A stretch of 64,000 nucleotides of DNA from Malacoraja senta (taxonomy: Eukaryota), in NCBI GenBank assembly GCA_038087875.1, contig CM075987.1, positions 18,726,001 through 18,790,000 on the forward strand, given 5' to 3'. Each line of letters opens with the position of its first letter. Within the stretch, counting starts at the first letter, position 1. Shown piece by piece: positions 1 to 64,000 of this stretch. The position numbers were made by a program, and so were the translations under genes. The notes under the pieces are model-generated. The model was not told where the DNA came from, did no database searches, and saw only the letters and a list, made by a program, of their open reading frames with translations.

Positions 1-3000
1 TTATGTCTAGAATGCATTGACTAGCTATAGCCAATACATGATTAAAAACCTGTTTCTGTATATTTTTTAACATCCATACATAGCAGATTATTGTTAATTA
101 GTAAACATTCTGGTGTATAAGTGTAGATCATGTTATACAAACCAGTTTCTGCTATTCGTGTATCAGTTTGGCATTCACTGGATTTCCAACTTCAGCTACT
201 TGTTTCACTTTCAGCTCAAGCCAAAACACTTTGGACAGTATATTCAGGACATTAAGCGCTTTAATATTCCTGGAACATCTCCAAAAAGCCTTCTTATAAG
301 GTTTTAATCTTTCATTGAATGCAGCGTAACTGCAGCCTAATCAGTTTTGAGTTTTCAGCATGAAACCAATATGTTTCACTCTTACATTCCACATGTCAGA
401 AAACATAATATTCTCCCTTTTGAAGTCACGGAGTAATGCGGCACGGAGGCTCACGTGTCCATGCTGACCGTGAAGCACTCTATCTAACGCTAATCCTACC
501 CTAACCCATTCTATTCCCTGTACATTTCCATCAACTACACCCAGATTTGTTTGGAGATTAATGTAACTGCAGTGGCTGGAATCTTGAGCAAAACACTAAA
601 TACTGGAAGAACTCAGCAAGTCAAGCAGAATCTTCAGAGGAAATGGTGATGTAGCATTTTGGGTCATAAGGCCATAAGTGATAGGAGCAGAATTAGGCCA
701 TTCGGCCCATCAAGTTCTCTCCGCCATTCAATCATGGCTGATCTATCTCTTCCTCCTAACCCCATTCTCCTGCCTTCTCCCCATAACCCCTGACACCCGT
801 ACTAATCAGGACCCTACAGGCTCAAGACCAGATTTGTTTGGTTTTGTTTATTTATTGTCACGTGTACAGAAACAGCAGGCAGTGTCACCACATTCTGGTG
901 TCACTTGCAACTTACAAGTCTTTGAAAAGTCCGTTCTTGGCCTCAGGAGATATGCAATTTCTTATTTTCTCACTGTAAGGCCCATGTCCTGGCAGCACTG
1001 GATCGGTTAGGTGGGGGTCGGCCTTGCCCAGCGCAATGCGCATGATGCTGTCAGCTTTTCCCACCATCTGCAAACAAAGAGCAATTTTGGGATGTGGGAA
1101 AAGACCAGAGCCCCCAGAGAAAATCCATGTGGAAACCATAGGAAGAACGTGTAAACTCCAGACAGACAGCAGCGGAGGTCAGGGCTGCATCATGTGTGCC
1201 GTTCACCTCAACATTCTCACCATCCTGCAGGTAATTGCTACCTACACCCCTTACCAAAACCACTCGATGTGAAAGAGCAGAAATCTAAATAAGTGCAGTG
1301 CACAATGTTAAAATAAATCAATCTCTAAGCCACTATCCATTTCTATTCAAATATTTATGTCCCTTCTAATCAATCGACTAATAAAATATCAATTAGAAAT
1401 GGTGCTATTTTTGTATTTCTGTTCAATAACGTAAAATGGAAGCATGTCATTTTATTGATATATAAATGTGTAGATTTTTCTTTCGAGATACAGCATGGAA
1501 ACCGGAGGAGGTGCCATAAACATGACGACTCCTTGTGTTCTGCTTCAGTTTAATCTACTATTCTTACATTACAATCATCATACTCCTGTACTTGGCTATA
1601 ATTGTGCCAATTATATACAATTCCGTTCAGTAAGATTTTACTGAATTGTATGTAAAACAAAGAACATCACTGTATCTAGGAACATATGACATTAAGTACC
1701 ATTGAACCTTCAGCCATTGAGTCCATCGATCACCCGTTCATAGTAGTTCTATGTTATCCCACTTCATTCATCCATTCCTTACACATTAGGGGAAATTTAC
1801 AGCGGGCAGATAACCTACAAACCCGCACATCTTTGGGATGTGGGAGGAAACCAGAGTACCTGGAGGAAACCCACACAGTTACAGAGAGAGTACAAAACTC
1901 CACACAGATAGCACCCCAGATCAGGAGTCACTGTGGTGGATGTTTATATTAAGATGTATTTTGTGTGTTCCGCTGCTTTTTATTGTATGACTGACTTGGC
2001 AAATTAAATTCCTCGTATGTTGCAAAACATACTTGGCTAATAAAGTATTATTGTGATTGTGAACCCGGATCTGAGGCAGCAGCTCTACCTGCTGCGCCAT
2101 TGTCAATCATGGTTAAAGGCGCTATTATTAATCAGAGAATTAGAAGTGTAATTCCTCACATTTTTCTCTCCGAGTGTTATAAAATGTAATTAGATGAAAC
2201 AGACACGGCAAAAGCTTCAATATATCCCCAAGCGTCTGTTGCTGTTACTGCTTTATTGGTCGAAGAACACATCTCAGAAATCCAGCTAGAATGGCAGAAT
2301 GCAAATGACATAACATGGGAAATATAATAAATTTGGAGGGAGTCAGGACTGGTGATAAACCAGTCAACTTGCTGGCAGGTGCAATCATCTTGAGCAGCTC
2401 AAGAATATTACACATTCACATGAACATCAGGATGAGTTTACAAAGTCGAGTCAAGTCAAGTTTAGACCAAATTGAAAGAACAATATGTCATGTTCTGCTC
2501 GGGAAAAAATTCAAATTTCAGATAATTCACACCTCTGTTCTCCTCCTAAACACTGCCCACCTAGTTTTTTTCTTCCTTTGTTCACCTTTTCTATCCTCTG
2601 TGGTCGAACATAACATGCTAGAGTAATTCAGCGGGTCATGCAGCATCGCTAGAGAACATGGGTAAGCAATGTTTTGAATCAGGACCCTTCTTTAGACTGT
2701 AGTTGTGGGGAGAAAGCTAGAAATGAAGTGGGGGTTGGAAATGTGTAGGACGGAACTGCAGATGCTGGTTCAAGAAGGGTCTCGACCCAAAACATCACCC
2801 ATTCCTTCTCTCCAGAGATGCTGCCTGTCCCGCAGAGTTACTCCAGCTTTTTGTGTCGAGTCTGAAGAAGGGTCTCAATCCGAAACGTCACCCATTCCTT
2901 CTATGCAGAGACGCTGCCTGTCCTGCTGAGTTACTCCAGCATTCTGTGTCTATCTGGGGGTGGGACGTGATAGTTGGATGCAGGTGATGGGGGGTTTTGA

Positions 3001-5168
3001 TTGGCAGATATATGGTCAAAGGATAGAGATGAAAAGGAGACAGAAGGGTGACAAAGGGGAGCAAAGGAGACAAGAAGGAAACATCCTTTACCCCACATGA
3101 TCCATCTGCCCATCATCCCCTCCCCACCTGGTTCCATCGATCACCCACCAGCCTCTGTCTCGCACACACTTCGCTCATACTGCTGTGTACCGGCAAACTT
3201 TACTCGCCAGCCGAGTCCTGATGCAGGGTGTTGACCTAGAATGTTGACCTTATGTCTCCACATGTGCCATTTGACCCGCTAAGTACTTCCAGCCTTGTGA
3301 CTTTTGAAGCAAATACCAAATTATTTGGTGAGCATTGCAAAAGTCACGTCATGCTAGTATGGCCTAGACAATATCTATCATATTCAACCCCAGAGTTTTG
3401 CATTTCAAGGCATTAATACAATTCATCCATGGAAGGATTAATAAATGTTTTTTAATCTGCAAAATTATTATTTTTTAAATGCTCCCGGGGTCAGATCGCC
3501 CGGCGCAGGGGAGCTGAGATCCCCCCGATGCAGGAGCTTGATCGCTCCGACATGGAGGGCCCGTTGCCGGCTACGGGAGCCAAGATCGTCCCGTCAATGG
3601 AAGGCTCGAGGTCCCCGACCGTGGAAGAACAAAGATGGGAGGAGATTGAACTTTTTTTCGCCTTCCATCACAGTGAGGAATGTGGAGGAGTCACTGTGGT
3701 GGATGTTTATGTTAAAATGTATTTTGTTTTGTTTTGTTGCTTTTTAATGGTATGACTGTATGGCAAATCAAATTCCTCGTATGTTGCAAAACATACTTGG
3801 CTAATAAAGTATGATTATGATATTACCCAAATTATTTCCCCCCCTTTGTGGTTTGCTTCATTGTGTTTGGCAGCTTTGACGAATGCCAGGGATCACTTTG
3901 AGCCACACAGTTTTCTCAATGGATTAATAACAAATTATAGATTATAATTCTTTTGAGATACTTTGAAATAAAGGGCAGCGGAAGATGGGTTGATATTTGG
4001 CAAACATCAAAGATTGAGATTTTCATGAGGGGTCTGCCACAGCATTTGAAAAGGATGAGGGATAGTGACAACAAGAAATCACAAACTATGTCTGGCAGAA
4101 GACTAGATGTGTCATTGATAAATCCAGTAAGTAGGGAGGTATTATAACTTAGACCAGGAAAGCACAGGAACAGGCTCTTCGGCCCACTATGTCTGTATCA
4201 AACATGATGCAAATCTGCACACAGATGATCCATATCACATAATTCCCTATATGTATGTGCCTAAGTAAAAGCTTCTTAAATGCCACTGTTGAACCTGCCT
4301 CCACCAACACCCCTAGGCAGCACATTCCAAGTACCTACCAATCTCTGTGTGAAAACCTTGCTCTGCACATCTTCCCCCCCCCCCCCCCTCTCTCACCTTA
4401 AAGCTATGCCCTCTGGTCTTTGACATTTCCACCCTGGGGAAAAGATTCTGACTATCCTATTTATGCTTCTCATCATTTTGTATACTTCTATCAGGTCTCC
4501 TCTCAACCGCCAATGTTCTGGTGAAAACAGCCCAAAGTTGTCCTACCTCTCCTTACACCTAATACCATCTAATCCACGCAGTCTAGTAAACCTGTTTAAG
4601 AAGGAATTGCAGATGCTGGAAAATCGAAGGTAGACAAAAGTGCTGGAGAAACTCAGCGGGTGCGGAGCGAAGGAAATAGGCAACATTTCGGGCCGAAACC
4701 CTTCTTCAGACTGATGTAGGTTGGGGGTGGGGTGTGGGGGAGGGGGGAAAGAAGAAAGGAAGAGGAGGAGCCAGAGGGCTGAGGGAGAGCTGAGAAGGAG
4801 AGGAGACAATAAGGGCTACCTGAAATTGGAGAAGTCAATGGTCATGCCGAAGCGAAACTCACCAAGCGAAATATGAGGTGCTGTTCCTCCAATTTCCGGT
4901 GGTCCTCACTCTGGCCATGGAGGCCCAGGACAGAAAGGTCGAATTCAGAATGGGAGGGGGAGTTGAAGTGCTGAGCCACCGGGAGATCAGGTTGGTTATT
5001 GCGGACCAAGCGGAGGTGTTCAGCGAAGCGATCGCCAAGCCTACGCTTGGTCTCACCGATGTACATCAGCTGACATCTAGAGCAGCGGATGCAATAGATG
5101 AGGTTGGAGGAGGTGCAGGTGAACCTCTGTCGCACCTGAAACAACTGCTTGGGTCCTTGAATGGAGTC

Positions 5169-6705
5169 CCAGGGTACTTAAGGAAGTGGCTCTAGAAATC
5201 GTGGATGCATTGGTGATAATTTTCNNNNNNNNNNNNNNNNNNNNNNNNNNNNNNNNNNNNNNNNNNNNNNNNNNNNNNNNNNNNNNNNNNNNNNNNNNNN
5301 NNNNNNNNNNNNNNNNNNNNNNNNNNNNNNNNNNNNNNNNNNNNNNNNNNNNNNNNNNNNNNNNNNNNNNNNNNNNNNNNNNNNNNNNNNNNNNNNNNNN
5401 NNNNNNNNNNNNNNNNNNNNNNNNATGGATTTACAAAGGGGAAATCATGCTTGACTAATCTTCTGGAATTTTTGAAGATGTAACTAGGAAAATGGACAAG
5501 GGAGAGCCAGTGGATGTAGTGTACCTGGACTTTCAGAAAGCATTTGATAAGGTCCCACATAGATTAGTGGGCAAAATTAGGACACATGGTATTGGGGGTA
5601 GAGTGCTGACATGGATAGAGAAGTGGTTGGCAGACAGGAAACAAAGAGCAGGGATTAACGGGTCCCTTTCAGAATGGCAGGCAGTGACTAGTGGGGTACT
5701 GCAAGGCTCGGTGCTGGGACCGCAGCTATTTACAATATACATCAATGATTTGGATGAAGGGATTCAAAGTAACATTAGCAAATTTGCAGATGACACAAAG
5801 CTGGGTGGCAGTGTGAACTGTGAGGAGGATGCTATGAGAATGCAGGGTGACTTGGACAGGTTGGGGGAGTGGGCAGATGCATGGCAGATGAAGTTTAATG
5901 CGGATAAATGTGAGATTATCCACTTTGGTAGCAAAAACAGGAAGGCAGATTACTATCTAATGGCGCCAAGTTGGGAAAAGGGGAAGTACAACGGGATCTG
6001 GGGGGTCCTTGTACATCAGTCTATGAAAGTAAGCATGCAGGTACAGCAGGGAGTGAAGAAAGCGAATGGCATGTTGGCCTTTATAACAAGAGGAATCAAA
6101 TATAGGAGCAAAGAGGTCCTTCTGCAGTTGTATAGAGCCCTAGTGAGACCACACCTGGAGTATTGTGTGCAGTTTTGGTTCCCTAATTTGAGGAAGGACA
6201 TTCTTGCTATTGAGGGAGTGCAGCGTAGGTTTACAAGGTTAATTCCCGGGATGGCGGGACTGTCATATGCTGCGAGAATGGAGCAGCTGGGCTTGTACAC
6301 TCTGGAGTTTAGAAGGATGAGAGGGTATCTCATTGAAACATATAAGATTGTTAAGGTTTGGACACGCTAGAGGCAGGAAACATGTTCCCGATATTGGAGG
6401 AGTCCAGAACTAGGGGCCACAGTTTAAGAATAAGGACTAAGCCATTTAGAACGGAGACGAGGAAACACTTTTTCTCACAGAGAGCGGTGAGTCTGTGGAA
6501 TTCTCTGCCTCAGAGGGCGGTGGAGGCAGGTTCACTGGATGCTTTCAAGAGAGAGCTAGATAGGGCTCTTAAAAATAGCGGAGTCAGGGGATTTGGGGAG
6601 AAGGCAGAAATGGGGTACTGATTGGGGATGATCAGCCATGATCACATTGAATGGCAGTGCTGGCTCGAAGGGCCCAATGGCCTACTCCTGCACCTATTGT
6701 CTATT
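5169..6705 (+). mobile_element. Young CR1/HER1-type LINE, 5' truncated (RT plus 3' UTR)
   Basis: ORF 5492-6370 has YLDFQKAFDKV, GSVLGP, FADD; tail (ctattgt)n; TSD gagtc at 5164-5168 and 6706-6710. Confidence 0.95.
5225..5424. other. Assembly gap (200 N)
   Basis: Run of N inside the CR1. Confidence 1.
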
Positions 6706-8044
6706 GAGTCAAGGGGGAGGTAAAGCGACAAGTGTAGCATTTCTTAGTCTAGTAAACCTCATCTGCATCCTCTCCAAAACCTCTGCATCTTTCCTGTAAT
6801 GGGTATTCAAAGCAATAACTGGTTTCATGGATAAGCTTAGACATTACAATATTCTATGAAATGCATTTGGTACTATTTCATACGTTTGTTTTAAACAAAA
6901 GTGTTGTGAATTTGAGTTGCAGAAACCATAGATTGCACTCTTCCTGCTTAAACTCAAATTTCTTGTGACATTCCATTAGTTTGCCTCTCCCCCTCCAGAG
7001 CAGCCTCTATTATTGGCAATTCCCAATAGATCAAATCATATCTAGTGTGTAGCATATGGAAAACTTTCTAAGTTGTCCCTCCAGATCTCTATAAAGCCAA
7101 AATCTCAGAACTACATGTTTACCAAATGGATCATAAAAGCAGCCATAATCAGCAATGGGTCTACAAATATTTCTGGTGCAATGCACTTGACTGACAACGT
7201 TTCACAGTATAATCCAGTTTCTCCGTCCAGGGATATTGCCTGGCCTGCTGAATGTTTAGTGCTTTTCAGTTTTTATTTCCAATTTTCAGCATTGTTCTTT
7301 TTTCTCTTCAGAACGGCACATTGCATCTTAACTGTGTGTGTCTGGTTAAAACACAAATTTCTGTACAAAATGCATCATCTGGAGTTGGACAAGGATGCCA
7401 TTTTATGAAATGCAATCGGCAGCCATTAAAACGTAGTAAGACAATCTTGTTTTAAAGTAATACTGTCACCAATCAAGGAAGTCAATCATTAGCTCCATTT
7501 GTATCGAACAATGAGATTAGATTAGACTAATGGGGCCATACATCAACGCACCAGCTAAGTAGACTTCATGTACGCAAACAGCTAACATCAGCTCTTTGAA
7601 GCTGATTCAAATGCAACAGACCACACATTGTATATCTTGGTATGGTGCATGATGAGCACAAAGTGGTTTTAGATTGGATAGTCAATATATGGAACAAACA
7701 CACAAAAGATCGCAACCCATGAATTACAAGGGTTCTACACAGTACAGATCGAGTGATTGTGAGCCACAAGTGCACTCCAGATCATCAATCACAATTATAT
7801 TGTTGTATCATGTTATATGGAAGAAAGGGATGAAATTCTGCTGAAAATCATTTAAGTCATCTTTAATCCCAAGGGGCCTACTAAGTGGAAGACTGAGCTG
7901 AGGTCAGGCAAAGGAGGCAGATACACAAATGAATACAGGGCAGCCAGTCATCTTGTACACCTTCTAAAAGGACATTATGGAAAGCTGAGCAATAGAGACC
8001 ACCAAGCAGGGTAATTTATTCAAAGGAGCACATCAAACAGTTCC

Positions 8045-8990
8045 ACAAGGAAATGCAGATGCTAGAATTTTAAGCTAAACACAAAATACTGGAGGAACTG
8101 AGGTCAGGTGGCATCTGTGGAGGGAATGGGGAGGCAACATTTTGTGTCAGAATCCTTCTTCAGACTGATTGTAGTTGGGGGAGAAAGCTGGAAAAGAAAG
8201 TGGTGATTGTGCAAATGCTGGCAATTGATAGGTGGACACCTACACCTAGGTAAGGGGGAGGTGGGAGGTGGGGGAGGGGGGGTTAATTGACAGAAGTGGC
8301 AAAGGTTGGAGGTGAAAACGTGACAAAAGGGTGAAGAGACAAGATGAGGAGTGAAATGTAAACCTAGAGTGTGGGCTACACTGGGGACTGAAAAGAGGGG
8401 GGTAAAAAAGAAAGAGGGACTCAGGGAGGGTAAAACAGCAGGGAGACTGGTGAGTGGGTGGTGGGAGATAATGGGTGAAATCTGTGTGTACCAGGATGAA
8501 GGTGGCAACACTGTAAATCAGAGGGGGAAGAGGGGTGTTACTTAAAATTGGAGAATACAGTTTTCATACTGTTGCATTGCGGATTACAAAGTGCTGTATC
8601 TCCAGTAAGCCTGTGGCCTCACTCTGGTAATGGAGGGGGCCAAGGACAGAAAAGTCATTTTGGGACTGGGAAGCAAATATAAAATAATTAGCAACCAGGA
8701 GATCTAGCGGGCCTTAACAGAGTGCTAATGTTCAGTGAAACCGTCACCTAATCTATGCTTAGTCTCGCTGTTGCAATAGAGGCCACATCGGCAGCACCAA
8801 ATGCGCTAGGCGAGGTTTGAATGTTCTGCATGTGAATCCTGTCTCACATGGAAGAGCAGCTAGGGTCCCTGGACAGACATGAGGGACAAGTGTTTCATCT
8901 CCTGGTGAGTGAACCAAGGAGTTGTGGAGGGAGTAGTCTCTATAGAAAGGGAAAAGGTGTGGATATGAGAAGAAGCGACTGGTGATGGAT
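8045..8990 (-). mobile_element. Degenerate Penelope-like fragment
   Basis: Similar to the 4594-5168 element: same terminal arm, purine-rich tract and decayed GIY-YIG region. Confidence 0.65.
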
Positions 8991-9247
8991 ATGAAGGTGT
9001 ATTAATCTGCAATTGTTTGTTAGAGTAAAACAGGATGACTGCATATACATCAACATAATTGGGACACATCATTTTAGATCTGGCATTCATCCCGATCAAC
9101 TGCTTCTCTGCACCGTGATGAAAAGGTGTCTTCCACCACCCCCCCCCCCCCCCCACACATACTTCATTAAATTGCTCAAGAAACAATATATTTAGTTTAG
9201 TTTAGAAATACAGCATGGTAATAGGCCCTTCAGCCCATCTATCACAC

Positions 9248-9387
9248 TTCTTCTTTGTGCTTATGCCGTGCACAGCCTAAAGTTGTACGACAACTTGTTC
9301 TATTTGATGTTATTTGATTGTGCACGCCAGGTTGATTGCATTCGTCGAAACAGGGCGGACCACGTGAAGGTTGCACTCTCCCACCCC
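9248..9387 (-). mobile_element. Second copy of the HDV-like ribozyme-headed element (ribozyme 9334-9387), inserted in an HE1-type SINE
   Basis: Minus strand reads GGGGTGGGAGAGTGCAACCTTCACGTGGTCCGCCCTGTTTCGACGAATGCAATC...aaagaagaag. TSD atctatcacac/atcgatcacac at 9237-9247 and 9388-9398. Confidence 0.85.
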
Positions 9388-11645
9388 ATCGATCACACTA
9401 GTTTTATGTTATCCAACTTCTGCATCCACTCCCTACACAAAAGGCAATTATACAGTAGATACCAATTAACATACAATCCTGCAGAGCTTTGGGATGAGGG
9501 AGTAAATTGGAGCACCCAGAAGAACCCATGCAGTCACAGTGAGAACGTGCAAGCCCCACACAGACAGCAGATCGAACCCGGGTCTGTGGCGTTCTGAGGC
9601 AGCAGCACCCCAGGTGCACCAATGTGGAACCATACAATATCTGCACAAGTTATAAACATCACTTGCAACAAGATTGGATGAAGAAATCTGGCAATGCGTT
9701 CCAAGCCCCCACCACCCTCTGTAAGGAGGAGCAAGGTATCTCTAATATTAACATTTGCACTTTGGGGAATGCATAGAAAAACAAGGCAACAGCATATTAA
9801 CTCTAGAAACTGTGACGGTAAAGGTTGTGAGATTGGATACTTGAGGCGGGTTAGCGGATAAACAGAGAAACGTTCATAACTCATTGGAAAGGTCCACAGA
9901 AGGGTAAAAAGCAGTAAGAAGGATAAAAAGCAGTAAATATATATAATTGCTGCCATAAAATTTAATGTTGCCAATTTTTCAGGATTCAGCAGTAGAAGAA
10001 TCGGTTGATGGCTGAACTATAAAATCTGTCAAGACAACCAATGAAAAATGATCATAAAATACTTAATGAACTAGTGTTCACTGAATATGTTAGGAGCCTA
10101 ACATCACCCATAATTAATGATAATTAAGATTTATTTTTAATGATAACCATCTTAGATAGGCTTAGTGAGCTCAGAACTGACACATTCTTGTGAATGCAAG
10201 TATTCTATGATTGTCAATGAAGATATTTTGCCGAGTCATTTTGGGAGTTACAAATAATGGCCTCCTAAACTGAACAGCACTAACACTCGATAGTTATTGT
10301 TGGTGTTGATGAAATGAAACATTCTACATCAGTATATTCAGCACTTGACAGATCTGGACATTGCTGTTATGTATTAAGAACGGCACATTGGTGCAGCTGG
10401 AAGACCTGCTGCACCATAGCGCCAGAGACTGGACTCGATCCTGACCTCGGGAGCCATCTGTCAAGTTTGCACATCCTCCCTGCGACCACATGGGTTTCTT
10501 CTGGGTGCTCCGGTTTCCTCCCATATCCCAAAGAGGTGCGGGTTTGTGGATAAATTGGCCTCTGTCCAATTTCCCCTATTGCGTCCACAGAGTGGATGAG
10601 AAAGTGGGATAACAGAGTAGTGTGAACTAATGATTGATGGTTGGCATGGTCTCGTCGGCGAATGTACCCGTTTCCATGTTGTATAGAGCACAGAAACAAG
10701 CCCTTCGGCCCAACATGTTCATGCCGACCAAGGTGTCCCATCTGCACTAGTCCCACCTGCCCGCGTTTGGCCCATATCCCTCCAAACCTTACCTATCCAT
10801 GTATCTTCCAATCAAAAATGAAATTCTGAACTGCAAAATAGTGAAGCATAGGTTAGAATACTGAAGCACATTGTAGCGTACCTGGAGGTGTGGTAAATCT
10901 GACTGTCAGCATAAACATTAGCCTGGCTTGCTGTGGGCTAACATGCCTAGACTGGGCCAAATAGCCTCCATCTATGTGTAAGGAAATAAAAGAGGGGTGA
11001 TGTGGTGGCACAGTGTTATCCACCTTTTCACCTCTGGCCTTTGTCCATTCCACCCATCTTCCAATAATCCCCTTCACCTATATCCAGCTATTACCTGCCA
11101 GCTTTGCCCTGTCCCACCCTGTTTTCCAACTTGCACCGGTCTACTCCAATAAGTCTTGCTCCAAAATATTGCCTGTCCCTCCCCAGATGTTGCCTTATCC
11201 GCCGAGTTCCCCAAGACTTTGTATTTGGCTCTCCCCAAAAACATGTTGGTTGGCAGGTTGTCTACTTTAAATTTCACCGAAGCGTTGGTATGTGAAAAGG
11301 AGAAGACTGATTCTTGGTGACTGATAGATCATAGAACAGTACAGCACGGGAATGGGCCCCGTGGCACACAATGTTTGTGCTGATCATGAAGCCTAGCTGA
11401 ACTCATCTCATCTGCCTGCACATGATCCATATCCCTGTTCCCTGCACTTCCATGTGCCTATCCGAAAGCCTCTTAAACACCACTATCATATCTGCCCACA
11501 CTACCACCCCTGGCAATGCATTCCAAGCCCCCACCACCCTCTGTAAGGAGGTTTACCAGAATGCTGCCTGGATTAGAGGGTTTCATCGACAGGAAGAGTT
11601 TGGATAGACTTGGATTGTTTTCTCTGTAATGTCGGAGGTTGAGTG

Positions 11646-11649
<4 letters not shown>

Positions 11650-11714
<65 letters not shown>

Positions 11715-11828
11715 GTGTGTGTGTGGTTGGCATGGACAAGGTGGGCCAAAAGACTGTATTCCATGTTGTACAGCTCCTTGACTCTAATGTTGGAGGTTGA
11801 GTGGAGACTATATATATATATATATATA
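11650..11828. repeat. Two (TA)n microsatellites
   Basis: Pure TA arrays at ~11649-11710 and ~11809-11828. Confidence 0.95.
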
Positions 11829-12382
11829 TGTCTCCACTCAACCTCCGACATTACAGAGAAAACAATCCAAGTCTATCCAAACTCTTTCCTGTAGCAGAAA
11901 CCCTCTAACCCAGGCAGCATTCTGGTAAACCTCCTCTTCACCCTCTCCTAAGCTTCCACATCTTTCCTGTAGTGGGGCAACCGCACACAATATTCCAAAT
12001 GTAGCCTAACCAAAGTCCTATAGAGCCTGCATTATGACTTCCTGACTCTTGTACTCAATTGAAGGCAAGCATGCCATATGCCTTCTTTACCACCTTATCC
12101 TTGTGTAAGTGAGCTATGATCCTGGACTCCAAGATCCCTCTGTACATCCATGCTGTTAAAGGTTTTGCCATTAACTGTCTACTCTCTTCTTACCTTCAAC
12201 CTCCCAAAGTGCAACACCTTGCACTTGCTCGGGTTAAACACCATCTGCTATTTCTCCACAGCTGGTCTATATCCCACTGTATCTTTTGACCGCTTTCCTC
12301 ACTCTGCAACTCTTCCAATTTTGTTGTCATCAGCAAATTTACTCACCAATCCATCTACATTTACATCTAGCTTATTTATATA

Positions 12383-13984
12383 CAGTGGCTTGCAAAAGTA
12401 TTCATACCCCTTGAACTTTTCCACATTTTGTCACGTTACAACCACAAATGTAAATGTATTTTATTGGGATTTTATGTGATAGACCAACACAAAGTGGTGC
12501 ATAATTGTGAAGTGGAAGGAAAATGATACATGGTTTTCAAATTTTTTTACAAATAAAAAACGGAAAAGTATTCAGCCCCCCTGAGTCAATACTTTGTAGA
12601 ACCACCTTTCGCTGCAATTACAGCTGCAAGTCTTTTGGGGTATGTCTCTACCAGCTTTGCACATCTAGAGACTGAAATTTTTGCCCATTCTTCTTTGCAA
12701 AATAGCTCAAGCTCAGTCAGATTGGATGGAGAGCGTCTGTGAACAGCAATTTTCATGTCTTGCCAGAGATTCTCAATTGGATTTAGGTCTGGACTTTGAC
12801 TGGGCCATTCTAACACATGAATATGCTTTGATCTAAACCATTCCATTGTAGCTCTGGCTGTATGTTTAGGGTCGTTGTCCTGCTGGAAGGTGAACCTCCG
12901 CCCCAGTCTCAAGTCTTTTGCAGACTCTTAACAGGTTTTCTTCCAAGATTGCCCTGTATTTGGCTCCATCCATCTTCCCATCAACTCTGACCAGCTTCCC
13001 TGTCCCTGCTGAAGAAAAGCATCCCCACAGCATGATGCTGCCACCACCATGTTTCACAGTGGGGATGGTGTGTTCAGGGTGATGTGCAGTGTTAGGTTTC
13101 CGCCACACATAGCGTTTTGCATTTAGGCCAAAAACTTCAATTTTGGTCTCATCTGACCAGAGCACCTTCCTCCACATGTTTGCTGTGTCCCCCACATGGC
13201 TTGCAGCAAACTGCAAACAGGACTTCTTCTGGCTTTTTTTCAACAATGGCTTTCTTCTTGCCACTCTTCCATAAAGGCCCAATTTGTGGAGTGCACGATT
13301 AATAGTTGTCCTGTGGACAGATTCTCCCACCAGAGCTGTGGATCTCTGCAGCTCCTCCAGAGTTACCATGGGCCTCTTGGCTGCTTCTCTGATCAATGCT
13401 CTCCTTGCCCGGCCTGTCAGTTTAGGTGGACGGCCATGTCTTGGTAGGTTTGCAGTTGTGCCATACTCTTTCCATTTTCGGATGATGGATTGAACAGTGC
13501 TCCGTGAGATGTTCAAAGCTTGGGATATTTGTTTATAACCTAACCCTGCTTTAAACTTCTCCACAACTTTATCCCTGACCTGTCTGGTGTGTTCCTTGGG
13601 CTTCATGATGCTGTTTGTTCACTAATGTTCTCCAACAAACCTCTGAGGCCTTCACAGAACAGCTGTATTTATACTGAGATTAGATTACACACAAGTGGAC
13701 TCTATTTACTAATTAGGTGACTTCTGAAGGCAATTGGTTGCACTGGATTTTATTTAGGGGTATCAGAGTAAAGGGGCTGAATACTTTTGCACACAACACT
13801 TTTCAGTTTTTTATTTGTAAAAAAATTTGAAAACCATGTATCATTTTCCTTCCACTTCACAATTATGCGCCACTTTGTGTTGGTCTATCACATAAAATCC
13901 CAATAAAATACATTTACGTTTGTAGTTGTAACATGACAAAATGTGGAAAAGTTCAAGGGGTATGAATACTTTTGCAAGCCACTG
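12383..13984 (-). mobile_element. Full-length Tc1 (Passport/Eagle/Glan-like) DNA transposon
   Basis: ~200 bp TIRs starting CAGTGGCTTGCAAAAGTATTCA, TA TSDs, transposase inside; inserted in a CR1 RT region. Confidence 0.95.
12586..13606 (-). pseudogene. Tc1 DD34E transposase with a single 1-nt frameshift near 12928
   Basis: Two overlapping ORFs carry [19 protein letters not shown] and [11 protein letters not shown]; 34 residues lie between the second D and E. Removing one base gives 339 aa. Confidence 0.92.
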
Positions 13985-16439
13985 TATATCACAAATAGCA
14001 CAGGTCCCAGCACAGATCCCTGCAAAACTCCACTGGTCACAAACCTCCAGCTAGAATATCTGCCTTCCACCGCAACCTTGTCATCTATGACTAAGCCCGT
14101 TCCAAATCCATATGACCAAGTCATTGTGAATCCGGTACATCTTAACCTACTGGATAAATCTATCGTGAGGGATCTTATCAGAAGCCTTACTAAAGTCCAT
14201 GCATACAACATTCACCACCCAACCTTCATCAATCTCCTTTGTCACTCCTCAAAAACCTCAGTCAAGTTAGTAAGACATGACCTGTCATGTAAAATGCTGG
14301 CTACTCCCAATTAGTCCATTCTCTTCCAAACGGGATAAATCCTATCTCGAAGAATTCTCTGAAATAGTTTCCTAACACTGACATGAGACTAACTGGCCTA
14401 CAGTTCACTGGATTCTCTCTATTTCCTTCCAAAGGATGAACATTGGCCACTCACCAGGCCTCCGGGACCTCGCCTCTGGCTAAAGAAACAAAGATCCTCG
14501 TCAAGGCACCTGCAATCTCCTCTCGTGCCTCCCTCAATAACATGGGATAAATACAATCAGGCTCTGGGGACATCCATCTTAGTGTTCTTCAAGAGCCTCA
14601 GCACCCCTCTTTCTCATTCTCAAACTGCCTTAGCATATTTGTATTCTCCACACTGACCTCGCTGTCCTCCACGACTTTCTCCTTGGTGAATACAGATGCA
14701 GAGGACTCATTTAGTACCTCATCCACATCCTTCAACTTCAAGCATAGATTCCCCCTTTTATCTTTTAGTGGTGCTGCCTTCTCCATGGTAACCGTCTTAT
14801 TTTTAACGTACGTATAAAAAGCCTTAGTGACAGACCACAGAGATGAGCAAAAACAAAAACCCTCAAGTAACTTGACTTTATATTTTTACTGCTTCTGACG
14901 ATTTTGTTTTTAGGGTGGGCACCATTTACTGTCCAACTCTTATTTCCCCCCAATACGAGTTATTTTACAGGCCATTCCAGAGGGCAGTCAGGAGTCAATC
15001 ATATTGGATTGGAAGGATCAAATCTCATGGCTAGAAAGGGTTAAATGGGCTATGGGCCAAAGGCAAACAAATGCGACAAGCTCAGTCTGCCAACTTGGTT
15101 GGCATGGACAAGGTGGGCCAAAGGACTGTATTCCATGTTGTACAGCCCCTTGACTCTATTGGTGTGTCTGGAATCAAATTCGGTTAGACTATATTAAAGA
15201 GAGATTTCCTTCCCTGGGAAGTACTCGAGTGTATCAGATGGAATTTGCACAATCTAGTGGTGCCTTTGTGATATTAGTTTTTTATTCTTAACGTTTCAAT
15301 TAAATTTAAATCCTCAGCTGCCATGCCTCCAGATCAACAGCGTGGATTTGCTCCACTAATATAAAGCACTGAAGTCGAAGAAACTCTGGAAAAGAACTTC
15401 AAATTACATTTAATAACAGATAAAGAAATAAACCAAGGGTGATGGGGTGGAGATGTGAAAGGACAGATTGAACTAGCCAAATAACCTTGGAACGGTCCAC
15501 GGGCAGCAAACAAGATACTCTGGAATTCAGGCAGCTGCAGCTCCTGCAACCGCGGATGGATGAGCTGCAATAAAGTAAACAGCCTTCCTCAGTTGTTTTT
15601 GAAGAGACCCCAGTGCAATTTAGTGTCAATAAAATACTATATCAATCATACTGCACAGCATTTCACCAAGACGAGTGTAAATCTAAAGATCAACTGATTC
15701 CATCAGAACACTATTAGGAAAGGTAGGCAGAAATCTGAGTGAACAGCATTGATTATTATACATTTATCTGCGTGTTGTTGTGTTAAGCTGCCTGTTATGC
15801 TGCTGCAAGTAAGAATTTCATTGTTCCTTTGCAGGTACTTAAAATAATTAAACACCCTTGGAATTGCATTTATCTTTCGACTGGCCTTCAAAGGTACCTG
15901 GTATTATCTGCAAAATAACAGAATGGGCAAGACAACCCATTCAATATTTTGCAAAGTAGACATATAACATTTGAATGGTCAGAATAACCTTCACTTAAGT
16001 ATTGCACCATGCATTAATTTTTACCAAAGTCACCAATGATCTGATGCACTTCAAGTTAGGAGATGAGATAAAACTGTTTATCATGAATCAATTGGCAATC
16101 TTTCTATCAGAAGAGATATAATTATCTCAAAGCAGCTGTATATAGGACAATCATTTGAAAGCAAACTGCTTAAGATGACCCAAATTAATTTGGTCAGGGT
16201 AGAGGTAACTGACCCAATTTAGGATAGATTACAAAAGACAGTGTGTTGTGATTCTTTGTAATTCTTCAAACTTCCACAAATCCTGAGCTCACAAAGTTGA
16301 CAAGTTGAGTGGATTTAATCTTAGATTTGGAGCATCAAACTTCAATGCAAATTTGTATAATAAATACTTTATAAAAAGAGTATGATAGAATAAAATATTT
16401 AGATACTGAATGAGGTGGTTCATCAAGATCGCCACACAC

Positions 16440-17050
16440 CTTTTTTTAGAGATTGAGAACCTCTTAACCTGGTGCCAAGAGAACAACCTCTTCCTCAATG
16501 TCAGCAAGACAAAAGAGACTGTGATTGACTTCAGGAAGCAAAGCAGTACACACACCGCCAGTATACACTGATGGTGCTGAAGTAGAGATGGTCAAAAGCT
16601 TCATGTTCCTCGGAATAAATATCACCATCAATTTGTCCTGGTCCAGCTACATCGGAGCTATGGCTAAGAAAGAACACCAACACCTCTACTTCATTAGAAG
16701 GCTTAGGAAATTGAGCATGTCCCCAACAACTTCTACAGATGCGCCATAGGAAACATTTTATCAGGATACATTACAGCCTGGTTTGGGAACAGCTCCATCC
16801 AAAACCACAGGAAATTACAGAGAGTTGTGGGCATAGTCCAGACCATCAACCACCCATCTACGTTATTGGAGACCTATTAACTAACTTTAATTGGACTTTA
16901 TTTAACACTAAATGTTGTACCCTTTATCCTTTATCTGTACACCTTAGATGACTTGATTGTAATCATGTATAGTCTTTTCCTTGACTGGATAACACGCAAA
17001 TAAAAGCTTTTCACTGTACCTTGGTACACATGATAATAAACTAAACTAAA
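16440..17050 (+). mobile_element. Rex1/Babar-type LINE 3' fragment
   Basis: Decayed RT C-terminus (LNVSKTKETVIDFR, FLGINIT..LSWS, HLYFIRRLRK) and an AATAAA-(ctaaa)n tail. Confidence 0.7.
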
Positions 17051-18304
17051 GTTACATTTAAAAGAAAAATATTCCAGATTTATATTTTCAGAACTGAATT
17101 CAATCCCAGCAATGAGGCAAATAAATGCAGATAAAGTCAAAATAAAGATTTTCATTAATGGCCATCTCGATTATGCATTTAGTAACTTGTGGAAGGAAGA
17201 AATGGTGAGGATGGACAATACCAGCAAATCTAGCCGGGTCATATTTGGTTTCATTCCAAGAGAATATAGTGCTGGAAACTTCACTAGTCCTTGTATAAAA
17301 ATGTATTGCTATATACAACAAGGTGAGTGGCCTGGAGTTAACAAGTGAATGGATCAGTAAAATGTCATCATACAACACAAGGAAGTCAAGAGTATTTGTC
17401 AGTTATTTAAAAGCACAGTGAGTTTTACTGCACTGCTCTTTCACCACATTCCTGTTAATTTTAGCTTCTTATTATTCTTATTAATTCCCCTTTGAGTGTA
17501 ACTGTTGAATCTGCTTTGCGATACCAGAACATAAATGTCGCACGAATCAAAAATCCAGTCGGTGTCTTTAATGAAATTAGGTTGGGAGGGCTCCGACTCA
17601 TTAGTTTTCACCTTCTCCAGTCGCTGGCTGATGAGAGCAATTGTAGCTACCTTGCCTCCCAAGTTTTAAGATCAGATAATTTAATTTGAATGAGGGACAG
17701 GGAATACCTTCCAAGTTATTGCAACTTAATTCCAGACCGAGTAGAGGTCTCCAATGATCAATAAAGTCCATGACCTCAGCTCCATTTTCCTTACACCTCG
17801 CATTCCTTGATCCCCTTAAGAATCCAAATTGTTCAACCCTCAATCCAAAATGACTCTGCATTCATGGACCCCACCTCCCATCAACCGTATAAAACTCAAA
17901 AGATTCACAACTCTGGGTGAAAAAATGGTCTGTCCATTCCCACCATAGATGCTACATGACCTGCTGAGCTCCTCCAGTACTTTGAGTTTCGCCCTAAACA
18001 CTTGACCTTTTGACTAAAGTCCCCAATTCCAGACTCTCGAGCCAGAGGATACTGGCCTGCACCATCTACCTCATCTTGCCCCCTCAGGTTCTTGTGGGTT
18101 CCAACACAATTACCCCTCATGATTACCCTTCAAAACTCCAGAAAGCAGAAGCTAGTTTACCTTTCTTCATTGAGTAACTCCCTCAGCCCAGGGATTAATC
18201 TAGTCCAGCACTACTCCACCATTTCTAAAGCAGGTATATTCTTCCTTATGTACAGAGACAAATATAGTACACTGTACTTTGAATGTGTACAACTGCAATA
18301 AGAC

Positions 18305-18310
18305 TTTATT
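18305..18310 (-). terminator. Possible TMEM250 polyadenylation signal
   Basis: AATAAA on the minus strand about 235 nt after the stop; the true 3' end is unknown. Confidence 0.35.
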
Positions 18311-18544
18311 GCTCCTGTACTTTTACTGTGGGCTTGTGCGATTCCATATCAGGCCGAGGCTTAGATACCAGGGACGAGGAGGGTGGGTGGGAAAAGAAAC
18401 AAAGAAACGATCGTTGGTTCACATAATTTAACTTAGCAAGATCTTGTTTTAAATAAAAATCAAATAAATCTTTTTGCATGATTGTAAACAATATATTTTA
18501 CATTATAATGCACAAAACTGTTTTCTTTTCACATGCACTCTTAT

Positions 18545-18961
18545 TTACATATCAACAAACACCATAAAACACCAGCCCAGTCCTCCAACTAGCAGCATTG
18601 TCACATGGATCCCATAGATAAAGAGTTCATTCATGGTGTTAAAGTCAACACGCCTACGCCCCAGCAACAGAAGCACTATGGACAGCTTGTATTGAAAGCG
18701 CAAGGACACACGTATAGAGAAGTACTGGATGCAGAACAGGATAGAGAGTGCCACCCAGAGTATGGATGTAAAAAGACTGCAGCTGAAGTACAGCAGGAAG
18801 CGGATGAAGCTAAACAGCCACCGTGGTTTCAAGTAAAGGTCGAAGTTGTATTTGGTCCGGACAAGGTGCGCCGTCCGAACAGGGCCACATGTCGAGTGTA
18901 GACATGTAGAATGGGGGCCGTGGAATGAACGCACCCGCCGGGGGATTGGGATTAAAGGCAT
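18545..18961 (-). CDS. TMEM250: Transmembrane protein 250 (C9orf69 orthologue), 138 aa, single coding exon
   Basis: Translation MPLIPIPRRVRSFHGPHSTCLHSTCGPVR...VGGLGWCFMVFVDM closely matches recalled human TMEM250 (MPVMPIPRRVRSFHGPHTTCLHAACGPVR...GGLGWCFMVFVDM). ATG at 18961; the ORF track's TTG start at 19033 lies in the 5' UTR. Confidence 0.96.
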   Translation of the reverse strand: MPLIPIPRRVRSFHGPHSTCLHSTCGPVRTAHLVRTKYNFDLYLKPRWLFSFIRFLLYFSCSLFTSILWVALSILFCIQYFSIRVSLRFQYKLSIVLLLLGRRRVDFNTMNELFIYGIHVTMLLVGGLGWCFMVFVDM

Positions 18962-19084
18962 CAAGGCAGCTTGCTGCAATGTTCTCTCGGTGACAAGAGT
19001 CCCAGAAAAAGTGGCTTTGCAAACAGCAAACAAATCATCGTCCGTTAGTGGTCAACAGCTCCTCACTGTTTCCTTTCCAAAGGT

Positions 19085-19110
19085 CTGCAAAAGAGAAACA
19101 AAAAAAGTGT
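19085..19110 (-). other. TMEM250: Splice acceptor of the TMEM250 coding exon
   Basis: Minus strand reads cactttttttgtttctcttttgcAG|acc: polypyrimidine tract plus AG about 120 nt upstream of the ATG. Confidence 0.75.
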
Positions 19111-19689
19111 TAAAATGCATCAAAACAAGTAACACAGGAACACTTAAATTCTACCAAAAAAAAATCTACAGAGTGCTGGTGAAACTCAGCAAGTCAGGCA
19201 GCATCTCTGGAAGACATGGATAGATTACGTTTTCAGGTCAGGACCATTCTTCAGAATCCTTTACTTTGTGTGTTTTTTTTGTAAACCAGCACCTGCAGTT
19301 CCTTGTGTCCACTTATATTCCACCAGTCTCAGTCTGAGCATTTTGGTTTATGCTGGGACATTTTTAGACTTTACTTTGGAGATAGTGTGGCAACAGGCCC
19401 TTTGGCCCACCGAGTCCACTGTCCAGTGATCACACTAGGACTATCATACACACTATGGACAATTACAAAACCCAATTAACCTACAAACCTGTATGTCTTT
19501 GGAATGTGGAAGGAAACCGGAGCTCCCAGAGAAAACCCACACGGTCACAGGGTCTGAAGAAGGGTATGTTTTCCCTGCGACTGTAGATAGACACAAAAGG
19601 TTGGAGTAACTCAGCGGGACAGGCAGCATCTCTGGAGAGAAGGAATGGGTGACGTTTCAGGTCATATTAGAACAGTTGGTGAACATTGC

Positions 19690-21392
19690 ATCTAGGAGCT
19701 GAAAGGGCTGAAGGCGGATAAGTCACCTGGGCCGGATGGGCTGCACCGTAGGGTTCTGAAAGAGGTGGCTTTAGAGATTGTGGAGGCATGACAGTGATAT
19801 TTCAGGAATCACTAGTCAGGAGTGATCCCAGATGATTGGAAAATTGCCAATATTACCCTGCTGCACAAAAAGGGAGCAAGGCAGAATAGTGGGAACTATA
19901 GTCTGACTTCGGTGGTTGGTAAGATTTTACAGTGCATTAAGGAAGTATTCAGACCCCTTCACTTTTTCCACATTTTGTTACGTTACAGCCTTATTCTAAA
20001 ATGGATTAAATTCTTTTTTTGTATCATCAATCTACACACAATACCCCATAATAAAATAGGCCAAAGTCAGCATGGTTTTGTGAAGGGGAGGTCTTGCTTG
20101 ACAAATTTGCTGGAATTCTTTGAAGAAGTAAATAGCAGGACAGACAAAGGAGAGTCAGTAGATGCTGTTTACTTAGATTTTCAGAAGGCCTTTGATAAGG
20201 TTCCACACATTAGGCTGCTTAGGAAGATGAGAGCCCACGGTATCAAAGGGCAGATGACGCTACAAGCTTGGCACACCTGTATTTGGGTAATTTCTCCCAT
20301 TCTTCTCTGCAGAAGAGCAGGTTGGCTGGATGGCAGAAGACAAAAAGTGGCAATAAAGGGGGCATTTTCTGGTTGGCTGCCAGTGACTAGTGGAGTTCCT
20401 CAAGGGACGGTATTGGGGCTGCTACTCTTCACGTTGTATATTAATGATTTGGACAAGGGGATTGAAGGCTTTGTGGGAAAGTTTGCGAATGATACGAAAA
20501 TAGGTGAAGGGGCACATGGTGTAGAGAAAACAGGGACTCTGCAGAAGGACTTGGACAGGATGGTAAAGTAGGCAGAGAAATGGCAGATGGAATATAGTGA
20601 AGCAAAGTGTGGAGTCATGCATTTTGGTAGTAGGAATAAAGGTGTAGACTATTTTCTAAATGGGGTGAGAATCCAGAAATCGGAGGTGCAAAGGGACTTG
20701 GGAGTGAGTGCTGGTGCAGGATTTCCAAAAATTTAATCTGCCAGTCGAATCAGTAGTAAAGAAAGCAAACTGAATGCTAGCATTTATTTCAAGACGGCTT
20801 GTAAACAAAAACAAGGATATAATGTTGAGGCTGGCAAGGCCACATTTGGAATATTGTGTGCAATTGTGGACACCATATCTGAGGAAGGATGTGCTGGCTC
20901 TGGAGAGGGTTCAGAGGAGGTTTACAAGAATGATCCCAGGAATGAGTAGGTTAACCTATGATGAGCGTTTGTCGGCACTGGGCCTGTACTCACTGGAGTT
21001 TAGAAGAATGAGGGGGGACCTCATTGAAACATACAGAATAGTGAAATGCTTGGATAGTGGATGTGGAGAGGATATTTCCACTAGTGGGAGAGTCTAGAAT
21101 AAAGGTCATAACCTCAGAATTAAAGGACGTTCTTTCAGGAAGGAGATGAGGAGAAATGTCTTTAATCAGAGAGTGGTGAATCTGAGGAATTCTTTGCCAC
21201 AGACGGCTGTGGAGGCCAAGCCAGTGGATATTTTTAAGGCAGATATAGATAGATTCTTGATTAGTACAGGCGTCAGAGGTTATGGGGAGAAGGCAGGAGA
21301 ATGGGGTTAGGAAGGAGAGATAGATGAATGAATGGCGGAGTAGACATGATGAGCCGAATGGCCAAATCCTACTCCTATTCCTTATGACCTAT
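19690..21392 (+). mobile_element. CR1 LINE in TMEM250 intron 1, containing two Tc1-derived patches
   Basis: PDDWKIANI, QHGFVKGRSCLTNLLEFF, YLDFQKAFDKVPH, GVPQGTVLG motifs; CR1 3' UTR ending near 21390. Confidence 0.9.
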
Positions 21393-24300
21393 ATATCATA
21401 ACATTTAACTCCTGGAATCAAATTTGGTCTCTTAAAGAATACTGCTATGTTGCATACATTCCAATTCAGGCAAAAAGTGAACTGAAGATAAAAGTCAGAT
21501 TTTGTCTGACCATATTGTACTCAAAATATATGTATTTATTTCTGCCTTTAGTTTAGAAAATAAAAACCTTTGTGCAGGAGTCACATGGAATGGAATCCTC
21601 CTCTAAAACTGGCACCCAGTCTTCGAGGAGGATTCTTGACAAGATAAAAAACATGGTCAAATCTGTTTTACATGTAGGAGGAGGAATTTAAAATATTATT
21701 TTAAACAAAAGTAATAATTGACTTTAAAATTAGTTGCAGTTTTGAAATATTTATCTGAAGCAATGACAATGTTTGCAAGTACGATTTATCCATTATATCA
21801 AAAAAGTTTTAAGGCAATGATTTATGAATCAACGGGCTCGTAAAACCTCAGTAATGCCTCAATCAAAATTCTCAGTGGGAATAGCTTACAAAATCCTGAA
21901 TTCTTCATCATATTTATGAACAAAATCATGTAAAAAGTAATGAAACGGCACTAGTCAGTACAAGAGGGGAGAAAAATACATCACTGAACGCAACTTGAGG
22001 ACTTTCTCCTTTAACTGCAGACATCTGATCTCCAGAAGATGCTGTCAGTTTCAATGTGCAATTATGGCATATGCTGACAATCACCATCACTGCAAAATTC
22101 AGGTTATTAAATAAAGTGGCTCATATCTGCTATGACACGATGCCATCCCAAGCACTGGCATCTGTCCAGTGATGTAGCACAAACATTAACTTCCTTATCA
22201 TGGTTTCTAGAGGGAGGAGAGCATCAGTTGAACATAATTACACATAAACACAAAACCTCACTGCAGAATAAAACTGTAGGCTTTGAATCAAATAATTTGT
22301 GATTAATTTCTCGCTTAGTACAAGGAAAGTTTTCCAGCAGTACTCTCTATAATAGGTAATTTATCTTATTAAAATTATTCCTTCATCAAAGGGAAGTAGA
22401 TAATCATCAATAATGGGAAATAGCTGGATTAATATACTATTTGCATAGCTTCAGAGAATGCCAAAGTATTTTAGAATAAATTGATTGCTTTAGCAGTGTA
22501 TTCATTGGTAACCACTATCAGTAATAATAATAACAGGAAATTCTGGAATCCTTTAGCGTGTTACGCAGCATTTATGGAGATAAAATATAAACAGAATTTA
22601 AAACTTATGGAGTGACAACTGCTGTATCTGTCACTGGACTAGATCCAGTTATATTGTCTGATCTTACTGGGACTTCCAGCAAAACGGGAGACGGATCAGT
22701 GAGGGTGGAGGGGGGAAAGAGGGATGGTCTAAACAAAAATCACTGCTCCAATCCTCAACCAGGCCAGACATGGCAACACCTTCATGTGAATGAGCAGTCA
22801 CGCTGCAGAATGGGAAGGCAAGTTTTGTTTTGAAGAAACTTTTAGAAGAATGGTTCCTGAATTTTTTTAATGTATGATCAACAAATATTTTCTGAAAATA
22901 ACTATTGACATTGATGTAATCCATTTATTTAAAAATTGTTGTAAAGCTTCACCATTTTGTTTGAAACCTATCACTACTCTAGACTTCTAACAAAGGCTGT
23001 CAGATATTCTGGTTAAGGGCCTCTGGACTACACCTGATGCTAAGGCACCATTTGCACTTCGCACCACTGAAACGGGCTCTCTGCATCCAGGTAAGGTCAG
23101 GTGGGTTGGCTCCATGTATTTGTTCTAGTCAAGACTGTTCCGAAGTTGATTGCCGTACTCTACATTTACTGTGCTTCATTTCATTACAATCATGAGTTAA
23201 AACTAAATATTAGTTTTATATAATGATATTAGCATTGCAGTACAAATGTACCAGTTTCAATGCTTTCAACATATCTTTTACAGATCATGGAATAAGTTAC
23301 ATGTTGTCAGTCAATGAGGTGGAGGTGGGACAGGGAATGGGACACACACTCAGCAGCTTTCCTCTCAACAAACAAAATAGAATTGCTCAACAGTCTAATT
23401 AAACTGTGCAGCACAACAGCCTAAAAAGTCTGTTTTATGTAAGCATGACTCCTGAGCAATAACATCACCCAAGTAAAGCAGGTGTTTTTTTTCCATAGCA
23501 AAATGCAGTGATGGCCATGTACATAAAATGAACAATGTACAAGGAATGAACAGTCTTCCAGCTTTCTTTTCCCCACCCCTGCAATCAGTGTGAAGAAGGG
23601 TCCTGATCCGAAAAGTCATTTATCCATGTTCTCCAAGGATGCTGCCTGACCAGCTGAGTTGCTCCAGCATTTTGTGTTGTTACATGGAATCAATTCCAGT
23701 CACTTCCAGCACAACTAAAGGAAGAATTACACCATTGTCTCCAATCTGACTGAAAGAACAGGCAATATTTCAAGGACTTACATTCCTAAATATAGTCCTT
23801 TTTTGTGTACAAAAAGATGCCAGTACACATATCGCTCCTTGCTGTTGCTGTCTATGGTGGATTGTTGTCCAATAAGCTGCTTAAACGCAAATGCCTAATT
23901 TTACTTAAAAATATTAATCAATTTTATCTTTTTTAACTTTAGTGATCTTTACGTAGTATTGAAATTCTAAACATTTGCAATTCTAGTTTTAAACGTTTTA
24001 GAAGTACCGTTACAAAAAAAGCACTGTCTAAAAAAACAAAAGTCTAATTTCAATATGATTTGCATTGCAAATACAATATTTGCAGATCAGGTGAGAAGGT
24101 CAAAACTAGAAATGAGTGATTTCTTCTGTACTATCTAACCACCACATTCCCCTTGGTGATTCTTGACATTGCGAACAGGGAACAGGGGCAGGCTGCACCG
24201 GGAGCCAAAAGTAGGGCATATGCCAGAAAGGCATCTCCCATTTACAGGCCAGAGAACAAAATGCAAAATGTAACCAGAGAATACTAATACTAAGAGCAGC

Positions 24301-26752
24301 GAACTAACTAACTCCACATGGACAAAGTTCTGAATAAGAGCCTCCACGTTATCAGCTGTTGAATCTTAAATGTATCAAACACTGTACATTTTCAATATGC
24401 CCTAGTCCTTCCATAAGTACCAGTCCTGCTTTTTTCCACCTACATCATCACAGATATTGGACATTTTGTAACACAATGCTCAGAAACTATATACTGCACT
24501 CTGGTATTTTTCTCTTCAATCTACCTGTTGTACCTGTATATGGCTTGATTGTATTCAAGTATAGTATTATCTGATCTGATTGGATAGTTTGCAAACAAAA
24601 GCTTTTCACTGTATCTTGGTACACCTGACAATAATAAACCTAAACCTAATATAACCCCGAGTAATTTTTCAAACTTACTTCGATGCTGAGCTGGAGGCAA
24701 GTCCAATTCAAGATCTCACTGATGATGCCAGCTTCCCTCCACAAAATCTTCTAATATTGCCTATACTATAGGCAATATTAATATTGAATAAATTAATATT
24801 TGAGTATTGACCTACCTCAAGAAAACTATAGGCTATAGTTTTCCTGAGGTTGGTCAATACTCAAATATTAATTTGTATTACTGCTCGAATATAATTTTGG
24901 AAGAACATGAAAGCAGCAGTATAATTGCAGTCTAACTGTACAAACCTATCTTTTCACTTCACTTCCAAAGTTCAGTATTTTGAAAATTATTTAAACCGGC
25001 AATTGACAATTGACTGGCAATTGACCCTCCCACATTAGCCCGCTCCCCGCAGAAGAAAAAGGGAGAAGAGAAAATTGTGAAAATTCTTAAATACAATCAC
25101 AAAATCTTTGTACCTTTTAAAAGGATGTTATACTACATACAATGAACTGCATACAGCATGCGTTGACAACATTTCAAATGAAATAATAGGTACATCAAGT
25201 TTATATGTTGGGGGACACAAGGAAGAACAGATGCTGAAATCTTTATCAAAACACAAAGTGCTGGAGAAACTCAGTGGGTCAGGCAGCATCTGGGGAGTGG
25301 ATAGACAGGCGACAGTTTGGGTCTGAAGAAAGACCTGAAACATTGTCCATTCCCTCTCCAGGTGCTGCCTGACCACTTAATTCCTCCAGTACTTTGTATT
25401 TTCTTTTATATTTTGGGGGTTTAATGAAATGAAAAAAAATGTCTCTGAAAACTTGCTGCCAGGTTCAATAAAGACTATCCTTCCATATTTATAATGAATT
25501 CCTATACAATATCAATCTGATAAATTAATTGTTCCAGCATCCAACTATGTCACACAACTTGAATACATATTTGTAATAAAAAGGAACTATGGATGCTGGT
25601 TTTTACCAAAGATAAACACAAAATGCTAGAGTAACTCAGCGGGTCAGACAATATCTCTAGAGAAAATGGATAGGTAACATTTTGGATCAGGACCCTTTCA
25701 GAATGATTGAAAGAGGGGTGGAGGGGGCGACGACGACTGGAAGCAAGGAAAAACAAAACCCAGGACAAATCAGGGGCGGCCACAAATGATGTGCTGATGG
25801 GGAAGGGGAAGGGGAAGGGGGAGGGGGTGTTTGTAGAAGTTAACCAAAATGAGTGAATTCAACGTTCATAGAAGAAGGGTTTTGGCCCGAAACATTGCCT
25901 ATTTCCTTCGCTCCATAGATGCTGCCGCACCCACTGAGTTTCTCCAGCACTTTTGTCTACCTTCGATTTTCCAGCATCTGCAGTTCCTTCTTAAACAACG
26001 TGACTTTATGTTGTAAGTTGCACAAGCCCACTGAGTTACTCCGGTGCTTTGTTTCTATCTTTGTTATAAACCAGCATCTGAAGTTCTTTGTTTCTGCATA
26101 AAGTTTGGGTCAGGGTTACATATCACCCTGTACTTGCTGGTGATGGGGGAGGTAATTGGAATATTTGCTGGCAATGCAGCAGAGCAGTTGAGCACATGGC
26201 CCAATCTTGCTGACAAGTAGGTGTGTTAGTTCCCTGTCCCCATCTTTAAACTTTGGAGGTGAGTGTTGAGAGGCCAGGGACAGGGGTTTAAAGAGGCAGT
26301 TAGAAAAGAAGAAAAGCTGAAATTTATCAATGGAGCCCAGGATAGAAATTTATTTTTCTACATTCTTCACCATCTTGCAATCAACAGTAAGTTTGCCTCT
26401 CAGATATTATGTAACAACATTGAAGGCCACTCTGCCCATCGACTTTACACCAGTTTGCAGAGTAAACCCAATGTCTTGTACCTGTCCATTTCTATCCACC
26501 TGATTAACCAGCACCCAATTACACCTTGAGCAATTTAAACTGGTCAATTAATCTAACAATCCACACATCTTTGTAATGTGGAGAAAGACCAGGCAGTCAT
26601 AAGGAAGATTATGTAAACACCAAGACAGGATCAGTTTGAATCTGAGTCACTTGAGCTACATCACCACTTTTCCACCCAAACTTATACCTTTATTTCCTCA
26701 TAGCCAGGCATATCTACTAGTAAGATCACTGCTTTGATCCCACATGATGTTA

Positions 26753-28401
26753 CTGTGCCCTCCATAATGTTTGCGACAAAGACCCATCATTTATTCATTT
26801 GCCTCTGTTCTCCACAATTTGAGATTTGTAATAGAAAAAAAATCACATGTGGTTAAAGTGCACATTGTCAGATTTGATTAAAGGGAATTTTTATACATTT
26901 TGGTTTCACCGTGTAGAAATTACAGCAGTGTTTACACATAGTCCCCCCATTTCAGGGCAACATAATGTTTGAGACACAGCAATGTCATGTAAATGAAAGT
27001 AGTCATGTTTAGTATTTTGTTGCATATCCTTTGCATGCGCAATGACTGCTTGAAGTCTGCAATTCATGGACATCACCAGTTGCTGGATGTCTTTTCTGGT
27101 GATGCTCTGCCAGACCTGTAATGCAGCCATCTTTAGCGTATGCTTGTTTTGGGGGCTAGTCCCCTTCAGTTTTCTCTTCAGCATATAAAAGGCATGCTCA
27201 ATTGGGTTCAGATCAGGTGATTGACTTGGCCACTCAAGAATTGACCATTTTTAGCTTTGAAAAAACTCCTTTGTTGCTTTAGCAGTATGTTTGGGATCAT
27301 TGTCTTGCTGTAAAATGAACTGCCAGCCAATGAGTTTTGAGGCATTTGTTTGAACTTGAGTAGATAGGATGTGCCTATACACTTCAGAATTCATTATGCT
27401 ACTACCATCAGCTGTTGTATCATCAATGAAGATAAGTGAGCCAGTTCCTTCAGCAGCTATATATGCCCAGGTCATAACACCCCCACCACCGTGTTTCACA
27501 GATGAGATGGTATGCTTTGGATCGTGGGCAGTTCCTTCTCTCCTCCATACTTTGCTCTTGCCATCACTCTGATATAAGTTAATCTTCGTCTCATCTGTCC
27601 ACAAGACCTTTTTCCAGAACTGTGGTTGCTCTTTCAAGTACTTCTTGACAAACTGTAACCCGGCCATCCTATTTTTGCGGCTAACCAGTGATTTGCATCT
27701 TGCAGTGTAGCCTCTGTATTTCTGTTCATGAAGTCTTCTGCGGACAGTGGTCATTGACAAATCCTCACCTTACTCCTGAAGAGTGTTTCTGATCTGTCGG
27801 ACAGGTGTTTTTTTCTTCTTCTTTATTATAGAGATAATTCTTCTGTCATCAGCTGTGGAGGTCTTCCTTGGCCTGCCAGTCCCTTTACGATTAGTAAGCT
27901 CACCGCTCTCTTTCTTCTTAATGATATTCCAAACAGTTGATTTTGGTGAGCCTAAGGTTTGGCTGATGTCTCTAAGTTTTATTCTTGTTTCTCAGTCTCA
28001 TAATGGCTTCTTTGACTTTCATTGGCACAACTTTGGTCCTCATGTTGATAAACAGCAATAAAAGTTTCCAAAGGTGATGGAAAAACTGGAAGAAAGACTA
28101 GGTGCTGAGAACTCTCTTATACCTGCATTAAGGAGGCAATTAAACACACCTGAGCAATTACAAACACACGCGAAGCCATGTGTCCCAAACATTATGGTGC
28201 CCTGAAATGGGGGGACTATGTATAAACACTGCTGTAATTTCTACATGGTGAAATCAAAATGTATAAAAATACTCTTTAATAAAATCTGACAATGTGCAAT
28301 TTAACCACATGTGACTTTTCTATTACAAATCTCAAATTGTGGAGTACAGAGGCAAATAAATAAATGACGGGTCTTTGTCCCAAACATTATGGAGGGCACT
28401 G
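26753..28401 (-). mobile_element. Degenerate full-length Tc1 transposon in TMEM250 intron 1
   Basis: TIRs C(A/T)GTGCCCTCCATAATGTTTG with TA flanks. Fragmented transposase ([19 protein letters not shown]) in ORFs 27251-27760 and 26906-27184. Confidence 0.9.
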
Positions 28402-29159
28402 TAACATCTTTAAACAATATTTCTCAGAGATTCTTGGCAGAACACTATTTATTCCAATAAAGATATATATATATCTTGAAAAGGAATGCAAGTAAAACTA
28501 AATGCCATAAAATCATCAACAAAAATGGGGGAAAAACTACGCACAAGCATCTTTTTGAAAACAAAACCACGTTTGGCCCATTAACGAGGAGACACATCTC
28601 ACACGTGTCCAAAGGGCATAAACAACATTGAACAAATCATTCAGCTGATGTTAAGGACCATAGACTCAGTCATACAGCAGGGAAACAGGCCCTTCGTCAC
28701 AACTCATCCTTGTCGAACAGGTGCCCATCTAAACTTGCCCAATTACCTACATTTGGTCCATATCCCTCTAAGCCTTACCCACCCATGTGTCTGTCCAAAT
28801 GTATTTTAAATGTTGTTATTGTACCTGCCTCAGCTACTTCCTCTGGCAGTTCATTCCATATATTTGAAAATGTTGCCCCACGGGCTCCAGTTAAATCTTT
28901 CCCTCTCACCATAAACCCATGTCCTCCAGTGCTTGATCCTACTCGGGATCAAAGACGTGCATTCACCTATCTATTTCCCCCATGATCTTATTCACCCCTC
29001 TATAAGATCACCCCTCATCCTCCTGTGCTGATACATAGCCTGTCCATCCTCTTCCTCCAGCTCAGGCCCTCGAGTTCTGGCAAGATCCTCATAAATATTC
29101 TCTGCGCTTTTCCAGTTTTATGACATGGAGATAAAGGATCAACAAAGATGGGCCTGAGT

Positions 29160-29490
29160 CCTGCGAGGAGCCTCGGGCCTGGCGTCGGTCTCACTCACCG
29201 CTGCGCTCGGTGACCGGGGGCCGCGGGCCTGGAATGGAGGAGCCGCCCAGGGACAGGGATAGGGCCGGGATCTGGGCCGCCCACTGCGGCCGGGGGTGGA
29301 GGAGCCCGGGGCTGGGGTAGTGGCCGTGGCCGGAGCTTGGAGCCACTCACCCGCCAACCGCGGACATCCCCCCGCCGCCCGGTGAGAGGCTTCTCCCGTC
29401 TCCTCAGCGACCGCGCACGCTTTACGGCACGTCGCCCAGCAGCAGCAGCAGCCCTGCCGACGCGCACAACACCCCCCCCCTCACCCTTCC
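29160..29490 (-). promoter_or_regulatory. TMEM250: CpG island / probable promoter and non-coding first exon of TMEM250
   Basis: Only unique GC/CpG-rich island in the window, with GC boxes. Two strong minus-strand donors, G|GTGAGT, with GT at 29198-29197 and 29350-29349. Confidence 0.7.
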
Positions 29491-29494
29491 GAAA

Positions 29495-30005
29495 TTATAT
29501 ATGCAGACACATGAATACATCTATGTACACGCAAGTGTATGACATGTATGGATTCATGTGCATACGTGTGTAACATACATGCAGCCTTGAACACATGTGT
29601 GTGAGACTATGAATTAAAGTGCATATGTGTGAAACATGCATGCATCCATGTACACACATATCTGCATATCTATGAATAACAAATATGCATCCATCTACGC
29701 ACATGTGCATGTCTATGTGTGGTGAACATGCATACATATCTGCGTGATATGCATGCATCCATAGACATATGTGCATGTCCATGTGTGACATGCATGCATC
29801 CATGTAGAGATATGTGGATATATACATGTGACACATGTACATACCCATGTATCCCATATTGGAATCCATGTACTTCTACGCCTTGAAGGTGCACGTCAGA
29901 CATAGATATTCATGTATGTGTATACAAAGGTGCATGCATGTGTCAGCATATATGCATCCATGCAGATGCGAATATCTATTGCGTGCATGGTTATGTAATG
30001 CATAC
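29495..30005. repeat. Purine/pyrimidine-alternating low-complexity tract (CA/TG/ATGCAT-rich)
   Basis: Dense atgcat, tgtaca and acatgt motifs directly upstream of the CpG island. Confidence 0.8.
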
Positions 30006-32283
30006 ATTTATTTGGGGGACTGTAGCCAATATTGGCACACCTGGTATTTATTTCCATCCATAAAAGTCCTTGAGAGGCTGAGTCTGTGCATCGAACCGCT
30101 GCAGTTCATCTGTTGAAGATGCTCTCACACAGGGTGATGGAGGAGGAAGTTCCAGTGACAATGAAGGAGTGGCAATATATTTCCGAGACAGAATAGAGGG
30201 CAGCGGGGAATTTGCAACTGGTGCTCCCTTGTGCCTGTTGTACTTCTTGGGGATGCAGATCACTGGTTGGGGAGCTGCTGCCTGAGAAGGTGGTGAATCT
30301 GTGGAATTCATTGCCACAAACGGCTGTGGAGGCCAAGTCAATGGATATTTTTAAATGGCCGAAATTGACAGATGCTTAATTAATAAGGGTGTCAGGGGTT
30401 ATGAGGAGAAGGCAGGAGAATGGGGTTGACAGGGAAAGATAGATCAGCCATGAGTAGACTTGATGGGCCGAGTGGCCTAATTCTGATTCTGGAAACTATG
30501 AACTTATGAAGGTGGCGCAAGGTATTTCAGAAGCACCTCATCAAGAACTTGAATCACTGGAAATTCCTCCTGAATGACACTGTGGGAGCATCTTGAAGAC
30601 ATAGAAGTGTACAGACCAAGTGCAGGTAAATGGGGTGAGTTTATTGTTGGTCAGCACCGACATGGTGGCTGTAGGGCCTGTTTCTGTGCTGTACTACTTG
30701 AGATTAAATGTGAGTATATACATCTACACATACTTGTCGATGTTCAGATATAATCTGATTAATCGATGGAGCAGATCCCATGAGTCAATGTGGCCTATTT
30801 GTGAACCTATTACTTATACTTTTAGGTGACTGTGCGGATATGTAAAATAACCCAGATAAATGCAAAAATAACATAACTGAAGTCTCTTCAGATTTGACTT
30901 GAAGTTTCTGATAAAGTTGTCAAATCTGAGTCACTGACAGGTGAAAGACTCTTTATCTGTGTTTGTCCGCCACAGCTGAAGTCAAAAGAAATGCAGATGC
31001 TGGAATCTGGAGCAAAAAACAAATGCTGAAGGAACTCAGTGGATCAAGCAGCATCTGTGGAGGTATTTTTTAAATTTATTTACCTGTGGAGGCAAATTAT
31101 TTATTTATTTATTATTTATTTTTATGTTACATGACTGTAAGGAAAATCCATTTTGTTGTCTCTTATGAGATAATGACAATAAATTGAATACAATACAATA
31201 CAATACAATAATGGACAGACAACATTTTGGGTCGGGTCTGAAGAAGGGTCCCGACCTGATTGTTCCCCTCCAGGGATGTCTGTCCCACTGAGTTCCTCCG
31301 GCGCCATGTTTTTATCATCATGGCTGAGTTTGGGCCAAATTGAAAACTGGAGGCTTCAGGTTGGTGGATATCAGTGTGAGCTATCTGCACAGTATACAGA
31401 CAAATGTACAAAATATTATAAAGTGCTGGAAGAACTCAGTGGGCATCTGCGGAGAGAATGACAGGTGACGTTTTGGGGTCAGGATCTTCTTCAGACATTT
31501 CACAGAGAAAGATGGGTGGCTGGATCACACTGCCAAGAGTTGTGATAGAGGCAGATATGATAGTAGGATTTTAGAGGCTTTTAGATGGGCACATGGATAT
31601 GCAGCGTAGGGAGAGACATGGATCAGGTATAGTAGATAAGTTTAACTTGACATCATGTTCGGCACAGACACTGTGAGCAGAAGGACCTGTTCTTGTGCTA
31701 TATGTTTTATTTCTGGATTGAATTAGGAATGTACAAAAATATTCAATAAATCAATAACCCCATTGCTGGTGCAAAAAAGCCTGATGTCTTAGTTTAGTTT
31801 AGTTGAGAGATACAGTGTGGAAACAGGCCTTTCAGCTCAGCAACAGCCAATGATCACCCATACACTACACACAGGAGCAATTTTATAGAGGCCAATTAAT
31901 CTGGAAATCTGCATATGTTTGGAATGTTAGAGGAAACCGGAGTACCCGGATAAAATCAACACAGTCACAGGGAGAATGTGCAAACTACGTACTGACAGCA
32001 TCTGTAGTAAGAATCGAACCTGGGTCTCTGGTGCTGTAAGGTAGCAACTCTAGTGCTGCGCCACTGTGCCACCCCAAAGTCCTTAGTGCAACCAAAGAGT
32101 CGTTAACAGGAATGTCATCAAAGGCCCGCACATTCTGGCCACACTCTTTTCTCGCTCCTACCATCGGGAATAAAATACAGGAGCCTGGCCACCAGGTTCA
32201 AGAACAGCTTCTTCCCGGCAGCCAGGTGACTCTTAAACACTTCCGAACACCAACCTCAGCAACTATGATCTTCTACGGACTAA

Positions 32284-32904
32284 AGGGCCTGTCCCACTTG
32301 GGCGCCATTTGCGCGTCATTTACGTGACATCCTAAAAATTGGTTGTCGTGACGCGCGCATGGTGCATGGTGAGGCGTGGTGGCGTATGCAGTGATGCGCG
32401 GTAACGTGCGGCGCCCCAGGATTTTAGAATGTTCAAAATCCTCGCACACCACCTGCGTGACGTATCCCTTGCGCACGCTGACGTACTGATGACGTACGCT
32501 GACGTAATGACGGCGTATGTGTAGCGCGTGGTGACGCATGCTTACGCACAGTGATGCACGAACATTGCCTATGCTAATTTATTATGCATCACCGTGCATC
32601 AACGTCTGTAACCATGCGCCGCCCGCACACCGTCGGCACGCTATTTGCGTGTCATTTGAGCGCCGCACCACGTGACCACTTGGGTATAAAGCACGCATAG
32701 TTTTGAAAATTTTCCACTGGGAAAATCCTTGCCACGGAGATCGGACTAAGTACGAACGACATCGCAAATGGCTCCCAAAAGAAGCAGGGCCCTCAAGAGC
32801 ACTTGGCGCGCGACTGTCGTACTGCTAGACGATTTTCGCGCGACTGTCGTGCGTCAGACACTACCGGCCTGTCGCGCAAATGACGCCCAAGTGGGACAGG
32901 CCCT
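32284..32904. mobile_element. Non-autonomous PIF/Harbinger-like MITE
   Basis: TIRs AGGGCCTGTCCCACTTGGGCG.CATTTGCGCG; flanks TAA/TAT; no transposase; inserted in a Rex1/Babar 3' fragment. Confidence 0.75.
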
Positions 32905-34477
32905 TATGTCTTCGGTTGCATTACAGACTTTGGGTTTGCAGTGTTATGGCTACTTAGTATTACGATTATTAATTTATTGTATTTTTAGTTATTATGTATT
33001 ATGTATGTGTGTTGTTGCATTTACAGACCTATTAAATTGCAGCAAGTGAGAATTTAATTGTATTGTTGTTAGTGCATATGAAAATTAGGCTCTCTTGAAT
33101 TGCTTCATGTGGGGAGTCTGTGAAATAATTAAGTATTCTCTGGGCAGCTGTATATATTTTGGAGTTATGTCAGAGAAAAAAAGATTTACTTATATATAAA
33201 TTACCTGCAAAAGATTCATGGCTTGGCGTAATGTCCAGAATTGGGTCTGTTCTAATTCCATATTCTGAAAAGTCGCCTTTCAGAGGCATAACTTAGACAT
33301 GGTATTTAGGAAGTTTAATTTACATACGGTTAACAGAATGTCAACAAGAACTCTTCAGACATCTTGCTCCTGTCCAGATTGTTTATGTGCAGCAGTAAAG
33401 TTAGTACTAGTGTACACATCAATAAAAGATTTTGTGATATGTGCCAACAAACCAACACTTATCACATTTAGGGCCATTTGCAACTTTGAGTGTTTGAGGT
33501 CGGCCCTTCGTATCGACTGTTGTCAAGAACTAAAAGTCAACATCACATCTCAGCAATTGGAAAGTAAACTTGCGTCATCTGTCGATGGCAAGTGCTCTAC
33601 TGAGTCACTGACCTGGGTCCCACTGTATCGCTAAACCTGTCGACTATGCTTTTTCTGTTGCCTGATGTCAGCTATGGCAAAGTCAACTCATTGATGTGCG
33701 TGTTTGATCAATAGATTGTAAACCAGAATGTGATTGAATAGGCCTTAAGTGGAATGAGTTCATAGCTGGTTTTACTCCAGTTTGTTGTCCATGAGATTGC
33801 ATTGCACAAAACTACTTAGAAGGCAATATTATTTATCATTAATTTGTAAATCTAATTCAAAGATTTAATTTGAAGTAACATCTTTCACAAAATACCCTGC
33901 AGCCAATAAGCTACAAAAACATGATTGCCAATTTGCAAACAGAAATGCCTTTTCTGAACAAATCAGTTGTCTTGGTAATTTGGGTTGAAGGTTAAAACAC
34001 CCCATTACCAAAAAGAACTCTCCTCGTCTGGAATATCAGCCTGAATTTCGTATCCAAGCTTCTGTTAAAGGCCTTGAACCTTTGTCTCACATTTAGACGT
34101 GTCACCAAGGAGACACTTTAGTAAAGCAGAAGTATTTCTGATCTTGTCTGAGTTCCACTGCATTTCAGAATTTAAAACTACTATGTAACAGATAATTCAC
34201 AGAAAAATAGTTACATTTTGCACAATAAAAGTTGCAGGAGTATTGCATATGGCCCCTTAAACCTGTATTGACTGTCAGAGATTGATTGAATTGACAGATA
34301 CAGCATGGAAACAGGCCCTTGGGCCCACCGAGTTCGCAGCAACCATCGATCACCTGTTCGCATTAGTTCTATGTCACCCCACTTTCCTTTCCACTCCATA
34401 CACACTAGGGACAATTGACAGGGAACAATTAACCTGCAAACCTGCACGTCTTTGGGATGTGGGAGGAAGTCGGAGCA

Positions 34478-35452
34478 ATAGACAATAGACAATAGACAAT
34501 AGGTGCAGGAGTAGGCCATTTGGCCCTTCGAGCCAGCACCGCCATTCAATGTGAGCATGGCTGATCATCCCCAATCAGTACCCCGTTCCTGCCTTCTCCC
34601 CATATCCCCTGACTCAGCTATTTTTAAGAGCACTATCTAGCTCTCTCTAGAAAGCATCCAGAGAACCTGCCTCCACCGCCCTCTGAGGCAGAGAATTCCA
34701 CAGACTCACCACTCTCTGTGAGAAAAAGTGTTTCCTCGTCTCCGTTCTAAATGGCTTACTCCTTATTCTTAAACTGTGGCCCCTGGTTCTGGACTCCCCC
34801 AACATCGGGAACATGTTTCCTGCCTCTAGCGTGTCCAAACCCTTAATAATCTTATATGTTTCAATGAGATCCCATCTCATCCTTCTAAACTCCAGTGTAC
34901 AAGCCCAGCTGCTCCATTCTCTCAGCATATGACAGTCCCGCCATCCCTGGAATTAACCTTGTAAACCTACGCTGCACTCCCTCAATAACAAGAATGTCCT
35001 TCCTCAAATTAGGGGACCAAAACTGCACACAATACTCCAGGTGTGGTCTCACTAGGGCTCTGTACAACTGCAGAAGGACCTCTTTGCTCCTATATTCGAT
35101 TCCTCTTGTTATAAAGGCCAACATGCCATTCGCTTTCTTCACTGCCTGCTGTACCTGCATGCTTACTTTCATAGACTGATGAACAAGGACCCCCAGATCC
35201 CGTTGTACTTCCCTTTTTCCCAACTTGACGCCATTTAGATAGTAATCTGCCTTTCTGTTTTTGCTACCAAAGTGGATAATCTCACATTTATCCGCATTAA
35301 ACTTCATCTGCCATGCATCTGCCCACTCCCCCAACCTGTCCAAGTCACCCTGCATTCTCATAGCATCCTCCTCACAGTTGACACTGCCACCCAGCTTTGT
35401 GTCATCTGCAGATTTGCTAATGTTACTTTGAATCCCTTCATCCAAATCATTA
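34478..35452 (-). mobile_element. Young CR1 (same family as 5169-6705) inserted in an HE1-type SINE
   Basis: ORF 34885-35445 is nearly identical to the RT C-terminus at 5750-6310; (ctattgt)n tail; SINE halves at ~34280-34475 and ~35455-35570. Confidence 0.93.
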
Positions 35453-37258
35453 ATGTACCCGAAGGAAACTCATGCGGTCACAGGGAGAAGGTGCAAATTC
35501 CGCACAGACAGCACCTGAGGTCAGGATCAAACCCAGGTCTCTGGTGCTGTGAGTCAGCTGCTCTACCAGCGTGTTTTTATTTTGGTAAGGAGAGGCAGGA
35601 AGATATATCAGAAGGTCCACGTGTGAGTAACTTTAAACCATTTGACATGGCAACAGGAATATACTGCACCGTGTGAGGGCTGCAGAATTAGAGACATTCT
35701 CATTCAGTTTGTGGATACAGGTGAGGGGGGTTTGATTGGCAAAGGAGTGGAGTAGGTGACAAAGACTAGAGGTGTAAAGGAGACAGAAATGTGTTGGATA
35801 AGGAGGGAAGAGGAGGAGTGAAATGTAAAGACAGAGAGGTAAGAAGGAAAAGGGGATGTAGATGGGAGATGAGTGTACAAAGAAAGGGGAAAGGAGTAGG
35901 GTGACTGAGAGTGTGGGAGATACTGGAAGAAATGTGTGTGGATCTGGATGGTGAAGGGGAGGCAAGGAAAGAAAGAGGAAGAGGTACTAATTAGAAGTGG
36001 AACATTCAACGTTCATATATTCAATGTTCTTACTGTTGGGTTGCAAGCTTTCCAAGGGGAATATTTTATCTTCTTTCTGCATTCATTAAATCAGAACCGA
36101 TTTCATGTTTAGAAACTGTGCATAATAAGTTTCTCTGTTGAAATTAGCAAACAACGCTATTAGTTTTGCTGTAACTTCATTCATTGATCTGAACAGAGGT
36201 ATAATACATATCTTCTTCTGATTGTGTCAGTGGATTAGAAATCAAGCTTCCAAACGGAAAATTGTACAGAGATTTGAGAGCCCCAGGATGTGACTTCTTG
36301 CATGTTCTCTGCATGTCTGATCATATTCCAGCTCAATGGAAAAAAATATTTACAAATCCAATTTGTCTTGAAGGGGGGACTTTTAAATTCGGTACTGATG
36401 TACTCTTAACTATTAATTAACTAAGCTGTTTGTCCGATTTCATTTGCCAACTTCAACACTTTGTCTGAGTGTTAATTCAGAGCCATTTACTGGCGTTTAT
36501 TAAAGACTGCAGTGAAAATAAGGAATAACCATTGTGATGAAGATGGTCAATTGTTGGTTGTTTTTAACAATTTAAATGAATTATAACCACTTTGAAAGAT
36601 TTATGAAATGCTTGCAAGAGCACAAAATATTGCCGGGAGCAAATTTGTTATTGGCACAAACGCAAATACTAATAAAAAAAAGGAATAAAAAAAAATAAAA
36701 GGACATTACACGACAAAATAAATCAGAGATTTGCACATATTAAAAGGGTTTACTCCTGTCGTTAAATGCCCTGATTGGCTCTACCAGCAGGATTTAAAGT
36801 TAAATTATGCAAAATCAAAAACAAACCTTATAACACTTAATCAAGCATGTGTTAAAACGTCAAGGCTTGAATACATCTTCTCAATTAACTTGCTTGAGAT
36901 TGTGATTGCTCCTACTAATTTAATCAACACTGAAATAATTCTGGGACTGAGTGATGATAAATGGTAGATACAGCACCCTCAGAGATGGTGGAAGACTGTG
37001 CTGATGTAAGGAATAGGAAAAGGTATGCTTAACACTCAGTATGTGATTTGCTGATGATTTATCCTGGCTTGGGTGATCACAGGGCAAAATCCAGCCGAAT
37101 GCAATAATTCAATCGGGAAAGAAAAGTATCAAAAGGGGGATGAAGTGAAGGGACAAAAGAAAAAGAAAGTGATCAGAATGAAGGGAGAAAGGAAAGAAGT
37201 AAATGAAAGGAAAATTTAAAAAAAAGGAAGAAACTGCAGATACTGGTTTACATTGAAA

Positions 37259-37443
37259 ATAGACACAAAATACTGGAGTAACTCAGCAGGTCAGGCAGCA
37301 TCTCTGGATAGAAGGAATGTGTGACGTTTCGGGTTGAGACCCTTCTTCAGTCTGAAGAATGGTCTCTACCCGAAATATCACCCATTCCTTCTATCCAGAG
37401 ATGCTGCATGTCCCGCTGAGTTATTCCATCATTTTGTGTCTAT
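37259..37443. mobile_element. Penelope-derived palindromic element with hammerhead-like cores
   Basis: ~90 bp inverted arms centred at 37351; minus strand 37350-37323 reads CTGAAGAAGGGTCTCAACCCGAAACGTC. Confidence 0.75.
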
Positions 37444-37499
37444 CTTCACTTGTATATCTATCATGCTTATCATTAATAGAGTGTCCTAAATGCATTGCA

Positions 37500-37840
37500 G
37501 ATGATGAACAACTTCTTATGTCTAGCCAATGTTGCAATGAAAGAATTTCTGCAGCCATTATGTGTACAGCAAGCTCTCAGAAACACCTATCTAATTGTGA
37601 TCAATCAATCTGCTTTAGTGATAATGTCTGCAGGCTAAAAATTGATCAGAACACTGGCAGAACATAGGCCCAGGGTCTTCTTCAAAATATTGGTATGGCC
37701 ATCTTGAGGGAAGGCAATTCGCTGTTCAACTCATCTGAAAGCTAGCTCCTCCAAATGTATCCACTGTACTGTTTGGGTAGACTGAACTGAAGTCTAGCTC
37801 TGCCATGAGTTCTGACTATGGATTTAAGCTATGTCCCATA
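37500..37840 (-). mobile_element. Ancient Deu-domain SINE (SacSINE1-like) remnant
   Basis: Degenerate match to the recalled DeuSINE consensus (cagcaagctc.ca.aaaca, tcttcttc.aaata.tg..atgg, ctcatc.gaaag). Similar remnants at ~33880-34110 and ~62880-62960. Confidence 0.45.
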
Positions 37841-40087
37841 TCACATAACCTTGCTGACATACCTGTGCATCGTTGACCAGCCACATGTTAAAGAAGGTCT
37901 GTCTGTTGCATTTGCCTTTATGAGGAGAATGATGTTATGAGAACTTTTATTGTCTCACCTTTATAAGAACTTGTTCGACCCCAGTCTTCCCTTCTTCTTG
38001 GCAACCATTGGGCAAAAAATACAGAAAGTTGAAAGCATGCACCATCAGACTCAAGAACAGCCTCTTCCCCTGTATTATCAGGCTTCTGAATGATCTTTCC
38101 ATAAGCTAGGATACTATTCAATTCACCTTGACCTCATTGCGGACATTGGATTTTGGCCGTGGAACTGGTGCACTACAATGCTGAGAACTATATTCTGCAC
38201 TCTGTATCTTCCCCTTTCTCTAACTATTGTAGTTGAGTTTGACATGATTATATTTATGTATAGTATTATCTGATCTGATTGAATAAATACATCCTCACCT
38301 CCTTTCCAAAGGTATTTCCTTTTATTCTAAGGTTACACCCTCTGATCCTAGACTCTCCCACTAGTGGAAACACCTTCTCTGCATCCACGCTATCCAGGCC
38401 TTTCACTAATCGGGAAGTTTCGATCCCCTCAATTTGATGGGGAGCCACTGACTTACTCAACTTGTGCAGTGAAGAATCTTGCAAGAATCCGAATAAGAGG
38501 ATTACTTCGTCTCTGGGCCAAGATAGGGATGAGCAGCCTGAGAAGGATGTAGAGAAGAAGAAAAATAAATTAAGTAGTTAACGTTTTTTGAAAGCCAAAG
38601 AGATTGTCGAGGCTTGTTGCTCAGTACCGCCCTCTGTTGGTTGCTGCAAGGAACAGGCTTTCAAAACAAAACTTTGGACAAACTATCTCAATTTATTAAA
38701 CTTAATGCACACGTAAATATCCTTACTGAGTACCAATCTGTAATCTTGGACACACTTCCTGCTACGTTCCCAATGCATGCAATTAGGGTGAAATTACGCC
38801 AACCACAACACAATGACATTTTAATATTAAATGTTACATTCTGATTTTTATTTTCAAAGCTCCTCCAGTGACAGCTCCCTGTCAATTGCAGCCTGACAAC
38901 TGGGATCCCTGGCAGTCTCTGGGCACAAGATACTGAAGTGACTCAGTGGTTCATGCAGCATCTGTGGAGGGAAAAGGACAGGCGATATTCGGGTCAGGGC
39001 CCTTTGTTCATACTCCACCATGTGTCTTCCAGCTGAGATCACTGCACAACTCCAATTATTTTTTTGTTCTATCCCTGATTTTCATTGCTCCTCAGATGCT
39101 GCCTGACTTGCTGAGTGCCTCCTGCCAATTCTGTTTTTATTTCTGTTTTTATTTCTAGGCAACCTGAGGAGTACCTTCAGCAACAGACTGGTTCCACCAA
39201 GATGCAGTACCGAAGGCCACAGGAGATTCTTCTTCCCTGTGGCTATCAAACTACTCCCTCCTCTGTCGTGGGATAGACTGACTCCTCTCCCACACACCCT
39301 ACTCAAACCTTTGCACATTCCCAATCCTTTCCACTCATCATTTTTAATTTAATATTTCATGTATCTTGTGTTTTATCATGTTTTATAACTGTTGGCAGAT
39401 CAATTTCCCTCCTGGGATAAATAAAGTTCTATCGTTATTGTATCGTATCGTATTTTATGGATAGGACAGGTTTGGAGGGATATGGACGAAATGAAGGCAG
39501 GTGGGACTCGTGTAGCTGCGACATGTTAGCCGGTGTGGGCCAGTTGGGCCGAAGGGCCCGTTTCCACACTGTATCACTTTCACTAATCGGGAAGTTTCGA
39601 TCCCCTCAACTTGATGGGGAGCCACTGACTTACTCAACTTGTGCAGTGAAGAATCTTGCAAGACTCCGAATAAACTCAAAAACTCCAAGACTCAAAAACT
39701 CTCTTTCAAACATCCAGCATCAGCTGTTTTTATGCTTTTCAATCATTGCCTCCAATTTCCCTCCCTTCCAGAAGAAACTCTTTAAAAGTAATTGCTCTGG
39801 CTAAATCTTATGGTCACAAGTCCTTGGGTTACATAAGGGCTTTGCTTCTGGGAACAGACTATGAGCGATTACTCCATAAATCAGAACCATTTTCTATGGT
39901 TATCTAAATCAAATCACTCGACATACATTTTCTATAATTCTTTAATTTCATTCCATCTTCACCCTTACACCACCCATAATGAAACGGTTGGAATACATAT
40001 TGTATCCAGTCAGTAATGATTGCCATGAGCATTCTCATATTATAATGAGCTTCAAAAATGCTTTAAAAATAGATAAACATTAAAAAA

Positions 40088-40403
40088 GGGCAGCCCAGCG
40101 GCGCAGCTGGTAGAGCCACTGCCTCACAGCACAAGAGACTTAGGTTTGATTGTGACCTCAGATGTAGTCTGTGTGGAGTTTGTACGTTCTCCCCATGATC
40201 CCTGCGTGGATTGCCTCCGGGTACTCCGGTTTCCTCCCACATCCCAAAGACATGCGAGTTGTAGGTTAACTGGCCTCTGTAAATTGCCCCTAGAATGTAG
40301 AGATGCGAAAGTGGGATATCATAGAACTAGTGTGAATGGGTGATCAGTTGTTGGCGTGGACTTGTCGGGCCGAAGGGTCTGTTTCCACATTGTATCTCCA
40401 AAC
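40088..40403 (+). mobile_element. HE1-type tRNA-derived V-SINE
   Basis: tRNA head (gcgcagctggtagagc...), V-domain (ggagtttgtacgttctcccc...ccggtttcctcccac) and CR1-derived tail. Further copies at ~1480-2100(-), 9190-9620(-), 10380-10680(+), 19365-19550(-), 31790-32070(-), 44910-45250(-), 51590-51900(-). Confidence 0.85.
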
Positions 40404-41055
40404 AAGACACAAAAAGAGAAAATACTGAAGATGTTCAGCAGGTCAGGCAGCAACTGTGATCTGAGAAAGAGAGCTAACCTTTCAGGTCGATGATATTTCA
40501 TCAGCGTTCTCACTCCACAAAATCTGCCTGACCTGCAGAGTATTTCCAGCAATTTTTATTTCAGATTTCCAGCACCTCCAATTTTTTAAAACATCTTCAC
40601 CTCCTGATGGTTTTGCCTTCTGATGAGCAAAGAGGGAAGGGATTGTATATGTTTAGTGACTGCGAAACGTCAGCAGGGGGTGCTGAAAAGCCACGGTTTA
40701 ACGCAGCAGAGAGACTCTGTCAATACTAAACCTGCACCATGATCAGGTCAGTTTCTCAGTCTAATGTGTATTGACTCACAATACTTTTTTCTAAAGAATA
40801 TGCACTGTGAGCTTTCTTAGCGATGTACCACCTGGAATATACATTAAGTCAGTAAACAAGAAGGTGCCGATACACATATCAATTAAAATATAAACTACAG
40901 CTATCAACAATGTGTTTCCATCAATATAACCCCTCTTCTCATTTGACTTTATGATCAATCAACTTCTAATTTAATAAACTAATAACTAAAAAGTATAAAA
41001 TCAACCCAAAAAGTTTGTGTACAGAGTTTTCCTCCACAGATGCTGCTTGCGTGTG

Positions 41056-42751
41056 CGGATGTGGTGTCGAAGGACGAGAAGCCGATGCAAAGAAGTGGAA
41101 GCCAAATAACCGAACGGTAACGAAGCGAAAAGACAAATAACCAAAAGCGTACGAAGCCGAAAAGCCAACTAACCGAAAGGGTGGGACGCCTAAAAGCCAA
41201 CTAACCGAAAGGGTGGGACGCCTAAAAGCCATCTCACCGAAAGGCCGCTTTGCCGAAACGCCAACTAACCAAAAGGCCGCCTCACCTAGAAGCCAACTCA
41301 CCGAAAGGCCGCTGTGCCGAAAAGCCAAATAACGGACATGACATCGCTGGGGGGGGGGGGGGGCAGGACTTGTCAGCGATTGGTTCAGACCCCCGGGTCC
41401 ATCACATCACTGGCCGGGGGAGATGCAAGTGTGGGGGTCATTCTCCCACACAAGACCGCCCTGTTGCTGGAGGGTGACTGGGCACTCTGAACCAGAGCAC
41501 CAAGTTGTATGCCGCCGAAGGAGCGCTTCCCCCAGGACAGCCCCCACTCTCCCACGGCCGCGGCTACCCTCCGCCTCGTCAGAAGAATGGTCTCAACCGG
41601 AAACATCACCTATTCCTTCTCTCCAGAGATGCTGCCTAGTTTCGCTGAGTTACTCCAGCTTTTTGTGTCCATCTTCGGTTAAAACAGATTACAGATTATC
41701 TGGGTTTGTGTGTGGGAGCTTGTTGTGTGGTTACGCAGGCAACTAGACACTATTACTGTGTTTAAACAATAAATAAAATGTGCTTCTTGTTGTCAAGGTG
41801 GGGGGGGGGGGAGTGGGAGGAGATAAAATTGTTCGTTGTCTGTCATACTTGTCGTCGGCCCGCCAGGGAATTTGTGTCCACCCCCCCATGTTTTAAAAGT
41901 GATTTACTATGGCTGCCAATGCCCCGAGCCGTCTGTCCTCGCGGCTGGGGGCGAGGGGGGGGGGGTCAATCACCCGGTGTGGGTGTCAGGGGGTGAATCA
42001 CCCCGTGTGTTGGTCGGCGTCCGAGGGGTGAATCACCCTGGTGTAGGGGTTGGTGTCCAGTGGCGGTGCATTGTGGTCAGTGACTCTGGGTGGGCGGAGG
42101 GACCAGACAGTCCCCAACTCTGCTCCACCCGGCCCCGTGTGTGTGTGTGTGTGCGCTGTCGGCCCACAGCCCATCACAGTGCGGCCACACGGGGAGGCGA
42201 GGCGGAGGACAGCCGTGGCCGTGGGAGAGTGGGGGCTGTCCCGAGGGATGCGCTCCTTCGGCCACTTACAACATGGTTCTCGGGTTCAGAGTGCCCGGTC
42301 ACCCTCCAGCCCAGGGTGATCTTGTGTGGGAGAATGACCCCCACCCTCCCGTCTCCCCCGGCCAGTGATGGACGCGGGGGTCTGGAGCAATCGCTGACGT
42401 CCCCCCCCCCCCCCCCCGGTGACGTCATGTCCGCTATTTGGCTTTTCAACACAGCGGCCTTTTGGTGAATTGGTGAATTGGCTTCTAGGCGACGCAGCCT
42501 TTCGGTTAGTTAGCGTTTCAGCATAGCGGCCTTTCGGTGAGTTGGCTTTTAGGCGTTCCACCCTTTCGGTTAGTTGGCTTTTAGGCATTCCACCCTTTCG
42601 GTTAGTTGGCTTTTAGGCATTCCGCCCTGTCGGTTAGTTGGCTTTTCGGCTTCGTACGCTTTCGGTTATTTGGCTTTTCGGCTTCGTTTCCGTTCGGTTA
42701 TTTGGCTTCCACTTCTTTGCTTCGGCTTCTCGTCCTTTGACGCCACATCCG
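41056..42751. mobile_element. Foldback-like non-autonomous DNA transposon with ~530-550 bp modular inverted repeats
   Basis: Arms 41056-41580 and ~42196-42751 are reverse complements, starting CGGATGTGG(C/T)GTC. Outer domain has ~30 bp tandem units (aaaagccaactaaccgaaagggtgg...); inner domain is GC-rich. Confidence 0.8.
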
Positions 42752-42940
42752 GGTACCACTGCATGACTCTCTAAGTTATGTTCTTGCACTGGATTCCAAT
42801 ATCTGCATCATCTATTGTCTTTACATTTCTTTCTATCTTTTGGAAACTCTTCCTAAAACATGCACCTCGCTCGGTATCTGCCATCTTTCCAGGAACATAC
42901 TTCATTGACTATTGAAGTTCAGACTCAATTCTACACACAC

Positions 42941-43243
42941 GGGTGGCACAGTGGTAGAGTTGCTGCATTATTGCGCCGGAGACGCGGGTTCGATCCTAAT
43001 TACAGGTGCTTGTCTGTACGGAGTTTGTATATTCTCCCCGTGACCTGCATAGGTTTTCTCCGGGTGCTCTGGCTTACTCCCACACTCCAAAGACATACTG
43101 GTTTGTCGGCTAATTGGCTTGGTAAAATTGTAAATTGACTCTAGTGTGTGTAGGATAGTGTCAGTGCGCAGGGATCGTTGGTCGACGTGGACTCGGTGGG
43201 CCGAAAGGCCTGTTGCCGCACTGTATCTCTAAACTGAACTAAA
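42941..43243 (+). mobile_element. HE1-type V-SINE
   Basis: Same tripartite structure; B box gggttcgatcc; (ctaaa)n tail. Confidence 0.85.
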
Positions 43244-43314
43244 CAAAAGGGGTTAAAGTGCTGAAATCTCTACTCCTACAAAATTGATTCAATGCTGTAT
43301 TAATTGTTTAAAAA

Positions 43315-43484
43315 GTCATAGTCATTGTGCTGTACAGCATGGAAACAGGCCCTTCAGCCCACCTTATCCATACCAACAAAGTATGATATATTGCGCTAGT
43401 CCTATATGCTCGCCTTTGGCCTATATTTTTCTAAACTCTCCCTATCTATATATCTTTTTTTTTTTTCTTTTTTTTTTAGGGGCC

Positions 43485-43535
<51 letters not shown>

Positions 43536-43880
43536 GAGCACTCCCTATCTATATATCTGTCCAAACATTTTTTTAAAGTCGTAATTGTATCCATTTCTGT
43601 AAGTTCCTCTGGCAGTTCATTCCAGATACAGACTGCCCTCTGAGTGAAACATTTGCCACTGATGCCTCTTCTAAATCTCTCTCCTCAAGCCTTAAGTATT
43701 TGCCATTTAGTTTGAGAGTCCTCTACCCTGGGGAAAAAGACCGTGAGTGTTCACTTTATCCATGACCCACATGATCTTGTACACCTCAATACGGTTACTC
43801 CACAGCCTCTTACACGCCAAAGAAAATTCTCCCAGCCTATCCAACCTCTCCCTATAACTCAAGCCCATATTCCCAGTTAA
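43315..43880 (-). mobile_element. Old CR1 3' fragment hosting the U6 retrocopy
   Basis: Minus-strand translation GLSYRERLDRLGEFSL..IEVYKIM; CR1 3' UTR. Confidence 0.75.
43456..43541 (-). pseudogene. RNU6: U6 snRNA retropseudogene (U6 nt 1-64 plus poly(A))
   Basis: 43541-43478 is identical to recalled U6 nt 1-64 (GTGCTCGCTTCGGCAGCAC...GCATGGCCCCT), followed by an A-tail. 17-bp TSD tccctatctatatatct at 43439-43455 and 43542-43558. Confidence 0.96.
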
Positions 43881-44317
43881 TATTAATCTAGACAAGCAGA
43901 AACATTGAAACTAGGAGTAGCTGTTTGGCCTTTCAAGTCTGCTCTGCAGTCCAAAACAATCATGGGTGATCTTCAATACCCTATTCTCGATTTCTCCCCA
44001 TATCACTTGACCTCTTCAGCCTTTAGAACTACATCTAACTTCGACTGGAGTATATTGAAAAAACTGTCCTCCATTACCGATCCTGGTAGAGAATTCCACT
44101 GGTTCACCACTCTTTGGGTGCAGAAATTCCTTCTCAAAAATGTGAGCACCAGGATCAAGAACAGCTTCTCCTCTGGAACCATCAAGGTCTTGAACTACAC
44201 AACACTAACCACTACCTCAACAACTATAATCTTCCATATACTGTGTCTATGGTTGCACTGTCGACTTTGTTTCTACACCATAATGGCTGCCGACTACCAC
44301 AGTTGTTAATTTGCTAT

Positions 44318-44628
44318 ATTTAGTTTAGTTTAGAGATACAGCATGGAAACAGGCCCTTTGGCCCACCAACCAGCGACCCCCACAAATTAACGTTATCCAA
44401 CACGCACACACTATGAACAATTTACACTAATACCAAGCCAATTAATATACAAACCTGTAGGTCTTTGGAGTGTGGGAGGAAACCGAAGATCTCGGAGAAA
44501 ACCCACGCAGTCAAGGGAAGAACATACAATCTCCGTACAGACAGCACCCGTGGTCTGGATCGAACCCGGGTCTCTGGCGGTGCAAGCCTTGTATGGCAGC
44601 AACTCTACCGCTGCACCACCGTGCCACT
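44318..44628 (-). mobile_element. HE1-type V-SINE
   Basis: Reverse complement of the same family, with (tttag)n tail. Confidence 0.85.
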
Positions 44629-47600
44629 CTGATGATGATTATTGATGATTAAATATTTATTTGTGTGTTATTGCATTAACAAGCCTGGTCAGCTTCTCCA
44701 TGTAAGTATTTCATTGTTCCATTGCCAGTACGTAACACTTTTGACTCTAGATTTCCATGTAGCCAAGGCTCGGAACTCTTGGCTCTGGACTTCCCACCAT
44801 CAGAAACATCCTTCCTGCCACCACTGCCCATTTACGTCAGGAGTTTATGTTTCAATGTGGTTTTCTCTCTACTTTTTCCAGGAAGCTGCCGGTTGTATGA
44901 CGTTTGCTGTCAGGAGTCAGAGAGCGATACAGCACAGAAACAGGCCATTCAGCCCAGCATGTCCATGCTGACCATAAACCACCTCTGTACATTAATCCTG
45001 CATTTTCTTACAATTTCCCACAGTTTCAGCAACTTCCTTTGGATTCTGCCACTCACCTGCACATCAGGGCTCATTTACCTACCGACCCGCATGTCTTTGG
45101 GAGGTGGGAGGAAACAGGAGCACCCAAGGAAACCCACGTGGTCACAGGGAGAGCGTGCAAACTCCACACAGACAGCACCTGAAATCAATAACGAACTCGG
45201 GTCTCGGGCACTGTGAGGCAGCAGCTCTACCAGCTGCACCACTGTGCTGCCCTCTCTGGAGTGTGGCCTCTGGAATGTCTCACCCTGAGTGCAACATTAG
45301 GGATCCAGTGACCAGACAGTCACGTGTGCAGTGCGGGCACTGGACTGCAGCAGGAATCTGTCATATGACATAGTGTGTGATTTGCTGATGATTTATCCAG
45401 GCTTGGGATATCACTGGGGCAAAGTCCAGCCAAATGCTCACAATATTCCAAATCTGGTCATACCAGTGCCTTGTAAAGCCTTGTAAAGAATAACATCCTT
45501 GCTGTTATATTCTAGTCCCCTCAAAATGAATGATAGCATTGCATTTGCCTACCTTATCGCTGACCTTTTGGCAATCCAGCACCAGCACTCCCAAGTCCCT
45601 TTGCACTTCTGATTTTGGAATCCTCTCCCCATTTAGAAAGGAATCTATGCCTTTATTCCTTCTACCAAAGATCATGACCGGACACTTTGCTGCATTGTAT
45701 TCCATTTGCCACTTCTTTGTCTACTCTTACAAGCTGTCCAAATCCTTCTGCAGCCTCCCTGCTTCCTCTACACTACCCGCTCCTCCACCTATCTTCATAT
45801 CGTCTGTAAACTTGGCCACAAAGCCATCAGTTCCTTGTAAGAGTGCGGTATCTTATCCCAGCCCGACGTGGCTGATTTGAACACAGAACATACCTCAAAG
45901 CTGTAAACTTGTGTTCCCCCATGTTCACCCATGCCGAGCTGTCTGCTGAAATGTACAACACAGCCTGGGAAACTACAGAGTCTAAAAGTAATCTCATCTC
46001 GTCCCATCACTCCAACCTCCCAAAGCAGAAAAAATAAACATAAGTAGCTTAGTATGTGTCCAACCACATACTCAGGTGAAATCAATTACTGCGTCTAATA
46101 AGACTTCCAAGGACTTTAATTAAAATAAATTTAATTAAAACTAAGCCAGCTTTATATGATGATATGCTGCAGTTTACCCAGGGGGCTCATGACTCCTGGT
46201 GTAATTTACAAAGACGGAATTAATCACTGACAATATAAGATGTAAAGAGCTGGTCAATTCTGCCAGCCTTTCTCCACAAGCTGTAGAGATCAGAGAAGGG
46301 GAAAAGGTTTGGCCTGACTTTATATACACATTTCATTACCACTGTTTGACCCTGCAGGGGCAACTTGTTGGTCCATTGCTGGTAGAAGGTTGGGCCGAAC
46401 AATCAGAGAGGAGGTGAGAGGGGCCAGATTCTCTGTATTTGAGTTGTACAATCCACCCTGTGAATTGGCAGCACAATATATCTTCTTTTTTTTCTCCACT
46501 TTAGTCTTTATTGCTTTTATGTATACACAAATAAAACACAAATATAACAACGAAACATACAACAATGCAGTGAAACGTACAACAGTGCAACAATATATCT
46601 CTAGTCTTTGACATTTCTAATCTGCAAAAAAGGTTCTGATTATCTACCCTTTCTATACCTCTCATAATATATAATTTAAAAAAATGTCAATAAATTAATA
46701 ACCACAATATTGTGCAAAAATCCCGCAAAGTCCTTCGGGCAACCAAAGACAGTCCGTAGAAGTGCATAGTTGAGGTTAGTGTTGTGTAGAGTTTTATAAC
46801 CATCATATCTGTATACTGCTTGAAGTGATGCTGTGAATCCAATCAGAATTGGTGGTGGAGGTGGCAGGGGTGAGGGCAGAGGGTGAGAGTGGGAGCACAA
46901 AGCCAAAAGGCTGAGGTCAGACGCGCTAATCGTAATGCTCCGTGCCTCTGTTGAAAGTTTTTACAACCTCGTAAAAGGATGACGGCTCCTAACGATCAGG
47001 TGCTGCCGGGAAGGATGTCTCCAGTCTGCGAAGGCCTTTTGACTTGCTTTCAAATGCATCAGGAATTCCAGTAATGACAGGGGGCAGTTAGTGTAGAATA
47101 TAGAGACCTTCACGATCCGTGCTGGCACAACCCTTAAACTGAAGCTATTAGTGTGATTGCTGGGGGGGGGGGGGGTTGCTGAGTTCAAGCAAAAATGTCA
47201 ATTCTCATCTCCAGCAATGGAGCAGTTGTGGGGCTGTAGGTTTTCAGAGCAATCCTGACTGTGAAATCATTGCTCCCTCGGGGACTGCAAATTCCAGGTT
47301 GATGAGGGCTGCCAATATTTACTTACACGGCTAAAGATTTACACGGGTCACTCTCGTCAGGGCCCTGTTTTTTAAGTCAGAAACTGTGAAGTCTGTTATT
47401 TCTTTCCTGAAGTGAACCCTTGGCCTCCTGTCCAATTGTTTACCATTTGCTTTGGGCTTTTGTCACCCACAGTGCTTTGGATGTTCAGCGTGCAGCCGGA
47501 GCTGACAGGCGTTCTCAGCGGCCCCAGTTTTACACGAGTCAACTCACAAGGCATAAACTGATGGGGCTTTCTTCCAGTGCTATCAGAGGGGCACCATTCA

Positions 47601-48409
47601 CATTGCAACCCCATACTGCCCGACTCTGAAAACCAGCAACACAAGAGACTCTGCCAACTCTCCAATCACAAACCCAGGTCTAGACCCGAGCTAGCATCAG
47701 GACTGAAACCCCACTTTTAGCCTTAACTCTTGATTTATTGTTGTCATATGCACCGAGATATAGTGAAAAGCTTTATTTGTGTGCAATCCAGTCAATTCAT
47801 ACTATACACAAGAACAATCAAGCCATGCACAAGTACAACAGATAGTCCCGACAACGAGAAAAATGCCAAAGTGCAGAGTATAGTGCTGCAGCATTGGAGC
47901 ACCACAGTTCCAGAGAAAAAGTGCAATGTCTGTAATGAGTTGGGTTGGAAGCTCAGGTCTACACCCTAGATAATGGGGCAAGCGTTCAGTGGTCAGATAA
48001 CAGACCTGAGTCTGGTGGTACAAGCTTTCAAGCAATTGTATCTTCTGCCAGAGGGGAGAAGAGGGAATAACTATGGTGAAAAAGGTCCATTAATACGTTG
48101 CGTGTTGTCTCTCAAGTATGGTGTAGATGGAGTCGATGCTGGGGAGTCTGGTCTGTGTGATGGACTGTGCTACCTCTCTGATCACTAATCTCTGGGTTTA
48201 CGTTTATTATTATCTCATGTACCGAGTTACAGTGTAAAGCTTTGTTTTGTATGCTATCCAAACAGATCAGAAATACCATACATAAATGCTACCATTTTAA
48301 ACTCAAGTACAATATGTAGAGCGAAGGGGCTGGTACAGAGTGCAGAATACAGTTCTTAGCTGTAGTGCACCTTAGCTCATCGTAACAGTTAACACCCTCA
48401 CAAACTCAC

Positions 48410-49092
48410 AAATTTTGGAATGAAATCTTTGAAATTTTCACGAAATTATTTAAAATAAAACTGGAACCGAATGCAGAACTGATTATTTTTGGAACAATCG
48501 AAGCTAGTTTGGAGCTGTCTTTGTTTCAAAGGAACTTTCTTAATTATGGCTTAATAACGGCAAAAAAAGTATACTGAAATTTTGGAAAAACACTCTCACG
48601 CCAACGACAGAAATGTGGATTTCTAATATGCCGGAACTGTTACACCTAGAAGATATGAGATTCCTCTTAGCAGGTAAACCAGACCATTTCCAAAAGATTT
48701 GGTCTCCATTTATCGACTTATTACAAATATAGGGTGCAACAAAATGTTGATAATAAATGGTTTCAGGACCTGGCGAGGGGTGAGTAAAGATATGAAGTAG
48801 GTACATCCCTTTTATCTTGTCCTATCTTATCTTACTTTTTTTTCTTTTTTCTTTTTCCTTCTTTTGGTTTCTCTCTTTTGTTTAACTCTTTCTGTGGTTT
48901 AGGTCCCTATGGGTGATCCTGGACCACTCTTTCACTCACTTACTATCTCTGCTAACTCTCTCTATCCTTTTTCTTATTAAAGTTTAAAATAAGAAGTGGT
49001 ACAAGAAATGTATAATTTTATGTGTGTTTGAGATCACTATACTGTACAATACTTCTAATAAAAATAAAAAATAAATTAAAAAAACATTTAAA
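48410..49092 (+). mobile_element. 5'-truncated L1-clade LINE (ORF2 C-terminus, 3' UTR, A-tail)
   Basis: Open frame 48410-48732 KFWNEIF...ITAKKSILKFWK...MWISNM..LLHLE...FQKIWSPFI; AATAAA plus A-rich tail; TSD aaactcac at 48402-48409 and 49093-49100. Confidence 0.85.
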
Positions 49093-49789
49093 AAACTCAC
49101 TGTCAATGTCTTGAAATCACTTACAGATCTGAGGAACATTCTTGAACCTCTCGTCTACATCCCTTGAGAAACAAGTAGGAAAAATGAGGAAAGCAGTAAA
49201 GGGAGAGAGGACTCCATTTTAGCGAACATGTGTCAGGCCTTGTTACGGATGCTTTATATTGAACCATGCCAATATTCTGGACAGATTACTGAATATCTCA
49301 TAACAAGGCTCTACGCAGTCTTCATCAACTCAACGTAAATTTCCAAATGACACCACTGTGGTATTTGGTGGTAAGTGGCATTTAAGAGGCTTTTAGCTGG
49401 GGGCCTGAATATGCAGGGGCTGGAAGGATATGGATCACACGCAGGCAGAGGAGATTAGTTTAGCTTGGCAACATGTTCGGCACGGACATGGTGGGCCAAA
49501 GGACCTGTTTCTGTGCTGTACTGTTCTTGTTCTATGTAACGACCTTTTAATACAGTACCTTTAACATTGTAAAAAGACACAAAGCCCTTCAAAGCATTTG
49601 ACATCAAACTACATAATTAAATATTAAGGTAACCTAGCCAGACAGGTGGGTATTAAAGATTACCTTAACTGGATAGGGAGGACAAGGGGGAGACATTGAG
49701 GGACAAAATTCCTACACTTAAGACCTTTGATGCTAAAGTACATCCACTGATGCAGAAACAACGTTATAACAGGGTTTTTACTCAAAAAT

Positions 49790-49843
49790 GGGGTGGAAGA
49801 TTGCAACCTTCACGTGGTCCGCCCTGTTTCGACTAATGCAATC
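49790..49843 (+). ncRNA. Minimal HDV-like (CPEB3-type) self-cleaving ribozyme, predicted
   Basis: P1 GGGGUGG/CCGCCCU (G1-U wobble), P2 GAUUGCA/UGCAAUC, P3 ACC/GGU, L3 UUCACGU, GU after P1, J4/2 CUAA; P4 reduced to UUCGA. Confidence 0.8.
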
Positions 49844-49925
49844 AACTCGACGTGCACAAACAGAAGATCAAATAGAACAAGTTGTCCTACAACTTTAGGC
49901 TGTGCATGCCACACGAAAGAAGAAG
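49790..49925 (+). mobile_element. Short non-autonomous retroelement headed by an HDV-like ribozyme, with (GAA)n tail
   Basis: Second copy at 9248-9387 (-). TSD actcaaaaat/actaaaaaat at 49780-49789 and 49926-49935; tail aaagaagaag. Confidence 0.85.
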
Positions 49926-52900
49926 ACTAAAAAATGAACCCATTATATCGGCAGCCGAATGGAGATGGGCTGTGACTATGTCTACCATGGTCTAAGAAGG
50001 TGCCTGAGGTATGGAGCTGTCCACTAACAGTGTCACGCAGAGGGCAGGAGGCAGAATTCCCATGGGATTCACCTGACTCTCCCCGTAGTCAAGATGCAGC
50101 TGGGAGTTTAGACAAACAGAGCAAGTGGTTTCCAAATCAAACATTGGGATCATTTTGGAAATTCTAATCCCAGCATTAATGGAGAAAAATCTTTTCATAC
50201 AAAGATCCAAACTGGACACTTTCTTGCAAGAAAGCAGCTTGGTGCTGAACAATGACTCCAGCAGATTAATTACCAAGAGACCCGTTTCCGTTCCTGCAAA
50301 TTATAATTTGGCCTTGGCTTGTTAATTAGATACCTCCTCAACCTACATGGTTTCAATGATTACAGAATCTTTTAATTAGTTAATCATTACCAACATTTGG
50401 GATATTGGTTAATTAACCCTCTGCCCTCTCCAGTCTACTTTTGACGTCCAATGAAGAATTGCTTCATAAAGTAGTAATTAGTACAGTAAAGGGTAAAGGT
50501 CAGGTGAAACCATTCCTTGTCCGTCTTTGGACTTGTCCATTTGCACTTTTCAAAAGCGGCCATCCTCTCACGATCGTCAAGCACTGATGTTCTGGCATCC
50601 TACCTGAGTTCTCTTCACGTGAAGACCAGTTACAGAGTTAGTCAATGACAATAGGTGTCCGTGGACGACAGGACTCAATGACAATGATAAGAATGATAAG
50701 ATGCAGCTCTAAAGACTTTAGAGTCTTTGGTGATGTAGCTCTAAAGACTTTGGGTCCTGACCCAAACAATTGCCTATCCTTGTCCTCCAGAGATGTTCTT
50801 CTGCCGTTGCGTTACTCCTGCACTTTGTGTTTTACTCTATAAGACTTTGGTTAGGTTGCATTTGGAGTATTGCCTGCAGTTCTGGTTGCCCCATTACAGG
50901 AAGGATGTGGAGGCTTTGGAGAGGGTGCAGAGGAGATTTACCAGAATGCTGCCTGGATTAGGTGATATTAGCTACACGGAGAATTTGGACAAATTTGGAT
51001 TATTTTCTCTAAAATGTCAGAGGTTGAGAGAAGACCTGGTAGAAATACATAAAATTAAGAGAGGCATAAATAGGCTGAATGGTCACAACCTTGACATATG
51101 CCTGAGTGGATAGTGCCCAGAAAATGGGCATGAATCTATCTGATTTCTCAGCTCCAACACACCTAACACACACTCCCCAGCAGAGGTCAGCATCAGAGTA
51201 AAGAACGCGCTGCTGAGGTCTCTCACTAACCTGATTTTCTTCCTGCTGTTATTGCACAGGATTTCACTAAAACTGCCACATTTAACATCACAGATACCAG
51301 CAATAGGACATTTAAAAAACACAGAGTTCTCAGCCCCATCTTTGGAGAGATAAACATTTCAGAACAATCGCCTATGCTCAAAATCATTACTCGGGCAAAG
51401 CCCTGATCTTAAACTCCTTGCCATTACTTCCAAATCCATCCTTCAGTCCCAACAGTCTGTATTCCTCCAATTCATTCCCCGATTGTGGTTCTTCCTAATG
51501 GCAGCTTTAAGCTACCGTGAACCCCCCAACTTCTGAAACCTCTTCTTGGAACCTTTTGTCTTTCCACCTATCTCTGCTCCTTTAAAATTGATTGATTGAT
51601 TGATTGAATGGTACAGCATGTAAACAGGCCCTTCCTCCCACCAAGGCCATGCCAACCATCGATCACCCATTCACATTAGTTCTCATCCACTCCCCACACA
51701 CTGATGGCAATTTTACAGTGAACGATTAACCTACAAACCCGCACATGTTTGGGACATTGAAGCACCCAGAAGAAACACAGGCGGTCACAGGGAGAACGTG
51801 CAAACTCCAAACAAACTGTACCTGAGATCAGAATCGAACCTAAGCCTCTGGTGCTGCGAGACAGCAGCTCTACCAGCTGCGCCACTGTGCCGCCCTTTAA
51901 ATCACCCAAATAGATTTGCTTCCAACTAAGCAACTGGGGACACAAGGAACTGCACAAGGATGATGGAATCTATCTCTCCAATCTCTCCTAAGAGCCCGGG
52001 AGCTCCTGTTACAGTAGTCGCTTCATAAATGCCCAAAAGCATGGTGATACTCACTAAAACGTGGACAGAAGTAGTTGGAGTGAACAGCGTTGATGCATTT
52101 GAGGAAACCTGAAGAGTGAGGGTGGATGGAATTCTGTGAAGATTTGTTGATTGAGGTTGAAGGAGACAACTGTGGAACACCAGCACCAACGTGAATCAGA
52201 TGGGCCAAATGGCCTGTTTCTGTGCTGTACTATATATTGCCCAGCAATTCTCTCAACCGGAGACACCGCCTCAACCGGCCCTTCCAGGTTGTGTGCCCCT
52301 TTCTAAAGAGCCTCACAGGAGAGAGAACTCCCTCCCGTCTGCAGGTGAATCTGAAGCCAGTTGGAGAACAAGAAAGGAGCCAACGGATCTGAAAGAATAA
52401 ATATTTCATAACAGCCTAACAATAGCAAGAATGCTTGGCGAGTGGAGAAGCAGGATGAGAGGAGGATTATCAGAGAGTAAAATTAAATATATCTTCACAA
52501 TGCTATCCTGTAGGAAATTCAGGCCATTTGGCCCATCTGATTCATGTTGGTGCGAGTGGTCCACAGTCGTCCCACTCCACCCCTATCATCAACTCCCATC
52601 ACAAACTCATCACCACTTCACCGTTCCATCCATCGCTGCACTATCCAATTGAGAAAAAGGTAAAACAAAAAAACCTAATTGGAAGAACTCAGCGGGTCAG
52701 TCAGCATCCACGGTGGGAATGGACAGATGGCATTTCAGCGCGGGACCCTTCTTTAGAGAAAAGATTAAACTCTGCTTCTTCAGTGACATATTTTGGGGTA
52801 ATTATTCAATAGAATATTCACGTTGTGTTCTGTGATTTCTCGATTCTTAAACTAAAAGGCAAAAATGGGAAAATTTACAATTTGGCAGTGAACAGAAATA

Positions 52901-53479
52901 ATCTCATTGTCTATGTGAGGGAGCGTTTATAATCTACAAATTGTCCAACACTTGGTCATATATCAACAAACCTATCACTGTTAAAAACGACACAATTTTC
53001 TTTTAACATTTTAGTAGCTTCCACTCTTACTTCAACTGATTTGCTGTTGAAACCCTCATCTATAATGTTGGGACCTCTAGACCTGATTGTTTCAGTGCTC
53101 ACCTGCAGGCCTCCTTCGCTCGACTCTTTCTAAAACAAGCTCATTCTAAATTCTGCTGCTCAGGTCTGAACTTGAACCCTAGAGAGTCAAGAGTGTTTAG
53201 TTATCATCATATCAACAGTGGAACAAAATTCATACTTGCTGCTGCTATACAGGCCCCGAAACACAACACCACACTGATAATATATAACAATTAAAAATAC
53301 AATAAATAGGTAACCATAGTCCGAAGTCTGTAGTGCAACCAAAAATGCAGTTGAAGAAGGATCTCCACCCGAAACGTCATCCATTCCTTCTCCTCAGATA
53401 TGCTGTCTGTCCCACCGAGTTACTCCAGCTTTTTGTGTCTATCTTCAGTTTAAACCAGCATCTGCAGTTCCTTCTTACA

Positions 53480-53800
53480 CAGTTCATAGCAGATCATAGT
53501 TGCTGAGGTTACTGTTCAAGAGTCTGATGGCTGTTGGGAAATAGCTATTCTGGAACCTGGTGGTCACAGTTTTCCGGCTCCTGCACTTTCTTTCCAATGA
53601 TAGGAGTGAGATGAGTGCATGGCCAGAATGGGGTGGGTCTTTGATGATATTGGCGGCCTTTTTGAGGCAGCGCCTCCTGTAGATCCATTCGATGGTGGGG
53701 AGGTCAGTTCCTGTGATGAACCGGGGAGTGTCTACCACTCTGTAGTTTCCTTCGTTGCAGGGTGTTCGGGTTGCCGAACCAGGCCGTGATGCAACCAGTC
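53480..53800 (-). mobile_element. Rex1/Babar-type LINE fragment
   Basis: ORF 53484-53738 ...RCLKKAANIIKDPPHSGHAL...TTRFQNSYFPTAIRLLN, a typical C-terminus. Confidence 0.75.
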
Positions 53801-54162
53801 TCCCAGCACTGCGACATGTCTGTCAGTGAATGTTGCCGACTGGCCTATTCCAGACTGCAGGACTACATGCTGAGGGACGCAATGAACCCAAGGCTCTGTG
53901 GGGGAAGACCACAGTCTGGGTTCCTTCCAGTGTCAGACATTGAGGGGCAGAATCCAGTGGGGACACCCATCAAACAAGGGAGAGGATATCACCCCATGGG
54001 GCCACACGGATGACAATGCTGTTTGCTGTGTAGACAGGTATGAACACTACTGATTTTTACGTTATTGAATGTAAAGACACTGAGAATCCATGAAATTCTT
54101 TGCACATTTTTTTGTTTTGTATATATATATTTTTATTAGCTTATTGCTGGGAGAAAAAAAAG
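53800..54162 (+). mobile_element. Tx1-like LINE 3' end
   Basis: ECCRLAYSRLQDYMLRDA...LWGKTTV* followed by a 3' UTR and A-tail. Confidence 0.55.
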
Positions 54163-55950
54163 CCCAGTTTGGAGCTGCCACATCCATCTGACTGACTGTG
54201 GGATATCCAGGTAACGGGAGGTTAACTGCGTCCCACCTGCATGGCAAGACCTCTGGGAAGGACCGTCCCATCCTGGCAAGGACAAGCTATGTAGTGGGTT
54301 TTGCCTGGTTTGACCAATTTTTCAGATTCTAGTTTGATCTGGATTTTTAATGCTCTCTTTGAAGGTGAATCTACTTTACACTCATTTTTATAAAACATTA
54401 ATTAAAAATAGTCAAAAAGAATCTCATCTGAAATGGCAGCCTAATTAAAGATTAACGTGTGTTACACAGATGTAAAATCAGTGATCGGGAGCCACTGCAA
54501 ACAGCAGATTATCATCCAGCTTTAGTTTTCTGTTTGTTTCTTCTTTATAATTGATGAGTGTATCGTGTCAGATAAGTATAGCCGAGTGATATCGTTGGGA
54601 TGCTGGAAAATGTGAGGTTATCCCGACTTTGGAAGGAAGAATGAAAAGGCAAAGTATTATTTAAACAGAGTGAGATTACAAAATGTTCCCATAGAAATGC
54701 ACCTGGGGTGGGGAGGTCTTAGTACATTAACATGGGACAGTATGGCACAGGAACAGGTCCTTCGGCCCACAATATCCACACTGAACATGATGCTAAGTTA
54801 AACTACTCTCCTCTGTCTGCACATGATCCATATCCCTCCATTCTTTGCATATCTGTATGTCTATCCAAAAGCCTCTTACATGCCACCATCCTTGGCAGCA
54901 TGTTCCAGGCACCCACCCATACATCTCCTTTAAACTTTGCCTCTTTCACCTTCAAGCTATGCCCTCTAGAATTTGACACGGCCACTCTGGGAAAAAGGTT
55001 CTGACTGTCTACCTTATCTATACTTCTCATCATTTTATGTTATTCTATGTATCCTCAATGCAATCATGGCTGATCTACACTGATGACGCGTTCTCTTCCG
55101 TGCCCATCACGCTCAGTTGCCTGAAACTGATCTTGAATATTTGAATATCTTGAAACTTGAATATTTCTAATGATCTACCTCTGGGGTCAAGAATTCCAAA
55201 GATTCACCATTCTCAAGAAATTCTTAAGCACATCAGCTCTAAATGACCAATCCGATGTAACTATATCTCTTCGAGACTCTCCTACGAGTGAAAACATCAC
55301 AGCATTCTACCCTATTATGTGCTCTCAAGATCTTATATGTCTCAAAGTTACCTTATTCCTCCACCTTCTTCATCATTCCACACATAGTTTGCCACCACTC
55401 AAATATAATTCCCTTCCTGCTCATCCTACCTTTCCCAGATCCCTACCGTTCATTGACAACTCACTTGCAAAGTCTTCCTATCTTGATTATCCCAGTGCAA
55501 TTATTGCTCTCAGTAAGATGTGACTGGGAGATGCTCCTATGGGCAACTTGTTTGTAGACACCAAACCAAATGTAAGCTGCACCTTGCTAGGTGTTACCTG
55601 AGAATATTCCTACCACTTTCTTGTTAATTGCCACTTACTTGTTTTATTACACAAAAACAATTAGTTGTGTCCCTCGTCTTAACACTGCAGTGAAGTAGAG
55701 ACTTACAGCACGCTGCAATGTATCAGTCAGTATCATTCCCACAAGGACAATGGATTTTACACATTGTTACCGTCTCCTGTTGCTGACTTTACAACCAGGC
55801 ATTGGCACAAGTACCAGCCACAGGGATTGGCACCAGAAATAGAGGAGGCTGCAAATTACAAATCTCTGGCAGTTAAAATATGTTGAACTCAATCACACCT
55901 CAAACTGTTCACGCCTGTAGATGCCCTAGTGCACTTTATAGCCAATGATG

Positions 55951-56965
55951 TGTAGGGGTTTTGTTCCCTTTGCTCCACTTCGGGCCCAACTGCCCGAGTG
56001 ATTCTCTCCCTTGTCGGTGGGTCAAACGGCCACCACTCCACTCGAGCGGTTCCCAAGAGAGAATACAAAAAAAGGGTTCACCTGGGTTCTAGACCTCGGA
56101 ATTATAGTGGGATATGATAAAAGGTTGACTTGGCCAGAGTGTGCTGATGAGAGAAAACAGAAACCAAGACGGACTCAAAGCAAGTCTAAAATTTACAGGC
56201 TTTATTGAACAAATGAGAAACCGAATCTCACCAACTCTACATAATACATGACTAAACTTATGCTTTAAACTAAGACTATGGAAAGAAAATTATCGGGCAT
56301 GTCGTAAAAACTTACTTTACAGAATTTTGCAAATACACCCCCTTTCCCCTTCTTCTCTCAACCTCTATCCTATTTTCGGGAACTTCACCAGGTCGTCTGG
56401 GGTACTTACAGCTAGATCGATGCAGGGTCAGGAGTCGTCCAACAAAGCAGAAAAGAGAGCAAAACCTTGCTTGACTGTCCCTTTTATACCTGAGTTTCTC
56501 CCTTGAAACCTCCCGGGTGGTCCTCTGGACAAAAGGGTCTTTCGATGATTCCCAGTTTCGATCTGGCATGAACAATAGGCTTCCGATGATAATGGGTTTG
56601 CTAAAGTCATGATGCCTCAGCCTGATCGTTATCCCATCACCTGGATGGGCTCCCATTGTCCCGATGGATGGATCATCCATGAATGTGATTGTCTTGCTGC
56701 TGGGCTGTTTACCCCCGTCTGCTGAGGCTCGGTTCCTTCCTTTGTCTTTCCAAGATAATCTCGTTATCTCCGTCCCGGCCATTCCTGTTCACACCATTCG
56801 CATAGTCATGTAATGCCCAGGCCCACATACAGGTTTTAAACTGGTTCTTCCTTTGTGGATTGGGTTTTTTTCCTTTGCAGACAGCAAGTCTGTTTTAAAA
56901 TGTCCAGGTCCTTATCCCCGAGTTCTTCCATAATCTTTTGGAGGATTTGCCCCCAATAACTTACA
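55951..56965 (-). mobile_element. Solo LTR (ERV- or Gypsy-type), ~1.0 kb
   Basis: TGTA...TACA termini, 4-bp flanks gatg/aatg. On the minus strand TATAAAA (56488-56482) is followed by AATAAA (56206-56201). Confidence 0.7.
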
Positions 56966-58029
56966 AATGTTCTTTGGATGTGCAGTCACCATTGAAATGT
57001 CAGTTGCAGGCAGTTGCACAGAACAAGGTCCCACACCACTGGCAATAATGATCAGCTCATTTGTTTCATTCTCCCCACATTCCCTCCAACATCTTCCACA
57101 TTCTACCACTCACCTACATACCAGGGGGAACATACAATGGGCAATTGCCTGCTCCAATAATTGCTTATGTGCATCTCTATCCACCTTTTCTTCGACAGTT
57201 TTCTGTGAGAAATATTTTATTTCATTTAAGGTGCTGCATCAATTCAGATCGCAGCGATTGTTGTAAAGCGTAAACATAGCGACAAGGAAGAGGAGGTGAA
57301 AAATGCTACAACATATTCAACAGAAAGCCGATAGGGGCTTTTGTCCCAATTCATTAACCACCTCCTTTTATAAAACGTGACCTTGTTTTCTCTCTCATTC
57401 CAGGGATTCATTAGCTCCTTACCTATTGAACTGAATATGTTGAGAAATCTATTTATGCCAACCATTTAATCCGTGTAGTTGTTCAGCTCACCAATTGCTC
57501 CCTGGTGACAGAACAACTACATCAGGCTGGTGATGGGCAGTATCAGGGGATGTCGATTTCACGCCTTATTTGCAACCAAAGGAAATAGGTCTCGTTGACA
57601 TGCTGGTGGACGGGAGCTGATAGACCCAGAGGGCCTGTTCCTGTGCTGCACTGTTCCGCCACTATTTGACCCTGTGTAAATATGGGAGGATAGAAAGTAG
57701 TGGGGAAGGAGGGGGGGGGGGCATGATGATCAGAGAGACAAAGTGAGGAGAGGGGTGTAATGGTGGAGACGGGAGAAGTTGAAATCAAAGTGAGTAAGGC
57801 TAGAGAGAGTGAGGAATGTGGGAGGGGGAGCAATGGGAGAGGTTGAGTGAGGTCGGGGAACGTGATGGTGAGTAATTGAATCATCATCATAGGCATTCAC
57901 TCAAAGTGGAGTAGGACTATGCATCCTCATGGTGGGTCCTTTCTGTGAGTCTATGTCCCTCCAGGTGGACCCCTGAACGTGGCATCTTTTAAGATGGGAA
58001 GACTGGTGCACGGACAGCCACCACATGGT

Positions 58030-58385
58030 CCTCTCTTTCTTTAAAACCAAAAATAATTTATTCAATTATTTACAATATGTACAGTACAAAATAAATTAAA
58101 ACAAAACCCACCACCAAAATACGTCAAACAAATATTCTTCAATACTAAATATACCATTATACAACTATATCACCATCCTTATTAAGGATGCATTCCACCC
58201 TCCACAGTGCCCAGCGGACCCGGAAATCCCCCAGAGCGCCCTTGAACAGTGAGTAGACCCTCTCTAGTACCACCCGGGCACGGACATAACCCCGGAAAAG
58301 GGGTAGGCAGCCGGCTCGAGCAGAGCCTTCTTCCACCAGGCGCCGTGACTCGCAGATGGCCAGCTTGGCCAGGCCTAGGATCCAC
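58030..58385 (-). mobile_element. Tx1-like LINE 3' end
   Basis: ILGLAKLAICESRR...LPLFRGYVRARVVLE......F..RWA resembles Tx1 ORF2 C-termini; followed by AATAAA and a purine tail. Confidence 0.7.
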
Positions 58386-58904
58386 ACGGACAGGCACAGA
58401 CCCGGGCGTTACGGAATGGACCCCACCACGGTTGGGAATCTCTCTCTGCCACAGCCAGTGGGATGTTCCACTGTTGACCAGCAACCATCCTCTCTCTGTT
58501 CCACCTCTGAGGTCTTCTTCTTGGGCCGCCCTGTATCAGGAGCCTCCCGCTCGACCTGCCCGGCGTGAGTGACCCTGCCAGGAGCATTGCTCGAGACGGT
58601 TTCACTGCCAGGATCTCAGGCACACGCAGGCTTCTCCACCACAGCAAGGTGGAGACGCTCGGGGGAGAGTAATGGAATAGTGTCGGTCTGAGGAGAGGCT
58701 TGCTGCCAGGGTTGTGGCCAGGTAGAGCAAAGACTGCAACCCTGTGCAGTAGTGTCAAATTACTCAATACCTGATCTGTGCCTCCAAGGTAACTTCTTCA
58801 TGAATAATCTCCCAGCAGCTGGAGGTTTTTACGAGTGCTGCTGAATAATGCATGGTGACTAGGATTCGTCTAACAGATGGCACTGGTGGCTGTTATATGA
58901 GCTA

Positions 58905-59600
58905 AAACAGACACAAAGTGCTGGAGTAACTCAGTGGGTCAGGCAGCATCTCTGGAGAACGTGGATATATAACGTTTTGGGTCAGATCCTTCTTCAGACT
59001 GTTTGTGGTGGGGGGAGGGCAGGGAGAGGTGGAAGAAGAGAGCTGGGAGAGTGGATGGGCAGGACAAAGCCTGGCTAAGTAATAGGTAGATACAGGTGAG
59101 GGGAGAGGGGTGGGGTTGATATACAGATGGTTGGACAAGGGCCAGAGATTCAACGACACAAAGAGTGAGACAAAATGATAGAGTAGTTGTGAATTCTGAA
59201 GCTAGAGGAAGAAATGTAGATGGAAGGGGGAGGGGAGAATAGGAGCAAGTCCAGGTGGGGCACAGGAGAGAGAGATGGGGGGGGGAGGAAAGGGGAGATG
59301 GGGGAAGGAGGGAAAGGGAGCTGTTATGTAATTACCTAAAATTGGATAATTCAGCAGAATATGAAGTGCTGTTTCCCCAGTTTTCATGTGGCCTCACTCT
59401 GGCAATGGAGGAGGCCGAGGACAGAAAGGTCAATATGGCAATGGCAAGAGGAGTTAAAATGGTGAGTAGCCGGGAGATCCAGAGTAGTGCAAGAGCACAA
59501 TTGTCGGCAAAATGGTTGTCGAGTCTGCACTTGGTCTCCCCGATGTATAAGATGCTACATCAGGAGTTGTGACCAGCACCTGCAGTTCCTTGTTTCTACA
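58905..59600 (-). mobile_element. Degenerate Penelope-like fragment
   Basis: Terminal arm with a decayed hammerhead motif (~58970-59000) and a GIY-YIG remnant (~59360-59565). Confidence 0.65.
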
Positions 59601-59869
59601 TCTCTCTGGTACATGAACGTTATTTTAGACGGTACGCACTCCAGAGAGATAAAGGTCCTAAAGTTATCCCTTTGAATATTAACACCTTACTGAGACAAGG
59701 TAACCTTGCTCTGTGCACTAACCCTCAAGCTGAAGGCATTGTGATTAATTGCCATCCTGCCCACTTGCTGATGTGCTTTCCTTCTACCCATCTGTTTAGA
59801 GAGTAGAGCGGAGTGCTGTTCATTTCATTGCACCACTGGTGATGGCAACTACAGCCTTGGCAGCAAGGG

Positions 59870-60205
59870 CGGGGGAAAGAACAGTGCTGCAGCTGGTAGA
59901 GCTGCTGCCTTGCAGCCCCGGCCACCCGGGTTGGATCTCGACTTTGGGTGCTGTCTGTGTGGAGTTTGAATGTTCTCCCTATGACTGCGTGGGTTGTCCT
60001 CCGGGTGCTCCCGTTTCCTCCCACATCGCAAAGAAACATGCGGGTCAGCCACTTAATCAGCCACTGTAAATTGCCTCCAGTGTGTAGGGATTGATGTGAA
60101 AGTGGGATAACATAGAGCCAGAGTGAACGGGTGATCAATGGTCAGCATGGACTTGGTGGGCTGCAGGCCCTCTTTCCATGATGTGTCTTTCAATCAATCA
60201 ATCAA
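59870..60205 (+). mobile_element. HE1-type V-SINE
   Basis: Same structure with (caat)n tail. Confidence 0.8.
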
Positions 60206-60215
60206 TGGTTAAAAA

Positions 60216-60436
60216 AGATAGACACAAAATGTTGGAGTAAATGACGGGACAGGCAGCATCTCTGAAGAGAAGGAATGGGTGACATTTCGGGTCGTTACCC
60301 ATCTTCAGCCTGAAGAAGGGTCTCGACCCGAAACGTCATCCATTCCTTCTCTCCAAAGATGCTGCCTGTCCTGCTTAGTTACTCCAGCATTTTGTGTCTA
60401 TCTCTGTGTAAACCAGCATCTGTAGTTCCTTCCTAC
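60216..60436. mobile_element. Penelope-derived palindromic element with an intact hammerhead core on the + strand
   Basis: Inverted arms 60216-60403; CTGAAGA-A-GGGT-CTCG-ACCC-GAAA-CGTC at 60310-60337. Confidence 0.78.
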
Positions 60437-63015
60437 ACAATGGCTTTATAAAGATGACGGGCGTGACCCCTCACCCCATGCTGGAACTGCCTGGTAATCA
60501 CAACGTCAACAGCTCTACCAGCCGTGCCACTGTAGTTTACCTATCTCCACAAATGACGTCCGAGTTCAGGAACAGGTTTTCCCAACAACCATCAGGCGAC
60601 TGAACACTAAAAACTCCAAACTTTTCACTGTACCTCGGTACACATGACAATAAACTATGCTCATGACTGACTAAACTAAACTGATTATGAGCTATGTTCT
60701 GTCTGTTTTGCACTGGGGACTTTGCCTTTGTTTTGTTTTATACTGTGTTTTTTTCTTTTTTGAACTTTTTTTTAAATGTTTGTTTATTATTTCATCCAGT
60801 GAGAAATGTGTATACAAACCTGTTGTGCTGCTGCAAGTAGCAGTCTCATTGTTCCGTTTCGGTGCATGTGACAATAAAACACACTTAACTCTGCACTAAA
60901 AAGGATATTTTGGCATGGTGGGTAATTCAATAATCCCACTTAACATTGACAAGAAAAGCCCCCCTCAGTTGCGTGGATCATGAGGTAAAAAAGTTACAGA
61001 ACCACTAACCACTATCGATTGGCCACACATTGGCTTCAGTAGCAACGCTGGGACATAACTAGCATAGATATAAAAAAAAACAGAATAAACGCTCAAGAGC
61101 TCTCCATTCCTTGCTGAAGTGCTCCTGGCCTTTGCTGTAATCCATAACCTTCTGCTTTTCCATTTTCTCAGGTACCTCTGAACACAAATCATTGTGACAA
61201 CCCAATCACTAGGGGCCAAAATTTTATAAAACCTCTCAAGTTGTGAACAATGAATCACTGCGCGAACGTGGCTCGTGTTTTCCAGTAAATCTCCGAAAAC
61301 CTGGGAGTTATTTTTGAACGTAAACAGCACGCATTCTCCATTAGCTTGCTTTTCTTTTCCGTTCCCCTTTCTGTTCCATTTTACTGACGACTGCATCCTA
61401 ATGGTCCTTTTAAACTCATGATGAATGCCTATGCTGCATATTGATCGCCTCAGTGATTGATTACTGGATCTGTCTGACAGATGAGCTGCTAAGGTAGCTG
61501 CCAATATTGGGCCACAGAGGGGTGGATTACCTCACTGGAGAATCTAATGGATTATGACCTAAAAGGGCAGCACAACAATTCCCTCATTTTATGAGAAGGA
61601 AAACGTTTTTCACTTTATAAAAATAAATAAAAGAAAGAAAGTCAATTCGTGAGCCATTTAACATGGAAAATTCTCCGTCAAAATTGCATGCTGTAAAATA
61701 TGATGGATTGTAGGATAGAATGAGTAGACTAAAACAGACTAAATAGATCTGGTAGAAAATGTTTTGTGTCCATTTTTGGTGAAAAATGCTGAACATCTAC
61801 ATACCTCTGCAATCTTGAGGAATAATTTACTTTTCATTCATCAAAACCTTTTTTTTTTTTTTAAAGATCTCCATTTGCTTTTAGGTGTGTAAAAGAGTCA
61901 AAAGCCAAGTCTTCCCCCATGATCTGTCCCACCTTTCAAGGCAGGTTTTCTAAAGCATTTCCTGTTCTCTGGGTTTTGCAAATTAGGATTCTTGTCGCAT
62001 TCTACGAGTTTAACCCTTTGCTGACTGTGGATCAGGAGCTGGGGGTTTGACAGCACGATTCCTAAACCATGGGCATCCTCGTGGGTATTAGAAGAGGAAG
62101 TGGGTGGAGAGAGGGAGGCGGAGGAAGGGTGAAGCAGATACAAACGGCACATGAGGAAAGAGATGGCGTTCAAAGAGATTGCTGACCAGAGTTGAAGAAA
62201 AGTGATGGAGTTCACGTGACACAATCATATACATCATGTTAGAAAGGCACCATCATTTGTTCTATAATGTCTGCCACCATTCACCACCTGATCGCAGGCA
62301 CACTGCCCCATTCAGGATGAATCTCTAGATCGGCACAAGTACACCAAAGAGTGAATTAATTTACAATTCAGTAAGAATGATTCATGTTAAAGATGTAGAC
62401 TAGGCATTGCATGACTAAGAATGACATGAATGCCAGCACCTTTCTTAATTACCTTAAAGACATAGAGTCATGCTGTCATAGTCAGACAGCGTGGAAACAG
62501 GCCCTTCGGCCCAACTTGCCCACTTCGACGACCATGCCCTTTTTACACTACTCCCACCTGCCTCTGTTTGGCCCATATCCCTCTAAACCTATCCTATCCA
62601 TGTACCTATCCAAATGTTTTTTAAAGGCTGTGATAGTACCTGCTTATTTTTGTTTTATTTTAAACTGGTAAGATTGATTCATTATGTATTTTTCTATTTG
62701 AATTTCTCCATTTCCATTTTGAAACCCTTAGCTCCTTCAAGAGATCGCAGGTATTTTCACCTCCTCATTTTGAGTGCCTCTCCCAGTTTTCGTGCTCGTC
62801 TTGCTCATAGGCTTCCAGCTGTGTGCTTTGGTGTGTCTTGGTAACTACCCCTCCAATCCATTTCCCTCAGCAACCGAGCTAAAATCTCATCAAAATCAGT
62901 TCTGATGAAGGCCACCTTTGGATGCAAAGAAGATGGTCTCAGATCTTCCATTGCACTATAGTTTTATGCAAGAGGTCAGGTGTCATCTGTGAACAGAGAA
63001 ACAGGATTAACTATG

Positions 63016-63205
63016 TGGGTGAGGCAGCATCTATGGAGCGAAGGAAATAGGCAACGTTTCGGGCCGAAACCCTTCTGAAGGGTTTCGGCCCGAAACGTTG
63101 CCTATTTCCTTCACTCCATAGATGCTGCCTCACCCGCTGAGTTTCTCCAGCATTTTTGTCTACCTTACATTTTCCAGCATCTGCAGCATCTGCATCTGCA
63201 TAGTT
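63016..63205. mobile_element. Young Penelope-derived fold-back insertion with 17-bp TSD
   Basis: Near-perfect inverted repeat centred near 63075; TSD aaacaggattaactatg at 62999-63015 and 63206-63222. Confidence 0.85.
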
Positions 63206-64000
63206 AAACAGGATTAACTATGCCTACTTTGACAAAGTTCTCCTTCTGAAAAAGGGTCCTGACCCAAAATGTCTTCCGTCCACTTCTCGCCACAGATGTT
63301 TCCTGACCTGCTGTGTTCCTCCAGCACTTTATTTTTTTGAACAGGATTAATGTTTCAGGTCGGTGACATTTTATCAGAACCGAGAGAAGTCAGAAATAAA
63401 AAATGTTTGAAGTTGCAGATTGAGAAGTGGGAGGCATGGAAAAGAAATCAAAGGAGATGCCTGTGGCAGATTAAAGACAAGTGGATGACATATATATTGG
63501 CGGTGGCAATGGAGCGAGGTTGGTGAAAGACTATCGATCACAGTTTCAAGGAGCGGTTGCAGAATGGAAGTAGAGGAGAAGAGAGGTAAAAAACTTGTAA
63601 GAATTTTGTACAATTAATATGGGTGACCAGACAATGTTAGATGAATGGCTTCCAAAGAGACCATCAGTCAGTGCCCTTTTTAGGAAGGAAAAAAGGAGAG
63701 GTGCTGGAGGACCTCAGTGAGTCAGGCAGCATCAATGGAGGGAAATGGACAGTTGACCTCAGGTCCCTTCATCAGTCCACTCCAGATTTTGCTCAAGATG
63801 TTAGCACCTGCTGTTTCTTGGGCCATCCTTCATCATGACCCAACTTTATATTTAGTTACTTGAGGTTAAATTTAAATTTCTCCGATGCTGCGTTGGGAAC
63901 TGATCTCACATCTCTGATTCACAAATATTGACCCATCGATCTCTGGTCTAGTAAACATAACATAGGCAATTTCCTTCAATTCACCAGAAGTTTACAATAG

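Follow-up and report, generated by a model that had tools for sequence, protein, structure and literature searches.

A short vertebrate retroposon family that begins with a predicted HDV-like ribozyme

On the minus strand of the 64-kb window (the whole stretch of DNA analyzed, 64,000 nucleotides), we identified a 140-bp mobile element at 9387-9248, which begins at the predicted cleavage site of an HDV-like ribozyme (G1, position 9387) and whose AAG-repeat tail ends at 9248-9249. A sister copy lies elsewhere in the window, and it is virtually certain that the two represent a real retroposon family. We assign a probability of roughly 0.65 to the reading that the element is a non-coding, non-autonomous non-LTR retroposon of the 'ribozyme + 3' end' kind (a SIDE, or bipartite LINE) that likely depends on a partner of the Ingi/Vingi type. 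Ribozyme-headed non-autonomous retroposons are an already known class, of which this element is a further family. The family may already have a name in repeat databases; our literature search, which covered papers and had Repbase and Dfam outside its scope, found no description of it.

Two independent insertions of the element

Across its two window copies the element is 136-140 bp long, non-coding, flanked by target site duplications (TSDs), closed by a simple-repeat tail, and dispersed in multiple copies. The 9387-9248 copy is 86.7% identical over 143 nt (E 7e-44) to the sister copy at 49790-49925, which is its sole homologue within the window; an nhmmer search of the 64-kb window with a profile of the two copies returned no third copy at E <1. 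Outside the element the two copies have unrelated flanks (best non-element match, E 0.2), indicating two separate insertions, and a segmental duplication of the two loci was rejected since these flanks share nothing. This agrees with the first-pass annotation, which had proposed independent insertions: in addition to the unlike flanks, each copy has a TSD and the 9387-9248 copy splits a SINE. The coordinates of the features discussed below are collected in Table 1.

Table 1. Features of the 9387-9248 copy, its sister and the interrupted host SINE.
Feature	Position	Strand	Remarks
Minimal HDV-like ribozyme, 54 nt	9334..9387	-	Descriptor and fold; predicted, with putative activity
P1	9387-9381 with 9358-9352	-	7 bp, G1.U36 wobble
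J1/2	9380-9379	-	Ribozyme descriptor
P2	9378-9372 with 9340-9334	-	G-A mismatch at 9376
P3	9371-9369 with 9361-9359	-	3 bp
L3 (TTCACGT)	9368-9362	-	Conserved loop
G37-U38	9351-9350	-	G37 can pair with C22
P4 remnant (TTCGA)	9349-9345	-	Five bases between U38 and C44
J4/2 (CGAA)	9344-9341	-	Putative catalytic C at 9344
Predicted cleavage site	between 9388 and 9387	-	Ribozyme fold
3' module	9248..9333	-	Outer stem CGTGCACA/TGTGCACG around hairpin AAGTTGT/ACAACTT, then AAG-repeat tail
Upstream TSD of 9387-9248 copy	9385..9399 (core 9388-9398)	-	Overlaps G1-G3; contains AT at -2/-1
Downstream TSD of 9387-9248 copy	9234..9248 (core 9237-9247)	-	One mismatch to upstream TSD
Sister copy	49790..49925	+	Similarity search and descriptor; perfect P2, J4/2 CTAA, 3' end CACACGAAAGAAGAAG
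Upstream TSD of sister	49780..49790	+	Ends ATG, includes G1
Downstream TSD of sister	49926..49936	+	Ends ATG
Host SINE 5' part	9388..9626	-	tRNA-like head, same orientation as insert
Host SINE 3' part with (CTAAA)n tail	9187..9247	-	Alignment to other copies

The first 54 nucleotides fit a minimal HDV-like ribozyme

We searched both strands of the window with a ribozyme descriptor comprising P1 (7 bp with a G1.U wobble), P2, P3, L3, G37 and C-N-A-N. The full descriptor matches the two copies of the element only, in each case at the element's first base, and gave no match in 6 block-shuffled windows. In both copies the helices of a nested double pseudoknot (P1, P2, P3 and P1.1) occur in the right order, with all pairs of P1 (7/7) and P3 (3/3) present and P1.1 consisting of the single pair C22-G37. 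P2 is complete in the sister (7/7) and has 6 of its 7 pairs in the 9387-9248 copy. J4/2 reads CGAA in the latter and CTAA in the sister, so that the candidate catalytic C and the A that follows it are kept in both; CGAA and CTAA are both known J4/2 forms of HDV ribozymes. The P4 helix is absent from the ribozyme of the element, TTCGA alone lying between U38 and C44.

For the 9387-9248 copy these results match the earlier description of a retained P1, P3 and L3, a J4/2 of CGAA and one P2 mismatch, and they place that mismatch, G opposite A, at 9376. They also reveal a second private change besides this one (U12G), namely A8G at 9380, which was absent from the earlier description. In folding calculations U12G both breaks a P2 pair and forms a hairpin that competes with P3, the pairing probability of which is 0.01-0.02 in this copy versus 0.17-0.40 in the sister. 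Because of these two effects, the 9387-9248 copy is probably a weak cutter today. In the source copies of the family, the ribozyme would very likely be active.

General-purpose searches gave little signal. The best Rfam match of the sister was an HDV ribozyme family, a weak hit of 16 bits (E 0.92) where the gathering threshold is 44, and the 9387-9248 copy had no Rfam match at E up to 10. Rfam models of HDV ribozymes are lineage-specific. Nested folding of the whole element likewise gave no signal (z 0.0), as is expected for a double pseudoknot, since the method cannot model pseudoknots. No tRNA was found in the element, the first 54 nt of which are ribozyme rather than a Pol III head (tRNA, 5S or 7SL), Rfam being empty for the 9387-9248 copy.

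A predicted 3' stem-loop module follows the ribozyme

The remaining 86 nt of the element make up a 3' module, in which a TTGT..ACAA hairpin sits within an outer stem. Its folding score was z -1.94 in the 9387-9248 copy, where 9 of 200 shuffles fold equally well, and z -0.85 in the sister (43 of 200 shuffles). This module is presumed to be the recognition site for the protein of a partner LINE. Loose contig ends from two runs define the 3' end of the family as CACACG(A/C)AAGAAG; the sister agrees with this sequence, while the 9387-9248 copy has drifted from it.

The family is large and the 9387-9248 insertion is old

We surveyed contigs from four runs (X1, X3, X4 and X5; 4 of the 24 runs listed), which represent four organisms. 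Summed contig depth reached 0.8-4.0 million over the element versus 9-47 on unique flank, in line with the high-copy family that the first-pass annotation had expected from two copies in 64 kb. The resulting ratio of 130,000-210,000 is an upper figure, as short contigs overlap, and dividing it by 31 for this overlap gives a floor of 4,000-7,000. A depth ratio is no copy number, and we take 10^4-10^5 as an order of magnitude; the family thus has roughly 10^4-10^5 copies, with which the density in the window (2 copies in 64 kb, or 4-113 per Mb) agrees. A family of this kind offers tens of thousands of natural ribozyme variants for mutational analysis. At J4/2 the family has either CGAA or CTAA, the latter accounting for 15-39% of depth in the contigs of the four organisms. 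The CpG is asymmetric: G32A (14-27%), which would change a wobble to a Watson-Crick pair, is commoner than C31T (4-11%) in family contigs. This excess was set aside as evidence, since it is accounted for equally well by the decay of CpG, by subfamilies or by mapping bias.

In each run one contig piece crosses the 5' junction at 9387; these pieces match over 190-366 nt, with 0, 5, 19 and 19 differing letters. The bridging rule of 31 letters holds for the X4 piece alone, those of X1, X3 and X5 having 25-28 letters inside the element. Since the junction is crossed by contigs of all four organisms, this insertion is common to them, and it is old rather than recent.

The two ends of the element suggest a probable Ingi/Vingi partner

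Only four groups, RTE, Ingi, Vingi and R2, are reported to give rise to bipartite elements in which a ribozyme is joined to the 3' end of a LINE (PMC5786205); SIDEs or bipartite non-autonomous LINEs have also been reported in PMC3414825 and PMC6765202. At 136-140 bp, the element is smaller than the bipartite elements compared from the literature (195 bp and up). Features of both of its ends suggest, with moderate confidence, that its partner is an Ingi/Vingi LINE. At the 5' end, P3-L3-P3 is identical at 11 of 13 positions to L1Tco of the Ingi clade. Compared by eye, the 5' end of Vingi-2_Gav (PMC5786205) has the same register over positions 1-38 and an identical L3, CCCT-GT and CGAA. At the 3' end, the family terminus CACACG(A/C)AAGAAG and the TTGT..ACAA hairpin are similar to the terminus of SINE2-1_AMi, a SINE derived from Vingi, the likeness comprising 7-8 nt plus the hairpin core; 'acacgaa' occurs once in the 141,770-character supplement of PMC5786205, in SINE2-1_AMi. 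Against such a partner, Vingi is absent from the ribozyme-bearing clades given by Kojima 2018 (PMC5786205). The Vingi 5' end is not termed a ribozyme in that study.

These likenesses have clear bounds. The element and Vingi-2_Gav are identical at 21 of 37 bases over positions 2-38, and the element is without the P4 stem (PMC5786205), so that no direct descent is shown. Similarly, SINE2-1_AMi has a tRNA head that the element is without (PMC5786205). By eye, paired positions of the element differ on both sides from those of Vingi-2_Gav and of the CPEB3 ribozyme and still pair, namely 5-32, 6-31 and 7-30 in P1, 17-29 and 19-27 in P3, and positions in P2.

Several known systems share part of this design. 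Like NARTc, RIME and SIDER, which are Ingi-clade elements of trypanosomatids (PMC3185411, PMC4035085, PMC3383444), the element is short, non-coding and dispersed, with an HDV-like ribozyme at +1. The TSDs of those elements measure 11-12 nt, as do those reported for L1Tc. It differs from them in its vertebrate host, its length of 136-140 bp, a G-rich P1 that starts with G, a 5-nt P4 and an AAG tail. The R2 and R2/R1 SIDEs of Drosophila likewise consist of a ribozyme and a LINE 3' end alone, and cleavage has been shown there (PMC3414825). However, these elements are specific to rDNA and have few copies, with R2Dwi_SIDE measuring 529 bp (PMC3414825), whereas the present family is dispersed in about 10^4-10^5 copies. 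With an absent or vestigial P4 and a catalytic C in J4/2, the head of the element also resembles the minimal (P4-less) HDV-like or theta ribozymes, of which about 99% are found in phages (PMC10879173), whereas the present heads belong to a vertebrate retroposon and have no adjoining tRNA. The eukaryote screen of that study covered human, mouse and protists only. The P4-less form has thus far been reported almost only from phages, and here it is found in a vertebrate retroposon.

It is rather unlikely that the partner is instead an RTE-clade LINE acting by the same mechanism, or that the two ends derive from different clades, as in the R2/R1 hybrid SIDEs. Bipartite elements derive most often from RTE, in which 5' ribozymes are present as well (PMC5786205, PMC6765202), microsatellite tails are reported to be common in RTE, and the hybrid SIDEs provide a precedent for ends of mixed clades (PMC3414825). 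On the other hand, in the RTE-rich supplement of PMC5786205 'ttcacgt' occurs 3 times, the two listed passages being the Vingi-2_Gav alignment, and the single 'acacgaa' lies in a Vingi-derived SINE.

An autonomous partner with both ends, whether of the Ingi/Vingi or another type, was found neither in the 64-kb window nor in collections of viral, prokaryote and metagenome sequence. Metagenome contigs gave 0 matches to a 24-nt ribozyme pattern, degenerate ribozyme patterns had 0 in viral and prokaryote contigs, and a 3' hairpin pattern had 0 in viral contigs. A shorter, 17-nt pattern matched 66 loci; these were dismissed as chance, as none of the 66 fits P1 plus P2 or carries the 3' module.

Self-cleavage as the probable determinant of the 5' end

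The first-pass annotation had the 9387-9248 copy beginning exactly at GGGGTGG beside an 11-bp TSD. The start holds to within 1-3 bases, but the TSDs take in G1-G3 in this copy and G1 in the sister, and the two copies are alike from the AT onward, two bases ahead of G1. The 11-bp core of the TSD, which has one mismatch, is present, but the match extends to 15 bp, still with one mismatch. The sister has an 11-bp TSD, also with one mismatch. As the TSD match extends into G1-G3 (G1 in the sister), the 5' boundary can be placed only to within 1-3 bases, the span of this microhomology.

Contig data place most 5' ends of the listed family members close to the same point. No fall-off of depth toward the 5' end is seen, the 5' bin having 1.2-1.5 times the depth of the 3' bin, and beyond 9390 depth drops about 15- to 30-fold. 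Among the 83,740 contig pieces, 32 were listed, mostly chosen for their length, which favours full-length copies; 27 of these lie on the element, and 8 of the 27 have at least 150 nt of unlike 5' sequence, the direction of the records being an assumption. Their 5' ends fall at 9390 (two pieces), 9389 (four pieces), 9385 and 9359, and two of the eight may share a locus. Scattered 5' ends would have counted against a defined start; in this length-biased list (32 of 83,740), 7 of 8 lie within 3 nt of G1. No pile of loose ends at 9387-9390 was seen among the 24 listed of 1,607.

These observations bear on the central proposal of the first-pass annotation, namely that self-cleavage, not truncation, sets the 5' end. 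Its observational basis stands: independently retrotransposed copies end at the predicted cut site, and G1 as the start of the RNA fits cleavage. The step to a cause is less direct, as an RNA of 140 nt is easily copied in full and equal ends show that the RNA had a defined start, not what defined it. We consider it probable that self-cleavage would set the 5' end. Under the corresponding scheme, a copy of the element would be read within a longer host transcript, and the ribozyme, to judge by its fold and by tested relatives, would cut 5' of G1 and free the unit RNA. The partner protein would then bind the 3' stem-loop, nick the DNA and prime reverse transcription, a step of which the TSDs are the observed trace. 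Finally, the second strand would be cut at or just after AT(G), where G residues of the target may pair with a cDNA ending in C and give rise to the microhomology. The 9387 copy would be an old, fixed product of this process that all four organisms share, and through U12G it probably cuts only weakly today.

The AT in front of G1 is the point on which the readings differ. It directly precedes the G in the TSDs on both sides of the element in both window copies. At the AT-dinucleotide frequency of the window (0.077), the chance of AT upstream of G1 in both copies is 0.006, and in the 6 of 8 listed long-flank contig pieces that have it, about 5e-6. If AT reflects a target preference of the partner endonuclease, cleavage at G1 stands; if it is part of the RNA and was captured by microhomology, the RNA started two bases early and there was no cut at G1. 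That AT is repeated in both TSDs favours the target-preference reading.

The second of these readings corresponds to a start defined by an internal Pol II promoter, with the RNA beginning at A(-2) or G1 as for Pr77 of L1Tc. AT would then be part of the element, captured through ATG(GG) microhomology where the second strand is joined, and the ribozyme fold would be inherited or a 5' protective structure rather than the feature that sets the end. We consider this unlikely, although the recurrence of AT in the window copies and listed contig pieces is what it predicts. In its favour too, when two upstream bases are included, P1 can be lengthened by pairs of A(-2) with U38 and of U(-1) with G37 (probability 0.5-0.6), and P1 extension of this type is reported to reduce cleavage in L1Tc and R2. 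In L1Tc/NARTc, moreover, the promoter has been mapped to the same +1 as the ribozyme, and the L1Tc primer extension at +1 cannot separate the two. However, the repetition of AT in the downstream TSD of both copies reads as target DNA, the P1 extension gains 0.4 kcal/mol only, and the ribozyme retains its full set of core features, its helices differing from those of tested relatives on both sides of a pair. It is possible but speculative that this AT-driven extension of P1 is a built-in damping of cleavage in new copies.

The weakest alternative, that an ordinary short repeat shows the fold by chance or that the loci are a segmental duplication, is very improbable: the missing Rfam match of the 9387-9248 copy and a folding z-score near 0 would suit a chance fold, but the descriptor finds both copies at their first base and nothing in 6 shuffles, the register is that of tested ribozymes (CPEB3) and of the Vingi-2_Gav 5' end, and the flanks are unrelated.

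The family permits a clean genomic test of cleavage, promoter and target microhomology as determinants of the 5' end, a question that also matters for Vingi-based gene-insertion tools (PMC13708176).

Relation to the CPEB3 ribozyme

The comparison with Vingi-2_Gav brought up a second match. By eye, the elephant CPEB3 ribozyme (PMC8233481) and Vingi-2_Gav (PMC5786205) are identical at 38 of 40 positions between G2 and the beginning of P4 and, in the 3' part, at 14 of 14, near-identity to the mammalian CPEB3 ribozyme spanning nt 2-74 of Vingi-2_Gav. SINE2-1_AMi carries the same P4 stem as these two (by eye, PMC5786205). This match suggests that the CPEB3 ribozyme derived from a Vingi 5' end and was domesticated. 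Our literature search, with subscription journals and Repbase outside its scope, found no paper linking Vingi with CPEB3; if not already recorded, the match is relevant to where the best-known self-cleaving RNA of mammals came from.

The element itself shares with the mammalian CPEB3 ribozyme (PMC8233481) the lengths of P1, J1/2, P2, P3 and L3 and an identical L3, CCCU-GU and CGAA. The CPEB3 ribozyme is, by contrast, single-copy, intronic and conserved, with a 7-bp P4, and its stem sequences differ from those of the element (PMC8233481). As the layout is shared but the stem sequences are not, the element is a cousin of the CPEB3 ribozyme rather than its source. A broader picture, which we offer tentatively and regard as rather doubtful as a whole, is that retroposons of the Vingi type provide vertebrates with a standing supply of CPEB3-like ribozymes, with CPEB3 as a domesticated case and the present element as a parallel, extreme and P4-less one that has reached 10^4-10^5 sites. 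A preference for landing after AT would, on this picture, extend P1, block P1.1 and damp cleavage, allowing the host to tolerate copies inside transcripts.

Host SINE and genomic surroundings

The first-pass annotation also described the element as inserted into an HE1-type SINE. That a SINE was split is well supported: the joined flanks of the insert align across the junction to other SINEs of the window (for example 44315-44579, E 4e-24), and many contigs join 9237-9239 to 9391-9393. The interrupted SINE (9388-9626 plus 9187-9247) and many SINEs of the window are putatively HE1-like. HE1 is listed as the V-SINE of sharks and rays in a review table; together with a vertebrate TMEM250 frame, these SINEs suggest that the DNA is from a cartilaginous fish, probably a shark or ray. 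About 26 nt present at the insertion site in most members of the SINE family are missing from the host copy. Host SINE and insert have the same orientation; about 240 nt separate the tRNA-like head of the SINE from the ribozyme downstream of it, and a T4 run occurs near 9440 in this interval.

Pfam scans of 40 and 103 reading frames, which detected TMEM250, reverse transcriptase and Tc1 relics, found no exon flanking either copy. The 9387-9248 copy lies 9.2 kb downstream of the TMEM250 stop codon on the same strand; the TMEM250 coding exon, to which the Pfam family TM250 matches at E 5e-79, spans 18545-19085 on the minus strand and has its splice acceptor near 19085. An assembly gap of 200 N occupies 5225-5424. 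LINE fragments with reverse transcriptase domains occur at 5425-6706, 20072-21400 and 34490-35457, all three without the 3' end of the element, and the stretches 5738-6706 and 34490-35457 are 96% identical. The transposase frames of two Tc1/mariner relics (12378-13989 and 26746-28408) are broken, and their terminal inverted repeats measure about 195 and 233 bp. A truncated retrocopy of U6 snRNA on the minus strand at 43433-43541 (Rfam, 68.6 bits) consists of the 5' half of the RNA with an A-rich run after it, and an inverted repeat of about 560 bp (82%; 41056-41578 and 42198-42751) surrounds a GC-rich core.

What the first reader, a model, noticed from the sequence alone, without database searches (positions are those of the whole stretch)
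49790..49925. SINE-like retroelement whose head is a minimal CPEB3-type HDV-like ribozyme
Seen: the first 54 nt form a complete nested double pseudoknot. P1 is 49790-96/49819-25 with a G1-U wobble, P2 49799-805/49837-43, P3 49806-08/49816-18, L3 UUCACGU, then GU, a UUCGA linker in place of P4, and J4/2 CUAA with the presumptive catalytic C at 49833. The element starts at G1, has no tRNA/5S head, ends in (GAA)n and has TSDs. Established: L3 UUCACGU, GU after P1 (single-pair P1.1) and CGAA are the recalled core of the mammalian CPEB3 ribozyme; HDV-like ribozymes define 5' ends of R2/RTE-type elements and Drosophila R2-derived SIDEs. Inference: a promoterless element that self-cleaves out of host transcripts and borrows a LINE RT (RTE-like, judging from the tail). 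Such a family could seed HDV-like ribozymes into vertebrate introns and may bear on how CPEB3-type ribozymes arose. I do not know of it being described in chondrichthyans.
Basis: partly seen in the sequence, partly recalled or inferred. Interest (0 to 1): 0.92.

Follow-up and report, generated by a model that had tools for sequence, protein, structure and literature searches.

The report
Ribozyme-headed short retroelement family
A 136-base mobile element present in thousands of young copies begins exactly at the predicted cut site of a very small hepatitis-delta-type self-cutting RNA fold, so it probably cuts itself out of host transcripts before being copied back into the genome; the principle is known, but this stripped-down form in a vertebrate-like genome appears unreported.

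Summary
Window 49790-49843 folds as drawn: P1 7 bp with G1-U, P2 7 bp, P3 3 bp, L3 UUCACGU, a 5-nt linker instead of P4, and J4/2 CUAA. Two Rfam HDV models align end to end to this stretch, but far below their cut-offs. The 136-nt element has 10-bp target-site duplications and a (GAA)n tail. It belongs to a family with at least 2566 first-look candidates in the 1.94-Gb genome. All 30 best copies and 6 copies picked without regard to the head start at G1.

Best reading (about 0.65): a promoter-less, non-autonomous retroelement whose 5' end is made by a minimal, P4-less HDV-like ribozyme.

- **Cleavage:** not shown. Only assembled contigs were available.
- **Covariation:** uninformative, with 0 compensatory changes in 33 pairs, because the family is too young.
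- **Partner LINE:** none found that shares the head or tail (six pattern searches). The one apparent "LINE with head and tail" is a CR1-like LINE nested in a copy. The RTE guess is unsupported.
- **CPEB3:** the core motifs are shared, but membership of the CPEB3 family fails its model.
- **Host:** the chondrichthyan host was not verified.

It is a new variant of a known kind. Interest 0.6.

The parts
49780..49789 (+). Left target-site duplication ACTCAAAAAT
   Evidence: 9 of 10 identical to 49926-49935.
49790..49843 (+). 54-nt P4-less HDV-like fold. P1 49790-96/49819-25; J1/2 49797-98; P2 49799-805/49837-43; P3 49806-08/49816-18; L3 49809-15; G-U 49826-27 (C49811-G49826 is a single P1.1 pair); linker 49828-32; J4/2 49833-36 with the candidate catalytic C at 49833
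   Evidence: global sub-threshold alignments to RF02682 and RF00094; descriptor against shuffles.
49844..49910 (+). Body: an imperfect long hairpin. Outer stem 49849-58 with 49901-10 (10 pairs, one A-C mismatch in this subfamily); inner hairpin 49881-85 with 49889-93. Presumed recognition structure for the reverse transcriptase (inferred).
   Evidence: fold; the body profile hits its own reverse strand; helices 5 and 6: 91% and 90% of cells paired, no compensatory change.
49911..49925 (+). 3' tail ACACGAAAGAAGAAG. The number of GAA units differs between copies.
   Evidence: tails before the duplication range from GAAAGAAGA to GAAAGAAGAAGAAGAAGAAGAAG.
49926..49935 (+). Right target-site duplication ACTAAAAAAT
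9247..9387 (-). Second, older copy of the same family (86.5% identical, J4/2 CGAA, one P2 mismatch) with its own duplication TGTGAT(C/A)GATGG

Best explanation
The element is a 136-nt non-autonomous non-LTR retroelement with three parts: (i) a 54-nt minimal, P4-less HDV-like self-cleaving ribozyme, (ii) a long imperfect hairpin, and (iii) a (GAA)n tail.

Proposed cycle:
1. A copy lying in sense orientation in any transcribed region is co-transcribed with its host. (Inferred.)
2. The ribozyme cuts 5' of G1 and frees an RNA whose first base is G1. (Inferred from the fold and from the exact 5' ends.)
3. A LINE reverse transcriptase, still unidentified, recognises the 3' hairpin and/or the (GAA)n tail and copies the RNA into a staggered nick by target-primed reverse transcription. 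(Inferred from duplications of about 10-12 bp, variable GAA number and 5'-truncated copies.)
4. Copying runs to the cleaved 5' end, so each full-length copy again starts at G1 and carries a complete ribozyme that needs no upstream sequence. (Shown for the DNA copies.)

The family is very young (copies 98.5-100% identical). It has older subfamilies and occurs in contigs of at least three other coded organisms.
For: **Fold**
- All helices and core residues of HDV-like ribozymes are present: G1-U, a C-G P1.1 pair next to a U-U, U and G at L3 positions 1 and 6, a C at the start of J4/2, and two As after it.
- The same register is returned by two HDV covariance models, and for the second copy.

**Chance**
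- Descriptor hits are 0.07 per 64 kb in shuffles.
- 51 of 54 hits in 327 kb are heads of this family.
- The hit starts on the very first base of the element.

**5' ends**
- 30 of 30 best copies (25 independent) start at G1 with unrelated upstream DNA.
- 22 of 25 have an exact duplication of 7 bp or more, and in 15 of 25 it abuts G1 exactly.
- 6 of 6 copies of another subfamily, selected only by a body motif, also start at position 1 with duplications.
- In contigs of coded organisms A, B and C, unrelated flanks begin at 49789/49790 and at 49923-49927.

**No other source for the 5' end**
- No tRNA, 5S, 7SL or snRNA similarity.

**Variation**
- In the assessable part of the head (from 49820 on), variants that pass the listing threshold (5% in at least one run) fall at C49820>U and G49821>A (both keep their pair), at linker G49831, and at the second base of J4/2 (49834 U>G/A). 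None falls at C49833, at the two As or at P2.
- The three subfamily-diagnostic head differences are A8/G (J1/2), G32/A (U-G to U-A) and U45/G/A.

**Precedent**
- HDV-like ribozymes make the 5' ends of R2, RTE, Baggins and L1Tc, and of the non-autonomous SIDEs and NARTc (PMC6765202 and PMC3185411 passages; PMC3414825 abstract).
- P4-less HDV-like ribozymes cleave in vitro (PMC10879173 and its preprint, passages and one section).
Against: - No cleavage assay was possible, and there is no RNA-end evidence. All 24 runs offered were assembled contigs, and the tool found no places where molecules begin.
- The Rfam scores (15-16 bits) are far below the cut-offs (44, 50).
- My descriptor was written after seeing the element. 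Its chance rate of 0.07 per 64 kb implies about 2000 chance hits genome-wide, so the fold alone proves little.
- No compensatory change in 33 pairs; the percentage paired equals that of shuffles.
- Variable positions are about as frequent in the head as in the body among positions that contigs can assess. Three of the four head variants lie in CpG dinucleotides, so mutation bias explains them as well as selection does.
- No autonomous element with this head or tail was found, so the mobilising enzyme is unknown.
- A weak B-box-like GTTTCGA (6 of 9 consensus positions by my reading; consensus recalled) lies inside the head.
Confidence: 0.65

Rival explanations
1. This is a conventional SINE-type element whose 5' end is a transcription start. 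It would use an unrecognised internal Pol III or other promoter in the head. The HDV-like drawing would then be fortuitous or non-catalytic.
For: - Uniform 5' ends and high copy number are also what Pol III SINEs show.
- There is no run of four Ts inside the element.
- A B-box-like GTTTCGA lies at 49826-32 (6 of 9 consensus positions by my reading; consensus recalled).
- The Rfam scores are sub-threshold, and there is no covariation.
- The fold descriptor is expected about 2000 times by chance in a genome of this size (extrapolated).
Against: - No tRNA and no tRNA, 5S, 7SL or snRNA match at E up to 10.
- The A-box match is poor (4 of 9 by my reading).
- Chance would also have to place the fold on the element's first base, give it an L3 identical to the one in the CPEB3 model, a J4/2 identical to the one in the HDV model, and a G-C plus U-U P1.1 (PMC4836649 passages).
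Confidence: 0.2
2. The head descends from an HDV-like ribozyme but now serves mainly as a structured 5' module. It would bind the reverse transcriptase, as the R2 5' pseudoknot does, or protect the uncapped RNA end or guide second-strand steps. Cleavage would be weak or lost.
For: - In R2 the ribozyme region also binds the R2 protein (PMC6765202 passage).
- P4 is absent, and P1.1 is a single G-C pair next to a U-U.
- No cleavage data exist.
Against: - An exact G1 start in all full-length copies still needs an end-making step.
- All catalytic-core residues are kept in every subfamily seen (C44, A46, A47, G37, C22 invariant in 31 of 31 rows, although several rows were selected by patterns that cover these positions).
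- Published P4-less ribozymes are active (PMC10879173).
Confidence: 0.1
3. The element is a short internally deleted derivative (SIDE-like) of a LINE in this genome that carries the same ribozyme and the same 3' end. The first reader guessed an RTE-type LINE.
For: - This is how R2 SIDEs and NARTc relate to R2 and L1Tc (PMC3414825 abstract; PMC3185411 passages).
- At first sight L053 showed head, then ORF1/ORF2 (esterase, endonuclease, RT), then tail, all within one 12-bp duplication.
Against: - L053 is a nested insertion. The LINE inside it ends in its own (ATGGTTAT)n-type tail before the element's body resumes. Ordinary copies of that CR1-like LINE (L073) carry neither the head nor the tail.
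- Six pattern searches that exclude the element itself found only mutated, truncated or interrupted copies and no recurrent foreign context: 20 hits; 18; 14; 24; 20; 36; only 6 of the 36 fetched, all full-length copies of the element; the rest judged from the 4-nt context in the table.
- No tail-only match in 327 kb of sample.
Confidence: 0.1

Closest known systems
HDV-like ribozymes at the 5' ends of non-LTR retrotransposons (R2, RTE, Baggins, L1Tc)
   Same: The ribozyme's G1 is the first base of the mobile RNA. The elements lack promoters and are co-transcribed. Upstream flanks are unrelated and downstream sequence is conserved (PMC6765202, passages read).
   Different: Those are autonomous, protein-coding elements whose ribozymes have a P4. 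Here there is no ORF, no P4, and no related autonomous element was found.
NARTc and other Pr77-bearing non-autonomous elements of trypanosomatids
   Same: They are dispersed non-autonomous elements whose first bases form an HDV-like ribozyme. Cleavage at +1 has been shown in vitro for NARTc (PMC3185411, passages read).
   Different: NARTc shares its first 77 nt with the autonomous L1Tc, and Pr77 is also a promoter (PMC3383444, abstract in the listing). Here no parent was found and promoter activity is unknown. The host is a vertebrate-like genome, not a protist.
Drosophila R2 SIDEs
   Same: They are short, ORF-less, ribozyme-headed parasites of a LINE (PMC3414825, abstract in the listing).
   Different: SIDEs insert site-specifically in 28S rDNA and are internal deletions of R2. 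This family is dispersed, with duplications of about 10-12 bp, and no parent sharing its ends was found.
Minimal (P4-less) HDV-like ribozymes and theta ribozymes of gut phages
   Same: They have the same stripped-down architecture without P4, and are active in vitro and dependent on the catalytic C (PMC10879173 passages; preprint 10.1101/2023.06.13.544163, section 5 read).
   Different: The authors report nearly 99% of them in bacteriophages and none in the eukaryotic genomes they searched (human, mouse, protists). Their role there is tRNA 3' processing, not retroelement 5' processing.
Mammalian CPEB3 ribozyme (Rfam RF00622)
   Same: L3 UUCACGU is identical. CCCUGU follows P3, and CGAAU in J4/2 matches in the older copy (alignment). 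P1.1 is one G-C pair next to a U-U (PMC4836649 passage).
   Different: CPEB3 is a single-copy intronic ribozyme with a P4. The model scores the older copy at 10.1 bits (cut-off 35) and does not report the focal copy at all. P1 and P2 sequences differ. A related L3 (UCUaCGU) also occurs in the bacterial RF02682 consensus, so the resemblance may reflect shared constraint rather than descent.
Ribozyme-bearing SINE-like elements of Schistosoma (hammerhead; twister variants)
   Same: They are short non-autonomous retroelements that carry a self-cleaving ribozyme (PMC6765202 passages; PMC8501958 abstract).
   Different: They use a different ribozyme class, and the hammerhead SINEs are reported as Pol III transcribed.

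Membership tests
HDV-like (delta-like) self-cleaving ribozymes | Nested double pseudoknot in the order P1, P2, P3, L3, P3', P1', (P4), J4/2, P2', with a 7-bp P1 that starts with G1 paired to U | tested here: met
   read directly. Searches give the same register from RF02682 and RF00094.
HDV-like (delta-like) self-cleaving ribozymes | Core residues: catalytic C at the first position of J4/2, two As after it, a C in L3 that pairs with the G after P1 (P1.1), and U and G at the ends of L3 | tested here: met
   C49833 aligns under the model's C in GCuAA. These residues are invariant in 31 of 31 aligned copies (some rows were selected by patterns covering these positions).
HDV-like (delta-like) self-cleaving ribozymes | Score at or above the curated cut-off of an Rfam HDV-family model | tested here: not met
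   RF02682 16.0 bits against 44; RF00094 15.0 against 50. Nothing at gathering level. The models include a P4 that is absent here.
HDV-like (delta-like) self-cleaving ribozymes | Site-specific self-scission 5' of G1, dependent on Mg2+ and on the catalytic C | not testable with these tools
   Only contigs were available, and the tool found no molecule starts.
HDV-like (delta-like) self-cleaving ribozymes | Covariation supporting the helices | tested here: inconclusive
   33 pairs, 0 compensatory changes, 93.7% of cells paired against 93.8% in shuffles. The only systematic change is U-G to U-A at pair 5/32 (10 of 31). The family is too homogeneous for this test.
Minimal HDV-like ribozymes (P4-less) | No P4 helix between P1.1 and J4/2 | tested here: met
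   Five nucleotides (UUCGA) lie between GU and the catalytic C. The models' 20- and 35-nt P4 stretches align to 5 nt.
Mammalian CPEB3 ribozyme (RF00622) | Model score at or above 35 bits; P4 present; location in a CPEB3 intron | tested here: not met
   No hit at E up to 10 for the focal copy. The older copy scores 10.1 bits as a local match. P4 is absent, and the element is a dispersed repeat.
SINE in the strict sense | Head derived from tRNA, 7SL, 5S or snRNA with an internal Pol III promoter | tested here: not met
   ARAGORN finds no gene. Rfam gives no such match at E up to 10. Promoter activity itself was not tested.
LINE-mobilised non-autonomous retroelement | Dispersed copies with target-site duplications, a 3' simple-repeat tail of variable length, and 5'-truncated copies | tested here: met
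   (22 of 25 with an exact duplication of 7 bp or more, mode 10-12). (9 of 18 pattern hits begin at element position 17).
SIDE-type internal deletion derivative / stringent SINE-LINE pair | An autonomous element in the same genome that shares the 5' and/or 3' end | tested here: not met
   Searches found none. L053 proved to be a nested insertion. Limits: the patterns needed near-identity, only the best candidates are scored, and the protein search of the genome failed.

The most novel reading that the evidence does not exclude
This would be the first minimal (P4-less) HDV-like ribozyme found in a eukaryotic genome. At 54 nt it would serve as the only 'promoter substitute' of a currently or very recently active retroelement with thousands of copies, and the element has no sequence-related autonomous parent. 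Because any co-transcribed copy can be a source, the family scatters ready-made ribozymes with a CPEB3-like core (identical L3, the same P1.1, and CGAA in older subfamilies) through vertebrate transcription units. That is a concrete route by which single-copy intronic ribozymes such as CPEB3 could arise by domestication.
Probability: 0.3. Interest if true: 0.8.

Novelty: new variant of a known kind. Interest (0 to 1): 0.6.

Why it matters
If the head cleaves, it shows three things. First, the P4-less HDV-like ribozyme, so far reported almost only from phages, also works in animal genomes. Second, a ribozyme plus a 3' hairpin and a simple-repeat tail is enough for a retroelement to reach thousands of copies without a promoter of its own. 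Third, it would give a natural 54-nt ribozyme for study, thousands of potential cleavage sites inside host transcripts (with possible effects on pre-mRNA processing), and a testable model for how intronic HDV-like ribozymes are seeded.

If it does not cleave, the family is simply a new SINE-like repeat with an unclassified head.

Tried and rejected
1. **L053 as the autonomous partner.** It carries head, then ORF1/ORF2, then tail within one duplication. Rejected: the inner LINE ends in its own octamer-repeat tail before the element resumes. An ordinary copy of that CR1-like LINE (L073) has neither head nor tail.

2. **L051, L052 and L054 (head followed by foreign DNA).** The downstream DNA is other common repeats or an inverted repeat, not a shared family. 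No duplication was found for L054.

3. **Protein search of the genome with the LINE ORF2.** The tool gave no answer three times. I used a DNA query instead.

4. **RNA evidence for a 5' end at G1.** Only Logan contigs were offered. The tool lists no molecule starts, and contig ends at 49789/90 may be assembly breaks at repeat borders. This is no evidence either way.

5. **Covariation.** Uninformative.

6. **Head versus body conservation in contigs.** No clear difference, and CpG decay confounds it.

7. **Other HDV-like folds in 327 kb of sample, with P4 allowed.** None besides this family.

8. **(GAA)n-tailed LINE ends in the sample.** 10 non-element (GAA)3+ sites, none LINE-like. nhmmer with the body profile found only copies of the element and their own reverse strand.

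9. **Host taxon.** Two Atlas look-ups gave no usable taxon. A TMEM250 ORF suggests a vertebrate, but the range of that family is recalled, not tested.

10. **Earlier findings of this scan.** Nothing on this genome or sequence. Of the 81 'HDV ribozyme' notes, the 8 shown are on other genomes and none concerns this family.

11. **Literature.**
 - An 18-nt string of the head occurs in 0 papers.
 - 'HDV-like' with 'shark': 2 papers, neither on this by title.
 - 'HDV-like ribozyme' with 'SINE': 13 papers, none on vertebrate elements by title or abstract.
 - 'HDV-like, ribozyme, CR1, retrotransposon': 2 papers.
 - 'HDV-like, ribozyme, retrotransposon, fish': 32 papers, 25 listed, none on such an element by title.
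 - One search was badly framed and useless.
 - Ruminski 2011 and Webb 2009 are not held, and Riccitelli 2014 was not sought, so their supplementary lists of ribozyme-bearing repeats could not be checked. Neither could Dfam or Repbase.

Full report
**What is in the sequence**

- P1: GGGGTGG (49790-96) with CCGCCCT (49819-25), with G1-U at the base and one internal U-G.
- P2: GATTGCA (49799-805) with TGCAATC (49837-43), seven Watson-Crick pairs.
- P3: ACC with GGT, and L3 TTCACGT.
- After P1: GT, the five-base linker TTCGA where P4 would be, and CTAA with its C at 49833.

The strand order is that of HDV-like ribozymes (P1, P2, P3, L3, P3', P1', linker, J4/2, P2'). C49811 in L3 can pair with G49826 as a one-pair P1.1, next to a U-U. 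The CPEB3 NMR paper describes the same arrangement for CPEB3: 'one G-C and a less stable U-U' (PMC4836649, passages read).

**Independent scoring**

Rfam at gathering thresholds reports only a U6 gene in the window. With E-value thresholds, two HDV-family models align over their full length to this stretch:
- RF02682: 16.0 bits, E 1.1 on 301 nt and E 0.23 on 63 nt.
- RF00094: 15.0 bits, E 1.7.

G1 falls at the models' first paired base, and C49833 falls under the C of the consensus GCuAA. The 20- and 35-nt P4 stretches collapse to 5 nt. These scores are far below the cut-offs (44 and 50). They are also not independent of the way the site was chosen.

I wrote a simple descriptor after seeing the element. 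It requires:
- a 7-bp P1 with G1-U;
- a 3-bp Watson-Crick P3;
- an L3 of 6-8 nt;
- a G after P1;
- a 2-12 nt linker;
- a C four bases before a 7-bp P2, with at most one mismatch.

It gives 2 hits in the window, both heads of this family, against 7 hits in 100 dinucleotide shuffles. In 327,096 sampled bases, 51 of 54 hits are heads of this family and 3 lie in a GT-rich stretch. By extrapolation, about 2000 chance hits are expected in a genome of this size. The fold alone is therefore weak evidence. Its position is what counts.

**The element and its family**

The window lies in a 1.94-Gb assembly. The 136-nt query has 2566 first-look candidates. Of the 42 rows returned, 40 are full-length matches at 99-100% identity.
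- In all 30 loci fetched, similarity starts at G1 and the upstream DNA is unrelated.
- 25 of the 30 are independent insertions. 22 of the 25 have an exact duplication of 7 bp or more (11 bp in 8, 10 in 5, 12 in 4, 9 in 3, 8 in 1, 7 in 1).
- In 15 of the 25 the duplication abuts G1 exactly. Most of the rest differ by a mismatch or indel near the junction.
- The focal copy has ACTCAAAAAT / ACTAAAAAAT.
- The number of GAA units varies between copies.
- 5'-truncated copies exist: 9 of 18 hits begin at element position 17.

Copies chosen without regard to the head behave the same way. Six copies of a further subfamily were found through a body motif. All six are full length from position 1 and carry duplications. 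The second window copy (9247-9387, minus strand, 86.5% identical) and an incidental copy in L059 are also full length.

Three or four incidental copies in about 0.33 Mb suggest on the order of 10^4 copies. This is a very rough figure.

At least four subfamilies are visible. In the head they differ only at three positions:
- position 8 (A/G, in J1/2);
- position 32 (G/A, turning U-G into U-A);
- position 45 (U/G/A, the second base of J4/2).

The body differs at about eight positions and by indels.

**The rest of the element**

The body is a long imperfect hairpin: outer stem 49849-58 with 49901-10, inner hairpin 49881-85 with 49889-93. A profile of the body hits its own reverse strand. It is followed by ACACGAAAGAAGAAG. 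I take the hairpin plus tail to be the part a reverse transcriptase recognises. This is inference from how stringent SINE/LINE pairs work (recalled).

**Other organisms**

All 24 listed public runs (14 studies, nine coded organism labels, one metagenome, one unnamed) hold part of the element's sampled words. 22 of the 24 hold half or more. Contigs were laid for three coded organisms: 785, 609 and 169 contigs. In these, cover starts at 49788-90 and ends at about 49926, with unrelated loose ends at both borders.

All runs are assemblies, and most are only guessed to be RNA. They therefore show presence and borders, not transcription or RNA ends.

Contigs can assess the head only from 49820 on. 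There, the variants that pass the listing threshold (5% in at least one run) are C49820>T, G49821>A, G49831>A and T49834>G/A. None is listed at C49833, at the two As or at P2. The first three lie in CpG dinucleotides, so mutation bias explains them as well as selection does.

**Covariation**

31 natural copies were aligned. Across them, the 33 pairs of the drawn structure show no compensatory change, and 93.7% of cells are paired against 93.8% in shuffles. The family is too young for this test.

**The partner LINE**

I searched for any element that shares the head or the tail. The patterns forced the neighbouring bases to differ from the element itself.

| What the pattern asked for | Hits |
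|---|---|
| 3' half of the head followed by a non-element sequence | 20 |
| P3-L3-P3' core with a different P2 | 18 |
| P2-P3-P1 followed by something other than the linker (a P4) | 20 |
| 5' arm of the body without the head | 14 |
| Last 22 nt with a different upstream | 24 |
| Mid-body junction | 36 |

All reversed-pattern controls gave 0. What I could inspect was indel variants, truncations, interrupted copies or further subfamilies of the element, with two chance matches. For some searches I read the fetched loci. For some searches I read the matched strings in the tables. For one search I read the 4-nt context and fetched 6 of the 36. No foreign context recurred.

One locus looked like the sought element. 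In L053 the head is followed by an ORF1 with an esterase-like end, an ORF2 with endonuclease and RT domains, and then the element's tail, all inside one 12-bp duplication. It is a nested insertion:
- The LINE ends in its own TATGGTTA-type repeat before the element's body resumes at about position 51.
- An ordinary copy of that LINE (L073) ends in (ATGGTTAT)n and has neither head nor tail.
- The family has 9400 first-look candidates and copies about 95-97% identical.

The C-terminal protein motifs and octamer tail look CR1-like to me, from recall only.

So there is no support for an RTE-like or any other identified partner. Limits of this negative result:
- the patterns needed near-identity;
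- only the best candidates are scored;
- the protein search of the genome failed;

**Comparison with CPEB3**

The CPEB3 model does not report the focal copy. It gives 10.1 bits (cut-off 35) for the older copy, whose J4/2 is CGAA. That alignment prints the CPEB3 consensus. The focal copy's CUAA is the HDV version.

The L3 of the bacterial RF02682 consensus (UCUaCGU) is also close. The resemblance may therefore reflect constraint on a small catalytic core rather than descent. The element works like a CPEB3/HDV-type ribozyme on paper, but it is not a member of the CPEB3 family.

**What is known**

- A review states that HDV-like ribozymes terminate R2, Baggins, RTE and L1Tc. [quoted passage not shown]
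- NARTc cleaves at +1 in vitro (PMC3185411, passages).
- SIDEs are ORF-less R2 derivatives (PMC3414825, abstract).

P4-less 'minimal' HDV-like ribozymes were first found in metagenomes. The authors of the theta-ribozyme study report nearly 99% of them in bacteriophages and none in the eukaryotic genomes they searched (PMC10879173 passages; preprint section 5).

My searches found no paper on a P4-less HDV-like ribozyme in an animal genome, or on such an element in cartilaginous or other fishes. Ruminski 2011 and Webb 2009 are not held, Riccitelli 2014 was not sought, and Dfam and Repbase could not be consulted.

**Verdict**

The most likely reading (about 0.65) is a promoter-less, non-autonomous retroelement whose 5' end is made by a minimal HDV-like ribozyme.
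- Shown: the fold, its exact coincidence with the 5' end across subfamilies and coded organisms, the retroposition hallmarks, and the absence of a small-RNA-derived head.
- Inferred: cleavage, co-transcription and the role of the 3' hairpin.
- Open: the mobilising enzyme and the host taxon. A TMEM250 ORF in the window suggests a vertebrate, nothing more.

It is a new variant of a known kind. Interest is moderate to high because the claim is directly testable and would extend minimal HDV-like ribozymes to animal genomes.

Noticed in passing
L078:5471-5553 (-) = G000:C1:320228970-320229052: A canonical P4-bearing HDV-like ribozyme candidate elsewhere in the same genome. RF00094 scores it 43.8 bits (cut-off 50) and RF02682 21.8 bits. 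It has a 7-bp P1 with G1-U, an 8-bp P2, L3 UCCCCGC, and CUGGGCAAC after P1 as in the HDV consensus. It was the only match at E up to 10 genome-wide, and no ORF of 100 aa or more lies on the downstream strand within about 2 kb. Its setting is unknown.
   Followed up: partly
L053:400-3652 and L073:2421-5715: An abundant CR1-like LINE family with 9400 first-look candidates and copies about 95-97% identical. ORF1 has a GDSL/esterase-like end, ORF2 has endonuclease and RT domains, and the 3' end is an (ATGGTTAT)n-type octamer tail. One 5'-truncated copy is nested at position 51-55 of a copy of the ribozyme element.
   Followed up: partly
window 43433-43541 (-): A U6 snRNA gene or retropseudogene: RF00026 at 68.6 bits over the full model length.
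   Followed up: no
window 18545-19051 (-): An uninterrupted ORF matching Pfam TM250 (transmembrane protein 250) at 263.9 bits. This is the only evident host gene seen in the window.
   Followed up: no
window 12866-13618 (-), 27251-27769 (-), 5459-6370 (+), 19816-20571 (+): Tc1/mariner-type transposase fragments (HTH_Tnp_Tc3_2, Sleeping Beauty HTH) and two reverse-transcriptase fragments. The window is rich in repeats.
   Followed up: no
L031:1419-1558 (-): One old copy in which the 5' arm of the body hairpin is extended (TGCGTATGGCGTGCACA). It pairs perfectly, over 17 bp, with the 3' arm plus the start of the tail. It may be an older form of the 3' structure or a one-off rearrangement.
   Followed up: no
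L032:1374-1600 (same as L033 and L051): A head-only fragment (positions 1-55). About 71 nt just downstream of it is the 97% inverted repeat of a stretch lying about 30 nt upstream of it. Unexplained.
   Followed up: no
L009:1416-1671: A young copy inserted into an older, oppositely oriented copy of the same family, with duplication AGCCTAAAGT. Contigs of two runs also show a partial copy (1-68) directly followed by a full copy from G1 (joint 49857 to 49790).
   Followed up: no
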